From an uncultured delta proteobacterium (GTDB lineage: Bacteria; Myxococcota; Myxococcia; Myxococcales; Myxococcaceae): a stretch of DNA of 64,000 nt. Both the position numbers and the translations under genes were made by a program. The stretch lies in assembly GCA_963776345.1 (NCBI GenBank), contig CAVZMH010000018.1, positions 133,704 to 197,703 of the forward strand, in the 5' to 3' direction. The notes below the pieces were generated by a model. It was given only the letters and a program-made list of their open reading frames with translations, searched no databases and was not told where the DNA came from. This document shows positions 1-64,000 of the stretch, one piece after another. The number at the start of each line of letters is the position of its first letter. Position 1 is the stretch's first letter.

Positions 1-315
1 GCCGGCCTCGCCGAGCTGGGCGTTGCCCCCGGTGTGGTCCCCGTGGAAGTGGGTGTTGACCACGAAGCGGATCGGCCCGTCGCCGAGGGTCTTCACCGCG
101 GCGCGGATCTTTGGAAGGAGCGGCGCGAACTGGTCGTCGACGAGGAAGACCCCGTCCTTGCCGGTGGTCACGGCGATGTTCCCCCCCTCGCCGACGAGCA
201 TGGAGACCCCGCCGGCCAGCGGCACCACCTTCACCTCCACCTTGCTCCAGTCCGTCTCCTCGGCCAGCGCGACCGAGGTGAGCACCAGCGAGGCCGCGAG
301 CACGCACCGCTTCAT
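1..315 (-). CDS. MBL-fold metallo-hydrolase (cyclase-like), secreted; 3' end outside window
   Basis: Manual translation from ATG 315: MKRCVLAASLVLTSVALAEETDWSKVEVKVVPLAGGVSMLVGEGGNIAV...VVNTHFHGDHTGGN; HxHxDH metal motif and signal peptide. Not in the ORF track. Confidence 0.85.
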   Translation of the reverse strand, partial: MKRCVLAASLVLTSVALAEETDWSKVEVKVVPLAGGVSMLVGEGGNIAVTTGKDGVFLVDDQFAPLLPKIRAAVKTLGDGPIRFVVNTHFHGDHTGGNAQLGEAG

Positions 316-489
316 GGGACCGCCCTCCCGGGGGAAAGGTCCTGCTCCATAGCCCAGGAACACGTCCGGCCGGGAGCCGTCGTGCAGCCGGTGGAGCGTC
401 GCGGGCGGCGTGGCCGGTCGCGCCTGCCTCGGGCAGACTCCCTCCGCCGCGCGGGGCCTCGTGACGGGGCCGGCGGCAGGAGGCGGACG

Positions 490-1272
490 ATGCGACTCTC
501 CGGGCGGGCGGTGCTGGTGACGGGCGGCGGCGGAGGGCTGGGCCGGGCGATGGCCGAGGGCTTCGCCCGCGAGGGCGCGGCGGTGGTGGTGACCGACGTG
601 AACCTCGACGGCGCCCGGGCGGTGGCGAAGGGCATCGAGGAGCGGGGCGGGCGGGCCCTGGCGCTCCCCATGGACGTGACCTCCGAGGAGCAGGTGGAGT
701 CGGGCCTGGGCGAGGCGGTGCGCGCGCTCGGGGCGCTGGACGTGGCGGTGAGCAACGCCGGGGTGCAGCACATCGCGCCCATCACCGACTTCGCGCTCGC
801 CGACTGGCGCCGGGTGCTCTCCATCCACCTCGACGGCGGCTTCCTCCTCACCCGCGCGGCGATGCGCCACTGGCAGGCGGCAGGGAAGGGCGGGCTGCTT
901 CTCTACATGGGGAGCGTCCACAGCCTGGAGGCCTCGCCGTTCAAGTCCGCCTATGTCGCCGCCAAGCACGGGCTGCTCGGCCTGGCCCGCGCCGCGGCGA
1001 AGGAGGGCGCGAGGATCGGCGTCCGCACCAACGTCATCTGCCCCGGCTTCGTCCGCACCCCGCTGGTGGAGAAGCAGATCCCCGAGCAGGCGAAGACGCT
1101 GGGCATCAGCGAGGACGAGGTGGTGAAGAAGGTGATGCTCGGGAACACGGTGGACGGCGAGTTCACCACGCTGGAGGACATCGCCCAGCTGGCCATCGAC
1201 CTCGCCGCCTTCCCCAGCGCGGCGCTCACCGGCCAGCTGATGGTGGCCAGCCACGGCTGGCACATGCACTAG
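490..1272 (+). CDS. bdhA: 3-hydroxybutyrate dehydrogenase (SDR family)
   Basis: TGGGGGLG Rossmann motif, NAGVQH, GSVHS, ASPFKSAYVAAKHG (YxxxK), ICPGFVRTPLVEKQIPEQA; GGAGG RBS before ATG 490. Confidence 0.9.
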   Translation: MRLSGRAVLVTGGGGGLGRAMAEGFAREGAAVVVTDVNLDGARAVAKGIEERGGRALALPMDVTSEEQVESGLGEAVRALGALDVAVSNAGVQHIAPITDFALADWRRVLSIHLDGGFLLTRAAMRHWQAAGKGGLLLYMGSVHSLEASPFKSAYVAAKHGLLGLARAAAKEGARIGVRTNVICPGFVRTPLVEKQIPEQAKTLGISEDEVVKKVMLGNTVDGEFTTLEDIAQLAIDLAAFPSAALTGQLMVASHGWHMH

Positions 1273-1293
1273 ACGGGGGGATCCGGCACCCCC

Positions 1294-2091
1294 TCATCGC
1301 TCGGCGGAGGCGGCCGGCGGGGGCGGGCTGATCGAGACGATCGCCTTGACGATCCACTTCTCGGGCCCGACGAAGCCGTAGCCCACCCCGAGGTTGATGC
1401 CCACGATGCCCGCGGTGATGTCGGTCACCGCGAACAGCCGGTGCGTCTGCTCCGACGCCGGGAGGAAGTCCCCGATGACGCCGAAGCTCGAGTACTCCTC
1501 GAGCCCCAGCGCCAGGGGCCGGGCGACGTCCACGCTGACCTTGAACGCCGGCTCGAACACCGGCTTCCACGCCTCGGGCCCGGCGAAGGAGAAGGAGACG
1601 ATGGGATTCGCGACGAGGTACAGCGGACCCCACCGCGCGTCGATGACCGGGCGGAGCTCGCCCGCCCCAGCCCGCCGCCTCGTAGCGCTTGCTCACCCGG
1701 GCGAGCTCGACGTTGAGGGCGAGCCGGAAGGCTCCGAGCTGCTCGGGCAAGCGCCACTTGCTCCGGAGCTTGATGCCACCGGTGTCCCAGCCGCCGTCGG
1801 GCCGCAGCGCGAACTGCAGGTAGATCCCCATCTCCCACCAGTCCGTCAGCCCCGAGGTGCGGCTCGAAGGTGAGATGGGTCAGGTGGTCCGTCGGCACCT
1901 CGCCCTCGGGGGAGGGCGTCGTGGTCCCCTCGAGGAAGTGGTTGAGGTGAATCTCCAGGCCCGGCTCGCCGGGCCCGCGCCGTCTCGGCGTCGTAGACCT
2001 GGATCTCGAACGCGTCCTGGGCCGCCACGGGCCCGCTGGCCACGAGCGCGGAGGCGACGAGCAGGGAGCGGAGGCCGTGGGCTCGGGTCAC
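1294..2091 (-). CDS. Secreted, possibly outer-membrane beta-barrel, hypothetical protein; frameshifted
   Basis: Signal peptide then QDAFEIQVYDAETA; continues across frames as HLTHLTFEPHLG / MGIYLQFALRPDGGWDTGGIKLRSKW / FEPAFKVSVDV...GINLGVGYGF...WIVKAIVSI. About 3 frame changes; amphipathic beta-strand pattern. Confidence 0.6.
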
Positions 2092-2142
2092 GGGAGCGGC
2101 GAGCCTACCCCGCGGCCACCCCACGCCCGAGGCCCATCGGGG

Positions 2143-3822
2143 TCAGCCCGCCGCGCTCGACCCTGCCAGCACCCGGTGCACCAGCTGGATCGAGATGCTG
2201 CCCTCGCCCACCGCCGAGGCGACCCGCTTCACGTTGCCCGCCCGGACGTCCCCCACCGCGAAGATGCCGGGCCGGGAGGTCTCGAGCAGGAGCGGAGGAC
2301 GCGACAGCGGCCAGCCGGTGCTCGCCAGATCCTCGGGCGCGAGGTCCTGGCCGGTCTTCACGAAGCCCTTGTCGTCGAGCGCCACGCAGCCGCCCAGCCA
2401 GGCGGTGTTCGGCGTCGCCCCCATCATGCAGAAGACGTGGCGTACCGGGCGGTCCTCGGTCTCGCCGGTGGTGTCGTTCCGCCAGCGCACCGCCTCGAGC
2501 TCGCCGTTGCCCATGAGCCCGACGATCTCGGTGCCGGTGCGCACGGTGATGGCCGGGCTCTCCTCGATGCGGCGGATGAGGTACCGGGACATGGTCTCGG
2601 CGAGCCCCCCCGAGCGCACGAGCATGTGCACGTGGCGGGCGGTGCCCGAGAGGTACACCGCCGCTTGCCCCGCGGAGTTGCCTCCCCCGACGACGATGAC
2701 CTCCTCGCCCTCACAGAGCTGGGCCTCGATGAAGGTGGCGCCGTAGTAGACGCCGGCGTTCTCGAACCGGCCGAGGTTGGGCACCTCGAGCTTCCGGTAC
2801 CGGGCCCCGCTCGCCACCACCACCGCCCGGGCGCGCACCCGCTCGCCGTTCTCCAGCTCGACCACGTACGGGTGCCCGCCACAATCCAGCCGACTCGCGG
2901 TGCGGGCGATCGCCACGTCGGCCCCGAACTTCTGGGCCTGGGTGAACGCCCGTCCGGCCAGGGCCTGACCCGAGATGCCGGTGGGGAACCCGAGATAGTT
3001 CTCGATCTTCGAGCTGGAGCCGGCCTGTCCGCCGGGGGCATTGGCCTCCAGCACCAGCACGTCCAGCCCCTCGCTGGCCGCGTAGACCGCCGCGGACAGC
3101 CCGGCCGGGCCGCCCCCCACCACCACCACGTCGCGGACCGCGTCGGTCGCGATGCCGACGTTGAAGCCCAGGCACTCGGCCACCTCGGCGTCGCTCGGGG
3201 CCTTGAGCACGCGGGTCCCCCGGCAGATCAAGACCGGGATGTCCGCAGTCCCGAGCTCGAACCGCTCGAGGATGGCTTGCCCGCCCTCGTCGCGGTCGAC
3301 ATCCAGGTAGGCGTACGGGTGGGCGTTGCGGGTGAGGAATTCGCTGATCCTGAGCGTGCCCGCGTCGTGGCGCGCGCCCACCAGAATCACGTCCCCCCAG
3401 TGGTGGCTGATCAGGGCCACCCGCCGGAGGATGAAGGCCCGCATCAACAGCTCGCTCAGCTCGGCGTCGGTCACCACCAGTTGCCGGAGCCCGGAGGGAG
3501 CGATGTCCACCACCTCGCCGTCCCCGTTGCTCCGGGCGGTCGACAGCGCTCGCCGGCCGGAGAGCATGGCGGTCTCCCCGCTGAACTCCCCGGCCTGGTG
3601 GCGGACGATGAGCCGCTCCCCCGCGCCGTCGGGCTGGACGATGTCCAGTGCGCCCTGGAGGACGACGAAGAAGTGCACCCCCTCGTCACCCTGCCGGAAG
3701 AGGACCTCGCCGTCCCGGACCCGGCGCCGGGTGCCGTACTGCACCACCCGCTGGAGCTGCGCGTCGGTCAGGCGGGGGAAGAGCTGCTCCCGTCGCTCCA
3801 CCGCGATCGGCGTCTCGGCCAT
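2143..3822 (-). CDS. Cyclic-nucleotide-binding domain fused to thioredoxin reductase-like FAD-dependent oxidoreductase
   Basis: N-terminal cNMP domain (LFRQGDEG, GEFSGE, ELSELLMRAFILRR); VVGGGPAGLSAAVYAASEG, GGQAGSSSKIENYLGFPTGISG, VGGGNSAGQAA, TSRPGIFAVGDVR, KRVASAVGEG. Confidence 0.9.
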   Translation of the reverse strand: MAETPIAVERREQLFPRLTDAQLQRVVQYGTRRRVRDGEVLFRQGDEGVHFFVVLQGALDIVQPDGAGERLIVRHQAGEFSGETAMLSGRRALSTARSNGDGEVVDIAPSGLRQLVVTDAELSELLMRAFILRRVALISHHWGDVILVGARHDAGTLRISEFLTRNAHPYAYLDVDRDEGGQAILERFELGTADIPVLICRGTRVLKAPSDAEVAECLGFNVGIATDAVRDVVVVGGGPAGLSAAVYAASEGLDVLVLEANAPGGQAGSSSKIENYLGFPTGISGQALAGRAFTQAQKFGADVAIARTASRLDCGGHPYVVELENGERVRARAVVVASGARYRKLEVPNLGRFENAGVYYGATFIEAQLCEGEEVIVVGGGNSAGQAAVYLSGTARHVHMLVRSGGLAETMSRYLIRRIEESPAITVRTGTEIVGLMGNGELEAVRWRNDTTGETEDRPVRHVFCMMGATPNTAWLGGCVALDDKGFVKTGQDLAPEDLASTGWPLSRPPLLLETSRPGIFAVGDVRAGNVKRVASAVGEGSISIQLVHRVLAGSSAAG

Positions 3823-3881
3823 GGTCGGCGACTGTTCACCCGCCGCCAGGCCCGGTGCAACCCAAACCGGGCCGGGGGAGG

Positions 3882-6800
3882 CTATCCGGCAATGGCCGGC
3901 ACGCTGACGGGCGGCGCCTCGGGCTCGCGGCGGCTCGAGAACCGGTCCATCAAGAGATAAATGACCGGTGTGGTGTAGAGCGTCAGAAGCTGGCTCAGGA
4001 GCAGCCCGCCCACCACGCTGATGCCCAGCGGCTTGCGCAGCTCCGAGCCCAGGCCCGATCCGAGCGCCAGGGGGAGCGCCCCGAAGAGCGCGGCCAGGGT
4101 GGTCATGAGGATGGGCCGGAAGCGCAGCTCGGAGGCCTTGAGGATGGCGTCCCGGGTGGACAGCCCCTCGCTCCGCTCGGCCTCCACCGCGAAGTCCACC
4201 ATCATGATCGCGTTCTTCTTCACGATGCCGATGAGGAGGATGATCCCGATCAGCGCCACGATGCTCAGGTCCGTCCCGGTCAGCATCAGCGCCAGCAGCG
4301 CTCCCACGCCGGCGGTGGGCAACGTGGAGAGGATGGTCACCGGGTGCACGTAGCTCTCGTAGAGCACGCCCAGCACGATGTAGACCGCCAGGAGCGCCAG
4401 GAGGATGAGCACCGGCTGGCTGGACAGCGACTGCTGGAAGGCCTGCGCCGTTCCGGTGAAGCCGCCCTGCACGCTGGCCGGCAGCCGGATCTCGCGCTCG
4501 GCCTGCTGCACTGCCGTCACCGCGTCGCTCAGTGACTTCCCGGGTGCAAGGTTGAAGGAGAGCGTCACCGAGGGGAACTGGCCCTGGTGGTTGATGGAGG
4601 TGGGGAGGTTGCCCCGGGAGACGGTGGTCAGGGCCGAGAGCGGCACCAGACCGCCGGAGCTCGAGCGGAGGTAGAGCTTCCTCAGGGTGTCCTCGTCCTC
4701 GAGGTACGCCGGGGTCACCTCCATCACCACCCGGTACTGGTTGGCCACCCCGTAGGTGACCGAGATCTGCCGCTGGCCGAAGGCGTCGTACAGCGCGTTG
4801 TCCACGTCCCGGACGCTCACCCCGAGGCGCGACGCGCTGTCCCGGTCGATGGAGAGGCGGAGCTCCAGGCCGGCCGACTGCTGGTCGGTGGCCACGTCGG
4901 TCAGCTCGGGCACGCGCTTCAGCCGCTCGAAGACCCGGGGCGCCCAGGTGTTGAGCTCGGTCAGGTCCGGATCCTGGATGGTGTACTGGTACTGCGTCCG
5001 GGCCAGCCGGCCTCCGACGCGTACGTCCTGGGCGGCCTGCATGAAGAGGTTGATCCCCACCAGCTTCGAGAGCTTGGGCCGGAGCCGGGCGATGATCTGG
5101 TCGGCGGTGGCCTTCCGGGGCGGCCGCGGCTTCAGGGTGACGAACAGCGAGCCGGTGTTCCCCGAGCCTCCGCCCGGCCCGCCGCCGATGAACGAGACCA
5201 CGCTGGCGACGTCCGGGTCCGCGCCCACGATCGTGTTCACCGCGACCTGCCGGTCCTTCATCGCCAGATAGCTCACGTCCTGCGGCGCCTCGCTGAACCC
5301 GACGAGCAGCCCGTTGTCCTGCTGGGGGAAGAGCCCCTTGGGGATGCGGGCGAAGAGGAGGACGGTGAGCGCGATGGCTCCGAGCACCACCCCCAGCGTC
5401 AGCCAGGCGTGGGACAGCACGACGCGCAGGGAGCGATCGTAGCCGGAGAAGAGGCCCCGGAAGGCGCGCTCCGACCAGCGGTACAGCCTGCCCCGGGGCC
5501 GCTCGGCCGCCGTCTGGAGCAGGCGGGACGCCATCATCGGGGTCACCGTCAGCGACACCACCGCCGATATGACGATGGCCACCGCCAGGGTGACCGCGAA
5601 CTCCCGGAACAGCCGCCCGACGATCCCCCCCATCAGGAGGATGGGGATGAACACCGCCAGCAAGGAGACGGTGATCGAGACGATGGTGAAGCCGATCTCC
5701 CGCGCGCCCCGGAGCGCGGCCTCGAACGGGCGCATCCCCTCCTCGACGTACCGGGCGATGTTCTCGGTCACCACGATGGCGTCGTCCACCACGAAGCCGG
5801 TGGAGATGGTGAGCGCCATCAACGAGAGGTTGTTCAGGCTGTACCCCAGGAGCCACATCACCGCGAAGGTGCCGAGAATGGACAGCGGCACGGCCACGCT
5901 GGGGATGGCGGTCGCCCGGGCGGACCGGAGGAAGAGGAATACCACCAGCGTCACCAGGACCACGCTCAGGAGCAGGGTGCGCTCCACGTCATTCACCGAG
6001 GCGCGGATGGTCTGGGTCCGGTCCGAGGCCACCTGGATATCGATGGCCGGAGAGACCGACGAGGCCAGCGAGGGGAGCAGTGCCTTGATCCGCTCCACCG
6101 TCTCGATGATGTTCGCCCCCGGCTGCCGCCGGACGATGATCAGCACCGAGCGGACGCCGTTGGTCCACCCCGCCACCCGGGTGTTCTGGACGCTGTCCTC
6201 CACCGTCGCCACGTCGCCCAGCCGCACCGTCCCGGCGGGGGTCTGGAGCAGGAGAAGCTCCCGGTACTGGTCGGCCCGGAACAGCTGGTCGTTGGTGGCC
6301 AGGGTCGTGCTCTGCAGCTCTCCGCCCACGCTGCCGGTGGGCCGGTTCACCGAGGCGGAGGCCAGCACCGAGCGCACGTCCGCCAGGGTGAGGTTCACGC
6401 CCGCCGCGGCCTCGGGGTCCACCTGCACCCGGACCGCCGGCTGCTGCCCGCCGCCGACGAAGACCTGCCCCACCCCCTCCACCTGGGAGATCTTCTGCGC
6501 CAGCACCGTGTCCGCCGCGTCGAAGACCTGTGGCAGCGGCAGGGTCGTCGAGGTGAGGGCGAGGATCATGATCGGCGTGTCGCTCGGGTTCACCTTCCGG
6601 TAGTTGGGGCGGAAGGGGAGGTTGGTCGGGAGGTCCGCCGAGGCGGCGTTGATCGCCGCCTGCACGTCACGGCCCGCAGCGTCCGGGTCGCGGTCGAGGT
6701 CGAACTGGAGGGTGATGGACGTCGACCCGAGCGAGCTGGTCGAGGTCATGTCGGTGAGGCCGGCGATGCGCCCCAGCCGGCGCTCCAGCGGCGTGGCCAC

Positions 6801-7034
6801 CGCCGAGGACATGGTCTCGGGGCTCGCGCCGGGGAGGTTGGCGTTCACCGAGATGGTGGGCAGGTCCACCCGGGGCAGCGGCGCCACCGGGAGCTGGGTG
6901 TAGGCCACCGCGCCGAGGAGGAGCAGCGCGGCGGCCAGCAACGAGGTGCCGATGGGACGGCGGATGAACGGCTCGCTGATTCCCACCCAGGCGTGCTGCC
7001 CGGTGTGGGGCGTCGCTGTGCCTTCCGCGCTCAC
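3882..7034 (-). CDS. mdtC: RND efflux permease, MdtC-like
   Basis: ISEPFIRRPIGT, LPVAPLPRVDLPTI, GFVVDDAIVVTENI, GIVKKNAIMMVDFA, RFRPILMTT; GTG start overlaps the mdtB stop (GTGA). Confidence 0.85.
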   Translation of the reverse strand: MSAEGTATPHTGQHAWVGISEPFIRRPIGTSLLAAALLLLGAVAYTQLPVAPLPRVDLPTISVNANLPGASPETMSSAVATPLERRLGRIAGLTDMTSTSSLGSTSITLQFDLDRDPDAAGRDVQAAINAASADLPTNLPFRPNYRKVNPSDTPIMILALTSTTLPLPQVFDAADTVLAQKISQVEGVGQVFVGGGQQPAVRVQVDPEAAAGVNLTLADVRSVLASASVNRPTGSVGGELQSTTLATNDQLFRADQYRELLLLQTPAGTVRLGDVATVEDSVQNTRVAGWTNGVRSVLIIVRRQPGANIIETVERIKALLPSLASSVSPAIDIQVASDRTQTIRASVNDVERTLLLSVVLVTLVVFLFLRSARATAIPSVAVPLSILGTFAVMWLLGYSLNNLSLMALTISTGFVVDDAIVVTENIARYVEEGMRPFEAALRGAREIGFTIVSITVSLLAVFIPILLMGGIVGRLFREFAVTLAVAIVISAVVSLTVTPMMASRLLQTAAERPRGRLYRWSERAFRGLFSGYDRSLRVVLSHAWLTLGVVLGAIALTVLLFARIPKGLFPQQDNGLLVGFSEAPQDVSYLAMKDRQVAVNTIVGADPDVASVVSFIGGGPGGGSGNTGSLFVTLKPRPPRKATADQIIARLRPKLSKLVGINLFMQAAQDVRVGGRLARTQYQYTIQDPDLTELNTWAPRVFERLKRVPELTDVATDQQSAGLELRLSIDRDSASRLGVSVRDVDNALYDAFGQRQISVTYGVANQYRVVMEVTPAYLEDEDTLRKLYLRSSSGGLVPLSALTTVSRGNLPTSINHQGQFPSVTLSFNLAPGKSLSDAVTAVQQAEREIRLPASVQGGFTGTAQAFQQSLSSQPVLILLALLAVYIVLGVLYESYVHPVTILSTLPTAGVGALLALMLTGTDLSIVALIGIILLIGIVKKNAIMMVDFAVEAERSEGLSTRDAILKASELRFRPILMTTLAALFGALPLALGSGLGSELRKPLGISVVGGLLLSQLLTLYTTPVIYLLMDRFSSRREPEAPPVSVPAIAG

Positions 7035-10000
7035 CCGGGCACGCCCTCCGGCGCGGTCCCCGCCCTCCCGGGCCGCCGCCGTGACGCCAGCCACCGGCCG
7101 AACCTCTCCATGTACAGGTAGATCACCGGGGTGGTGTACAGGGTGAGCACCTGGCTGATCAGCAGGCCCCCCACGATGCTCACCCCGAGCGGCTTCCGGA
7201 GCTCGCTTCCCGTTCCGCCCTCCAGCGCCAGCGGCAGCCCGCCGAGCAGCGCCGCGAAGCTGGTCATCATGATCGGCCTGAAACGCAGCCGGCAGGCCTT
7301 CTTGATCGACTCCATCGGCGAGAGCTTCTCCTCGCGCTCGGCCACCAGCGCGAAGTCGATCATCATGATCGCGTTCTTCTTCACGATGCCGATCAGGAGG
7401 ACGATCCCGATCAGCGCCACGATGTCGAACTCCATCCCGCACAGCATCAGCGCCAGGAACGCGCCCACGCCCGCCGAGGGAAGGGTGGAGAGGATGGTGA
7501 TCGGGTGGATGTAGCTCTCGTAGAGGACGCCGAGCACGATGTAGACGGTGATCAGCGCGGCGAGGACCAGGATCGGCTCGTTGGCCAGGCTGTCCCGGAA
7601 CTCCTGGGCCGTCCCCTGGAAGCTGGCGTGCAGCCCCCGTGGCATCCCCAGCGCGTCGGTGGCCTGACGGATGGCCTTGACCGCCGCTCCCAGCGAGTGG
7701 CCGGGCGCGGTGTCGAAGGACAGCGTGACCGAGGGGAACTGCCCCTGGTGGTTGACGGTGAGCGGAGCGGTGGTCTCCACTCGCTGCACCACGGCCGAGA
7801 GCGGCACCGGGCTCCCGGTCGCGTTGCGCACGTAGATCCGGTCCAGCGCCCGGGGGCCCTTGGCCAGAGCCGGATCGACCTCGAGGATGACCCGGTAGAG
7901 GTTCAGCTGGGTGAAGATGATCGACACCTGCCGCTGGCCGAAGGCGTCGTACAGCGTGTCGTCGATGGCCTGGGTGGAGATGCCCACCCGTGAGGCGGTG
8001 TCCCGGTCGATCTTGAGCAGCGTCACCTGCCCGTTCCCCAGCTGGTCCGTGGCCACGCTCTTCAGCTCGGGCAGCGCGCGGAGCTTCTCCAGGAGCTTCG
8101 GGGCCCACTCGGCCAGCTCGGCCGGGTCCGCGTCCTCCAGCGTGTACTGGTAGGGGGTGCGGCTGGCCCGGGTCTCGATCTGGAGGTCCTGCACCGCCTG
8201 GAGGTACGTGGAGATGCTGCCCACCTGGGCCAGCTTCGGCTGCAGCCGGGCGATGATCTGGGTCGCGGTGGCGCGGCGGTCCTCGCGGGGCTTCAGGGTG
8301 ATCGAGAGCCGCCCGCTGTTGGTGGTGGGGTTGTTCCCGTCCGCGCCGATGAAGGAGGCCACCCCCGCCACGTCGGGGTCCTCGCGGACGGTCTGCACCA
8401 CCGCCTGCTGCAGCTCGGCCATCCGCCCGAAGCTCACGTCCGGCCCCGCCTCGGTGATGCCGGTGAGGAGCCCCGTGTCCTGCACCGGGAAGAACCCCTT
8501 GGGGATGATCAGCGCCAGCACCACCGTGAGGAGGAACGTTCCCACGGTGATGGCCAGGGTCAGCGGCTGGTGCCGGAGCACCCAGTCCACGCCGCGGCCG
8601 TAGGCGTCGATCACCCGCTGGTAGGTGCGCTCGCTCCAGGCGTAGAAGCGGCCCCGCTGCTCCGGCGGCGGCTCGGGCTTGAGGATCCAGGCGCACATCA
8701 TCGGCGTCAGGGTCAGCGAGAGCAGCGCCGACACGCCGATGGCCAGAGAGAGCGTGACCGCGAACTCGCGGAACAGCCGGCCGATGAGCCCGGTCATGAA
8801 GAGCAGCGGCACCAGCACCGCCACCAGCGACACGGTGAGCGAGACGATGGTGAAGCCGATCTGCCCCGCGCCCTTGATCGCCGCCCGGAAGGGCGACTCG
8901 CCCTCCTCGATGTAGCGGCTGATGTTCTCGATCATCACGATGGCGTCGTCCACCACGAAGCCGGTGGAGATGGTGAGCGCCATCAGCGAGAGGTTGTTGA
9001 GGCTGTACCCCAGCAGGTACATCAGCCCGAACGTGCCGATGAGGCTCAGCGGCACGGTGATCCCGGGGATGGTGGTGGCCCGGAGGTTGCGGAGGAAGAG
9101 GTAGATGACCGCCACCACCAGGATGATGGTCAGCACCAGGGTGAACTCCACGTCCGCCACGCTGGCCCGCACCGTCTCGGTCCGGTCGCTGAGGATGGAG
9201 ACGTGGATGCCCTGGGGCAGGCTGGCCTCGAGCTGCGGGAGGAGCGCCTTCACCCGGTCCGCCACCGCGATGACGTTGGCCCCCGGCTGGCGCTGGACGT
9301 TGAGGATGATCGCCCGCTGGTCGTTGGCCCATCCGGCGAGCTGCGCGTTCTCCACCCCGTCCACCGTGCCGGCCACGTCGCGGAGCCGCAGCGGCGCCCC
9401 GTTCTTGTAGGCGAGCAGCAGGGGGGCGAAGGACTTCGCGTCGCTGAGCTGGTCGTCGGTGGCCAGGGTGTATTCCTGGCGCGGGGTGTCCAGCGTTCCC
9501 TTGGGGGCGTTGATGTTCGCCGCGACCAGCGCCGTCCGGACGTCCTCCAGGGTGAGCCCGGTGCCGGCCAGCGCCTCGGGATCCACCTGCACCCGGACCG
9601 CCGGGCGCTGCGCCCCGCCGAGCGTCACCAGTCCCACACCCGAGACCTGGCTGATCTTCTGCGCCAGGATGCTGTCGGCGTAGTCGTTGACCTGAGCGAG
9701 TGGCAGCGTCTCCGAGGTGATGGACAGGGTGAGGATGGGCACGTCCGCCGGGTTGCTCTTGCTGTAGGTGGGCGGGGCGGGGAGGTTGGCCGGGAGCACG
9801 CTCGAGGCCGCGTTGATCGCCGCCTGCACGTCCTGCTGGGCCGAGTCGATGCTCCGGTCGAGCGTGAACTGGAGCGTGATCTGCGAGCTGGTCGCGCTGC
9901 TCACGCTGGTCATCTGCGCCAGCGAGGGGATCTGCCCGAACTGCCGCTCCAGCGGAGCCGTCACCGAGGAGGCCATGGTCTCAGCCGAGGCGCCCGGGAA

Positions 10001-10150
10001 CGCGGTCGAGACCACGATGGTGGGATAGTCCACCTGGGGCAGGGCGGAGATCGGCAGCTGGCGGAAGGCCACCAGTCCCGCCAGGGTCAGGCCCACGGTG
10101 AGGAGCGTGGTGCCGACCGGCCGGCGGATGAACGGCTCGCTGATGCTCAC
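7031..10150 (-). CDS. mdtB: RND efflux permease, MdtB-like
   Basis: 1039 aa; PLERQFGQIP, GFVVDDAIVMIENI, GIVKKNAIMMIDFA; first of a tandem permease pair. Confidence 0.88.
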   Translation of the reverse strand: MSISEPFIRRPVGTTLLTVGLTLAGLVAFRQLPISALPQVDYPTIVVSTAFPGASAETMASSVTAPLERQFGQIPSLAQMTSVSSATSSQITLQFTLDRSIDSAQQDVQAAINAASSVLPANLPAPPTYSKSNPADVPILTLSITSETLPLAQVNDYADSILAQKISQVSGVGLVTLGGAQRPAVRVQVDPEALAGTGLTLEDVRTALVAANINAPKGTLDTPRQEYTLATDDQLSDAKSFAPLLLAYKNGAPLRLRDVAGTVDGVENAQLAGWANDQRAIILNVQRQPGANVIAVADRVKALLPQLEASLPQGIHVSILSDRTETVRASVADVEFTLVLTIILVVAVIYLFLRNLRATTIPGITVPLSLIGTFGLMYLLGYSLNNLSLMALTISTGFVVDDAIVMIENISRYIEEGESPFRAAIKGAGQIGFTIVSLTVSLVAVLVPLLFMTGLIGRLFREFAVTLSLAIGVSALLSLTLTPMMCAWILKPEPPPEQRGRFYAWSERTYQRVIDAYGRGVDWVLRHQPLTLAITVGTFLLTVVLALIIPKGFFPVQDTGLLTGITEAGPDVSFGRMAELQQAVVQTVREDPDVAGVASFIGADGNNPTTNSGRLSITLKPREDRRATATQIIARLQPKLAQVGSISTYLQAVQDLQIETRASRTPYQYTLEDADPAELAEWAPKLLEKLRALPELKSVATDQLGNGQVTLLKIDRDTASRVGISTQAIDDTLYDAFGQRQVSIIFTQLNLYRVILEVDPALAKGPRALDRIYVRNATGSPVPLSAVVQRVETTAPLTVNHQGQFPSVTLSFDTAPGHSLGAAVKAIRQATDALGMPRGLHASFQGTAQEFRDSLANEPILVLAALITVYIVLGVLYESYIHPITILSTLPSAGVGAFLALMLCGMEFDIVALIGIVLLIGIVKKNAIMMIDFALVAEREEKLSPMESIKKACRLRFRPIMMTSFAALLGGLPLALEGGTGSELRKPLGVSIVGGLLISQVLTLYTTPVIYLYMERFGRWLASRRRPGRAGTAPEGVPG

Positions 10151-11520
10151 TGCGTGCTCGCCTGGCGGGGCGCTCCCTGCTGCTGTCCAGGCCGGCCCTG
10201 CGGCTGCTGCCGCTGTTGCGGTTGCGGGCGCGCCTGCGGCTCCTGCGGGTTCGGCGCCGCCTGCCGTGGCGGTGGCTGTCCCGGCCGCTCCAGTCCCTCC
10301 GCAGGGGCCTGCTGCTGCGGGCCAGGCGGACCAGGCACCGGGACCGGCCTCGGGTCCACCTTGGCCCCGGCCCGGAGCTGGTTCTGCCCGTCCACCACCA
10401 CCCGCTCATCGGGCTGCACGCCCTGGGTGACGATGGCCAGCGGCCCCTGGATGGCGTCGACCTGGACGTTGCGCACCGTGACCGTGCTGTCCGGGCTCAC
10501 CACGTAGACGAAGACGCCGCTCGGTCCCCGCTGGATGGCCGGGGTAGGGACGACCACCACGCCCTCCCGGATCTGCAGCTGCATCCGCGCCTTGACGAAG
10601 AGGCTCGGCCACAGGCGGAGGTCGGGGTTGGGGAACTCGGCCTTCAGCCGGATGGTGGCGGTGCCCGCGTTCACCTGGTTGTCGATGACCGTGAGCTTGC
10701 CCGTGCCCAGCCGGGCGAGCGCTCCCCGGTCCCAGGCCTCGACGGTGAGCGGTCCCTTGGAGAACGCCTCGGCCACCCGCGGGAGGTCGTCCTGCGGCAG
10801 GGTGAAGAGCACTGCGATGGGGTCCATCTGGGTGAGCACCACGATGCCGCTCGCGTCGGTCGGGGATACGAGATTTCCCACGTCCACCTGGCGGACGCCG
10901 GCGATGCCGTCGATGGGCGAGGTCACGCTGGCGAACTGGAGGTTCAGCCGGGCGTTGTTCGTTGCCGCCTGGTCCAGCGCCACCGTGGCCCGGGCCTGGT
11001 CCACCGTGGCCCGCTGCAGGTCCAGCTGCTGGGTCGCAATGAGCTTCTCGGAGGCCAGCTCGGTGTAGCGGGCGAGATCGCGCTGGGCGTTCTTCAGCGT
11101 CGCCACGTCGCGCTCGGTGGTGGCCTCGGCCTGCTGCAGCGCGATCTTGAACGGGCGCGGATCCAGCTGGACCAGCAGCTCGCCCGTCTTCACCCGGCTG
11201 CCCTCCTGGAAGGCGATGGAGGCGATCTGTCCGCTCACCCGTGCGCGCACGGTCACCGTGGCCAGGGAGGTGACGTTCCCCAGGCCCTCGACCCAGATGG
11301 GCACGTCGCGGCGCTCGGCCGGGGACACGCCCACCGGGACCACCCGGGCCTGGGCGCCGGTCCCGGATTGCTGGTTCGCCGACTGCCTGCCGCGCCGCAG
11401 CAGCACGAAGCCGAGGACCGCCACCACCGCGATGCCCACCAGGATCCACGACCGGCGGCGGTGCGCCGGGGACCCGCGAGGGGGCGGAGACTGCTCGGAG
11501 GGCTTCTCGGCCACGGTCAC
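10147..11520 (-). CDS. mdtA: RND periplasmic adaptor (membrane fusion protein), MdtA-like, with Pro/Gln-rich tail
   Basis: N-terminal TM segment, GLGNVTSLATVTVRARVSGQ, FQEGSRVKTGELL, SPIDGIAGVRQVDVGNLV, IDNQVNAGTATIRLKAEFPN. Confidence 0.85.
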   Translation of the reverse strand: MTVAEKPSEQSPPPRGSPAHRRRSWILVGIAVVAVLGFVLLRRGRQSANQQSGTGAQARVVPVGVSPAERRDVPIWVEGLGNVTSLATVTVRARVSGQIASIAFQEGSRVKTGELLVQLDPRPFKIALQQAEATTERDVATLKNAQRDLARYTELASEKLIATQQLDLQRATVDQARATVALDQAATNNARLNLQFASVTSPIDGIAGVRQVDVGNLVSPTDASGIVVLTQMDPIAVLFTLPQDDLPRVAEAFSKGPLTVEAWDRGALARLGTGKLTVIDNQVNAGTATIRLKAEFPNPDLRLWPSLFVKARMQLQIREGVVVVPTPAIQRGPSGVFVYVVSPDSTVTVRNVQVDAIQGPLAIVTQGVQPDERVVVDGQNQLRAGAKVDPRPVPVPGPPGPQQQAPAEGLERPGQPPPRQAAPNPQEPQARPQPQQRQQPQGRPGQQQGAPRQASTQ

Positions 11521-12890
11521 TCCTGCCGGCCGAGCGCCGCCAGCAGCCGGGCTCGCGCGGTGGAGAGATTGTACTGCGCCTGGACCAGCTGGGCGGCGGC
11601 GTTGGTCAGCTGCACCTGGGCGTCGCTGAGCTCGATGATGGTGCCCACCCCGGCCTGGTACCGGCCCTCGGCCAGGCGGAGCTGTTCCTTGGCGTTGTCC
11701 ACCGCGTCCTGCGCCGCGACCACGCTCTCCTTGTTGCCGAGGAGCGTGGCCTCCGCCTGCTCCACGTCGAAGCGGACCTGGAGCTGCTCGCCGGTCAGCG
11801 CCGCGGTGGAGGACAGGAGGTTCTGCTCGGCCTCGCGGACCCGGCCCACGGTCAGCCCCCCCTGAAAGAGCTGCCAGGTCAGGGTGATGCCGAAGTTCCA
11901 CGTGTCGTACAGGGCGCTCGGCTCGGGACCCCTCAGGGCGTAGGTGCCGCTGAGCGCGATGGTGGGACTCCAGCCCCAGCGCGTCGCATCGAGCGCCTTG
12001 CCCTGGGCCTGCCGGGCGTACTCGAACGCCGCGATCTCCGGGCGGCTGGCGAGCGCCTGGTCGAAGAGGACGGGGATCGGTCGATCCTCCACATCCACCG
12101 GGGGGAGCTCGTCCCCGGCCACCTGGTAGTCCGTGCCCTGGGGGAGGCCCATCGCCTGGTTGAGCTGGGCCTTCGCGATGCGGTCGGCGTTCTGGGCGTT
12201 GATGAGCTGCACCCGGGCGTTGGCCACGTTCAGCCTCGCCAGGGCCAGGTCGATCTCCGGGCGGGTCCCCACGCGCACGAAGCCCGCAACTTGCTCCTGG
12301 TGGGTGATCTGGTTCTTCAGTGTCTGGTCCGCCACCGACACCAGATCTCGGGTGGCGCGCGCCAGGAAGTAGTAGGTGCGGACGTTCAGGACGACGTTGT
12401 TCAGGGTCGCGGCTGCCGTGGCGTTCAGCGACTCGGCGCTGCGCTGCTGGGACTCCCAGCTGGCCCAGCTCTGCGGGTCCCAGAGCGTCTGGCTCCCGCT
12501 CCCCCCGAAGGTCCAGGTGTTGCAGGTGCTGCTCAGGCACGCGATCTGCGAGCCTGTCCCGCTCGCGGTGGTGGGAACCTGCTGGTGGCTCCGCACGAAG
12601 GAGGCCAGGCCCGTGACCTGAGGGAGCAGAGGCGACCGGGCCTGGATGACCCGCCCCTCGGCCGCGGCGGCGTTGGCCCGCGCCTGGACCAGCAGGGGCT
12701 GGTTCTGCAGCGCGGCCTGGATGGCCTCGTCCAGATGCAACAGCCGTGGAGCGTCCGAGGGAAGCGCCGCGGGCGCCCCGGGCCGGGCCGGCGGGGCAGC
12801 TGTGCCGGCGTCCGACGCGGGCGACTGTGCCCGGGCCGTCCCCGGGGCGAAGGCAATCAGGAAGAGCAGGAGGGCGGTGCGGTTCAGCAC
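11517..12890 (-). CDS. TolC-family outer membrane efflux protein
   Basis: Signal peptide from GTG 12890 (GAGG RBS); LHLDEAIQAALQNQP, RPEIAA, AEGRYQAGVGTIIELSDAQ; first gene of the mdtABC operon. Confidence 0.88.
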   Translation of the reverse strand: MLNRTALLLFLIAFAPGTARAQSPASDAGTAAPPARPGAPAALPSDAPRLLHLDEAIQAALQNQPLLVQARANAAAAEGRVIQARSPLLPQVTGLASFVRSHQQVPTTASGTGSQIACLSSTCNTWTFGGSGSQTLWDPQSWASWESQQRSAESLNATAAATLNNVVLNVRTYYFLARATRDLVSVADQTLKNQITHQEQVAGFVRVGTRPEIDLALARLNVANARVQLINAQNADRIAKAQLNQAMGLPQGTDYQVAGDELPPVDVEDRPIPVLFDQALASRPEIAAFEYARQAQGKALDATRWGWSPTIALSGTYALRGPEPSALYDTWNFGITLTWQLFQGGLTVGRVREAEQNLLSSTAALTGEQLQVRFDVEQAEATLLGNKESVVAAQDAVDNAKEQLRLAEGRYQAGVGTIIELSDAQVQLTNAAAQLVQAQYNLSTARARLLAALGRQE

Positions 12891-13102
12891 GGGCCCCTCA
12901 TGCTCCAGTCGGGCCCCACGTGCACGGATTTCCTGGGAGACGTCCATGGTTCTCGAGCCTCGACACCCGGGCGGGAGAAACGTTGTGGTAGCAAGCGTCG
13001 GTTCCCCGTGCGGAGCCAGCATTCCACCCATCAGCGGAGGGGTGGGCTCGCGTCCGGGGTGGCGTTAGTACGAAGGTTCGTTCCGGAGGCCTGGGGAAGC
13101 TC

Positions 13103-16100
13103 ATGTGGATCGTCCGGCTGGCGCTGCGCCGGCCCTACACCGTGGCCGTGTTCTCGGCGTTGATCTTCATCGCCGGGCTCCTCTCGGTCACCCGGATGCG
13201 GACCGACATCTTCCCCTCCATCGACATCCCGGTGGTCATCGTGGTGTGGAATTACCCCGGGCTCTCGGCCGAGGACATGGAGCGGCGCATCGTGCTGATC
13301 AGCGAGCGCGCCTACTCCACGGTCATCGACGGCATCAGCCACATCGAGTCCCAGTCCATCGCCGGGGTGGGCCTGCTCAAGCTGTACTTCGAGCCCGACG
13401 CCGACCTGGGCACCGCCATCTCGCAGATCACCTCCGTCTCGCTCACCGCGAGCCGGATCATGCCCCCCGGCATCCAGCCGCCCAACGTGCTCCGCTTCAA
13501 CGCCGGCAACGTCCCGGTGGCGCAGATCACCGTCAGCAGCAACACCGCCGGTGAGCAGCAGCTCTTCGACTACGGGCTGAACTTCCTCCGGGTGCGCCTC
13601 TTCACCGTCCCCGGCACCTCCATCCCCGGCCCGTACGGGGGCAAGCAGCGGCAGATCATGGTCGACGTCGACCCGCGGGCCACCGCGGCCAAGGGGCTGA
13701 GCCCCAGCGACGTGGTCACCGCGCTCCTGCAATCCAACGTCATCATCCCCGCGGGCACCGCGCAGATCGGCTCGACCGAGTACAACGTCCGGCTGAACTC
13801 CAGCCCCGCCACGGTCGAGCAGTTCAACGTCATCCCGGTCAAGGTGGTGAACGGGGCGCCGGTGCTCCTCCGCGACGTGGCCCACGTCCGGGACGGGTTC
13901 GCGGTCCAGAACAACATCGTCCACATCGACGGGAAGCGGGCCAGCTACATCGTCATCCTCAAGCACTCCAACGCCGGCACCCTGGCGGTGGTGGACGGGG
14001 TGAAGGGGCTGCTCCCGTCGCTCCAGGCCACCGCCCCGGACGGCATCACCCTGAAGCTCGACTTCGACCAGTCGATCTTCGTCCGCGCCGCGCTCTCCAA
14101 CGTGCTCCACGAGGCGGTGATCAGCTCGATCCTGGTCTCGCTGATGATCCTCTTCTTCCTGGGGAGCTTCCGCAGCGTGGCCATCGTCTCCAGCTCCATC
14201 CCCCTGGCCATCCTGGTGGGCATCGCCGCGCTGTTCGTCACCGGCAACACCCTCAATCTGATGACCCTGGGCGGCCTGGCCCTGGCGATCGGCATGCTGG
14301 TGGACGACGCCACCGTGGCGGTGGAGAGCATCCACCGCAACCACAGCGGCGGGAAGCGCCTCACCGTGGCCATCCTCGACGGCGCGCACGAGGTCGCCAC
14401 CCCGGCGCTGGCGGCGACGCTCACCATCTGCATCGTCTTCTTCCCGGTGGTGCTGCTCACCGGGCCGGCGCGCTACCTGTTCACCCCGCTCGCGGTGGCG
14501 GTGGTGTTCTCCATGCTCGCCTCCTACGTGCTGAGCCGCACCCTGGTGCCGGCGCTGGCGCGATTGCTGGAATCGGAGGACGCCCACGCCGACACCGAGG
14601 GGAAGGGCCTCTTCGCCCGCTTCAACCGCTGGCGCGACGACCGCTTCGGACGCTTCCAGGCCGGGTACGGGCGGCTGCTGGAGGTGGGGCTCCACCACCG
14701 GGCGTGGGTGCTGGGGACCTTCGCCGTCCTGGTGGGGGTGTCCGCCGCGCTCCCGGCCTTCGTCGGGCTGGACTTCTTCCCGGACGTGGACGCCGGCCTG
14801 ATGCGGCTCCACTTCCGCGCGCCGATCGGCACCCGCATCACCGACACCGAGCGGATGGTTATCGAGGCCGAGACGAAGATCCGGGAGATCATCCCCGCCC
14901 ACGAGCTCCAGGCGCTCAACGACAACATCGGCATCCCGCTCTCGTACAACCTGGCCTTCGTCTCCACCGACAACATCGGGCCGCAGGACGCCGAGATCCT
15001 CATCTCGCTCAAGCCGGGCCACCGCCCCACGCGGGAGTACATGAAGCGGATCCGCGAGGAGCTCCCCCGGGACTTCCCCGGCAGCTCGCTCTACTTCCAG
15101 CCCGCGGACATCGTCACCCAGGTGCTCAACTTCGGGCTCCCCGCGCCCATCGACGTGGTCATCGAGTCCAACGATCTGGAGAAGGGCTTCACGGTGGGAC
15201 GGCAGCTCGCCGCCCGGCTGCGGCGCATCCCGGGCATCGTCGACGTGCGCATCCCCCAGGTGCTCGACTACCCCACGCTGAACCTGGACGTGGACCGGAT
15301 CCGGGCGGCGCAGGTGGGGCTCTCCCAGCGCGAGGTGGCCAACAACCTCCTCACCTCGCTCTCCAGCAGCTCGCTGGTGAACCCCAACTTCTGGCTCAGC
15401 CCCCAGAACAACGTGAACTACATCGTGGCGGTGCAGACGCCGCTCCCGCTGATGCGGAGCACCAGCGATCTGCTCGCCACGCCCCTCACCGTCCCGGGCT
15501 CGCAGCCGCTGCGGCAGACGCTGACCCGCGGTCTGACCGATTCCGCCGCTCCCGCGGGGAGCCTCTACCTCGGGACCTTCGCCCAGCTGTCTCCGGGCAG
15601 GACCCTGGCCTCGGTGAACCACTCCACCATCCAGCGGGTGGTGAACGTGCAGGCCGCTCCGGAGGGACGGGACCTCGGCTCGGTGGCCCGTGACATCCAG
15701 AAGGCCATCGACTCGCTGCAAGACCTCCCCAAGGGGATGAAGATCTCCGTCCGCGGCCAGATCGAGAGCATGCGCACCTCGTTCGGCGCGCTCGGGCTGG
15801 GGCTCATCCTGGCGGTGGTGCTGGTGTATCTCCTGATGGTGGTGCTGTTCCAGTCGTGGCTGGACCCGTTCATCATCCTCGCCGCGGTGCCGGGAGCGAT
15901 GGTGGGCATCCTCTGGATGCTGGCCTTCACCGGCACCACGCTGAACGTCGAGTCCTTCATGGGCGCGATCATGGCGGTGGGCATCGCGGTGTCCAACAGC
16001 ATCCTCCTGGTGTCGTACGCCAACGAGGTCCGCAGCCAGCGCAGCCTGGGGCCCCTCGAGGCGGCGCTGGAGGCCGGGAAGGTCCGGCTCCGTCCGGTGC

Positions 16101-16345
16101 TGATGACCGCCCTGGCCATGGTGCTGGGCATGCTCCCGATGGCGCTGGCGCTGGGCGAGGGCGGCGAGCAGAACGCGCCGCTGGGCCGCGCGGTCATCGG
16201 CGGCCTCCTGGTCGCCACCTTCGTCACCCTGTTCGTCGTCCCGGTGGTCTACTCGGTCCTCCGCAGGAAGGAGCCCGAGGCTCACCGACTCGACGAGCGC
16301 TTCCTGGAAGAGAGCCAGGGCGCCCACCCGGGAGCACTGGCATGA
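13103..16345 (+). CDS. RND efflux permease (AcrB/CusA superfamily)
   Basis: 1080 aa; MWIVRLALRRPYT, GMLVDDATVAVESI, RLRPVLMTALAMVLGMLPMALALGEGGEQNAPLGRAVIGG. Confidence 0.92.
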   Translation: MWIVRLALRRPYTVAVFSALIFIAGLLSVTRMRTDIFPSIDIPVVIVVWNYPGLSAEDMERRIVLISERAYSTVIDGISHIESQSIAGVGLLKLYFEPDADLGTAISQITSVSLTASRIMPPGIQPPNVLRFNAGNVPVAQITVSSNTAGEQQLFDYGLNFLRVRLFTVPGTSIPGPYGGKQRQIMVDVDPRATAAKGLSPSDVVTALLQSNVIIPAGTAQIGSTEYNVRLNSSPATVEQFNVIPVKVVNGAPVLLRDVAHVRDGFAVQNNIVHIDGKRASYIVILKHSNAGTLAVVDGVKGLLPSLQATAPDGITLKLDFDQSIFVRAALSNVLHEAVISSILVSLMILFFLGSFRSVAIVSSSIPLAILVGIAALFVTGNTLNLMTLGGLALAIGMLVDDATVAVESIHRNHSGGKRLTVAILDGAHEVATPALAATLTICIVFFPVVLLTGPARYLFTPLAVAVVFSMLASYVLSRTLVPALARLLESEDAHADTEGKGLFARFNRWRDDRFGRFQAGYGRLLEVGLHHRAWVLGTFAVLVGVSAALPAFVGLDFFPDVDAGLMRLHFRAPIGTRITDTERMVIEAETKIREIIPAHELQALNDNIGIPLSYNLAFVSTDNIGPQDAEILISLKPGHRPTREYMKRIREELPRDFPGSSLYFQPADIVTQVLNFGLPAPIDVVIESNDLEKGFTVGRQLAARLRRIPGIVDVRIPQVLDYPTLNLDVDRIRAAQVGLSQREVANNLLTSLSSSSLVNPNFWLSPQNNVNYIVAVQTPLPLMRSTSDLLATPLTVPGSQPLRQTLTRGLTDSAAPAGSLYLGTFAQLSPGRTLASVNHSTIQRVVNVQAAPEGRDLGSVARDIQKAIDSLQDLPKGMKISVRGQIESMRTSFGALGLGLILAVVLVYLLMVVLFQSWLDPFIILAAVPGAMVGILWMLAFTGTTLNVESFMGAIMAVGIAVSNSILLVSYANEVRSQRSLGPLEAALEAGKVRLRPVLMTALAMVLGMLPMALALGEGGEQNAPLGRAVIGGLLVATFVTLFVVPVVYSVLRRKEPEAHRLDERFLEESQGAHPGALA

Positions 16346-17527
16346 CCGAGATGCACGAGGAACGGCTCCCGCCGGTCGCAGGGCCGCCGGACGCCCGGGC
16401 GCAACCGCGCCCGCGCGCGCTCACCATCGGGACCGTGGTGCTGGTGCTCGCCGCGGTCGCCGGCGTGGTGGCCATCGCCGTCGGACGGCGGGGCGCCGAG
16501 TCCAAGGAGCGCCAGGAGCGGGCCGCGGCGCAGGACCGGGGCCCCACGGTGCGGGTGGCGCCGGTGGAGATCTCCGCCGCCGACCGGACCCTGGCCATCC
16601 CCGGCGAGGTGCGGGCATGGAACCAGGCCACCCTCTACGCCAAGGTGGCCGGGTACGTGCGCGAGGTGAAGGTGGACAAGGGGAGCCGGGTGAAGAAGGG
16701 CGACCTGCTCGCCAAGCTCGAGTCGCCCGAGACCGACCAGGCAGGTCCTCGGCGCCCGGGCCGACCTCCAGGTGAAGCAGTTCCAGGCGGACCGGCTGCG
16801 CACGCTCCGGCCCCAGGGATTCATCGCCCAGCAGGACCTGGACACTGCCGAGGGTGCGCTCTCCGTGGCCCGGGCCACGCTGCAGAGCCTGCTGGCCACG
16901 CAGTCGTACGAGCAGCTCCGGGCTCCCTTCGACGGGGTGGTCACCGCCCGCTACGTGGACCCGGGCGCGCTGGTGGCCGCCGGCACCTCCTCGAACCAGT
17001 CGGTGCAGCCGCTCTTCGACGTCGCGGACATGAAGACCGTCCGGGTGCAGGTCTACGTCGGCCAGGACGACGCGGCGGACATCCGGAACGGCGCGCCGGT
17101 GAGCATCGCCTTGCCCGACGACCCGGGCCACCCCATCGAGGCCACCGTCACCCGGATCTCCCAGGGCGTCGACGCGCGGACTCGCACCATGCTCGTGGAG
17201 ATCGACGTCCGCAACGAGCCGGTGCGGCTCTACCCCGGGAGCTACGTCAACGTCCGAATCCGGTTCCCGGGGCGCCGCACGCCGCTGGTGCCCGGAGATG
17301 CGCTCGCCTGGCGGGGCGACGCGCTGTTCGTCGCCCGGCTCGACCCGGAGAACCGGGTGAAGCTGGTGCGGGTCCAGCCCGGCGAGGACGACGGGCGGCG
17401 GGTGCAGATCCTCTCCGGTCTGCAGGGAGGAGAGCAGGTGGTGCTCAACCCCAGCGCCGAGCTCTCCGACGGAGACCGGGTCCAGCCGCTGGTCCCGAAG
17501 GGTGGCGGCCCCGCGGCCGAGCGGTGA
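16342..17527 (+). CDS. RND periplasmic adaptor subunit; one frameshift near 16740
   Basis: ATG overlaps the permease stop; LYAKVAGYVREVKVDKGSRVKKGDLLA, then in another frame LRAPFDGVVTARYVDPG, DARTRTMLVEIDV. Confidence 0.85.
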
Positions 17528-17533
17528 CGCCCC

Positions 17534-17977
17534 TCAGGCGCGGCGCACGCGGAACAGGAGCAGCGCCAGCGCCACCGGGAGCAGCGCCAGCGGCGACCCT
17601 TGCTGGCCGCTGACGTCGAAGCAGCCGTAGCTGATCGGGGTGACGGCGCCGCCGCCGGCCACGTTCGGGTCGGTGCCCGCCTTCAGCTCGTCGATGTCCG
17701 ACACGCCGTCGTGGTCGCTGTCGGTCTTCTCGGCGGTGAGCGCGTCGAGCGCGGTGTCCAGGCTGGCGATGTTCTGGGCCACCAGCCCGCGCGAGCGCAT
17801 GGACACCCCGAACGGGGTGGTGACCGTGCCGAATCCGCCGGCCGGCACGTTGTGGCAGAGCGTGCAGTCCGGCGTGTACGACAGAGCGAGGTGGGTGCGG
17901 ACCTCGGCGGGAAAGATGGACGAGGCATGCGCCAGTCCACCGGCGAGCACCGTGACGGCGAGGAGAGTGTGTCTCAA
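17534..17977 (-). CDS. Small exported monoheme c-type cytochrome-like protein with DxDxDG repeat and MYXO-CTERM-like tail
   Basis: Signal peptide (LAHA), CTLCH heme motif, DSDHDGVSDIDELKAGTDPN, C-terminal YGC...PLALLPVALALLLFRVRRA. Start codon (TTG 17977) uncertain. Confidence 0.75.
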   Translation of the reverse strand: MRHTLLAVTVLAGGLAHASSIFPAEVRTHLALSYTPDCTLCHNVPAGGFGTVTTPFGVSMRSRGLVAQNIASLDTALDALTAEKTDSDHDGVSDIDELKAGTDPNVAGGGAVTPISYGCFDVSGQQGSPLALLPVALALLLFRVRRA

Positions 17978-17984
17978 GGCCGGA

Positions 17985-18857
17985 TCAGGGTAGCGCAATG
18001 CGGCCCGGCGGCGCGGCGATTCCACCCACCGAGGTGCCGTTCTGGGTGTGGCAGCTATTGCAGTCGCCCGACGGGACGGCGGTGCCCATGCTCCGCGTCT
18101 TCCCGTTGAAGCTCACCGTCGCGGTGATGGGAAACACCGGCCAGCCGCCTCCGAGGTTCGCGTAGAAGTTGCCCGCGCTGTTGACCGTGAACGCCCGGGC
18201 CGTCCCGTTCTTGTCGGTGACCGTCACCGTGGCTCCATTCGCGGCGGAGCCGTTGCAGTCGTCGAACTCGTGCCCGGTGGGGAACACCGTCCCGGCGATG
18301 CTGAAGCCCGGGGCCTCGCCGCTCCTGTCGTGACAGGCGATGCAGGCCAGGCCCGGGTGCATGCGTGAGCTGCCGTTGTCGCCCTGGGTCCAGTAGCTGT
18401 TGCTGCTGCACTGAGGAGGTGCGCTGAAGGCCGGGTCACCGGCCGGCGCGCAGCTTCCCGCCGGGGTGCCCGCGTCCACCCAGCTCCCGAAGGCTGCGAT
18501 CTCGGTGGCGGACACCGTCACCCCGGTCCCCGGCGGCATCGGGGAGGCCGAGTCCTGCATGCGGAACAGCGAGCGCTGGGCGTAGTTCTGTCCAGTGAAG
18601 CCGGTCGCCGGCGCGGTGAGCGCGGCGAGGCTGTTCAGCGGCATGGGCGCGCTGCCCGAGGGCGGCGAGCCGTGGCAGCTCGTGCAGTGGCTGGAGAGCA
18701 GCGTGGCCACGTCGCAGGGCAGATCTCCCGCCACCGTGCCGCCGCCCCCACCGGAGCCGCCGTCCGGGCCGGCGTTCAGGTTGCCCGTGCCGCCGGAGTA
18801 ATCCCCCAGCGCGCAGGCGACGGTGACCAGCAGCATCGACGACAGCAGACGGCGCAT
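17985..18857 (-). CDS. Triheme c-type cytochrome, probable lipoprotein
   Basis: MRRLLSSMLLVTVAC lipoprotein-like signal; CTSCH, CIACH and CNSCH motifs; beta-sandwich-like segment (FSIAGTVF...VTVTDKNG...NSAGNFY). Confidence 0.8.
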   Translation of the reverse strand: MRRLLSSMLLVTVACALGDYSGGTGNLNAGPDGGSGGGGGTVAGDLPCDVATLLSSHCTSCHGSPPSGSAPMPLNSLAALTAPATGFTGQNYAQRSLFRMQDSASPMPPGTGVTVSATEIAAFGSWVDAGTPAGSCAPAGDPAFSAPPQCSSNSYWTQGDNGSSRMHPGLACIACHDRSGEAPGFSIAGTVFPTGHEFDDCNGSAANGATVTVTDKNGTARAFTVNSAGNFYANLGGGWPVFPITATVSFNGKTRSMGTAVPSGDCNSCHTQNGTSVGGIAAPPGRIALP

Positions 18858-19080
18858 CGAGACCTCGGACCTCCGACGGGGAGGCGTTCGCTTCAGAGTT
18901 GCCCGATGCTGGACGGATCCGTCACCGCAAGGACAGAGGCGCGGATGTGCGGCAAGGTGGAGCAGGCTCACCGGTCGCGTGGGGGCTCGGCAAACCCACC
19001 CCTCGAAGATCCCGGGTGGTGACCAGGGACGGAGCGGACGTGACCCGCCCCCCGGTCCGTGCCATGACCTCCGGACGAGC

Positions 19081-21620
19081 GTGGAACGGGGAACTGGCCA
19101 GGACCCGGCCGCCGCCGGGCTGAGCACCGCGGAGGCGGCGGCCCGGCTCGTCCGCGAGGGGCCCAACGAGGTCGCGGTGCACGCGCGGGCCTCGGTGCTG
19201 CGCCAGGTCGTGGCCAGCTTCTCCAATCCACTCTTCGGCATCCTCCTCGTGGCGGCGGCGGCGTCGGCCGTGCTCGGCGAACGGGTGAACGCCGTCATCG
19301 TCGTGGCGATGGTGCTCCTCAGCGCGGCCGTCGACTTCGTCCAGTCGTTCCGCTCGGCGAGGGCCGTCGAGCGGCTCCGGGCGCAGGTGGCCCTGACCGC
19401 GAGCGTGCTGCGCGACGGGCGCTGGGTCGAGCTGCCCCGGCGCGAGCTGGTGGTCGGCGACGTCATCCGCCTGTCCGCAGGCGCCCTGGTGCCCGCGGAC
19501 GCCCGGCTGCTCGCTGCCAACGCGCTCCACGTCGTCGAGTCCGCGCTGACCGGCGAGTCGCTGCCGGTGGAGAAGGAGGTCGGGGCCGCGGGCGAGCCCG
19601 GCGGTGTCTCGGCCGGCAACGTCTACGCCGGCACCTCGGTTGCCAACGGCATGGCGGAGGCGGTGGTGGAGCACACCGGCGGCGGCACCCAGCTCGGGGC
19701 CATTGCCGCCCGGCTCGCCGAGCGCCCGCCCCAGACCGCCTTCGAGATCGGGATCCGCGACTTCGGCCTCTTCATCACCCGCACCGTCCTGTTCCTGGTG
19801 CTCTTCATCGGCGTGGTGAGCGTGGCGCTCCACCGGCCTCCCCTCGAGTCGCTGCTCTTCGCCGTGGCGCTGGCGGTGGGGCTGACCCCGGAGTTCCTGC
19901 CGATGATCAGCACCGTGACCCTCGCTCAGGGCGCGGTGCGGATGGCCCGCTCGAAGGTCATCGTCAAGCACCTCCCGGCCATCCAGAACCTCGGCAGCAT
20001 CGACGTCCTCTGCAGCGACAAGACCGGCACCCTCACCCGGGGTCAGATGGAGCTGGAGCGCTCGGTGGACGGTGCAGGGTCGCCGGCCCCGGGGCGCTGG
20101 GCCTCGCCCAGGTGAACAGCGCGCTGCAGACCGGACTCAAGAGCCCGCTCGACGACGCCATCCTCGCCGCACCGCACCCGGAGCCCGGGGAGTGGCAGCG
20201 GTGCGGCGAGGTGCCGTTCGACTTCGAGCGCCGGCGGGTGAGCGTGGCCGCCCAGCGCGCCGGCACGCTGGAGCTCATCTGCAAGGGCGCCCCGGACGGC
20301 GTCCTCTCCGCGTGCACGCGGTGGGAGACCCCGGGCGGGGTGCGACCGCTCGACGACGCCGCCCGCGCCCGGTGCCAGGAGACCGAGCGGGCGCTGGCCG
20401 GGCAGGGGCTCCGGGTCATCGCCGTGGCCTCGCGCACCCTGGGCCAGGAGGAGCCCTGCGGCCTCGACTCCGAGCGCGACCTCTGCCTCGCCGGCTTCCT
20501 CGCCTTCCTCGACCCGCCGCTCCCCGAGGTCGCCAAGACCATCGCCGGGCTCCGGCGGGACGGTGTGTCGGTGAAGATCCTCTCCGGCGACGACCCGCTG
20601 GTGGTCCGTCACGTCTGCGAGGCCGTCGGCATCGGAGGCAAGCGCGTGGTGCTCGGCGACGACCTCGACCGGCTGACCGACCCGGCGCTGGGGCAGGTGG
20701 CCGAGCACCACGCGGTGTTCGCCCGGGTGTCGCCGCAGCAGAAGACGCGCATCCTCCAGGCGCTGCGCCGGCGGGGACACGTGGTCGGCTTCCTCGGCGA
20801 CGGCATCAACGACGCGCCCTCGCTCCACACCGCCGACGTGGGCATCTCGGTGGCCTCCGCCGTGGACGTGGCCCGCGATGCGGCGGACATCGTGCTCCTC
20901 GAGCGCGGACTGGGCGTGCTTCATGCCGGCATCGTCGAGGGCCGGAAGTCCTTCGGGAACGTCATGAAGTACCTCCTGATGGGCACCAGCTCGAACTTCG
21001 GGAACATGCTGAGCATGGCGGTGGCGTCGCTCTTCCTGCCCTTCCTGCCGATGCTCCCGACCCAGATCCTCCTCAACAACTTCCTCTACGACCTGGCGCA
21101 GCTGACCATCCCCAGCGACGCGGTGGACGCGTCCTTCCTTGCCCGGCCCCAGCGCTGGGACATCCACGCCGTGCGGCGGTTCATGCTGGTGGTCGGTCCG
21201 GTGAGCTCGCTCTACGACTTCCTGACCTTCTGGATCCTCCTCGGCGTCTTCCACGCCTCGGAGCGGCTGTTCCACACCGGCTGGTTCGTCGAGTCGCTGG
21301 CCACGCAGGTGCTGGTGGTCTTCGTCATCCGCACCGCCGGGAACCCCTTCCGGAGCCGGCCGAGCCCGCTGCTCGCCGGGACCTCGCTGGCGGTGGTCGC
21401 GGTGGCGGCGGTGCTCCCCTGGACTCCGGCGGCCGAGGCGCTCGGGTTCGAGCCGCTCCCGGCGCCGTTCTTCCTCTTCCTCGCCGTCGCCACCGCCACG
21501 TACCTCCTGCGCGTCCAGTGGGTGAAGGGCCGCATCCTCCCCAGGTTCACCCCGCCGTCACCGCGGCGGGCGCGGCCGGCCGCTCCCGGTGGGCCTTCGC
21601 GCGCCAGACGAGCCGCCTAG
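19081..21620 (+). CDS. mgtA: Magnesium-translocating P-type ATPase; frameshift near 20090
   Basis: GLSTAEAAARL, ESALTGESLPVEK, AVGLTPEFLPMI, CSDKTGTLT phosphorylation motif, GDGINDAP, GTSSNFGNMLS, QILLNNFLYD, FHTGWFVESL. Confidence 0.88.
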
Positions 21621-22818
21621 CGACGCCCGCGGGGCGCCACCCGCGTCCCGTCCTCCAGCGCCTCGCCGGGGTAGAGCACCACCGTGTCCCCCTCGGCGAG
21701 CCCCGACTTCACCTCGGCCACCCGGGGGTTCCGGAGCCCGATGGTGACCGGGCGAAGCACCGCCCGACCGGCCTCCACCCGGAACACGCTCCACTGCTCG
21801 CCCTGGCGGAAGAGGGCGCCGAGCGGGACCAGCAGGGCGCGAGGCACGTCGGCGGTCACCACGTGCAGCTCCACCCGGAAGCCGTCTCCGAGGCCGCGCC
21901 GCTTCTCCGGCGAGTCCACCAGGTCGGCCACGACGTTCACCCGCTGCTCCTCGACGCCGAGCGCGGACACCTTGGTGAACGCGCTCGGCTCGACCCGCCG
22001 CACCCGGGCCTGCAGCGTTCCCTCCCCGCCCCAGCGATCGATGACCACCTCGGCGCCCGGGACGGATGGCCACCGCCTCGGTGGTCAGCACGTCGGCCAC
22101 GGCCTCCATCGCCCCGAGGTCGCCGAGCTCGAACAGCGGCGTCCCCGGCTGGACCACGGCCTCGCTCTCCTGGAGGACCCGCAGCACCACACCCTTCACC
22201 GGACAGGAGACCTCCCAGGCCTCCTCTGGCTGCCCGCGCCGTTCCTGGGTGCGCACCAGGGCGGCGCGGGCGGCGTCGCGCTCGTGCCGGGCGACGTCGC
22301 GGCCGCGCTCCGCCACCTCCACGTCGCGGGCCCTTGCCGGCGCGCTCGGTCTCGACCCGCTCCCTCGCCTCCTTGGAGATGCTCCCCGCCGTCCCGAGCT
22401 GCCGGGCCCGGGCGAGGTTGCGCTCCGCCTGGTCCGCTCGTTCCGGGCGAGCGCCAGCGCTGCCTCGGCCCTCCGCGCGGCGTCGTCCGCCGCCCGGGCC
22501 CGGGCCTGCACCTCGGAGCGGGTCCGGGCGTCGAGGAGCGGCGGGGCGACCGGGACGATGCGCGCCAGCGTCGCCTCGGGGACACAGGGATCTCCGGCGC
22601 GCACCGAGGGACGGAGGAGCGTGCCGCTCAGCGGCGAGGAGAGCACGTACCGGTCCCGCACCCGCACCCGCCCGTCCTCGTCCACCGTGACCCGGAGGGG
22701 TCCGAACGTCACCTTCTCCACCTCCACCGAGACCGAGCGCGGGCCGCAGCGCCAGGCAGAGCGCTCCCCCGACCACCACCACCGCCGCAGACACGCCGAT
22801 GACGGTTCGCCGCTTCAC
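21617..22818 (-). CDS. HlyD-family periplasmic adaptor of ABC exporter; several frameshifts
   Basis: VTVDEDGRVRVRDRYVLSSPLSG, CPVKGVVLRVLQESE, RVRRVEPSAFTKVSALGVEEQRVNV in successive frames. Confidence 0.8.
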
Positions 22819-22822
22819 GATG

Positions 22823-25194
22823 TCACTCCCGCGTCTTCAGGACCGCGATCAGGTCGAGCCTGCCGATGCGCCAGGTCACCGCCAGGGTGCTGAGCACCGC
22901 CGCGCCCACGATGAACAGCGAGGACTCGGCGATGGTCCGGGCGGTGGTGGGGATGGCGAAGCGGACCTCCTCGTTGCTGAAGATCGGCGCCAGCGCGGCG
23001 CCGATCAGCGCTCCGAGCAACGCGCCGAGGGGAAGGCCCGGCCAGCACCTCCACCGCCAGCCCGGAGAAGAGCAGGCGCGCCACCTCCCGGTGGCTGAAG
23101 CCGATGACGTGCAGGGTGGCCAGCTCGCGCGCGCGTTCGGAGAGGGTGATGCGCGCATCGTTGTAGACGATGGAGAAGGCCAGCGCTCCGGCGAAGCCGG
23201 CGAGGAACACCAGGTCCACCCACATCGTCCGGTTCATCATCTCCTGGAAGAGCGCGATCAGCGTCTTCTGCTGGATGGCGGAGGTGACCTTCGGCACTTC
23301 CTTGGTGCGCGCGAGGAAGCGCGAGACCTGCGCCTCGTCCATCTCCACCAGCGCCATGTCCGCCAGCGGCCGCTCCCCGAGCCACCGCGCGAGCGCGTCG
23401 TCGGCCATCGTCGCCCCGAATCCCACCGGCTCGTTCACCACTCCGGTCACCGGGATGAGGCCTGTCCGGCGATCTCCGGTCAGCAGCTGCACCTCCAGCG
23501 TGTCCCCGGCCTGCACGCGCAGTACCTCCGCCAGCTTGGCGGTCAGCACCATGCCGCCGGCGGGGAGGGGCCGGGTGGCCAGCTTCAGATTGACCAGACG
23601 CCGCAGTCGCGACGACGGTGAGCACGCCGCTCAGCGCCACGTCGCGGGAGCGGTGGCCGCTCCGGAGCCGCACCGGCGCCGCGCGCAGGACCTCCGCTCC
23701 GAGGACGCCCGGGAAGTCGCGCAGCTCGGAGAGCACCTCGTCTGCGCCCGTCGGAGACCGTCAGGCCGACCTTCACGTCCTCGCGCTGGGCGGCCGGCAT
23801 GGCCTGGAGCAGGAGCACGTCCATGGCGGCGAACATCGCCAGGTCACCACCACGATGGACAGGGCCAGCCCGAACGCCAGCGAGGAGAGAGCCGCGCGCC
23901 CGGGCTGGCGGGCCAGCTGCCGGAGCACGAACCGCCCGTTCACCCCGAGCAGCCGCCCCAGCCCCGCGCGCTCCAGCGCCGAGGGCCGGTACTCCGGCGG
24001 CGTGGGCGGGCGGAGAGCCTCCGCGGGAGGGATCGAGGTCGCCCGGCGGAGCGAGCCCCAGGCGCCGATGGCGGCGGCGCCGAGGCTGAGCGAGGTCACG
24101 AGCAGGACCTGTCCGGGCTCGAGCCGGTAGCGGAGGAGGGGAAAGCGGAAGTACTCGGTGTACAGCCCCGTCAGGAGCGTGCCGAAGTAGTCGCCGAGCA
24201 CCAGCCCACTGGCGAGCCCGATCAGGACGATGAGCCCCACCAGCTTCGCGTAGTGCAGCCCGATGGCCCCGTTGAAGTAGCCCACGGCCTTGAGCGCGGC
24301 GATCTGGTCTCTCTCGGTGTCCAGGAGGCGGGAGAAGACCAGATTGACCAGGAACGCCGAGACCAGCAGGAAGATGGCCGGGACGATGGTGGCCATCACC
24401 GCGAGCTGCCGGAACTCGTTGGTCACCAGCTTGTGCGAGACGTGGCGGTCGCGGCCGTACGCCCCCAGCGAGCCGTAGCGATCGAGCACCTGGTCTGCCT
24501 CGGCGATGACCGCCGGGGCGCTGGCGCCGGGCCCGAGCCGGAGCACCACGTCGTCGAACGCGCCACGCAGGTCGAAGGCCGAGGCCAGCCCCTCGCGCGG
24601 CATCCACACCACGCCGAAGCGCCGGTCGTCCGGGAACACCGTGCCTTCCTGCAGCTGGTAGACGTACTCGGGGCTGAGCGCCACGCCGGCGATCCGGAGC
24701 CGCTGCCGCCGCCCGTTGATGCGGGCCACCAGATCCATGCCCGGATGCCAGATGGTCGGCCTCGGCGAAGGCCTGGTTGACCAGCACCTCGTCGTCCCGT
24801 CCCGGGCTCGGGCCAGCGCCCCGCCTTGAGGTGCAGGCGGTTCAGCTGCGGCGGTCCCTGGTCGGGGATGGACACCAGTCGCGCGGTCGCCGGCTCGTCC
24901 AGCCCCGGAACGTCGATGGACACGTCGCGGACGATGCGCGTCTCCACCTGGCCCACGCCGGGGATGGCCCGCAGCCGGTCCGCCACCGGCTCGGGCGCGC
25001 GCTTGAGACGGGCGAACACGTCGGCGAAGCGGTAGCGGGTGTAGTAGTCGTCGAGCGCGGTCTGCAGCGCTGCGGTGGTCCCGGCCGAGCCGAGGAACAC
25101 CGCCGTCCCGCAGCAGATGACCAGGGCGATGGAGCCCCCCTTGCGACTTCAGCCGCCAGGCGTCCCGGAGGACCTTCCTGTCGAGCGGCTTCAC
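22823..25194 (-). CDS. ABC transporter permease (FtsX/MacB-like); multiple frameshifts
   Basis: [11 protein letters not shown]..., [49 protein letters not shown]-terminal [11 protein letters not shown]. Confidence 0.8.
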
Positions 25195-25949
25195 CAGCTC
25201 AGCTCCTCGGGCCGGGCCCGCCGCGCGTTCCGCGACTCGGAGGCCACCCGTCCATCGGCGAAGCGGAGCACCCGGTCGCCCAGCCCGGCGATCACCGCGT
25301 TGTGGGTGATGATCAGCGTGGTCCGTCCGAGCTCCTCGTTCACCCGGAGCAGCGCCGAGAGCACCACCCGGCCGGTCTCCTGGTCCAGCGCGCCGGTGGG
25401 CTCGTCGCAGAGCAGGAGGTCGGGCTGCTTGGCCACCGCCCGGGCGATGGCCACCCGCTGCTGCTCGCCTCCCGAGAGCTGGGCGGGGAAGTGGTCCATC
25501 CGCTCGCCCAGGCCCACCAGCTGCAGCGCCTCCTCGGGCGTCATCGGCTCCCGCGAGATGTCGGTCACCAGCTCCACGTTCTCCCGGGCGGTGAGGCTGG
25601 GGAGCACGTTGTAGAACTGGAAGACGAAGCCCACGTGGTCCCGGCGGTAGAGCGTGAGCTCGCGCTCCGTCGCCCGGGTGAGGTCCTCACCGCGGTAGAG
25701 CACCTGGCCCGAGGTGGCGCGGTCCAGCCCGCCGAGGATGTTGAGCAGCGTCGACTTGCCGCTGCCCGAGGGGCCGAGGATCACCACGAACTCGCCCTCG
25801 GTGAAGGTGAGGTCCACGCCCCGGAGCGCGTGCACCTGCACCTCGCCCATCGTGTACGTCTTCACCAGGGCGCGGGTCTCGAGCACCGGCGCGGGAACCG
25901 TCCCCGCCCGGACCTGGGCCTCTCCGGCGCTCGGTGCGGCGTGCTCCAC
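25191..25949 (-). CDS. ABC transporter ATP-binding protein (LolD/MacB-like)
   Basis: GPSGSGKST Walker [15 protein letters not shown] signature, [12 protein letters not shown]alker B. Confidence 0.93.
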
Positions 25950-25965
25950 GACATCTCACCCCGGT

Positions 25966-25981
25966 TGCGACAAGCGTGCCC
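25966..25981 (-). promoter_or_regulatory. Putative sigma-54 (-24/-12) promoter of the ABC exporter operon
   Basis: Minus strand GGGCACGCTTGTCGCA = GG-N10-GC with GGCACG, just upstream of the start. Confidence 0.55.
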
Positions 25982-26113
25982 GCGAGGGTACCCCGGCTCG
26001 ACGAGGCGCCTGGCGCAACCCCTGCGGAGCCCGATGGACGCTTCGTCGTCCCGGCGCAACTCCTGCGTCCATGCCTCCTCGCCTCCGCGCCGGGGACGTG
26101 CTACGGCGCGCGC

Positions 26114-26626
26114 ATGCCCATCCAGGTCGGACAGCGCGTTCCCGAGGGGACGCTGAGCGAGTTCATCGAGCAGGAGACGCCGGGCTGCGCGCTCGGCCCC
26201 AACACCTTCCAGGTCTCGAAGCTGGTGGCCGGCAAGCGCATCGTGGTGTTCGGGCTCCCGGGCGCCTTCACCCCGACCTGCTCGGCCAAGCACGTTCCCG
26301 GCTACCTCGCGCATGCCGCCGAGCTGCAATCACGCGGGGTGGACGAGATCTGGTGCGTCTCGGTCAACGACGCCTACGTCATGGGCGCCTGGGGCCGGGA
26401 CCAGAAGACCGACGGGAAGATCCGGATGCTCGCCGACGGGAGCGCGCTCTGGACCCGTGCGCTCGGCCTCGAGACGGACCTCACGCCCAAGGGGATGGGC
26501 GTCCGGTCCCAGCGCTACTCGATGCTGCTCGACGACGGGGTGGTGAAGTCGCTCCACGTCGAGGCGCCGGGCAAGTTCGAGGTCAGCGACGCGGACACCA
26601 TGCTCAGGGAGCTGAAGCGGCCGTGA
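26114..26626 (+). CDS. Peroxiredoxin, Prx5 family
   Basis: FGLPGAFTPTCSAKHVPGY, VSVNDAYVMGAW, GMGVRSQRYSML. Confidence 0.93.
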   Translation: MPIQVGQRVPEGTLSEFIEQETPGCALGPNTFQVSKLVAGKRIVVFGLPGAFTPTCSAKHVPGYLAHAAELQSRGVDEIWCVSVNDAYVMGAWGRDQKTDGKIRMLADGSALWTRALGLETDLTPKGMGVRSQRYSMLLDDGVVKSLHVEAPGKFEVSDADTMLRELKRP

Positions 26627-26809
26627 CCGGCGAGTCGCGCATCGGCAGCTTCGCCGGTGCCCGAGCTCCGCCGCGCCGGAGTCTGACCGCGACCGCATCG
26701 CGGAACCCTGGGGTGGAGAGCCCACCGCCAGCGAGGCCCGCGCCCATCAGCGGCGGCCCGAATCGTCGGCGTGCGCTGCAATTCTCCAGTCCGGGTCCGG
26801 CTTTCGCCT

Positions 26810-26825
26810 GGGCGTGCGACTTGCT
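26810..26825 (+). promoter_or_regulatory. Putative sigma-54 promoter of the dehydrogenase-cytochrome gene
   Basis: GGGCGTGCGACTTGCT = GG-N10-GC with TTGC, about 20 nt before ATG 26844. Confidence 0.45.
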
Positions 26826-26843
26826 CTCCTGTGGTGTGAATCC

Positions 26844-29780
26844 ATGCGCAGGCTCCTCCTCGCCGCTCTCGTGGCCTCGTTCCCGGCCGCGGCCCAGACG
26901 CTCACCCCCGGGGGACCGGCGGACACCTTCCAGGTCACGACGTACGTGTCCGGACTCGGGCAGCTGACCGACTTCCGCTTCCTCCCCGACGGGCGGGTGG
27001 TGATGACCGAGAAGACCGGCGCGGTGAAGGTCCGCCGGACCGACGGCACCGTGGTGACCGCCGGGAGCTTCACCGTCGACAGCTCGAGCGAGAAGGGCCT
27101 GCTCGGGGTCGAGGTGGATCCGCAGTTCGCGACCAACACCTTCCTCTACTTCTACGCCTCCGACGGGCCGAGCACCGCGAACAAGCACCGGGTGCTGAGA
27201 GTGGCCCTCAGCCCGAGCAACGCCCTGGCCTGCACCGGCTCCTGCAGCACCGCACAGGCGAGCGTGCTGGTCCTGCTTCAGAATCTCCAGGGGCCCGCCA
27301 ACCACGACGGCGGCGGCCTGGCCATCGGCCCGGACGGCAAGCTCTACGTGGGCGTCGGCGATACCGGGTGCAACTCCGGCCTGCCGCCGGGCCCGGGCAA
27401 CGTCACGAACTGGATCGGGACGTGCCTCACCACGGCGCAACGGCAAGGTGCTCCGCATCAACCTCGACGGGACGATTCCCACCGACAATCCGCTCGCCGC
27501 ACCCGGGACCACCGTGCCGGCATGCAATGGCTCCTGCGGCAGCGGCCCCGACGCGGGCACGCTCATCCCGAATCCCACGGACCGAGATCTGGGCCTGGGG
27601 CTTCCGCAACCCGTTCCGCTTCTCGTTCGACACGGTCGACCGGCCTCCTCTGGGTCGGGCGACGTCGGCGAGGTCAGCTACGAGGAGATCAACCTGGTGC
27701 GGAAGGGCCAGCACTACGGGTGGCCGTAGCGGGAGGGCACCTTCGGCTATCCCGGTGACCACCTGCGACAACCTCGGCCCGAACGGCGTGGGCACCGACT
27801 GCGTGGACCCGGCGTACTTCTGCGAGCACAACGGCGCGGCAGGCAACAACGACGGCAACTGCCAGAGCATCACCGGCGGCGTCTTCGTCGACAGCGCGAG
27901 CTGGCCCGCGCCGTACCGGGGCCGGTACTTCTTCGGCGACAACGCGAACGGCAACGTCTGGACGCTCACCCCCAACGCGGGCCGCGACGGCTTCGTCGCC
28001 ACGCCGCGGGCCGACTTCGGGACGGGGTTCGGCACCGTGGTCCGCTTCCTGGTGGGTCCGGACGGGCAGCTGTACGTGGCACGGCATCGAGGGCAGCATC
28101 CTGCGCATCGCACCTCGTTCGGGCGTCGACGCCGGAACCCCCGACGCCGGTGCTCCCGATGCCGGGCAGCCCGACGCAGGCGCTCCCGACGCCGGGCCGC
28201 GCGGAGACGCCGGCCAGCCCTTCGACGCCGGCCCGATTCCCTTCGGCGGCGGCACCCCGCCCGGGGGCCTCGCGGGCGGCGCCCCGTTCCAGGGACCCGA
28301 GACCTGCAGGCTCTGTCACGCCGGGGCGGCCGTCGACGCCGGGTCGCCGTACATGCCGTGGGACAGCTGGGCAGCGACGATGATGGCCAGCGCCATCCGG
28401 GACCCGCTGTACCAGGCGGCGCTGAGCGTCGCGAACCAGGACGTGCTGGGCATCGGCCAGTGGTGCCTGCGCTGTCACTCGCCCACCTCGTACGTGCAGG
28501 GCCACGGCGTCCCGACGGACGGGAGCGCGCTCGACGCCGTGGACCGCGCCGGCGTCAGCTGCGAGGCCTGCCACCGAACCCGGACCGACGCCGGGGTCAT
28601 CGGCAACGCCCAGCTCACCTTCGAGCCGAGCTTCACCGCGTTCGGACCGTACCCGAACGTGGACAGCCCCGCGCACACCGGAGTCCAGGACCCCGCGGTG
28701 AGCCAGAGCACCCTCTGCGGGCAGTGCCACGAGGTCCGCAACCCCGTGCTCAGGCGCGCCGGCACCCAGCGCCCGTTCCCGCTGGACACCACCTACTCGG
28801 AGTGGCTCGGCTCGGCGTACGCCAGCGGCGCGGGCGCGAAGAGCTGCCAGGCCTGTCACATGCTGCCCGAGCCGGGAGACCTCCCGGTGGCCAAGGGCGG
28901 CCCGCCGCGTCCGTCACCCAGCCGGCACGCCTTCGTTGGCGGGAACGTCTGGGGGCTCGATGCCGTCCGCGCCGCGGCGGCCCCGGGCGAGCTGGACGGG
29001 CTCGACGCTGCCTTCGCCGCCAGCCGCGCCGCGGCGCTGGACAACCTCGCCCGCGCCGCCCACGTCCAGGTGCTCCTCCCCGACGGCCCCATCCCCGTGG
29101 ACACGGAGGTGGAGCTGAAGGTCCGCGTCTTCAACCAGACGGGCCACAAGCTCCCCACCGGCTACGCCGACGGCCGCCGGGTCTTCATCGAGCTGCGCGT
29201 CGCGGGACAGGTGGTGAGCGGGGCGTACGACGGCGACGCCGGCGTGCTCCTGCCCGACCCGCAGCTCGCGGTCTTCGAGGCGGTGCACGGCCGGGCGGAC
29301 GGCGGCCTGGACCACCTCGCGCTCCACGACACCATCCTCAAGGACACCCGCATCGAGCCGCTTGGCTTCCTCCCCACCGAGGACACCGCCCCGGTGGGCA
29401 TCCAGTTCCTCCGCGAGGCCGACGGCGGGGCGATGGGCGCGGTGGACTGGACGTACCGGGTCCGCTTCCCCTCGACGCCAGACGGCGGGACGGCCACGGT
29501 GGAGGCCCGGCTGTTCCACCAGGCCACCACCCGCGAGTACGTCGAGGCGCTCGCCGCGGCCAACCTGACGGATGGGAAGGGCGATGCGCTCCACGCCATC
29601 TGGGAGGCGACGGGCCGTGCCGCCCCGGTGCTGATGACCTCCGCACAGGCCTCGACGCAGCTGACCCAGCCGGAGGTGAGCGGCGGGTGCGGCTGTCAGG
29701 CGACGACCGGGAGCGCGGCCGTTCTCCCGGCGCTGGCGCTGCTCCTGGGCTGGGTGGGGCGCCGGCGCCGGTTCCTCTAG
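26844..29780 (+). CDS. PQQ-dependent sugar (glucose/sorbosone) dehydrogenase domain fused to pentaheme cytochrome c with MYXO-CTERM anchor; frameshifted in the dehydrogenase part
   Basis: Signal peptide; EKGLLGV, NHDGGGLAIGPDGKLYVGVGD, WGFRNPFRFSFD, DVGEVSYEEIN, YGWP, SITGGVF, YFFGD; PDAG linker; CRLCH, CLRCH, CEACH, CGQCH, CQACH in one frame; GHKLPTGY; C-terminal GGCGCQ...LALLLGWVGRRRR. Confidence 0.75.
28125..28235 (+). repeat. Coding tandem (P)DAG linker repeats, roughly 15-nt period
   Basis: VDAGTPDAGAPDAGQPDAGAPDAGPRGDAGQPFDAG between the two domains. Confidence 0.8.
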
Positions 29781-30178
29781 CGCTTCGGAGGACGGTACAC
29801 GAATGCCTCGTCCTCGGTGTCGGCATCGGCGTCCTTGTGCGTCCGGTGGATGCGGCCGTCGATGTGGTTCGGCGGCGCGTACACCGTGTACACGCGCAGC
29901 GGCTCGCGCCCGTCGTTGATGAAGTTGTGGCGGGTGCCCGGCGTCACCACCACCACGTCCCCCGCCTTGACCCGCGACTCCTTCCCGTCGAGCAGCACCT
30001 TGGCGGTGCCGCTGAGGAAGAAGAGCGTCTGCTCGGTGTGCGGGTGCACTTCCTCACCGATGTCGTCGCCGGGTGGGATGGTCATCACCACCAGCTGCGA
30101 GTTTGCTCCGGTGAACTCCACCCGCCGGAAGTTCGGATTCTCCCGGGTACGCTCGAGGATGTTGGCCTGGAAGGACAT
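29777..30178 (-). CDS. Cupin domain protein
   Basis: SQLVVMTIPPGDDIGEEVH, GDVVVVTPGTRHNFIN, YTVYAPPNH. Confidence 0.9.
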   Translation of the reverse strand: MSFQANILERTRENPNFRRVEFTGANSQLVVMTIPPGDDIGEEVHPHTEQTLFFLSGTAKVLLDGKESRVKAGDVVVVTPGTRHNFINDGREPLRVYTVYAPPNHIDGRIHRTHKDADADTEDEAFVYRPPKR

Positions 30179-30229
30179 GCCCGTGCTCTTAACGCGGAAC
30201 GGGCCGGCGGCGCCCGGGTTCTCCTCTGG

Positions 30230-30592
30230 CTACTTCAGGCAGACCGCCTCGACGTTGTTCCCGTCGGGGTCGAGCAGGAAGGCCGCGTAGTACCTCGGGC
30301 CGTAGTCGGGGCGAGGACCCGGCGCGCCGTTGTCGCGGCCCCCCGCCTCGAGCCCCGCGGCATGGAATCGGTCGACGGCCTGCCGGTCCGGGGCGGTGAA
30401 CGCGAGGTGGGCGCTGGAGCCCCCCGGCTCGGCCACCCGCGAGAGCCACAGCGCGGGCGCGCCCGGCGGACCGAGCCCGGCGCCGTCCGCGTCGCGGGAG
30501 GCGAGCCGGTGGCCGAGTGGCGCGAGCGCGGCCTCGTAGAAGCGGATGCTGGCATCGAGCCGGGCCGTCCTCAGCCCGAGGTGGTCGAACAT
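30230..30592 (-). CDS. VOC (glyoxalase/bleomycin resistance) family protein
   Basis: MFDHLGL, HLAFTA, GGRDNGAPGPRPDYGPRYYAAFLLDPDGNNVEAV; GGAGG RBS. Confidence 0.92.
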   Translation of the reverse strand: MFDHLGLRTARLDASIRFYEAALAPLGHRLASRDADGAGLGPPGAPALWLSRVAEPGGSSAHLAFTAPDRQAVDRFHAAGLEAGGRDNGAPGPRPDYGPRYYAAFLLDPDGNNVEAVCLK

Positions 30593-30621
30593 GGCGGTGC
30601 TTCCTCCGTGAGAGTGGAGGC

Positions 30622-31482
30622 TCACCCTGCCCGGGACGGGGCCAGCCTCGCTTGGAGGAACTTGCGCTCGGCGCGCGCCATCCGGCGGAAGCGCCCGGGG
30701 GACACGCCCGCGGCGCGGCGGAAGGTGCGGACGAAGTGCGAGAGGTCCCCGAAGCCGACCTCGAACGCCACGTCCGTCACCGGGCGCGACGGGTCGGCCA
30801 GGAGCTTCGCGGCGCGCCGGAGCCGTGCGGCGACCAGGTACTGGTGCGGGGTCACCCCGAGCACCCGGGTGAAGACGCGGAGGAAGTGGAACGCGCTGAG
30901 CCCGGCGCTGCGCGCCAGGGCGTCGAGCCGCACCGGCTCGGCGGCGTTGGTCTCGACCCAGAGCGCCGTGTCCACCGCCCGGCGCCGGTCGACCAGCCTC
31001 GGCGCCCAGGCCGGCCGCGGAGAACGGCTGCGGCAGAGGAACCGGTCCACCAGGAGCAGCGCGGCCTCGTCCAGGGCGACGTCGGTGGCACCCTCGGCCG
31101 CCGCCTGGGCCAGCGCGGCCATCACTCCCAGCTCGGCGTCGGGGGCGAGGCCTCCGGTGCGCCACGACTCCGAGCGCGCGCCGCCGAGCTCGTCCACCAG
31201 CACAGGCGAGAGGTGGAAGGACAGGCAGGTGTCCCCCTGCCCGTGCTCGTGGGTGCAGGCGTAGACCTCGCCCGGTGCCCCGAGCAGGAAGCCGCCCGGC
31301 ACGAGCTGGTGCGCGCCGCGCTCGGTGCGGACGCCGAAGCTCCCCGTCGTGACGTAGGCCAGGACGAACGACCGGTGAACCTCAGGAGGGGCCGGGTCCT
31401 CCGGGCCCGCCGAGCAGCGGACGTCGAAGACCGAGAGATCGTCCCCGGTCAGGAGCGGCGTGGCCTGGAGGTGCATGCTCAT
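30622..31482 (-). CDS. AraC family transcriptional regulator
   Basis: [44 protein letters not shown]. Confidence 0.92.
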
Positions 31483-31559
31483 GGGCAGTCGCCGGAGCCT
31501 GACCGATGCCCCGGCATTGGTGCTTGAACAATCTTGCTCCCCCCACCATACAGTCAGGC

Positions 31560-31934
31560 GTGGACGCGTGCGTGCTGGTGGTGGAGGACGACCGGGACCT
31601 CCGGGAATGCCTGGTCGACGTCCTGCGTACCGAGCTGCCCGGCCTCGAGCTGCGTGAGGCTCGCCACGGACGGGAGGCCCTGGCCGAGATCGAGCGGCGG
31701 ACTCCCACGCTCGTCCTCCTGGACATGCTGATGCCGGTGATGGACGGCGCCGAGTTCCTCGAGGCGCTGGACCGCGCCGGCTCCGTCGACCTCCCCCGGG
31801 TGGTCATCCTCTCCGCTGGGGACGAGGAGCACCTCGGGGCGCCCCGGCCCCGGGTGGTGGGCGCGCTCCGCAAGCCCGTCCACATGGACGAGCTGGTGAA
31901 CGTCGTCCGGCGGTGGTGCGAGCCGCGGGGCTGA
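31560..31934 (+). CDS. Single-domain response regulator
   Basis: [25 protein letters not shown] receiver motifs. Confidence 0.88.
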
Positions 31935-31958
31935 AGCGGCGACCCCTCGCGCGGACCG

Positions 31959-32717
31959 TCAGTTCAGGAACTCGATGCTGAACTCGGCGCTGCCGGCGAT
32001 CGGCTGTCCCTCCGCGTCGAGCGCCGGCAGGTACCTCTCGTCGAGCGCGCAGTCGATCGCCCGTCGGTTGAAGTCCTCGGGCCCCGGCTTGACGACGTGC
32101 ACCTGGCCCGGGCGGCCGTCGAGCAGCACCTCCACCCGGATGCGGACCACCACCCGGCCGAGCTCCTCGTAGCCGGGGCGGCGGCAGCGCCAGTCGGTCC
32201 GGGTCAGCCACGCCTTGCGGGCCCTCGACCTCACGCTGCCGCTTCCGGGGCCCGCCCCGGTGCCGGTCCCGGTTCCGGTTCCGCCGCCGCCGCCCGGACC
32301 CGGCGCCGCGTCCGGGTCGCCGTCCCCGTCGTCCTCGTCACCGGCCTCCTCCGCCTCGGCGACCTTCGGCGGCTCGAGCACGCGCGGCGGGGGCGGCGGG
32401 GTCTCGCTCACCGGCGGCGGGATGACCTTGGGGGCCTGCACCCGGCGCTGGAGGCGGTGGCGGCGCGCCGGGGGAGGGGGCCGCTTCGGGCCGCCGCCGG
32501 GTGGCTGGTTCACCGCCACCTTTCTCGGCGGCAGGCGCAGGGCGACCGGGACCGGCTCACGCGCGGTCGTCGGCCTGGAGGGTGGCCTCCGCACCACCCA
32601 GCCGATCACCACCGCATGGAGCACGGTGACGAGGACCAGCGGCCCGACGAACCGGCGGCGCGGCTCGCGAGCCTGGAACAGAGGTGGCCTGTCGTCGCCC
32701 CCCGGAAGCCTCGACAT
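31959..32717 (-). CDS. TonB-like protein (TM anchor, Pro-rich linker, TonB C-terminal domain)
   Basis: VTVLHAVVIG TM helix with His, Pro-rich and Gly/Thr-rich linker, VVVRIRVEVLLDGR...RYLPALDAEGQPI. Confidence 0.75.
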   Translation of the reverse strand: MSRLPGGDDRPPLFQAREPRRRFVGPLVLVTVLHAVVIGWVVRRPPSRPTTAREPVPVALRLPPRKVAVNQPPGGGPKRPPPPARRHRLQRRVQAPKVIPPPVSETPPPPPRVLEPPKVAEAEEAGDEDDGDGDPDAAPGPGGGGGTGTGTGTGAGPGSGSVRSRARKAWLTRTDWRCRRPGYEELGRVVVRIRVEVLLDGRPGQVHVVKPGPEDFNRRAIDCALDERYLPALDAEGQPIAGSAEFSIEFLN

Positions 32718-32784
32718 CGGGCGGGCACCCTAGCCGAGCGCGCACCCGGCTGCCTCACCTCCAGGCACCGGTCCGTTCGCCGGG

Positions 32785-32988
32785 TCAGGTTTGCCCGGCC
32801 GGCGTCCCGACTCCGAGACGCCGGAAGATCATCTCGGCCGGACAGAACCGAGTGAAGGCGGACTGGATGAGGTTCAGCCCGACGAACACGTCGAGCAGGA
32901 GCCACCAGGGGCTCACCAGCCGCGACAGCACCACACCGACGAGGACAAAGCTTCCGGCCAGGACCCGGACGGCACCTTCGATGGTCAT
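32785..32988 (-). CDS. DUF2892 (YgaP-like) membrane protein
   Basis: VRVLAGSFVL...FVGLNLIQSAFTRFCPAEMIFRRLG. Confidence 0.85.
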   Translation of the reverse strand: MTIEGAVRVLAGSFVLVGVVLSRLVSPWWLLLDVFVGLNLIQSAFTRFCPAEMIFRRLGVGTPAGQT

Positions 32989-33034
32989 GGCGCCTTTGAG
33001 CCAGGTGCTCCGGAAAAGGGCTCGCCGGCGGATT

Positions 33035-33961
33035 TCACCAGGAGTGTGGCCGCAGGGCGCGCGGGCCGTGGGTCCGGATGTGCGTCACGAGGAAGTCGAG
33101 CAGCGCCCGGACGCGGGGCGGGGTCTGCGTGCGGTGCGCCGTCAGCGCGTGAATGCCGAACTCGGCGCGCCGGGTCCCCTCCAGGACCAGCTGGAGACGG
33201 CCGGCCGCCACGTCCTCGGCCACCAGCATCGAGGGCACCGCCGCCAGGCCCGCCCCGGCCAGGACCGCCTCCCGGAGCGTGAGCCCGTCGGTGCAGGAGA
33301 GGGGACCCCGGGTGGAGACCTCGAGCGTGCGTCCCTCGCGGCGGAAGCGCCACTCGGCGGCGCGGGGCACCAGCGCGTAGTGGAGGCACGCGTGCTGGAG
33401 GAGGTCCTCCGGCACCCGCGGTGTCCCGGCGCGGGCCAGGTACGCGGGTGAGGCGCAGACGACCAGCCGGTCGGTGGCGAGCCGCCGCGCCACCAGGCTG
33501 GAGTCGGTCAGCCGCCCGATGCGGAACACCACGTCGAACCCGCCCTCGACCACGTCCACCAGCCGGTCGTCGGTCGAGAGGTGGACCTCGACCTCCGGAT
33601 GGAGCGCGAGGAACTCGGTCACCGCGCGCGCCAGGTAGAGCTGCGAGAACGCCACGGTGGCGTTGAGCCGGAGGGTCCCCCGGACGGCGCCGGTCGCGAG
33701 CCCCGCCACCTCCTGGGCCCCGTCGGCGGCGGCGACGAGCGCGCGCGCGTGCTCGTGGATCCGCCCCCCCTCCTCGGTCAGGGACAGGGTCCTCGTCGTC
33801 CGGTGCAGCAGCCGGACCCCCAGGACCCGCTCCAGCTCGGCGATGCGCCGGCTCACCGCCGACTTGGCGAGGCCCACCTCGCGGGCGGCGGCCGAGAACG
33901 AGCGGTGGTGGACCACCCGGGCGAAGAGCGCGAGCGAGGCGACCTGGTCGACGGGAATCAT
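33035..33961 (-). CDS. LysR family transcriptional regulator
   Basis: SFSAAAREVGLAKSAVSRRIAELERVLGVRLLHRTTR, DRLVDVVEGGFDVVFRIG. Confidence 0.92.
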   Translation of the reverse strand: MIPVDQVASLALFARVVHHRSFSAAAREVGLAKSAVSRRIAELERVLGVRLLHRTTRTLSLTEEGGRIHEHARALVAAADGAQEVAGLATGAVRGTLRLNATVAFSQLYLARAVTEFLALHPEVEVHLSTDDRLVDVVEGGFDVVFRIGRLTDSSLVARRLATDRLVVCASPAYLARAGTPRVPEDLLQHACLHYALVPRAAEWRFRREGRTLEVSTRGPLSCTDGLTLREAVLAGAGLAAVPSMLVAEDVAAGRLQLVLEGTRRAEFGIHALTAHRTQTPPRVRALLDFLVTHIRTHGPRALRPHSW

Positions 33962-33979
33962 CGTTCTCCTCCGAGAACG
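33962..33979. promoter_or_regulatory. Probable LysR operator (palindrome containing T-N11-A)
   Basis: CGTTCTC-CTCC-GAGAACG abutting the lysR start, between divergent genes. Confidence 0.55.
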
Positions 33980-34045
33980 GTCAGTTGCCGAAGCGGAGGA
34001 TGCCCCTGAGACATCCCAGTGGCAAACCCCTCGTGGAGGTTCGCA

Positions 34046-34549
34046 ATGGAGAACGATGCTCACAGCGCTCGTGTGCAGGCCATCCTGGCCGGAGGGCTCC
34101 TGGCCGCGGTGCTGGACGCGGTGGACGCCCTCGTCGCCTACAAGCTGGCGTTCGGGATGACGCTGGTGGCCATCTACCAGTTCGTCGCCAGCGGACTGCT
34201 CGGTCAGGCGGCGTACGGCGGGGGAGCGGCGACCGCGCTCCTCGGACTGGCCATTCACTTCCTCGTCGCCTTCAGCGCCGCGGCGGCGTTCGTGCTCGCG
34301 AGCGAGCGGCTCCCCCTGCTCCGGCGTGACGCGGCGAGGTGGGGACCGCTGTTCGGGCTCGGGGTCTTCGTGGTGATGAGCTTCGTGGTGATTCCGCTCT
34401 CCCGGATTCCCGCCTCCTCACCCTCGTTGCCGCTGCTCCTGAACGGCCTCATCGGCCACGCGCTCCTGGTGGGCCTGCCGATCGCGCTCGCCGCCCGTCG
34501 GTACCTCGGCCGTGGGGAGCGGACCGCGCTGGCCGGCGCCCCGGCCTGA
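34046..34549 (+). CDS. Four-TM membrane protein, divergent from lysR
   Basis: GGAGG RBS; IYQFVASGLLGQAAYGGG, LGLAIHFLVA, VMSFVVIPLS, LIGHALLVGLPIA. Confidence 0.8.
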   Translation: MENDAHSARVQAILAGGLLAAVLDAVDALVAYKLAFGMTLVAIYQFVASGLLGQAAYGGGAATALLGLAIHFLVAFSAAAAFVLASERLPLLRRDAARWGPLFGLGVFVVMSFVVIPLSRIPASSPSLPLLLNGLIGHALLVGLPIALAARRYLGRGERTALAGAPA

Positions 34550-34552
34550 AAG

Positions 34553-34570
34553 ATGGGGAACCCTCCCCAT
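34553..34570. promoter_or_regulatory. 18-bp palindrome upstream of the dsrE-like/LuxR-ATPase genes
   Basis: ATGGGGA-ACCC-TCCCCAT perfect 7-4-7 inverted repeat with no U-tract. Confidence 0.55.
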
Positions 34571-34636
34571 GTGCCTCGATCGGCCCCTCGCCAGGCTCCT
34601 CGGCGCTGGACCTTCCTCCAGCGTTCGAGGTGAGCC

Positions 34637-35008
34637 ATGTCGGAGCAGCAGCGTGAGCTGGTGGTGCTGATGACCAAGGGGATCGACCACGAGCTGTCGT
34701 CGGTCGCCTTCACCATCGCCAACGGCGGGATGACCGCCGGGTTCAAGTCGGTGACGATGTTCCTGACCAGCGCCGCGGTCGACCTCGCCCGCCGCCGGGC
34801 CATCGACGCCACCCACGTCCCCCCGCTCGATCCGCTGCGCGAGCTGGTGAAGGACTTCCTCCGCCGGGGTGGAAGGCTGGTGGCGTGTACGCCCTGCGTG
34901 AAGTCGCGCGGCTACACGCAGCAGGACTTCATCGAGGGCGTGGAGATCGCCGGTTCGAGCGTCATCCACGAACGGCTCCTGGCCGGGGCCGCCTCGCTGA
35001 GCTTCTGA
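34637..35008 (+). CDS. DsrE-family protein
   Basis: VTMFLTSAAVDL, GGRLVACTPCVKSRG. Confidence 0.85.
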   Translation: MSEQQRELVVLMTKGIDHELSSVAFTIANGGMTAGFKSVTMFLTSAAVDLARRRAIDATHVPPLDPLRELVKDFLRRGGRLVACTPCVKSRGYTQQDFIEGVEIAGSSVIHERLLAGAASLSF

Positions 35009-35042
35009 GGCCGGACGGCCCTGCGGTACGCTCCGGGGTCGG

Positions 35043-37637
35043 ATGCGGCTGTACGAGCGCGAGGGGCCGCTGGCTGCGCTCACCGAGGCGTGGACGGAGG
35101 CCGGGACCGGACGGGGACTGCTGGTGCTCGTCGGCGGAGAGGCCGGGGCGGGGAAGACCAGCCTCGTCCGCGCGTTCGCCGAGCAGAGAGCGCCCGGGTC
35201 GCCGGGTGCTCGTGGGTGGCTGCGACTCGCTCTCCACCCCGCGCCCGCTCGGGCCGCTGCGGGACATGGCGGCGTCGGCGCCGGAGCTCGGGGCGCTGCT
35301 CGAGACCACCCCGCGGCGGGAGGCGCTGTTCGGGGCGGTGCTCGCCGAGCTGCGCCGGGTCCGGCCAACCTTGCTGGTCATCGAGGACGCCCACTGGGCG
35401 GACGCGGCGACCATCGACCTGCTCCGCTTCCTCGGGCGGCGGGTGGAGTCGTCCGGCGCCCTGCTGGTGGTGACGCTCCGGGAGGAGCGAGGTCGGCCCG
35501 GCGCACCCGCTCCGGATGGCGCTCGGCGACGTGGCGAGCGCCGGTGCGCTCCGGCGCATCCCGGTGGAGCCGCTGTCCGTCGACGCGGTCCGGGCCATGG
35601 CCTCCGGCACCGGGCTCGACCCGGACGAGCTCCACCGGCAGACGGGCGGGAACGCCTTCTTCGTGACCGAGCTCATCGCCGGCCGGGAGGCGTCGGTGCC
35701 CCACAACGTGCTCGACGCGGTCCTCGCCCGGGTGGGGCGTCTGCCGCCGGCGGCGCGACGGACGCTGGAGGCCGCGGCCGTGGGGGGCGCCACGGTCGAG
35801 CTGTCGGTCCTCGAGCCGCTGCTCGGCCCGGAGCCTGGCGCTCGAGCCGTGTGTCGCGCTGGGTCTCCTCCGGAGCGAGGCGGACCGGGTGAGCTTCCGC
35901 CACGAGATCGTCCGCCAGGCGATCCTCTCGGCGCTCCCGCCCGGACGGGAGCGCGCGCTGCACGCCGAGCTGCTCGCCGTCCTCCGCTCCGGGCGGAGCG
36001 GGGCTCCGGACCTCGCACGGCTCTCGCACCACGCGGCGGGCGCGGCGGATGCGCCCGCGGTGCTGGAGTACGCGGTGGCCGCGGCCCGGCAGGCCCGCGC
36101 GCTGCGCTCGCACCGGGAGGCCGCCGCCCAGCTCGCGCGGGCGCTGGCGTTCGCCGGGGCGGACCACGGTCGGCGGGCCGAGCTGCTGGAGGCGTACGCC
36201 GTCGAGTGCTACCTGACCGGAAGGCTCGAGGAGGCGATCGAGACCTGCCAGCAGGCGGTCCGTCTCCGCGAGTCGCTCGGGGAACCACTCCGCCAGGGCG
36301 ACGACCTGCGCTGGCTGTCGCGCTTCCACTGGTTCGCCGGGAGCAACGCCGAGGCGGAGCGCTGCGCAGCCCGGGCGATCGAGGCGCTGGAGGAGATGCC
36401 GCCGGGACGGGAGCTCGCGACCGCCTACAGCAACGCCGCCCAGCTCCGGATGCTCGCCGCCGACACGGTCGAGGGTGCGCGGTGGAGCCGGAAGGCGCTC
36501 ACCCTGGCGCGGCGGCTCGGCGAGCGGCCGACCGTCATCCACGCGCTCTGCAACCTGGGGAGCTGCAAGCTCCAGGCGTCCGACGAGGAGGGATGGCGCC
36601 TGCTGCGCCAGAGCCTCGACGGCGCGATCGTCGCCGGCCTGGACGACGACGCGGCGCGAGCCTGGGCGAACCTGACCACCTACGCCGTCACCCGGCGGCA
36701 GCTCGCGCGCGCCGCCGGCTTCGTCGAGGAGGGGCTCGCGTACACCGAGGAGCGCGACCTCGACGCCTATCGCTTCTACCTCTGCGGCTGGAGCGCGATG
36801 GCCGAGCTGCACGGAGGGCGGCTCGAGGCGGCGGCGGCGTGTGCGGAGGAGGTGCTGCGGCGCCCCGGGCTGCCCATCCTCTCCCGGGTCATCCCGCTGA
36901 CGGTGCTGGGCCGGGTCCGGGCACGGCGAGGCGAGCCGGAGGTCTGGCCGGCGCTGGACGAGGCCCTCGAGCTGGCGGGCCGCATCGGAGAGCACCAGCG
37001 GCTCGGCCCGGTGGCCATCGCCCGGGCCGAGGCGGCGTGGCTCGAGGGCGACGACGGCCGCGCCCGCGCCGAGGTCGCCCGGGCGCTCCCCCGGGCCATC
37101 GAGGTCCGCGACGGATGGATCGGCGGCGAGCTGCTCCTCCTTTCGTGGCGAGCCGGGGAGGCGGTGAGGCCACCCCGCTGGGTGGCGCCCCCGCTCCGGT
37201 CCCAGCTGCTCGGCCAGCACGCCGCCGCGCGGCGCGAGTGGGTCCGGCTTGGCTGCCCGTTCGAGGCCGCGCTTGCGCTCGCCGACGCCGGCGACGAGAA
37301 GAGCCTCCGCGGGGCGTTCGAGGCGCTGGAGCAGCTCGGGATGCGCGCTGCCGCCGCGCGCGTCGCGGCGAGGCTCCGCGCTCAGGGCGTGCGCAAGGTC
37401 CCCCGCGGCCGGAGGGCGAGCACCCGGGGCCACCCGGCAGGCCTGACCGCACGGGAGACCGAGGTGCTGGCGCTCCTCGGGGAGGGTCTGCGAAATGCCG
37501 AGATCGGCCGGCGGCTCTTCATCTCTCCCAAGACGGTGGACCACCACGTCTCGGCGATTCTCGACAAGCTGGGCGTCGAGACCCGGGCGCAGGCCGCGCG
37601 GTGGCGGCCGTCCCATCCGCCGGGGCCGCGGCGCTGA
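35043..37637 (+). CDS. Large ATP-binding LuxR-family regulator (AAA ATPase, TPR-like region, LuxR HTH); frameshifted
   Basis: GEAGAGKTSLV, LLVIEDAHWADAATIDLL, TGGNAFFVTE, FRHEIVRQA, GLTARETEVLALLGEGLRNAEIGRRLFISPKTVDHHVSAIL; frame changes near 35200, 35490 and 35830-35880. Confidence 0.88.
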
Positions 37638-37655
37638 GCCCCGGGCGCCCTCCGC

Positions 37656-39534
37656 TCAGAGCCCGTCGGACCGGGTCTTGGCCGGGAGCGTCTGCACCAT
37701 CGGGTTCAGATCCGGGCCCACCCAGGGCCAGGCCGTGCTCGCCGGCCACCAGCCCGGCTTGGCGGTCAGGTAGAGCGAGGGCGGCAGCGTCTGCGCGCCG
37801 CTCGCGTTCCACTGGGTGGACTGGTGGAAGGCGTCGTAGTTCCCGGTCCGGAAGAGCGAGGTGGCTGCGATGTCGTTCTGGCCTCCGCCGTTCTCGCCGA
37901 GCTCGTAGATGGAGGGCGGGGTGACCGCGCCGTACTGGTCGTACACCTGGGTGACGCCCGCCTTGCCGAGCACGTTCCCCACCACGTTCATCCCCACGTC
38001 GCCGCCCTGGAGCTCGATGGCGGTGACGTTGCTCGCTCGCGGCGTGCTGGAGGTGGCGATCTCCGGCGGGGCGAACTGGGTCGAGGCGTAGTTCCGGAAG
38101 AAGGTGAAGTAGCCGGCGTTGCCGTGGGTGTTGGCCGCGCCCATGTGAGGGGCCATGTTTCCCTCGATGAGCTCCATGTGGCTGAACGAGCAGTGGCTGT
38201 CGATGTTCAGCTCCTGCCAGTTGCCGTCGCCCCACGAGTTGTCGGCGTAGTTGTAGGCGATGACGTTCCCGCCGCCGCTCACGCTCATGAGGATCGGCTT
38301 GTTCATGTAGCGGGCGATGTTGTTCTCCACCAGGTTGTCCGCCGAGAAGCAGCCCAGGACGATGCCGTAGCAGTCGGTGCCGTAGCCGTAGTTGGCCGAG
38401 TGGTGGAAGTTGCTGTCGCGGACCACGCAGCGGTACGCGGCGCCGAGGCGGACGTGCATCCCGCCGTTGGTCTGGTCGGTCTGGACGTCCTTGACCCAGC
38501 AGAACGCCGCGTTGCTGATGTCGATGCCCCCTGCCGACTGACCGTCGTAGGAGCCCGCCGTGCCGCCCTGGAGGTGCACGCTCTCGATGCCGGCCCAGCT
38601 CACCGTGGGACTGCTGGAGAGCCGGAAGGCCTGGGCGTTGTCGGGCTGCCTGCCTTGTAGTTCCAGTGCAGCGCGGCGCCGAGGCTCAACGTTCCCGCGG
38701 CGGTGTCGACCTGGGTGACCTGCACGACCTGCGCGGTCGAGCGGTACGAGCCCGCGCTCCCGCGCTTGTAGTAGACGCAGTCGCCGATGACCACCGGCGA
38801 GGTGTCCACCTGGTCGACGACGATCAGATCGCCGGCGTGGAAGCTCGAGGCGGCGCTGCCCACGCTGAGGGTGGTGCTGTCCTTCGCCGCGTCGGCGGTC
38901 AGCGCCACGGGCTGGACGCCGTTCCCGTAGCAGACCTGGTCGCGTCCGGTGCCGATGGCGAGCACGGTTCCGCCGTTGCTCTTGACGATGGTGGTGCCGC
39001 CCGAGCCCGAGCCCGAGCCGCGCAGGACGACCTTGCTCCGGACCTGGATGGTCGAGCTGATGGTGAAGGTGCCCGGCGCGAGCAGCACCACCTGGTTGTC
39101 CGGGCAGGCGTCGATGGCCGACTGGATGTTGTCGCCGGGGTTGAGCGTCTTGCAGACGGTGGTGCGCTGGGGCAGACCGTCGGCGCCGAGCGGGAGACCG
39201 AGCGGGACGTCGGCGAGGATGCCCGGGTTCCACCGGGTGGTCCGGTCGGCAGGGATGATCGCGCTCCCGCCACCGCCACCGCCACCGCCGCCGCCGCCCG
39301 CCGCCGCCGCCCGCATCCGGGGTCCCGCCGCCACCCCACCGCCACCGCCGCCCGCATCCGGGGCCTCCACCGCCACCGCCGCCGCCACCACCACCGCCAC
39401 CACCTCCTCCACCACCGTCCTGCTGGAGCGGGAGGCCGCCGTCACCGCCGAGCGCGTTCGTCGGCGCCTCGACCAGGCGCGTTACAGCCGAAGAGCGCTG
39501 CGGCGAGCAGCACGAGTGCGACACATCGGATCAT
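37656..39534 (-). CDS. Lipoprotein with Gly-rich linker and pectin lyase-like beta-helix domain; frameshifted
   Basis: GAGG RBS, MIRCVALVLLAAALFGC lipobox; IIPADRTTRWNPGI, IQSAIDACPDNQVVLLAPGTF, VVLRGSG, DNLVENNIA, GNVIAYNY, MELIEGN. Confidence 0.75.
39266..39420 (-). repeat. Low-complexity GGN (poly-Gly) coding repeat with PDAG units
   Basis: Runs of ccgcca/ccgccg/ccacca on the plus strand encoding GGGG linkers. Confidence 0.85.
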
Positions 39535-39752
39535 CGTTGTTCCTCGCGGCACGGACCCTGTCGTGCGCGATCGATCCGGTCAACGCGGAGGAGCAATAAC
39601 CACATGTGGGTTACGCCCGCTCGCTCGCTTGCGAGTCGGATCTGCGCGGAAAAGTCCGCGGAGATCGGCGAGGCGTGGCGCGCCTGCGACAGAGGTCTAC
39701 ACTTGATAGCAGCGATCTCCGATTCGTCGTCCGTCGCCGCCGCCGGAAGGCG

Positions 39753-41665
39753 CTACGCGCGCGCGAGCAGCTCGCGGATCTGCCGCGACAGGAAGTGGCA
39801 GTACGCCTCGACGTAGCTGGGCTCGCCGGGGCCCGGCGAGGTCTGCAGCCAGGGGTTCATCAGGGTGTGGCGGAGCAGGAAGAGCCCGTCGTCGTCGGCC
39901 GGTGCGAGGTCGAGCCCCAGCGCGGCTCCGACCCGCTGCAGCTCCTCGGCCCCGAGATGGCTCAGGGGAACCGTGGTGCACGAGCCGAAGAACTCCTTGA
40001 GCTGCACCGGGCGGTCGGGGCGAACGTCGATGGTCTCGAAGAGGCGCCGGCCGAAGGCGTTGGCGGCCCTCAGCGAGCGGTTCCCGCGTGGGGTTGAAGG
40101 CCAGACAGACCAGGTTGCAGTCCGGCTCGAAGGGGATGGCCAGCCGCACCCAGGGCGAGAGCTCCTGCTGGAGGCTGGGGACCCGGTCGACGAGCCGCTC
40201 GCTGGTCTGGACCGAGCGGGCCAGCAGCCGCCCGAAGTGATCGTGGTCCAGCGGGAGGACGCGGTGGTTCACGTAGCAGGCCGCGGCGGCGGCGCCGGGC
40301 TTGCTGCCCTCGAGCACGTACCGGCCGAGCTTCCGGTACCGGCGCTCGTCCTCGTCCGGAGGCGAGGTGAAGACGTAGGGCGCCTCCTGCTGCACCAGGT
40401 CCAGCACCCGGCGGTTGCGCACCACCAGCGCCCCGGCGCCGAAGGGCACGAAGCCGAGCTTGTGCGGGTCCACGGTGACCGAGTCGACCTGCGCCAGCGC
40501 GGCCGTGGCCCGGTACACGCGCTCGGAGGGGAAGTAGTGGAAGCCCTCCCGGACCGCCTCACGGGGGAGCAGGCTGCCCTTCCGATCGCGGAAGAGCGTG
40601 GGCAGGTATCCGCCCCAGGCGGCGTCGACGTGGAGCCAGAACCCCGGGAAGCGCCGCCGGACCTCGAGCAGCTCGTGAATGGAGTCGAGCGTTCCGAACT
40701 CGGTCGTGCCGTACACCCCGACCACCGCCAGCACCGGGCGTCCCTCCGTCCGGAGCGCGGCGAGCGCCGGCTCGAGCTCGGAGCCGTCGAGCCGGGCCTG
40801 CCGCACCGGGACCTCGACCAGGTTCGCGCCGCCGAGCCCCAGCAGCTTCATCGCCTTGTGCCACGAGTAGTGCGCGGTGGCGGGCACCACCACCGCCATC
40901 CGCCTCAGGGCAGGGTGTCGCTCGGCGAAGGCGGCCAGCCCGAGCTCCTCCACCCGCGCCGCGGTGAGCGTCTCGAAGAGCTCGGAGCCCCGAGGCTCGC
41001 GGGCGCAGAAGGCGGACGCGCGCTGGCTCAGCGCGAGCACCTCGTCCGCGCCCAGCGCCAGCAGCTCCAGGTCGGTGCTGCCAGCCCGGACCGGCACGTC
41101 CGGAACCCAGATGCCCGTCGCCTGCGAGGCGTCGCGGAGCGCGAGCGGATAGAGCCTCGTCGCCCGTGCGAGCCAGAGCGCCTCGTCGTTGGCCAGGGTG
41201 CCGCCGGAGGTGAGGTGTCCCAGCGCGCAGGGCTCCTGGGCCGGAGTCGACGCCCATGCCGAGCATCTGCGCGAGCTGACGTCCAACCTCGAGCTCCAGC
41301 TGGACGGTGATCGGCGCCACGTCCTCGACGATGTTGTTCGGGTTGTAGAGGGTCGTGACCAGCTGGGCGATGAGGCCGGGCATCAGGAGGTCCGACACCA
41401 TGTGTCCCAGGTAGCGGGGATGGAACGAGGGCACGGACCGCTTGAGCGCGGCGGTCAGCTGGTGGAGCTCGTGCCGCGTCCGGGCGAGGCCGTCGAGGTA
41501 CGCCCGGGTGTACTGGTCATGCGTCCCGATGGGCGGCTCGTCCTCGGGGTGGAAGTTCCGGCGCCAGTAGACGTGGTCGCGCACCAGCTCGAGCAGCGTC
41601 TTCTCGAAGAAGTCGTTGTTCTCGCCGTAGGCTCCGAGGAAGAACGGTGCGAGCGGATCCGCCAT
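39753..41665 (-). CDS. Group II PLP-dependent decarboxylase (tyrosine decarboxylase-like); two frameshifts
   Basis: FFLGAYGEN, SVPSFHPRYLGHM, LYNPNN, GHLTSGGTLANDEALW, HYSWHKA, GTTEFGTLD, HVDAAWGGY, VTVDPHKLGFVPFGAG (PLP lysine), LEGSKPGA; breaks near 41240 and 40085. Confidence 0.85.
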
Positions 41666-41821
41666 GGCCCACGCATCGTCGCACCCGCGATGCGCGCGGC
41701 ACCACCGTTTCCCGCGCAATACGCAATACGGAGAGGTGAGGTCCGGGTTGCCCCGGTCGCCGACGAAATCGCGGGAGGAGTGAGACGTACCTGCCTTGCG
41801 GATCTCGCCACGAGGGTGCGC

Positions 41822-42772
41822 ATGCGGCGCTTGCTGCTCGACGGGGAAGGGCGCCTCCGGATCGGCTGGCGACTTCTGCTTTACCTGCTGGTCTTCGCCT
41901 GCTCTGGCGCGGCCGCTGCCATCCTCGGCCATGCCCTCCGTGCGACGGCTCCGCGCTGGGCGCAGGGGCTCGTGGTGCTGGGCGTCGGAGGGGGCTCCTG
42001 CATCCTCGGCTTCTGCGTGCTGCGGAGGAAGGTCGACCGGCGCCCGTGGTCGTGGATCGGGCTCTCGATCTCCGGGCGCGCCCTGGGCGCTCTGGCCTCG
42101 GGGTTCGTGGCTGGCGTCCTGATGCTCGGAGCCTTGTTCTGCGTCGAGTGGCGGCTCGGGTGGGTCGCGCCGACCTGGGTGTACGAGCCGTGGAGGCTCT
42201 CCGCCGTCGTCGGCGCGCTGTTCACCGCCCTGGCCATCGGCGTCATGGAGGAGCTGCTCCTCCGGGGAGCCTTCCTCCAGAACCTGGGAGAGCGGGTTCC
42301 GCTCTGGGCGGCGACGCTCGGCACCGGAGCGATCTTCGGGCTCCTCCATCTGGCCAATCCGGCGCAGCACGTGGACGTGGCGTTCGTGCTCTCCGCCGCC
42401 GTCGCGACGCTCATGCTGGTGCTGGCCCGCTTCGTGACCGGGACGCTGGCCTGGGCCATCGGGTGGCATGCTGCGTGGGACTGGATGCAGGACCTGCTGG
42501 GGATCGCGAACCTCGGGGCGGGGAAGGACCACCAGCTGGTGAGCCTGGCCCAGCACGGGCCGCCGGTCTGGACCGGGCAGGCGCCGAGCATCGAAGGCGG
42601 CCTGCTCGCCATCCTAATCATCGCGCTGGCCGCGGCCGTATTCTGGCGACTCGAGGGACGCCGCGGTCAGCGGATCGACTGGAGGCAGCCGCTCGCGCAG
42701 GGAGAGTTCCGGCCCTTGCGCGCGCCGGCGGCCGTGGTCGCGGCCCCTCGACCGCTGCAGCGCAGCGAGTGA
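41822..42772 (+). CDS. CPBP (Abi/CAAX protease-like) intramembrane metalloprotease
   Basis: EELLLRG, FGLLHLAN, AIGWHAAWDW motifs; multiple TM helices. Confidence 0.88.
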   Translation: MRRLLLDGEGRLRIGWRLLLYLLVFACSGAAAAILGHALRATAPRWAQGLVVLGVGGGSCILGFCVLRRKVDRRPWSWIGLSISGRALGALASGFVAGVLMLGALFCVEWRLGWVAPTWVYEPWRLSAVVGALFTALAIGVMEELLLRGAFLQNLGERVPLWAATLGTGAIFGLLHLANPAQHVDVAFVLSAAVATLMLVLARFVTGTLAWAIGWHAAWDWMQDLLGIANLGAGKDHQLVSLAQHGPPVWTGQAPSIEGGLLAILIIALAAAVFWRLEGRRGQRIDWRQPLAQGEFRPLRAPAAVVAAPRPLQRSE

Positions 42773-42776
42773 GGGG

Positions 42777-43928
42777 TCAGCCTTCCACGTCCGCCAGCCG
42801 GCAGACGAATCCCCACCCTCCGCCCAGCTCGCTCAGGGCCAGGACCAGCTCGTTCTTGCCCTTCTTCAGCGGAAGATAGACCGCGTCATTCTCCGGATTG
42901 ACGATGCCGAGAAAGCCAGGGTCGCGGAAGTTCTGCGCACTGCGACCACGGTAGAGAATCTTGCCATTGAGAAAGACGCTGACCTCGTCGCTGTAGCCAA
43001 TCTCCAGCTTCGTCACCTGCGCTCGCTCGGAGACGATGGTGGTCCGCGCGTAAACGACCTTCATGCCCGGCTGAGGCTCCAGGCGCTTGGAGAAGTCGTT
43101 GGCGAACGAGACCCTCGGATGGGGGCTCTCGCGATGGCGATTGACGACCACCAGGCCGGGGGGCTCCGCCTCGACGTCCTGCCAGCGGATGGCCCTGCTC
43201 TCCGAGGCGGTGAGCGGACGCTCCAGCCGACGCTCGAGCGCGTCGTACGATGGCGAGAGGCTCCACCGGGTCAACGTTCCCGGAGGCATCGGCGGCAGGT
43301 GTCGCTCCCACGGGGCGTCCGGCGTCTTCCGGAGCTGGAAGTTCGACAGGTAGGTCGCTCCGGTCAGGACCCACAGGGCCACCTGGCCCTTCTGGCTCCC
43401 GCTCTTCAGATCGGGCATGACCAGCGCGGGCTTCTCCATGTCCTTGAGGTACAGCTTCGCCTGCGCGCTCACGACCTCCAGACGCAGGTGGAACCAGACA
43501 TCCTTGGGGATCTCGACCGCGCCGATGAAGCCCGGGCCACTGTAGAGCTGCCAGTTCAGGCCGGTGTTCAGGACCGGCGTGTACTGCATGGCGTCAGGGG
43601 CCCCGGACTTGTGCTGGCGGAGATAGACCACCTCCGCGGTGGCGCCCTCGTCCGCGATCCGGAACTGGATGCCGAAGAAGCCGCGAGGCGCCGGAGTCGA
43701 GACGTCGACGTCGATGACCCCGTCCCGCATCTCGAGGCCCTTGAGGATGGCCGCTCCGCCATCGAGGAACAGAGCCTTGCGGCCTTGATGCTCGACCACC
43801 TTGGCTTGCCCCTGCAGCTCCCAGCGGTCGGAATCCGCGGGGACGGAGAGCGGCTGGTCCGGCTGTGAACGGGCCACCGTCCCGAAGAGGAGTGCGCAGA
43901 GGGCCCACCGACCGATGTGTCGAGGCAT
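42777..43928 (-). CDS. Secreted hypothetical protein (concanavalin/DUF1080-like beta-sandwich suspected)
   Basis: Signal peptide; GIQFRI, EVVYLR, WFHLRLEV, IGYSDEVSVFLNGK, LKKGKNELVL. Confidence 0.7.
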   Translation of the reverse strand: MPRHIGRWALCALLFGTVARSQPDQPLSVPADSDRWELQGQAKVVEHQGRKALFLDGGAAILKGLEMRDGVIDVDVSTPAPRGFFGIQFRIADEGATAEVVYLRQHKSGAPDAMQYTPVLNTGLNWQLYSGPGFIGAVEIPKDVWFHLRLEVVSAQAKLYLKDMEKPALVMPDLKSGSQKGQVALWVLTGATYLSNFQLRKTPDAPWERHLPPMPPGTLTRWSLSPSYDALERRLERPLTASESRAIRWQDVEAEPPGLVVVNRHRESPHPRVSFANDFSKRLEPQPGMKVVYARTTIVSERAQVTKLEIGYSDEVSVFLNGKILYRGRSAQNFRDPGFLGIVNPENDAVYLPLKKGKNELVLALSELGGGWGFVCRLADVEG

Positions 43929-44127
43929 GGATGACCAGGCATACGCCCGCGACCTGGGCAGGCGGCTGCTCGTGCAGTCAGCCCGTGGAACCTTGCAGCC
44001 AGGCCTCCGGCGTCCGCGCTGCGGGAGGCTCGGTGCTACAGTCCGGACACCCGCCACTCGCGGTCGAAGCCGTCGAGGAAATCCGTGGCCTTGACCAGCG
44101 CGCATGACGCTCGACGTGGGCCATGAG

Positions 44128-47100
44128 ATGACCGGCGAGCTCCGCGTCAATCTCCTCGGTCAGTTCCGCCTGGCTGTCGACGGCGGTCCCGCCCCGGGCG
44201 CCATCAGCGCGCGGTTGCAGTCGCTCCTCGCCTATCTGCTCCTCCACGGGGACGCGCCCCAGTCGCGGGCGCACCTGTCCTTCACCTTCTGGCCGGACGC
44301 TTCGGAGTCGAACGCCCGCAACAATCTGCGACAGCTCCTCCATCAGCTGCGGCAGGCGCTGCCCGAGCCCGACCGCTACCTCCGGACCGACGCCAGCAGC
44401 GTGCAGTGGGTGGGCGACTCCTCCTTCAGCCTCGACGTCGCTCGCTTCGACCGTGCGGTCGCCGAGAGCGAGGAGGCCGCCCGGGCCGGAGACGCGGCGC
44501 GGCGCCTCGTCTGCCTGGAGCGGGCGGTGGACCTGTGCCAGGGCCCGCTCCTCCCGAGCTGCTACGACGACTGGATCCAGCCCGCGCGGGAGCGTCTCGC
44601 CCGGCGGTGCAAGGACGCCGTCGGCGCGCTGGTGGGGCTGCTCGAGGAACGGCGGGAGTACGCGAGCGCCATCGCCCGTGTCCGGCACTGGCTGCAACAC
44701 GACCCGCTCGACGAGGAGGCGCACCGCTGGCTCATGCGGCTCCTGGCGCTGGCCGGTGATCACCAGGGCGCGCTCCAGGCGTACCGCCGGTGCGCCGAGG
44801 TGCTCCGCCGGGAGCTACAAATAGAGCCGAGCGCGGCGACCGTCCGCGTCTACGAGCGGATCCGCGGCGCCGAGCCAGGTCCAGGACCGCGCTCCGGAGG
44901 GGGCGAGGGGACCCCTGCGGCGACGTCCCTCGTGGGTCGGCAGGCCGAGTGGACGAGGCTGCGGGGGGCCTGGGAGCGAGTGGTCCAGGGACAGGTCGGC
45001 TTCGCGCTGGTGACCGGCGAGGCCGGCATCGGCAAGTCGCGCCTGGCGGAGGAGCTGCTGACCTGGGCCCAGCGGCAGGGAGTGACCACGGCGAAGACGC
45101 GCTCCTACGCCGCCGAAGGCCGGCTCTCCCTCGCCCCGGTGAGCGAATGGCTCCGGAGCGACGCCCTCTCCCCGCACCTCGCCCGTCTCGAGCAGGTGTG
45201 GCGGATCGAGGTCGCGCGGCTCCTGCCCGAGCTACGAGCCGCCGGGGCGGGCCTGCCGCGGCCCGGGCCCACGACCGAGTTCGGCGACCGGCCGCGCTTC
45301 TTCGAGGGTCTGGCGCGGGCGGTGCTCGCGGCTCCGCAGCCCTTGCTGCTCCTCATCGACGACCTGCAGTGGTGCGACCGCGAGACCATCGAGTGGCTTC
45401 ATTTCCTCTCCCGGTTCGATCCCCGAGCGCGCCTGCTGGTCGTCGGGACTGCGCGTTCGGAGGAGCTCGATGCCAAGCACCCGCTCCCGCCGCTCCTCCG
45501 CCACCTCCGGAGCGGCTCGCAGCTCACCGAGCTCGCCCTCGAGCCGCTGGACGCGGCGGAGACGGCGGCGCTGGCGGCCGAGATCGGCAACCGGGACTTC
45601 GATACCGTCGCGGCCACCCGGCTCTACCGGGAGACGGAGGGCAATCCTCTGTTCATCGTGGAGACGGTGAGGGCCGGGAGCGGGGGCGGCTCCCCGGGCG
45701 TCCCGGAGCACGGGATCCCCGAGCTTCCGCCCCGCGCGCACGCGGTGATCGCCGGCCGCCTGGCCCAGCTGTCGGATCATGCCCGGGAGATCGCCGCGGC
45801 CGCGGCGGTGATCGGGCGCGCCTTCGACCTGGAGGTCCTGGTGCGCCTGGTGGGTGACGAGGAAGTGGTGGTGCGCGCCCTCGACGAGCTATGGCGGAAG
45901 CGCATCGTCCGCGAGCAGGGCCCGAACGCGTACGACTTCACCCACGACAAGCTGCGGGAGGTGGCCTATGGCGAGACCAGCGCCCCCCAGCGGCGCCGGC
46001 TGCATCGGCGGGTGGCCGAGGTGCTCGTCGCCGCGCACCAGAAGGACCTCGATCCGGTCAGCGCGCAGATCGCCGCGCACTACGAGAGCGCGGGCCTCTT
46101 CGAGCAGGCGATCCCCCACTACGCGAGGGCGGCGGTCGTCGCCCAGGGGGTCTACGCCAACGACGAGGCGATCGCCCTGGCCGACCGCGGGCTGTCCCTG
46201 CTCCGCGAGCTGCCGGCGAGCGCGCGACGCGACGCCTCCGAGCTCGAGCTCCAGCTGGTCCTCGCCCCGAGCTATCGGGTGACGAAGGGGTGGGCGGCGT
46301 CGGAGCTGGGCAGTGTGCTCGATCGCTCCCTGGCCCTCTGCGACAGGGTGGGAACGGGCGCGCAGCGGGCGCAGATCCTCTACGGCATGCAGTCGCTCTA
46401 CATCGTCGCGGGGCGGCTCGAGAAGTCCGCGCTCATCACCGACGAGATGGTGCGCGTCCTGCGCGAGACCCCGGGCTCGGAGCCGCCACGGTCGGCGTTC
46501 GCCATGCTGGCGGGGGTCCGGGTCCAGATGGGCCGCTTCCACGAGGCCTGCGACGACTTCGACGGGCTCCTGCGAGAGGCCGACCCGAGCCAGTTCCAGC
46601 GACTTCAGGAATCACAGGGCCTGAACTACGAGGTCCTCGCCTGGGCGTGGCAAGCGCACGGGCTCTGGTGCCTGGGCCGTCCGGACACGGCCCTCCAGGG
46701 CGCGTCGCACGCCCTCGGTCTCGCCCGGAAGCTCGGGCAACCGTTCAGCCAGGCCATCGCCGCCACCTACCTGGCCCTGCTCCAGCAACTCCGGGCCGAT
46801 CCCGCCACGTTCCGCCGGCAGGCGAAGGAGGCGGTCGACCTCGCCACCGAGTTCAAGGCCGTCTACTACCGGGTGTGGGCCGCCATCCTCGTCGCCTACG
46901 CCGAAACGCTCGATCACCCGGAGGCGGCCGCGCTCGCGCGTCTCCGCAGCGCCATCGACGGCTTCAAGGAGACGGGGGCGCGGCTCCGCTTGCCGTACTA
47001 CCTGGCGTTGCTGGCCGACGCCCATCTCCGGGCGGGCGAGGCGGACGCCGGCCTCGCGGTGTTGGAAGAGGCCCTGACTCTCGGACGGGAGACGAACGAG

Positions 47101-47389
47101 CGCTGGTGGGATGCGGAGCTCCATCGCCTGCGCGCGGAGCTGCTTGCTCGCGGGCGGCGCGGAGGCGGCCGAGGCGGAAGCCGCCCTGAGGCGCGCGCTG
47201 GAGATCGCCCGGGGACAGCAGGCGAAGTCGCTGGAGCTGCGCGCCGCCCGGGCCCTGGCCCGCATCTTGGCGGGATCGGGCCGGACCGCCGAGGCTCGAG
47301 ATCTGCTCGCGCCCGTGTGTGCCTGGTTCACGGAGGGTCTCGAAACCCCGGATCTGGTGGTCGCCCGGGCCCTGCTCTCCCAGCTCTAA
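44128..47389 (+). CDS. SARP/BTAD transcriptional activator with AAA ATPase and TPR region; frameshift near 47150
   Basis: [48 protein letters not shown] (BTAD), [45 protein letters not shown]. Confidence 0.88.
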
Positions 47390-47429
47390 CGCTCATCCTA
47401 ACGCCGCCCTAACGCCCGGGGCGTAGCAG
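47386..47429 (+). promoter_or_regulatory. SARP-type operator/promoter: three CTAACGC heptamers followed by a -10-like element
   Basis: CTAACGC at 47386, 47398 and 47409 (12/11-bp period); TAGCAG begins 8 nt after the last repeat. Confidence 0.7.
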
Positions 47430-47478
47430 TGGGGCCGTCTCCGCAAGGGAGGCTCTTTCTGAACGCGTGGGAGGAACG

Positions 47479-48852
47479 ATGAACCAGACGGACATCCAGG
47501 AACTGCGGGCGAAGTTTCGCGGCGAGCTGATCACCCCGAGTGACGCGGGCTACGACACCGCTCGCAAGGTCTACAACGGCATGATCGACAAGCGCCCCGC
47601 GCTGATCGCGAGGTGCGTGGACGCGGCGGACGTCATCGCGGGCGTGAGCTTCGCCCGGGAGAAGAAGCTGCTCCTCGCGGTGCGCGGCGGTGGGCACAAC
47701 GGCCCGGGGCTCGGGATCTGCGACGGGGGGCTGGTGGTCGACCTGTCGCGGATGAAGGGGATCCGGGTGGACCAGAAGGCCCAGACGGTGCGGGTCGAGG
47801 GGGGGTGCCTCTGGGGCGACGTGGACCACGCCACCCACCCGTTCGGCCTGGCGGTGCCCAGCGGCTTCCTCTCCACCACCGGTGTGGGCGGCCTGACCCT
47901 AGGCGGTGGGATCGGCTACCTCAGCCGCAAGTACGGCCTGACCATCGACAACCTCATCGGCGTGGACGTGGTGCTCGCCGACGGCCGGCTGGTCACGGCC
48001 AGCGCGGAGGAGAACGCGGATCTCTTCTGGGCGGTGCGCGGCGGCGGTGGGAACTTCGGGGTCGTGACCTCGTTCCTCTTCCGCGCCGGCCCGGTCAGCA
48101 CCGTCTACGGCGGGCCGATCTTCTGGCCGATGGAGAAGGCAGGGGAGGTGCTCCGCTTCTGGCGGGACTTCATCCTCAAGGCTCCCGAGGACATCAATGG
48201 CTGGTTCGGCTTCGCCACGGTGCCCCCCGTCCCGATGTTCCCGGCCGAGCACCACGGGAAGAAGGTGGCCATGGTCACCTGGTGCTACACCGGCGACATG
48301 GCGAAGGCGGAAGAGGCGTTCAAGCCCATCCGGAAGTTCTCGCCGCCGCTGATGGACTTCGCCGGGCCGATCCCGTTCCCGGTGCTGCAGAGCCTCTTCG
48401 ACGGGCTCTATCCGGCGGGCCTGCAGTGGTACTGGAAGGCCGACTTCTTCCAGGAGCTGAGCGACAAGGCCATCGACCTCCACGTGAAGTACGGGGAGCG
48501 GCTCCCCACCGGTCACTCCACCATGCACCTCTACCCGATCAACGGCGCCGCGCAGCGGGCGAAGAAGGGAGACACGGCCTTCAGCTTCCGCGAGGCGAAC
48601 TTCGCGGAGGTCATCGTGGGGGTCGATCCCGATCCGGCGAACAACCCGCGCCTCATTCAGTGGGCCAAGGACTACTGGCTGGCCATGCATCCCCACTCGT
48701 CGGGCGGCGGATACATCAACATGATGATGGACGAGGGCGAGGACAACGTGAAGGCCGCGTACCGCGACAACTACGCGCGCCTCGCCCAGGTGAAGAAGAA
48801 GTACGACCCGAACAACCTCTTCCGGGTCAACCAGAACATCAAGCCCGGGTAA
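47479..48852 (+). CDS. FAD-binding oxidoreductase with BBE domain (VAO/PCMH family)
   Basis: AVRGGGHN (covalent-FAD His), TTGVGGLTLGGGIG, DLFWAVRGGGGNFGVVT, KYDPNNLFRVNQNI. Confidence 0.92.
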   Translation: MNQTDIQELRAKFRGELITPSDAGYDTARKVYNGMIDKRPALIARCVDAADVIAGVSFAREKKLLLAVRGGGHNGPGLGICDGGLVVDLSRMKGIRVDQKAQTVRVEGGCLWGDVDHATHPFGLAVPSGFLSTTGVGGLTLGGGIGYLSRKYGLTIDNLIGVDVVLADGRLVTASAEENADLFWAVRGGGGNFGVVTSFLFRAGPVSTVYGGPIFWPMEKAGEVLRFWRDFILKAPEDINGWFGFATVPPVPMFPAEHHGKKVAMVTWCYTGDMAKAEEAFKPIRKFSPPLMDFAGPIPFPVLQSLFDGLYPAGLQWYWKADFFQELSDKAIDLHVKYGERLPTGHSTMHLYPINGAAQRAKKGDTAFSFREANFAEVIVGVDPDPANNPRLIQWAKDYWLAMHPHSSGGGYINMMMDEGEDNVKAAYRDNYARLAQVKKKYDPNNLFRVNQNIKPG

Positions 48853-48939
48853 TCGCGCTTGCCAGTGCTGGGGCTGGCCTTGTTGCCGGGATTCGTTGCC
48901 GGGATTCGCGCCAGCGCCCGTTCCCGGTTCGGTCCCGGA

Positions 48940-49089
48940 TCAGACGGTACGACCGGTGACCAGCCTCACGACCACCACCACCAAGGCGATCACCAGGAGC
49001 AGATGGATGAGGCCGCCACCCACGTGCATCGTGAAGCCCAGCAGCCAGAGAACCACGAGAAGAACGACCAGACCCCAGAGCAGATTCAT
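48940..49089 (-). CDS. Small membrane protein, lmo0937 (DUF5670)-like, 49 aa
   Basis: MNLLWGLVVLLVVLWLLGFTMHVGGGLIHLLLVIALVVVVVRLVTGRTV; below the ORF-track cutoff. Confidence 0.85.
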   Translation of the reverse strand: MNLLWGLVVLLVVLWLLGFTMHVGGGLIHLLLVIALVVVVVRLVTGRTV

Positions 49090-49230
49090 GGACAAACCCC
49101 CTGCCTATTCGCCACGACCTCGTCGCTCGCGCGCTCGCGCCGGTTGACTCCGAAGCGTGAGCGGGACACTTTCACTCGAGAGTCGCCATAGCATCACCCC
49201 ACCACCGCTACCAGTAGAACGAGTCACCCC

Positions 49231-49248
49231 GCGGCGGGGACCCGCCGC
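49231..49248. terminator. GC hairpin downstream of the 49309-49674 gene
   Basis: GCGGCGGG-GA-CCCGCCGC inverted repeat; no clear U-tract. Confidence 0.4.
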
Positions 49249-49308
49249 ACCGCTGTGCTGCTCAGCGGTCGAGCAGCGGGTGCCCTGACGTGAAGAGCGG
49301 ACCGAGTG

Positions 49309-49674
49309 CTACTTCGTACCGCTGGTGCTCTGCTCGCTGCTGATCACGTTGCCCTGGGCGTCCTTGGTGACCTTCTTCTTGGCGGTGTGCTTCTTGTCGT
49401 GCTTCGTCCCCGGCGCATCGTGCTTGTCGGTGTGCTCGGTGGTGGCGGTGGTCGTGCCATCGGCGTTCTTCTTCACCGAGGTGTCGGTCGTGTGCTCGTC
49501 GGTCCGGGCGTTGGCCGGTCCAGATGGATCCACCGTCTTCTTGACGTCGACGGACGATTCGGTGCTCCCAGGAGCGGTCTTGGTCTCCTTGGTGGTCTCG
49601 GTCTTCACCGTGGACTGCTGGGCCAGCGCAACCATCGGGAAGGCAAGGGCAAGGGTCAGCACGTAGGAACGCAT
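49309..49674 (-). CDS. Secreted hydrophilic Thr/Lys-rich protein
   Basis: AAGGAG RBS, signal peptide (ALA-QQ), low-complexity T/K/E body. Confidence 0.8.
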   Translation of the reverse strand: MRSYVLTLALAFPMVALAQQSTVKTETTKETKTAPGSTESSVDVKKTVDPSGPANARTDEHTTDTSVKKNADGTTTATTEHTDKHDAPGTKHDKKHTAKKKVTKDAQGNVISSEQSTSGTK

Positions 49675-49711
49675 GGGTATCTCCTTTCGAGAGATCGACT
49701 GCTTGGTTGAA

Positions 49712-49739
49712 AGCTAGGAACGAACGACGGGAGCGCAAG
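49712..49739 (-). promoter_or_regulatory. Putative RpoH-type promoter CTTG-N17-CCTAGCT
   Basis: Minus strand CTTG cgctcccgtcgttcgtt CCTAGCT upstream of ATG 49674; a similar element lies at 51866-51894. Confidence 0.5.
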
Positions 49740-49751
49740 CCCCGGCGAGGG

Positions 49752-50009
49752 CTAGCCGTCCAGCGTCCAGCTCTGTGACTCGTCGAAGGCCTCGACGATC
49801 TCGAAATCGTCGTCTTCCTCACCCGGTGCGCCCGCAGTCTCGAGCAGCCGCCGCAGGTGATGGAAGCATTGACGGTGAAGGCGCAGGCAGAGCCGCAGTC
49901 CAACACGGACACCGACCGGAGCCTCCTGGTGGGCGCGACGTAGACCTTCCACCACGCCGAGCTCCTCCTGCAGGAGAAGCTCGAGCTGTTGCGCGATCGG
50001 GAATGCCAT
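49752..50009 (-). CDS. Hypothetical protein, 85 aa
   Basis: MAFPIAQQLELLLQEELG...; starts 10 nt after the ymgE-like stop on the same strand. Confidence 0.55.
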   Translation of the reverse strand: MAFPIAQQLELLLQEELGVVEGLRRAHQEAPVGVRVGLRLCLRLHRQCFHHLRRLLETAGAPGEEDDDFEIVEAFDESQSWTLDG

Positions 50010-50019
50010 GGGTGCGCGG

Positions 50020-50292
50020 CTAGACCGGCAGCTGACGTCGGTCGACGAGGTGGTAGACGCCGAGCACAATCAGCGCTCCAGCGACGCTGCCGATGATGCC
50101 CGTAGGCTGGAGGTCGGAGGTGTTTGCGCTGTTGTCATGAAGGATCACGTTGATGAGGAAGCCGCCGACGAAGGAGCCGACGACCCCCAGGCCGATGGTC
50201 AGGATCCACCCCATCGAGTCCTTGCCCGGCATGATGGCCCGAGCGATGAGGCCAGCAATGAGTCCAACGACAATCATCGAGAAGATGCCCAT
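50020..50292 (-). CDS. GlsB/YeaQ/YmgE family stress membrane protein
   Basis: IVVGLIAGLIARAIMPG, TIGLGVVGSFVGG, IIGSVAGALIVL; AGGAG RBS. Confidence 0.9.
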   Translation of the reverse strand: MGIFSMIVVGLIAGLIARAIMPGKDSMGWILTIGLGVVGSFVGGFLINVILHDNSANTSDLQPTGIIGSVAGALIVLGVYHLVDRRQLPV

Positions 50293-50326
50293 GGTCTGCT
50301 CCTGTGGTTGAAGAGGAACGAACAGC

Positions 50327-50830
50327 TCAGGCGTGCACTCCATCGAATTCCACGGGCATCGGCTGCTCTTCCTCTGCCGTGTCCAGCGTCCGGCGCAGGT
50401 CGTTGGTACCCACCAACTGGTCGAAGCGGGCCTTCATCAGTTCGCCGAGTGCCTGCAGCTCGGCCGCTTTCATCTGCTTCTCCACCTTGGGGAAGAGGTC
50501 GCTTTCCTCCTCCTCGACGTGGTGCCGGATCATCTCCCTGAGCGTGGTCACGCGGGCAGCAAAGCTCTCGTTCTCCGGCTTGGTACGAAGTAGCCGCTCC
50601 ATCCCGAACTGCGTCGCTGCGTGCTCCTCGAACGACTCGAGCACCAGGTCCGGCTTGATCTCTTTGACCGCCGGGTAGAACAGCTCCTGCTCGATGACCA
50701 TGTGGGCGCTGAGGCTGGCGACGAGCTCCTGCACTCGCGCCTGAGCGTTCGTTGCTCGCCCCTTCTCGAGTTCCCCAAAGATCTTCGCCGCGGCGCGGTG
50801 CTGGCTCTTCAGAAGTTGCGTGGCCTTCAT
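50327..50830 (-). CDS. Hemerythrin (HHE) domain protein
   Basis: LLKSQHR, LSAHMVIEQELFYPAV, SFEEH, HHVEEEESDLFP. Confidence 0.9.
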   Translation of the reverse strand: MKATQLLKSQHRAAAKIFGELEKGRATNAQARVQELVASLSAHMVIEQELFYPAVKEIKPDLVLESFEEHAATQFGMERLLRTKPENESFAARVTTLREMIRHHVEEEESDLFPKVEKQMKAAELQALGELMKARFDQLVGTNDLRRTLDTAEEEQPMPVEFDGVHA

Positions 50831-50874
50831 GGCATTCTCCGTGGCGCACGGGATCGTGCGGGCGACCCGAGTGG

Positions 50875-50890
50875 TGCAAGCACCGGGCCG
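50875..50890 (-). promoter_or_regulatory. Putative sigma-54 promoter of the hemerythrin-ymgE operon
   Basis: Minus strand CGGCCCGGTGCTTGCA = GG-N10-GC. Confidence 0.65.
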
Positions 50891-50946
50891 ATGACCGGGA
50901 CCGCTGATTTGCGGCATGGGGACACCTGAACGAACACCGGGGCCAC

Positions 50947-50980
50947 GTGTCAGTTCGTCACGGGTGAGGCGAACTGCCAC
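50947..50980. promoter_or_regulatory. Tandem enhancer-like palindromes (19-bp period)
   Basis: GTGTCAGTTCGTCAC-gggt-GAGGCGAACTGCCAC. Confidence 0.6.
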
Positions 50981-51066
50981 GTGCGGAACCTGACCAGGTC
51001 TTCGCTCGCCCGCCGTCGACCGAGGGCCGCGCTTGCGATGCCCGCGCCTTGGCCATTCTCCGGCGG

Positions 51067-51282
51067 TTACCTGGAAGGACGCTTGCGGCGAGGCACCCGG
51101 ATGCCTGCCTTCCGGGCTTTGGCGAGGCCCACGGCGATCGCCTGCTTCCGCGTCATCCGCCCGTGTTTGCCGGAACGCTTGTGATGCATTTCCTCGCGGA
51201 CGAACGCGCCGGCCTGGGTGGACGGCTTGTCTCCTCGCCGCCTGGCAGCCGCTGCCCGCCGTCTGGTTGCTTTCTCTGGCAT
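51067..51282 (-). CDS. Small basic protein, DUF6496-like
   Basis: KPSTQAGAFVREEMHH, KQAIAVGLAKARKAG. Confidence 0.8.
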   Translation of the reverse strand: MPEKATRRRAAAARRRGDKPSTQAGAFVREEMHHKRSGKHGRMTRKQAIAVGLAKARKAGIRVPRRKRPSR

Positions 51283-51292
51283 GAGGACCTCT

Positions 51293-51823
51293 TCACATCG
51301 GTTCGGAGAAGCGCGTACGAAGAACGGGGACCAGCGAAAGGGTGAGTCCGAAGAGCAGGTGCATGGCAAGCCAGGACCCGGCCATCCCGCTCACTGCCGC
51401 CCGCAGCGGTGGATTGGCCAGGGGAAGGACGGCGAGCGTCATCACCGCCATCACCAGCAGGGCGTAGCCAAGGGCGAGCAGCAACGTCAGCCCGGCAGAC
51501 CGGGTGTAGGGAACCAGCGCCGCGAACAGCAATCCCAGCGCCGCCGCCAGGAGCAGATGCATCGTTGCCCCTCCGACGATGGTCGCGTTTCCCGGGTCCA
51601 GGGGGAGTCGATCCAAAGGCAAAGGAGCACCGAGCATCCGGAGCGGCGTGGTCCACTCGACTCCCCGGAGCAGGGCTCGGCCCACCATCCACAGGGCCAT
51701 CGCGCCGCCGCCGAGCAACCCCGCGGTCGCCCCTGCCTTCAGCGCCGGACCGATCGTCCCCGGCCAGACGCGGACCCCCTGATCGGCGAAGCGAATCTGC
51801 CCCCCGGGATTGGTTTCGAGCAT
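51293..51823 (-). CDS. Four-TM membrane protein
   Basis: AGGAG RBS; AGATAGLLGGGAM, MHLLLAAALGLLFA, LAMHLLFGLTL. Confidence 0.75.
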   Translation of the reverse strand: MLETNPGGQIRFADQGVRVWPGTIGPALKAGATAGLLGGGAMALWMVGRALLRGVEWTTPLRMLGAPLPLDRLPLDPGNATIVGGATMHLLLAAALGLLFAALVPYTRSAGLTLLLALGYALLVMAVMTLAVLPLANPPLRAAVSGMAGSWLAMHLLFGLTLSLVPVLRTRFSEPM

Positions 51824-51865
51824 TGGAGACTCCTGAACAGGGCTGGGCTCAACGTGGTGCTCAAA

Positions 51866-51894
51866 AGCTGGGATCTCCGTCCGGGCGGCGCAAG
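51866..51894 (-). promoter_or_regulatory. Putative RpoH-type promoter CTTG-N18-CCCAGCT
   Basis: Minus strand CTTG cgccgcccggacggagat CCCAGCT upstream of ATG 51823. Confidence 0.45.
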
Positions 51895-51939
51895 ACCCGT
51901 AACGTGAAACAGGTGACAGCGGCCGACGTTGGCGAGCGC

Positions 51940-51973
51940 TGGAGGGCTGGCCCCTTGTGGGGCAATCCGCCAC
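51940..51973. promoter_or_regulatory. Tandem enhancer-like palindromes (19-bp period)
   Basis: TGGAGGGCTGGCCCC-ttgt-GGGGCAATCCGCCAC (first copy degenerate); a further copy GTGACAGCTCGCAAC near 51989. Confidence 0.5.
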
Positions 51974-52055
51974 GGCGCTCGATTCGTTGTGACAGCTCGC
52001 AACGCCGGACGACCCTAGTGCCGGTCCATCTCCGGAGAATGACGCCGTAACGTCA

Positions 52056-52071
52056 GGGCACGAAACCTGCT
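52056..52071 (+). promoter_or_regulatory. Putative sigma-54 promoter of the operon ending in the sigma-54 activator
   Basis: GGGCACGAAACCTGCT = GG-N10-GC with GGCACG. Confidence 0.65.
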
Positions 52072-52105
52072 CTGACCATGCGGGGAGAACGCACGGAGGG
52101 CTCTC

Positions 52106-52315
52106 ATGTCCGGCTCGAAGCGTCGCAGTGCTTTCGTCAAGAGGCAGTCCCGGGTCAGCAGAAACACGGCAGCTGCATCGGTGCGGACCACCCTGGGTGA
52201 ACTGATCGTCGCCGCCTTCGACATCGTCGGCAATCGAGTGCCAGACGTGGCCCAGCTCCTGGCCTCCCCGGAGCTGGGACGCGCAGCACACGGGCGGATC
52301 GTCCTTGTCCGGTGA
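52106..52315 (+). CDS. Small hypothetical protein
   Basis: GGAGG RBS; basic N-terminus, VRTTLGELIVAAFD...VAQLLASPEL...RIVLV. Confidence 0.7.
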   Translation: MSGSKRRSAFVKRQSRVSRNTAAASVRTTLGELIVAAFDIVGNRVPDVAQLLASPELGRAAHGRIVLVR

Positions 52316-52620
52316 TCCGGATGCTCCCTCCACGCACCTCCCGGCACGAGACGCGAGCAACTGTTCCCGCCTCCGAGGATGACGTCGTCGAACGAGCGGC
52401 TGAGGTGTTCGTCCAACGGCTCGAGCGCCTCGTCGAGCAGGGTCTGCCGCTGGTCGATGCTCGCCGGGTCGCGCTGGTGGTCGCCCTGGCGAGCATCGCC
52501 CACGAGCCGGACTCCGATCGATTGGCGCCGCTCATCCAGGCAGCACTGACTGGCCCGGGTCGCCATCGCGGAGATTGTTCTCACCAGTCGGGTCTGCTAC
52601 TCGCGTTCAGGCGTGGGTGA
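52312..52620 (+). CDS. Hypothetical protein
   Basis: GTGA overlap with the upstream gene; fills the gap to the activator gene. Confidence 0.5.
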   Translation: MIRMLPPRTSRHETRATVPASEDDVVERAAEVFVQRLERLVEQGLPLVDARRVALVVALASIAHEPDSDRLAPLIQAALTGPGRHRGDCSHQSGLLLAFRRG

Positions 52621-52630
52621 CGAGAAGCGC

Positions 52631-54022
52631 ATGAGCGGGCGATTGCTGGTCGTCGACGACGACCGCGAGACCTGTGATCTACTCCGGGAGATCCTCGAGC
52701 ACGCCGGCTACCAAGTCACCGCGCTCATCTCGGCCCGGGAGGCCCTGACGCGGGTCGTGGCCGACGACTTCGACGCCGTGCTCACCGACCTGGGAATGGC
52801 GGAGATGAACGGCATCGATCTCTGCCGTCGCATCCTCGAGGCGCGGCCGGACATGCCGGTCATCGTCGGGACCGGCCAGGGCAGCATGGAGACCGCCATC
52901 GCTGCGATGCGCGCCGGCGCCTACGACTTCGTCACCAAGCCGTTCGATCCGAAGCTGCTGGTACTCACGCTCGCCCGCGGCGTGCAGCACCACCGGCTGC
53001 GGAGCGAGCTGAAGCGCCTGCAGCGCGACATCGCCTCCCGGACGGCCCCGGGATTGATTGGTCAGTCCGCCGGAATGCAACGGGTGCTGGAACTGGTGGG
53101 GCGGGTGGCTGACTCCGAGACCTCGGTCCTCATCCAGGGCGAGACCGGGACCGGCAAGGAGCTGGTCGCCCGGCTCATTCACCGCAGCGGCAAGCGACGC
53201 GACGGCCCGTTCGTGGCGGTGAACTGCGCCGCCGTCCCGCATGCGCTCATCGAGAGCGAGCTCTTCGGCCACGCGCGCGGTGCCTTCACCGATGCACGGA
53301 CCCAGCGCACCGGACTGTTCCTGGAGGCCAGCGGCGGCACCCTGTTCTTGGACGAGGTCGGTGAGCTGCCGCTCGAAACCCAGCCCAAGCTGCTGCGCGC
53401 GCTCCAGGAACGCACGGTGCGCCCGGTTGGCTCCAACAGCGAGCAGCCATTCGACGTTCGCCTCGTGGCGGCCACCAACCGGGACTTGGAGTTCGAGGTC
53501 TTCGAGAAGCGCTTCCGCGAGGACCTCTACTACCGCATCAACGTGGTGACGGTGGAGCTTCCCCCGCTTCGCAACCGCGGCACCGACGTTCTGGCACTGA
53601 CCCAGCACTTCCTGGGCAGATTCGCCGAGCGCGCCGGGCGGGCGCCGCTCACCATCGCTCCTTCCACCGCGGAGAAGCTGCTCGCCTATGCCTGGCCAGG
53701 CAACGTCCGCGAGCTGGAGAACTGCCTCGAGCGGGGGGTGACCCTGGCCCGCTTCGACCAGCTCACGGTGGATGATCTCCCGGACAAGATCCGCAACTTC
53801 AAGGCGGAGAGTTTCGTGGTCGCTGCCGACGACCCGACGGAGGTGGTGACGCTCGAGGAGCTGGAGCGGCGCTACATCGTGCGCGTGCTCTCGCTGGTGG
53901 GCGGAAACAAGTCGCAGGCGGCGCAGATGCTCGGTGTCGACCGCAGGACGCTGTACCGCAAGCTGGCGCGCTACCAGGGTACCGCGAGCCCTGAGGGCGA
54001 GGCCGATGCGGACCAGGGCTGA
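52631..54022 (+). CDS. Sigma-54-dependent response regulator (REC, AAA+, Fis HTH; NtrC/ZraR family)
   Basis: LLVVDDD, GETGTGKELVA, ESELFGHARGAFTDA, GGTLFLDEVGE, FREDLYYRINV, WPGNVRELEN, GGNKSQAAQMLGVDRRTLYRKL. Confidence 0.95.
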   Translation: MSGRLLVVDDDRETCDLLREILEHAGYQVTALISAREALTRVVADDFDAVLTDLGMAEMNGIDLCRRILEARPDMPVIVGTGQGSMETAIAAMRAGAYDFVTKPFDPKLLVLTLARGVQHHRLRSELKRLQRDIASRTAPGLIGQSAGMQRVLELVGRVADSETSVLIQGETGTGKELVARLIHRSGKRRDGPFVAVNCAAVPHALIESELFGHARGAFTDARTQRTGLFLEASGGTLFLDEVGELPLETQPKLLRALQERTVRPVGSNSEQPFDVRLVAATNRDLEFEVFEKRFREDLYYRINVVTVELPPLRNRGTDVLALTQHFLGRFAERAGRAPLTIAPSTAEKLLAYAWPGNVRELENCLERGVTLARFDQLTVDDLPDKIRNFKAESFVVAADDPTEVVTLEELERRYIVRVLSLVGGNKSQAAQMLGVDRRTLYRKLARYQGTASPEGEADADQG

Positions 54023-54049
54023 CTTACGGCCGGGTTGAAGCGGGCGAGT

Positions 54050-54083
54050 GTGCCGAACGGCCCCGGGCGGGACATTCCGCACC
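54050..54083. promoter_or_regulatory. Tandem enhancer-like palindromes (19-bp period)
   Basis: GTGCCGAACGGCCCC-gggc-GGGACATTCCGCACC. Confidence 0.55.
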
Positions 54084-54123
54084 GGTCGAAGCTCGCAAGT
54101 CCCTGATCTCGACCCTGCGGCGA

Positions 54124-54139
54124 CGGCACCCGACTTGCT
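54124..54139 (+). promoter_or_regulatory. Putative sigma-54 promoter of csbD
   Basis: CGGCACCCGACTTGCT, near consensus; IHF-like GATCAgggacTTG on the minus strand near 54096-54108. Confidence 0.75.
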
Positions 54140-54182
54140 TGAGCCGGGTAATCGTCAACCCGTCACCCAAGAGGATCAGCTC

Positions 54183-54431
54183 ATGAACTGGCAACAGGTC
54201 GAGGGGCAGTGGAAACAAGTGAAGGCGCAGGCAAAGTCGAAGTGGGCCAAGCTCACCGACGACGACCTGCGAAATCTCGAGGCGAAGAAGGACTCCATCG
54301 TCGGCAAGCTGCAGGAGCGATACGGCCTGATGAAGGACGAGGCCGAGCGGCAGGTCGACTCGTTCATCGACGCCCTCACGCCGGATCGCACCTCCACCTC
54401 CGCGCAGAGCGAGCGCTCGACCAAGCGCTGA
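54183..54431 (+). CDS. csbD: CsbD/YjbJ family stress protein
   Basis: MNWQQVEGQWKQVKAQAKSKWAKLTDDDL...VGKLQERYG. Confidence 0.9.
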   Translation: MNWQQVEGQWKQVKAQAKSKWAKLTDDDLRNLEAKKDSIVGKLQERYGLMKDEAERQVDSFIDALTPDRTSTSAQSERSTKR

Positions 54432-54495
54432 GCTGCCGGGCACTCGGCGCGAACGCCCGCGGAGCAGCGCTCACCGCGGGCGTTGGTGCGTCCGG

Positions 54496-56145
54496 TCAGG
54501 CGCGCGGTAGGCAGAAGCCAACGGTGGTCCCCTTGCCCGGTGCGCTCTTCACCCGGATCTCGCCGCCATGAGCATCGACGATGCCCTTGGCGATGAACAG
54601 CCCCAGGCCTGCACCGCCGTCCCGCGCCGCAGACCCCTTCCAGTAGCGCTCGAAGAGGTGGTCGAGGTGCTCGGATGGGATTCCCGGACCATTGTCGGTG
54701 ACGGAGAAACAGATCCGTGCGCCTTCTGCTGCGACGGAGAGTCGGATCGTTCCTCCGTCACGGGGTACGAACTTCAGCGCGTTTCCCATCAGGTTGGAGA
54801 GCAGCTGGAGCACCCGATCGCGGTCGGCCTGAACCACCAGCGACGGGTCCACTGCTCCCGTCTCGACCCGCGTACCCTGGCTCTCCGCCAGCGGCAGCGC
54901 CGACTCGACGGCATCGACGATCAGCGTTCCGGCCCTCTCCGGCTTGAGAGTGACCGGGAGCTTCCCGGAATCGACTCGCGAGGCGTCGAGGAGGTCCTCG
55001 ATCAGCCGGTTCATCCGGGTGACGTTTTGCTCGATGCGCTGGACCAGGGGCAGCGCACCGGGGGGAGCTCCGTCGGGACCCTCGGAGAGCGTATTGCGGA
55101 GCATCGACGCGCTCATTGCCACCACGTTGAGCGGGTTCCGGAGGTCGTGGGAGACGATGGCCAGAACATCGTCCCGGGTGGTGGTGGCATCCTGGGCGGC
55201 GCGGTAGAGCCGACCGTTCTCCAGCGCCACCGACGCCGTCTGTGCAAGCTGTACCAGGATCGCCTCGTCGCTGGCGTCGAAGTCCCCCTCCTCGCGGTCG
55301 GTGAGCTGGAGCGTCCCCAGCGCCTTGCCATCGCTCCCCACCAGCGGAGCGGCGAGCAGCCCGCGCACCGTCACCCCCTCGAAGCGCCTGGAACAGGCTG
55401 CCGTCCAGGCCGGGTTCGCCTCCAGCTCGGTCTGGTTGAAGCGGACGCTCTTGCGCGATTCTCGCACCAGCGCTGCCCAGCGGAGGTCCGCCTCGTCGAT
55501 GGGCATGCCGCTGTACGGCCGGTACTTCCTCGACAGTGCCCTGCGCTCCACCGCCGTCCTGCCCGCACCGCCGTCCAGCTGTGCCACCGCCACGTTCGCG
55601 CCGATCAGCTCTCGGGCGGTCTGGCTGATGTGATCCAGCGCCTCGTCCAGCGTCTGAGCGCCGTGGATGCCGACGCTCGCCTCCGCGAGGCGCTGGAGTT
55701 GCTCCGCTTGGCGCTGCAGCATCCTCCGCGCGTCCCGCGTCCGCCGGTCCGCGTCACGCAGTCGCAGAGCCTGGCGGATGCTCTGGGTCAGCCGTCCCGG
55801 GGTGAGCGTACCCTTGGGCAGGTAGTCGGCCGCTCCGGCCTTCATCAGCTCCACCGCCAGGGCCTCGTCGCCCGCGCCGGTGAGCATGATGATCGGCGTG
55901 TCGACGTTCTGGTGACGCACCTCCTGGAGGATCTCCAGCCCGTCGCCTCCGGGGAGCTGGAAGTCGAGGAGGGCGACGTCGATGCGGCTGTTTCCCAGGA
56001 GAGCCTCGCGAGCGCCGGCAAAGTCGATCGCCTCCGTGACCTGGGCGGGCAGGCCGGCGCTGCGGAGCGCCCGCTGCACCGCGGCACGGTCCACCTCGTC
56101 GTCGTCGACGAGGAGAACGGCGAGGCGGTCACCCTGGACGGTCAT
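54496..56145 (-). CDS. Hybrid sensor kinase (REC, GAF, HisKA, HATPase)
   Basis: LLVDDDEVD receiver, GLLAAPLV...FDASDEAIL GAF, SHDLRNPL, NLMGNALKF, DNGPGI, GAGLGL. Confidence 0.92.
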   Translation of the reverse strand: MTVQGDRLAVLLVDDDEVDRAAVQRALRSAGLPAQVTEAIDFAGAREALLGNSRIDVALLDFQLPGGDGLEILQEVRHQNVDTPIIMLTGAGDEALAVELMKAGAADYLPKGTLTPGRLTQSIRQALRLRDADRRTRDARRMLQRQAEQLQRLAEASVGIHGAQTLDEALDHISQTARELIGANVAVAQLDGGAGRTAVERRALSRKYRPYSGMPIDEADLRWAALVRESRKSVRFNQTELEANPAWTAACSRRFEGVTVRGLLAAPLVGSDGKALGTLQLTDREEGDFDASDEAILVQLAQTASVALENGRLYRAAQDATTTRDDVLAIVSHDLRNPLNVVAMSASMLRNTLSEGPDGAPPGALPLVQRIEQNVTRMNRLIEDLLDASRVDSGKLPVTLKPERAGTLIVDAVESALPLAESQGTRVETGAVDPSLVVQADRDRVLQLLSNLMGNALKFVPRDGGTIRLSVAAEGARICFSVTDNGPGIPSEHLDHLFERYWKGSAARDGGAGLGLFIAKGIVDAHGGEIRVKSAPGKGTTVGFCLPRA

Positions 56146-56558
56146 GGCATCTCCGCGCGGGTCCAGTAGCCTTTCAGGGCGCCCATCAGCTCGACGAAAT
56201 CGGTGAAGGTGGTGGGCTTGAGAAGGTAGCCGGCGACGTTCATCTCGAACGCCTCCGCCTTGTCGCGCTCGTCATTGGAGGTGGTGAGAACCACCACCGG
56301 AATCCTGCGCAGCGAGGGATCGCTGCGCAGCTCGTGCAGCAGCTCGATTCCGTTCATCCGCGGGAGGTTCAGATCGAGCAGGATGAGCAGCCGCTCCGCC
56401 GGTGTGGTTCCGCTGCGGAGCAACTCCAGCGCCTCGACGCCGTCAGCCGCGCGCACCACCGGGTCGGTGATGTTCGCCCTCTCGAAGGCGCGGCTGACGT
56501 TCATCACGTCGACGTCGTCATCCTCGACGAGCATGATGTTCAGCGGCCGGGCGACCAT
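56142..56558 (-). CDS. Single-domain response regulator, Rcp1-like
   Basis: MLVEDDDVD, ILLDLNLPRMNGIE, IPVVVLTTSNDERD, YLLKP, YW near the C-terminus. Confidence 0.92.
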   Translation of the reverse strand: MVARPLNIMLVEDDDVDVMNVSRAFERANITDPVVRAADGVEALELLRSGTTPAERLLILLDLNLPRMNGIELLHELRSDPSLRRIPVVVLTTSNDERDKAEAFEMNVAGYLLKPTTFTDFVELMGALKGYWTRAEMP

Positions 56559-58114
56559 CACGATCGTGTCCGCATCTTGGGCCAGGTGAAGCGGAAGGTC
56601 GCGCCCTGGCCCACCTGAGACTCTACCCAGACCCGGCCACCTTCCGTCTCCACCAGCTTCTTGACCGTGGCCAGGCCGATCCCGGTTCCCTCCACCCGAT
56701 CGCGAGAGGCGAGCGTCTGGAAGATGCCGAAGATGCGCTGCTGGTACTGCGGAGCGATACCCGGCCCGTTGTCCGCGACCTGGAACTCCCACTCGCCCCC
56801 CCGGTCCTGCGCGCGAACGCGCACCTCCGCACCGTCGCGCCGGGCATGCTTCAACGCATTGCCGAGCAGATTCATCCAGATCTGCTGGAACGGGGCGCGC
56901 TCGGCACGCAGCCGGGGCAGCTCCTGCCCCACATCGACCCGCACCGCGCCGGGCTGCGGGGCGAGGAGCTCGAGCACGTCGCGCACCAGCTGTCCCACGT
57001 CGATCTCCTCGCGCTCTCCGCCCGACTTGCCGACGCGGGCGTAGGCCAGGATTCCGTCGATGAGTGACTCCATCCTGCGCACCCGACTGAGCAGGACCCG
57101 GATGTGCTCACGGGACCGCTCGGGCATCGCCCCACCCACGTCCTCCTCCACCCACTGGGCGAGGTTGGCGATGCCCCGCAGCGGGGCCTTGAGATCGTGC
57201 GAGGCCACGTAGGCGAACTGGTTCAACTCGCGGTTGCTTCGCTCCAGAGCCACGTTGGCGGCGTTGCGCTCGGCGAGCGCGGTTTCGGCAGCGGCGCTGG
57301 CTGCGGCCAGCCGGTCGCTCAGGCTCCGCTCTGCATCCAGCTGGTGGGCCAGCTTGCGCTCGCTCTCCTCGAGACTGCTGCGCTGCGCCTCCAGCCGTGC
57401 CGCCTGCTCTTCGAGAAGCGCCTGGTTCCTCCGCTGGATGGTGACGTCGTGTCGGATCCCCACGTTGACCAGCACGGCGAGCAGGATGGCGATCACGCTG
57501 CCGGCGGCGATGACCCAGGTGGTGTAGGTGACGATCCGGTCACGCTCGCTCGTCCGCGTCACGAGGAGATCCCGCTCGCTATCGATCATCTCGTCGACCG
57601 CTCGGCGTGCGGCGTCCATCGTCTCCCGCCCGTGGCCGGTGAGGATCGCCGCTCGCGCGGTTTCCGGCCCAAGCCTCTCGAACGCCGACACCGTGTCCTC
57701 CAGCTGCTTCAGCTTCGCCTCTGCAGCGGAGCGCACGCCCTTCGCGCGTTGACGCTGCAGCTGGTTGTCACCCACCAGATCGTCGAGCATGCCCAGCAGC
57801 GCGTGGACGCGTCGGCCGGCGGCCCGGTAGGTGTCGAGGTACCGCTCGTTGTGCGTGATCAGGTAGGCCCGCTCCTCGGTCTCGGCGTCGACCAGCGCGA
57901 GCTCCGTGCGTTGCAGCGTGTCGATCAACTCGCGGTTGTGCGTCACCCAGTTCTGCGTCTCCCGGACTCCCTCGATTCCGCGGAAGGCGAGCACCGCCAC
58001 CACCAGGACGAGCATCGGCGAGAGCAGCGCCGCGAGCACCTTCCGCTCGAGCGGGCGTGAGACGGAGAGCACCTCTTCGAGAGCGCCGCGCAGCGCGCGG
58101 ACGGCGCTCGCCAT
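56558..58114 (-). CDS. CHASE3-domain sensor histidine kinase
   Basis: TM, WVTH...LVDAETEERAYLIT...YLDTY (CHASE3), TM; ELNQFAYVASHDLKAPLRGI, NLLGNALKH, GTGIGLA. Confidence 0.92.
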   Translation of the reverse strand: MASAVRALRGALEEVLSVSRPLERKVLAALLSPMLVLVVAVLAFRGIEGVRETQNWVTHNRELIDTLQRTELALVDAETEERAYLITHNERYLDTYRAAGRRVHALLGMLDDLVGDNQLQRQRAKGVRSAAEAKLKQLEDTVSAFERLGPETARAAILTGHGRETMDAARRAVDEMIDSERDLLVTRTSERDRIVTYTTWVIAAGSVIAILLAVLVNVGIRHDVTIQRRNQALLEEQAARLEAQRSSLEESERKLAHQLDAERSLSDRLAAASAAAETALAERNAANVALERSNRELNQFAYVASHDLKAPLRGIANLAQWVEEDVGGAMPERSREHIRVLLSRVRRMESLIDGILAYARVGKSGGEREEIDVGQLVRDVLELLAPQPGAVRVDVGQELPRLRAERAPFQQIWMNLLGNALKHARRDGAEVRVRAQDRGGEWEFQVADNGPGIAPQYQQRIFGIFQTLASRDRVEGTGIGLATVKKLVETEGGRVWVESQVGQGATFRFTWPKMRTRS

Positions 58115-58162
58115 CCTCACCTTCCAGCCCACAGCGCGGCTCCTCTCGATCTCGACCATCTG

Positions 58163-58178
58163 TGCAATCCACGTTCCC
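58163..58178 (-). promoter_or_regulatory. Putative sigma-54 promoter of the CHASE3 kinase operon
   Basis: Minus strand GGGAACGTGGATTGCA = GG-N10-GC with TTGCA. Confidence 0.6.
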
Positions 58179-58219
58179 GCTACAGAGGAGGAATTGCGCG
58201 GGGATGAATCGACCCTCGC

Positions 58220-58253
58220 GCACCAGCGTGCCACAACCGGGGCAATCTGCCCC
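58220..58253. promoter_or_regulatory. Tandem enhancer-like palindromes (19-bp period) centred between divergent sigma-54 promoters
   Basis: GCACCAGCGTGCCAC-aacc-GGGGCAATCTGCCCC (second copy a perfect 6-3-6 palindrome). Confidence 0.65.
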
Positions 58254-58298
58254 ATCCGCCGGGGTGTCACGAATCAGGAATCCAGCTTACTTCGGTGG

Positions 58299-58314
58299 CG
58301 GCACGCATCTGGCA
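58299..58314 (+). promoter_or_regulatory. Putative sigma-54 promoter of the sigma-32-family gene
   Basis: CGGCACGCATCTGGCA = GG-N10-GC with GGCACG. Confidence 0.6.
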
Positions 58315-58329
58315 CTGACCGACCGTGCC

Positions 58330-59205
58330 ATGGAATTCGAAAAGACCGACGTCCGAGGGGACAACGAGGAGCGGCTGCTTCGTCGGTATCTGACCGAGGT
58401 CGGGCGGCACAAGTTGCTGACCGTGGAGGAGGAACGCACGCTCTGCCGTGCCTTCCGCCAGGGGGACAAGGAGGCGGGCCGGATACTGGTCGCATCCAAT
58501 CTCCGCTTCGCCATCAAGGTCGCACGGTCCTACCGCGCCCCCGGGTTCTCGCTCACCGATCTGATTCAGGAGGCATCGCTTGGCCTGATGAAGGCGGTGG
58601 AGCGCTTCGATCCGGAGCGCGGCGTCCGGCTCATCAGCTTCGCGGTGTGGTGGATCCGCGCCCAGCTCCAGCGCTACGTGCTCCACAACTGGTCGCTGGT
58701 CAAGCTCGGTACCACCCAGGCCCAGCGACGCGTCTTCTTCGGTCTGGGCAGGGCCCTGCGCGCCACCGACGCCCACAACAGCGATGCCGAGGACCAGACG
58801 CTTGAGCTCTCCCGTCTTCTCCAGGTCGACCCGGTCGAGCTGCGCGAGACCCGTCAGCGGATGACGTCACGCGACGTCTCGCTCGACGCCCCGCTGAGCG
58901 ACGAATCGACCACCCCCCGGAGCGCCACCCTGGCGGCAGTCATTCCGGCGCCGGACGAGGAGGCTGCGGCGCAGGAGTGGACCGGACAGGTGCGCTCGGC
59001 CGTCGACCGGGCGCTGCGCATCCTCGATCCGCGCGAGCGCTTCATTGCGGAGCGGCGCCTGCTCCAGGACGATCCGCCCACCCTCTCCTCGGTGGCCGCG
59101 CACTTCGGCTTCTCCCGCGAGCGCGCGCGTCAGCTCGAGCTCCGGGCGCGCACCAAGCTGCGCGCTGCCCTCGCTCCCCTCGCTGAGACCGAGTTCGCCG
59201 CCTGA
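58330..59205 (+). CDS. RNA polymerase sigma factor, sigma-32 (RpoH) family
   Basis: LVASNLRFAIKVA, DLIQEASLGLMKAVERFDPERGVRLISFAVWWIRA, RpoH-box-like NWSLVKLGTTQAQRRVFF, FSRERARQLE. Confidence 0.92.
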   Translation: MEFEKTDVRGDNEERLLRRYLTEVGRHKLLTVEEERTLCRAFRQGDKEAGRILVASNLRFAIKVARSYRAPGFSLTDLIQEASLGLMKAVERFDPERGVRLISFAVWWIRAQLQRYVLHNWSLVKLGTTQAQRRVFFGLGRALRATDAHNSDAEDQTLELSRLLQVDPVELRETRQRMTSRDVSLDAPLSDESTTPRSATLAAVIPAPDEEAAAQEWTGQVRSAVDRALRILDPRERFIAERRLLQDDPPTLSSVAAHFGFSRERARQLELRARTKLRAALAPLAETEFAA

Positions 59206-59241
59206 AAGCAGCTGTCCCAACAAGTCACAAGGAGAAGTGCC

Positions 59242-59403
59242 ATGCTCTACTGGGCCGCAGTTTTCTTCGTCATCGCCTTGATCGCGGCGGTGTTCGGCTT
59301 CGGCGGCATCGCGGCCAGCGCCGCCGGCGTCGCGAAGATCCTCTTCTTCGTCTTCCTCGTCATCGCCGCCGTCTCGCTCCTCCTGGGCCGCAGGCCAGGT
59401 TGA
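59242..59403 (+). CDS. DUF1328 (YtjA/UPF0391) small membrane protein, 53 aa
   Basis: [62 protein letters not shown]; not in the ORF track. Confidence 0.92.
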
Positions 59404-59706
59404 ACGGGACACCTTCCCATGACCAGCCAGACCCGGGCGCCTGGCGGTCTGCATCAAGGCGCTCGTTGCCCAGGCGAGGGGCGGACCCATCGCACCTTAT
59501 CGAGAGGTGGCAGGACCTCACCCCGAAGGTCGGCCGATCCGGGATCCTCTCACGACTCGCGCCGCGGAAGCACCTTGGCTACGGGCACTCGAGCGTAAGG
59601 TAGCCGTCCGGCCAACGGCGTCGTGACCGCGTGAAAGGGCCAAGGCGGCCGGCAACGCAGCGCGCGCTCGGCCTCCCCTTGCATGCCGCCAGTCCGTGCG
59701 CTACAT

Positions 59707-59726
59707 ACTGAACCAAATGGTTCAGT
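59707..59726. promoter_or_regulatory. ArsR-type operator overlapping the start codon
   Basis: ACTGAACCA-AA-TGGTTCAGT perfect 9-2-9 palindrome. Confidence 0.75.
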
Positions 59727-60082
59727 CTTACCATGCCCGCCTCGATGCCTCGTTCTCCGCGCTCTCGGACGCGACCCGGCGCGGCGTTCTGGAGCAGCTC
59801 GGCCGTGCAGATGCTTCCATCACGGACCTTGCCGAGAAATTCCACATGACCCTCACGGGCATGAAGAAGCACGTCGGCGTCTTGGAGCAGGCCGGGCTCG
59901 TCGCCACGGAGAAGGTCGGGCGCGTGCGGACCTGCAAGCTCGGCCCGCGCCGACTGGAGCAAGAGACGGCTTGGATCGAGGGGTACCGCCAGCTCTGGGC
60001 TTCACGCTTCGACGAGTTGGACACGGTTGTCGAGGAACTGAAACGGAAGGAGAAGGTCGATGGACGCAAGAAGAGAGAGTGA
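59717..60082 (+). CDS. ArsR/SmtB family transcriptional regulator
   Basis: FSALSDATRRGVLEQL, MTLTGMKKHVGVLEQAGLV, KVGRVRTC. Confidence 0.9.
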   Translation: MVQSYHARLDASFSALSDATRRGVLEQLGRADASITDLAEKFHMTLTGMKKHVGVLEQAGLVATEKVGRVRTCKLGPRRLEQETAWIEGYRQLWASRFDELDTVVEELKRKEKVDGRKKRE

Positions 60083-60569
60083 GCCCAACTCCGTCAAGAA
60101 CCACACGACGGCGGAACGGAAGTCCGAGCGGGAGCTGGTCGTCTCGCGAACCTTCAACGCCCCGGCGCGCATCGTGTTCGAGGCGTGGACCAAGCCCGAG
60201 CTGCTCATGCGGTGGTGGGCACCGAAGTCATTTGGCGTGTCCTTCCTCTCGTGCGAGGCCGATGTTCGTGTGGGGGGCACGTACCGTTTCGTGTTCGCCC
60301 ACCCTGCCTCAACGCAGCCGATGGAGTTCTTCGGTAGGTACATCGAAGTGTCACCGCACTCGCGCCTCGTCTGGACGAATGACGAAGGTGGTGACGGTGG
60401 GGCCGTCACCACGGTGACCTTCGATGAGAAAGGCGGCAAGACGCTGCTCGTCATGCATGACCTCTATCCCTCGAAGGAAGCTCTCGACGGTGCCATCGCC
60501 TCCGGGAGTACTAATGGGGGGGAGACGTTCGAGCAACTGGACGAGCTTCTCGTCGCCCTGGGAGCGTAA
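60060..60569 (+). CDS. SRPBCC (AHA1/START-like) domain protein
   Basis: ELVVSRTFNAPARIVFEAWTKPELLMRWW, DVRVGGTYR, RLVWT. Confidence 0.9.
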   Translation: MDARRESEPNSVKNHTTAERKSERELVVSRTFNAPARIVFEAWTKPELLMRWWAPKSFGVSFLSCEADVRVGGTYRFVFAHPASTQPMEFFGRYIEVSPHSRLVWTNDEGGDGGAVTTVTFDEKGGKTLLVMHDLYPSKEALDGAIASGSTNGGETFEQLDELLVALGA

Positions 60570-61020
60570 CGGACTCGACGCCTACCAGGGGAGGCCGAAA
60601 CCCCTCCCTCACTAACACCAGCTACTCGCCCTCGTCCTCCAGACGCCAAATCGTCGGGATTTTTCCCGGCGGCGAGCATGCTCCGCTCCTTTAAGAACTG
60701 CGAGACCGCGGTCCTCGCATTCTCGGGAATCGGGCCTTGGTCCTGAAGTCGCTGCCGGCGGTTGAGACCGCCGGATCAAGCCCAGTTGCCCACGGACGAA
60801 GTCCGCGCGCTCGCTGCCGGCGACGGGCCGGTTGGTCCATCCTTGGTCCAAGCGGCGGAGGAGGGGAGCGAAGGGGCCGGGCCGACGGAGGCAAAACCCC
60901 GTTGCAGCCTGGGTTGTTGCAGAAGCGTGGAGTACGGGACTTGAAGACGTCTACGGCTGTCCGTCGGCCGCAGTCGAGGAACACTCCTCCGGCGTGAACT
61001 CGGCCACGACGCGGCTCCGC

Positions 61021-63528
61021 TCACTCGCAGGCGTATCTCCCGGCCTCGACGCGGCGGCACCGGTCCGGCGGGCCTCGCTTCTCCCAGACGTCCACCATGC
61101 CGATTCGCCGCGCCGCCTCGGAGAACCCCGGAAGCCGCCGCACCTGCCGTCCGTACGGTGTCCACAGCAGGACAAACGTGTTGCTATCGCTCGATGTGGG
61201 GCCCCGGGCAAGAAGCTCCAGAGCCGCGGCTGGCTGTCCGAGGCGAATCAGCGCATACGGGGCACCGCCGCTCACCACCTTGGGCCTGCTTGCGAGATAG
61301 CCCTGGATCCGAGCCACCGCCTCGGCCCGTGCCTGGGCGTCGCCGTGGACTCCTCGTGCGACCGCGGCGGCGGTTCCCTCCGGCAGATCCGCCGCCACGA
61401 CCGCGAGACCTTCCGCGAGGCGCCCCGCGGCCTCCTCCGGTCGCCCATGCATCTCCGCGAAGTAGGAGAGCACCACGCCGACGAAGGACAGGCCTGCGTC
61501 GCGCGCACGCAAGGCGAGGCGTTCGGCGAGCGCATCGTCTCCCTCGTCGAGGGCTGCGAGCGCGCGCCAGTTCAGGGCATTTCCGTACAGCGGATCGAGC
61601 GTCAGGACACGGTCCAGCGCCCGTGCGCTCGCCCGCACGTAGCCGAGGTTCATCAGAAGCGCCGCCGACCAGAAGTTGGCGGTCACGTCGTCCGGATCGA
61701 GTTGGAGGGCGCGGTCCAACGCGGCCTGCGCCGCCTCGTACTGTCGGCGGGAGGCGAACAGAAGCCCGAGGACCGCGTGCGGCTCGGCAAGCGTGGGATC
61801 GAGCTCTATCGCCCGCCGGGCCGCTTGCTCGGCCGAGCGCATCGGGCTCTCGAAGTCGCTGCGCCGGTAATTGGGCATGATTGCCCAGAGCGCGCCGAGT
61901 CGTGACCACGCCCGCGCGTATCCCGGGTCAAGCTGTACCGCCTGCTCCAGCTGCGCAATCGCATCGGAAAACCGTTCGCCGTCCCGCCGGTTGAAGATCG
62001 CAGTCGCCTGGAGATAGAGCGCGTACGCCTCTGGATTGTTCGTTGCGACCGGGACGAGCCGGCTCCGCTGATCGCCCTGCAGCACGATGTTCAGCTCGTC
62101 CGTGATGGACCGAGCGATCTTTTCCTGGAGATCGAAGACGTTGGTCAGGTCACCCTCGAAGGTATGCGACCAGAGATGGAAACCGTCCGCCGCCTTGATG
62201 AGCTGGGCCGTGATTCGCACGCGATTCCCCGACTTGCGGACCGAGCCCTCCACGATGTTGGCCACGCCGAGTGTCTCCGCGATGGTACGGAGGTCCTGGT
62301 TCTTTCCCTTGAACTGGAAGGAGGAGGTACGCCCGGCCACCTTGAGCCCCTTGACCCGGGCCAGCGCGTCGAGAAGCTCCTCGGTGATTCCGTCCGAGAA
62401 GTACTCCTGCTCCTTGTCGGAGCTGAGGTTCACGAACGGGAGGACGGCGATGGACGGCGTCCCTTCCGCAACGCGGGACGTCGCCGCGCCGAGACCGGCG
62501 CGCTGGCCGACTGAGGGCGCTCGTCCGACGACGAACCAGACCCCCGCCCCGACCGCCAGGAGTCCGAGCACGGCCGCGGCCGGAACCCACGAAGGCCGTC
62601 GCCATGAAGACGCAGGTGCTGCTGCGCTGACCGTGGACCCGGTGGTCGGCGCCCGCAGCGCCTCGAGGTGGAAGGCGAGATCTCGCGCGGACTGGAATCG
62701 CCGGCCCGCGTCCTTCTCCAGGCATCGGCGGACGACCTGGGCGACGCTGGACGGGACGGTGGCCGGCAGCGGCTCGGGCTCGTTGTGCAGGATGGCGTAG
62801 CTGCTCTCGACGGCCGAGGCTCCGGGAAACGCACGCCCCCCGGACAGGAGTTCGTGGAGCACCGCCCCCAGACTGAAGAGATCGGATCGCGCATCGACCG
62901 GCTCGCCGCGCAGCTGCTCCGGGGACATGTAGCCGGGTGTGCCAATGACCAGGCCGGTGGCCGTGTTCCCGCTCATCGACGGCGCGGTGTGCTGGAGCAG
63001 GTCATGCGGTCCGGACTCGGCCGCAGTCTCCGGCTCATGGGCGGCGGCGGCGATGACCTTGGCGATGCCGAAGTCGAGCAGCTTCACGTGCCCGTCGCGG
63101 GACACCAGGACGTTTTCCGGCTTGAGATCTCGGTGAACGATGCCCCGCTCGTGCGCCGCGGCCAGCCCCTCGGCCATCTGCGAGGCCCAGGCCAGGGCGG
63201 TCTGGAGCGGCACCGGGCCCTTCCCCATCCGCGTCCGGAGCGTTTCTCCCTGGAGGAGCTCGGTGACGAAGTAGGGCTTCCCCTCGTGGACGCCGACATC
63301 GTGAAGTGCAACCACGTTCGGGTGAGTGACCAATCCCACGAGCCGCGCCTCTCGCTCGAAGCGCTCGACGAACGCCCGGTCCGCACCCAGGGCCTCGGAG
63401 ACCACCTTGATGGCGACCTCGCGCCCGAGCCGCGTGTCTCGCGCCCGGTAGACCTCGGCCATTCCGCCGGCGCCGAGAAGTGCGACGACCTCGTAGGGCC
63501 CAAGACGGACGCCGGAGGCCAAGCGCAT
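61021..63528 (-). CDS. Ser/Thr protein kinase with TM segment, TolB-like domain and TPR repeats
   Basis: LGAGGMAEVY, VAIKV, HRDLKPEN, DFG, GTPGYMSPEQ; SIAVLPFVNLSSDKEQEYFSDGITEE; TPR helices. Confidence 0.93.
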   Translation of the reverse strand: MRLASGVRLGPYEVVALLGAGGMAEVYRARDTRLGREVAIKVVSEALGADRAFVERFEREARLVGLVTHPNVVALHDVGVHEGKPYFVTELLQGETLRTRMGKGPVPLQTALAWASQMAEGLAAAHERGIVHRDLKPENVLVSRDGHVKLLDFGIAKVIAAAAHEPETAAESGPHDLLQHTAPSMSGNTATGLVIGTPGYMSPEQLRGEPVDARSDLFSLGAVLHELLSGGRAFPGASAVESSYAILHNEPEPLPATVPSSVAQVVRRCLEKDAGRRFQSARDLAFHLEALRAPTTGSTVSAAAPASSWRRPSWVPAAAVLGLLAVGAGVWFVVGRAPSVGQRAGLGAATSRVAEGTPSIAVLPFVNLSSDKEQEYFSDGITEELLDALARVKGLKVAGRTSSFQFKGKNQDLRTIAETLGVANIVEGSVRKSGNRVRITAQLIKAADGFHLWSHTFEGDLTNVFDLQEKIARSITDELNIVLQGDQRSRLVPVATNNPEAYALYLQATAIFNRRDGERFSDAIAQLEQAVQLDPGYARAWSRLGALWAIMPNYRRSDFESPMRSAEQAARRAIELDPTLAEPHAVLGLLFASRRQYEAAQAALDRALQLDPDDVTANFWSAALLMNLGYVRASARALDRVLTLDPLYGNALNWRALAALDEGDDALAERLALRARDAGLSFVGVVLSYFAEMHGRPEEAAGRLAEGLAVVAADLPEGTAAAVARGVHGDAQARAEAVARIQGYLASRPKVVSGGAPYALIRLGQPAAALELLARGPTSSDSNTFVLLWTPYGRQVRRLPGFSEAARRIGMVDVWEKRGPPDRCRRVEAGRYACE

Positions 63529-64000
63529 GGTCCGGGACCTTACACGGCCATCCACTCAGGTTTCATCGCTCGGCTCGGCCGGAACCACGGGGGGTGGGTT
63601 CACGGGGGCGGCGGTCGACGCCGGCCCGCGCCCCGGGGAAGCCTCTGCGTGTGGCCGTCCCCGCGCGGGCGTGGCCGGGACTCCGCGCAGAGGCTGTGCG
63701 ACGAGAGGATCGGGAGGTTGGTCATCGGGGCCAGAGGATCCGCAGCGCGGGGCGGAGGAGGCCGCCTGGGCTTCTCGCCTGAGAAGCGCTCCCCCGACCC
63801 GCACGAGCTCAGGCTGCCCCGGGTGCCTCGAAACGACGAGACTGCGTCGACCGCGCCCGCTTCGCGCTGAAGCTCGAGCACCGGGCCTCCATGTGGACGG
63901 GACCAGGCCCAACGAGAGCGCGATCAGCCAGGAGTCGTGGCGTCTCCGTGGCGTGACTTCGGAGCGCCTCGGAAACCCGCAGCAACCTCAACGACTTGGA

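Follow-up and report, generated by a model that had tools for sequence, protein, structure and literature searches.

Paired 15-bp elements as a putative enhancer of an Nla7-clade activator at sigma-54 promoters of a sigma-32-like factor and predicted stress-survival genes in a Myxococcaceae genome

An NtrC-type activator acting with paired palindromes and sigma-54 boxes follows textbook logic. The NmpRSTU system of Myxococcus xanthus comprises a sensor kinase, a stand-alone receiver protein, a REC-kinase hybrid and an NtrC-type activator, with paired 15-bp inverted repeats close to sigma-54 boxes and a small regulon including its own and the kinase operons, and the island analysed here can be likened to it in each of these (PMC11841059). 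Nla28 of the same species is likewise a myxobacterial sigma-54 activator, and its own promoter is among those carrying its tandem sites (PMC9765219). An nla7 mutant alone had normal aggregation and sporulation and was enriched among spores in mixed populations, according to a preprint (bioRxiv 10.64898/2026.08.28.747804). Our literature searches found no published Nla7 binding site or regulon. The YjbJ/CsbD, YtjA/DUF1328 and YmgE families of the sigma-S general stress regulon, listed under sigma-S control in Salmonella, are also present in the island (PMC5437024).

A sensor kinase, receiver protein, REC-kinase hybrid and activator were located together in the window (the whole 64-kb stretch of DNA analysed), and the locus is syntenic in all seven relatives fetched. 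The CHASE3 sensor histidine kinase (56558..58114, minus strand) was given the start indicated by alignment and a ribosome-binding site, longer in-frame starts also being present, and is accompanied by a single-domain response regulator (56142..56558, minus strand, PF00072) and a hybrid kinase with REC-GAF-HisKA-HATPase domain content (54496..56145, minus strand). The enhancer-binding protein (52631..54022, plus strand, REC-AAA+-Fis HTH) is preceded by orf69 (52106..52315, plus strand), a small protein that is conserved, with matches in 138/207 family genomes, and belongs to no known family, and by the hypothetical orf102 (52312..52620, plus strand), which runs from an overlap with the orf69 stop to 10 nt 5' of the activator; neither had a match in Pfam or NCBIfam. 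Further genes encode a CsbD-family protein (54183..54431, plus strand, PF05532) and a sigma-32-family sigma factor (58330..59205, plus strand, PRK06596 above cut-off), no other of its kind being found in the assembly, with a DUF1328 (YtjA-type) small membrane protein (59242..59403, plus strand, PF07043) after the sigma gene here and in 7/7 relatives. An HHE-domain hemerythrin (50327..50830, minus strand, PF01814) is the first gene of a putative operon with a YmgE-type transglycosylase-associated small membrane protein (50020..50292, minus strand, PF04226). The hemerythrin also has a likeness to the PA2171 family that is below the cut-off.

Twenty-eight sigma-54 activators were found in the genome, and the local protein is the sole member of its clade. 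It has an AAA+ domain, an HTH and a GAFTDA loop (GAFTGA-type), which is among the loop variants expected to remain active (PMC4641369). Its recognition helix, DRRTLYRKL, was matched at no fewer than seven of nine positions in 56/57 clade proteins and in 0/27 of the other activators of the genome; 3/21 control activators likewise matched at least seven residues. The local activator falls in one clade with Nla7 (SH-aLRT 91) and is 61% identical to the protein of locus L165, which, judged by its gene order and cluster names, probably corresponds to MXAN_0934-0938. Since the local activator and the Nla7 types form separate subclades (support 96 versus 99), it is a paralogue of Nla7. A search for related loci across genome contigs was swamped by generic activators (38-47% identity), so its output was left out.

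The first-pass annotation had proposed five GG-N10-GC promoters, and all five boxes were located, each with two mismatches from TGGCACG-N4-TTGC, among 13 such boxes in the window. As a single set they are unequal, with conservation behind four of the five. The sigma-32-like gene box (58299..58313, plus strand) was found in 7/7 syntenic relatives and is identical in four close strains, and the csbD box (54124..54138, plus strand) was found in 7/7 with two to three mismatches. The box before orf69-orf102-activator (52056..52070, plus strand) has a similar counterpart at 20/29 orf69 homologues, and an orthologue of the hemerythrin operon box (50876..50890, minus strand) is described below. The exception is the possible box of the CHASE3 operon (58164..58178, minus strand), which is not conserved in the syntenic genus.

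Paired 15-mers were present at the four places proposed, with a refined consensus of GGGGCA-N3-TGCCCC. These are located at 50947..50980 (56 nt from the hemerythrin box, with its strong half at 50966-50980), 51940..51973 (82 nt from its box, with a strong half at 51959-51973 and a doubtful distal half at 51940-51954), 54050..54083 (degenerate, 40 nt from the csbD box) and, between divergent genes, 58220..58253, where 58239-58253 is the best half-site of the genome and conservation of the 58220-58234 half is limited to the inner GCCAC. The array-to-box distances of 40-82 nt agree with the 40-85 bp or so first suggested. The four 15+4+15 arrays were the four top 19-bp pairs of the window, which as a test is circular, whereas leave-one-out matrices placed the held-out sites at ranks 2, 7, 8 and 12 of 5,099,475 positions genome-wide, a count that takes in the training sites. 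A matrix from 21 half-sites of other genomes, only partly independent because its training sites were first located with the window matrix, ranked 58220, 50947, 54050 and 51940 at 1, 3, 14 and 32 of 5,099,451. The paired sites and boxes are thus no chance occurrence, as the held-out genome-wide ranks of 2-12 among 5.1 million attest. The idea of two palindromes per array held only in part: the strong 15-mers scored 20.3, 12.3, 11.0 and 8.0 with the 21-half-site matrix but their partners 2.4, 1.7, -3.6 and -6.0, and a strict two-palindrome pattern had no match in this genome or in eight genomes of the closest syntenic genus. Among the differences listed for close strains was an 8-nt deletion spanning the start of 51940 in one strain.

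Conservation of the motif in relatives, the absence of which had been named as a refutation, was found: pairs scoring at least 16 with the window-trained matrix occurred at 19/55 activator-clade loci, 13 of them with a sigma-54 box, and at 0/20 control loci of other activators. The remaining 36/55 clade loci, including all ten from another class, had no pair above threshold. The 19-bp period described as fixed applies to the four arrays here, but relatives have 19 or 20 bp (19 and 8 pairs across clade loci, respectively; 4 and 3 of seven orthologous sigma-32 promoters). Surplus pairs at spacings of 15 (n = 9) and 17 (n = 8) were also observed and are unexplained. A box at 15-125 nt was found for 27/32 distinct pairs against a background of about 1.3%, 12 of the 32 being training pairs picked for having a box. 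Pair-to-box distances clustered at 32-36, 41-47, 55-58 and 63-68 nt in a pattern of helical phasing, in data that come from kin rather than independent observations. Orthologous promoters inflate the Rayleigh p-values for this phasing, which are given no weight. The 82-nt (51940) and 40-nt (csbD) distances fall outside these bands, and five remote pairs located by pattern alone had boxes in phase. By these comparisons the motif accompanies the activator clade and is helically phased to predicted sigma-54 boxes.

We propose that the paired elements probably form an enhancer of the activator 52631-54022, which would switch on sigma-54 promoters of the sigma-32-like factor and of predicted stress-survival genes. 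Two activator dimers would occupy sites spaced by 19-20 bp, with the strong palindrome as the anchor for its weaker neighbour, and phosphorylated dimers would oligomerise and then open the promoters. Proposed targets are the sigma-32-like gene with DUF1328, csbD, the hemerythrin-YmgE operon and orf69, for which a role in general stress survival is predicted. The CsbD, DUF1328 and YmgE genes each lie within a unit downstream of a predicted box. Control of a downstream sigma factor by the activator, as first suggested, is in keeping with the promoter and palindrome of the sigma-32-like gene being kept in 7/7 syntenic genomes, and the hemerythrin orthologue in genome G141 retains both sites and the box although its activator is encoded on another contig. 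Relatives thus share the predicted control of three units: the sigma-32-like gene, csbD and the hemerythrin operon.

Both kinases had been proposed as probable sensor kinases of the activator. The H-box of the hybrid kinase (..PLNVV..) is as in kinases adjoining Nla7-type activators, and the hybrid rather than the CHASE3 protein is the likelier direct kinase. A signal would likely enter at the CHASE3 kinase and pass both to the single-domain receiver and to that of the hybrid kinase, and the hybrid kinase would then phosphorylate the activator, compare NmpU-NmpT-NmpS-NmpR; this order is only suggested by the H-box and receiver residues.

A full positive-feedback module, with the activator driving itself and the CHASE3 operon, was not established, because the support for self-activation is weaker than for the output promoters and the CHASE3 box, the weakest of all, is unconserved. 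Self-activation would require read-through from 52056 over two small ORFs; orf69, orf102 and the activator lie close together and nothing terminator-like separates them, and sister-clade and Nla7-type activators have the motif and box upstream, but none was found upstream of the activator in 7/7 closest syntenic relatives, whose activator genes share a TGTATGCCA element just 5'. Activation by read-through is plausible, with the balance tipped slightly in its favor. The CHASE3 box, on the other hand, was found in 0/7 syntenic relatives at up to three mismatches, and all seven have a sigma-70-type -10 element, TG-N2-TA(C/G)T(C/G)T, with the palindrome 47-49 nt away. Sigma-54 control of this operon is doubtful, and the box, if real, would be a lineage-specific replacement for the sigma-70-type promoter. 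The enhancer could be real with no loop, the activator and CHASE3 operon being transcribed from sigma-70-family promoters and the sigma-54 targets (sigma-32-like gene, csbD, hemerythrin and orf69) being outputs only. The promoters of the relatives fit this reading, as does the orf69 box in genomes lacking this activator. Both the -10 element and the TGTATGCCA element are degenerate in the window, however, the CHASE3 box is retained in four close strains with one tolerated change, and the gene packing and sister loci also count against it; we consider it unlikely, though the most credible of the alternatives. A sigma-70 and terminator scan gave no signal above shuffles.

The sites might instead be bound by a different regulator, either another activator or a non-sigma-54 factor, their proximity to the activator gene reflecting the clustering of stress genes. 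One of the 27 other activators has a similar helix (DRKTLYKLL), MXAN934 is named a putative Nla28 target (PMC9765219), and motif-like single sites precede orf69 homologues in L266 and L268, of the same genus, where this activator was not found. Against this, the motif follows clade members through wholly different neighborhoods (stress genes in one case, a DO protease and a HAMP kinase in the other), the only two genome-wide pattern matches in G199 both flank its Nla7-type operon, and the Nla28 half-site differs, which makes such a regulator improbable. That the elements are G/C runs or small hairpins arising by chance in 72% GC DNA is the least credible reading: a loose single-site-plus-box pattern matched ten genomes at the control level and recovered no regulon, and the surplus at spacings 15 and 17 could also point this way, but genome-wide ranks, control loci, reversed-pattern controls and phasing have largely refuted it. 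A silent relic, with sigma-54 lost in the lineage, was considered as rpoN was not found in the assembly by TIGR02395, PF04963 or tblastn, the only trace being a 31-residue tail at C19:255198. Yet the corresponding syntenic block of G007, 17 kb long and with LptB- and LptC-like genes (named from translations) among its content, is likewise missing and falls where contigs C21 and C14 end, rpoN was matched in 9/12 same-genus genomes, the 28 activators persist, and sigma-54 loss is reported lethal in M. xanthus (PMC12316311). The absence is probably an assembly gap and a relic very unlikely; strict sigma-54 consensus counts across the genus were too sparse to bear on rpoN loss.

The preferred reading, a phosphorylated activator acting from the paired elements, leads to a more tentative proposal, which we would put at somewhat less than even, that in some Myxococcaceae a portable sigma-54 island runs a general stress response and that the same operator marks an unrecognised Nla7 regulon in Myxococcus. 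If so, a CHASE3-fed phosphorelay would feed an Nla7-clade activator, with self-amplification and hand-over to a sigma-32-like factor, the CsbD/DUF1328/YmgE/hemerythrin set that is sigma-S-governed in other bacteria would fall under this island, and the Nla7 regulon would comprise its own operon, the DO protease and the receiver gene. The paired elements and their proposed regulon provide a candidate binding site and target list for the little-studied Nla7 in a genetically tractable model, an instance of one DNA-recognition module reused with differing sensors and outputs, and a pointer to a sigma-54-to-sigma-32 cascade over general-stress-type genes.

The operator and regulon were not located in literature searches, in line with the initial view that this is no described regulon, although a named M. 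xanthus regulator, Nla7, is closely paralogous to the activator. Nla7 (MXAN_0937)/HK0938 shares the GAFTDA loop and a near-identical recognition helix, and Nla7-type loci have GGGGCA-N3-TGCCCC pairs upstream of their own operon and in the interval separating the DO protease gene from the receiver gene. An orthologous system was rejected, as the activator is in the sister subclade, no co-directional HAMP kinase adjoins it and the DO protease context is lacking. A HAMP kinase next to the activator and two full palindromes characterise Nla7-type loci, compared with a CHASE3/receiver/hybrid relay, one and a half sites, and targets of stress type in the island. An Nla28-type operator was also rejected, since its 8-bp direct repeats CT(C/G)CG(C/G)AG have variable spacing, in contrast to 15-bp palindromes at 19-20 bp (PMC9765219). 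Identity with NmpR was rejected on motif and sensor: its site is given as GCGCA-N5-TGCGC with preferred gaps of 14-15 nt, compared with 4-5 nt in the island, its NmpU sensor as a protoglobin rather than CHASE3, and NmpT as having two receivers where the island stand-alone protein has one (PMC11841059). The small-protein families common to the sigma-S system are under sigma-S there and under predicted sigma-54 and activator control in the island (PMC5437024). Taken together, the enhancer and its small NtrC-type regulon appear to be real, wired like NmpRSTU and apparently undescribed.

The island at about 48900-59500 carries a real predicted enhancer and, as read from its sequence, a small regulon under sigma-54, of a kind already known: three of its target promoters are well supported, one autoregulatory promoter is plausible and one promoter is doubtful. 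By Pfam and NCBIfam assignment its genes encode DUF5670, two unknown ORFs, a transglycosylase-associated protein, a hemerythrin HHE protein, DUF6496 and a membrane protein, then orf69 (52106-52315), orf102 (52312-52620), the REC-AAA+-Fis activator (52631-54022) and CsbD, and lastly a REC-GAF hybrid kinase (54496-56145), a lone receiver, a CHASE3 kinase (56558-58114), a sigma-32-family factor (58330-59205) and DUF1328. The targets are predicted to be general-stress-type genes, a label taken solely from family names and a table of Salmonella sigma-S-controlled small proteins in PMC5437024 that includes the CsbD, DUF1328 and YmgE families. The island was possibly horizontally acquired, given its lower GC content (67.2% against 71.7% for the genome), its 80% identity to the closest syntenic genus (g44) and the lack of a match to the activator query in twelve same-genus genomes. 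Its flanks (44104-48852 and 59696-63555) hold a 1102-residue regulator-like ORF that precedes a FAD/berberine-bridge oxidase, a pair made up of HTH_20 and AHSA1 genes, and a TPR-repeat Ser/Thr kinase.

All five sigma-54 boxes and four arrays (50947-50980, 51940-51973, 54050-54083 and 58220-58253) claimed by the first-pass annotation were present. Each box had two mismatches to the consensus as printed in PMC9765219, and 13 boxes of equal quality occurred within the 64-kb window. Paired 15-mers were found in all four arrays as claimed, although in each one half was good and the other weak. Since the motif was derived from the arrays themselves, non-circular tests were applied. With leave-one-out matrices the held-out arrays ranked 2, 7, 8 and 12 of 5,099,475 positions in the 71.7% GC genome. 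With a matrix of 21 half-sites from other genomes (consensus GGGGCA-N3-TGCCCC), originally located with the window matrix, the arrays ranked 1, 3, 14 and 32, and the top half-site of the whole genome was 58239-58253. In the rest of the genome, the 40 and 30 best matches of the two matrices included no additional convincing pair accompanied by a box, and the regulon therefore appears restricted to the island.

Neither rpoN nor its neighbours were found in the assembly, which is rated 98% complete, the sole trace being a 31-residue RpoN C-terminal-like fragment (C19:255198-255290). The corresponding 17 kb of genome G007, whose rpoN neighbours are likewise missing here, maps between the C21 end region and the very end of contig C14, and rpoN was matched in nine of twelve same-genus genomes. 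Most likely the gene lies in an assembly gap.

Matches to the activator at E 1e-135 or better were present in 163 of 207 family genomes and in 0 of 12 own-genus genomes, the latter mostly incomplete assemblies. An 80% identical copy occurred in seven of eight g44 genomes, and all seven carriers kept the order activator, csbD, hybrid kinase, receiver, CHASE3 kinase, sigma-32-like gene, DUF1328. The activator and Myxococcus-type copies formed one clade (FastTree 0.988; SH-aLRT 91, in a midpoint-rooted tree of 45 rows picked from 106 plus three homologues) and fell in different subclades within it. None of the other 27 among the 28 activators recovered from this genome belonged to the clade. GAFTDA was common to 49 of 57 clade proteins, and a D-R-R/K-T-L-Y-R-K-L helix was matched at at least seven of nine positions in 56 of 57, compared with 3 of 21 control activators and 0 of 27 others of this genome. 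Locus L165 has the order DO protease, receiver, 266-residue gene, activator, HAMP kinase, and both its kinase and its protease group with proteins of M. xanthus DK1622. As MXAN0934 is given as a DO protease (PMC3222651) and 0938/0937 as HK0938/Nla7, a biochemically specific pair (PMC3892784), we infer that L165 is the Nla7 locus. The Nla28 table of PMC9765219 lists MXAN934 as a putative Nla28 target and a preprint discusses nla7 (bioRxiv 10.64898/2026.08.28.747804), both of which may bear on this assignment. The island activator is an Nla7 paralogue, and the island motif predicts a candidate binding site of Nla7.

Relatives were scanned with a window-only matrix and a pair threshold of 16 or more. 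Such pairs occurred in 19 of 55 loci of the clade (1.03 Mb), thirteen of these adjoining a box, and in none of 20 control loci with other activators (0.40 Mb). In 36 of the 55, all ten other-class loci among them, no such pair was seen with this matrix. Pair spacing peaked at 19 (19 pairs), followed by 15 (nine), 17 (eight) and 20 (eight). A strict two-palindrome pattern was found in 21/21 genomes of genus g13, 32/32 of g62, 1/12 of the own genus and 0/8 of g44, with no match in the own genome; these tallies take in the unpublished G158, which supports no claim here. In G199 the sole two matches lay one on each side of the Nla7-type operon. Five of eight remote matches examined had a box 32-56 nt away and three had none. 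Across 111 loci a box accompanied 27 of 32 distinct pairs, and 39 pair-box distances fell within 32-36, 41-47, 55-58 and 63-68 nt, bands about one helical turn apart in a set where many are orthologous and 12 are training sites. Distances in the window were 56, 45 and 41 (in band), 40 (at the edge) and 82 (outside). Predicted Nla7-clade targets include its own operon, the DO protease and the receiver gene (L165 7491-7525 and 12393-12427), and further ones at L221, L230, L217, L227 and L224 are lineage-specific remote genes (small membrane protein, small secreted protein).

The sigma-32-like promoter kept its box, palindrome and inner half of the second site in 7/7 g44 genomes, and none of 22 substituted intergenic positions among four close strains lay inside its palindrome or box. 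The proposed fixed 19-bp period held in four of the g44 promoters but was 20 in three. Seven other myxobacterial sigma-32-like genes from four genomes (L333-L339) all had a box, 55-99 nt upstream, without the island motif, which suggests that a sigma-54-to-sigma-32 link is general, with different activators driving it. Strong induction of sigB and sigC during sporulation is reported in PMC2875238. Both sites and the box were kept in the single close hemerythrin orthologue (76%, G141), located on a different contig from the G141 activator, and 14 of 29 hemerythrin homologue loci had a box. The csbD box was kept in 7/7 g44 genomes, where its degenerate enhancer was conserved mainly in the left halves.

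Self-activation remained plausible. The orf69 genes form an unannotated small-protein family that matched 138 of 207 family genomes. Its members usually follow a sigma-54 box, and this genome has a second copy at C20:86145-86324. From the 138 matched genomes the 29 best homologues were fetched, and 20 of these had a box upstream. Motif plus box preceded the activator at sister-clade loci L031 and L163 and at Nla7-type loci, but at 0/7 in g44. There the activator gene was not located behind orf69; all four island-proximal orf69 copies had a motif site, and for three of them the sequence read also included a box. Orf69-type boxes also occurred in genomes without the island activator, two of which showed a motif-like site further up. 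In one close strain an 8-nt deletion crosses the start of the array at 51940. At L266 and L268, from genomes that lack the island activator, orf69 homologues are preceded at a distance of about 200 nt by another conserved element, CCACCCCGTCGC..GGGAGAGGG, possibly the site of a different activator.

The sigma-54 promoter proposed for the CHASE3 kinase is doubtful. No box at three or fewer mismatches was found in any of seven g44 genomes (L155-L161), which share TG-N2-TA(C/G)T(C/G)T instead. This element, which resembles a stress-sigma -10, is decayed in the window (58184-58193), and the box is kept in four close strains. A similar element, AAAGCTAGG, lies at 49710-49719 before the 49309-49674 gene and recurs before its L157 homologue.

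The operator and regulon are apparently undescribed, in agreement with the first-pass annotation. No description was found in the literature covered, mainly papers available without subscription, on Myxococcus enhancers, Nla7/MXAN_0937/0934/0938 or the motif, nor in that on sigma-32-like factors with sigma-54 or csbD with sigma-54 or CHASE3.

Kinases adjoining Nla7-type activators have the H-box HELGTPLNVV; the island has HDLRNPLNVV in the hybrid kinase and HDLKAPLRGI in the CHASE3 kinase, the latter type also being present next to activators of the clade at L164, L043 and L040. From these H-boxes we infer that the hybrid kinase would be the direct phosphodonor of the activator and that the CHASE3 kinase would act upstream, on the two similar receivers. 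The island would work like the published NmpU-NmpT-NmpS-NmpR relay (PMC11841059), although it is not a member of that system.
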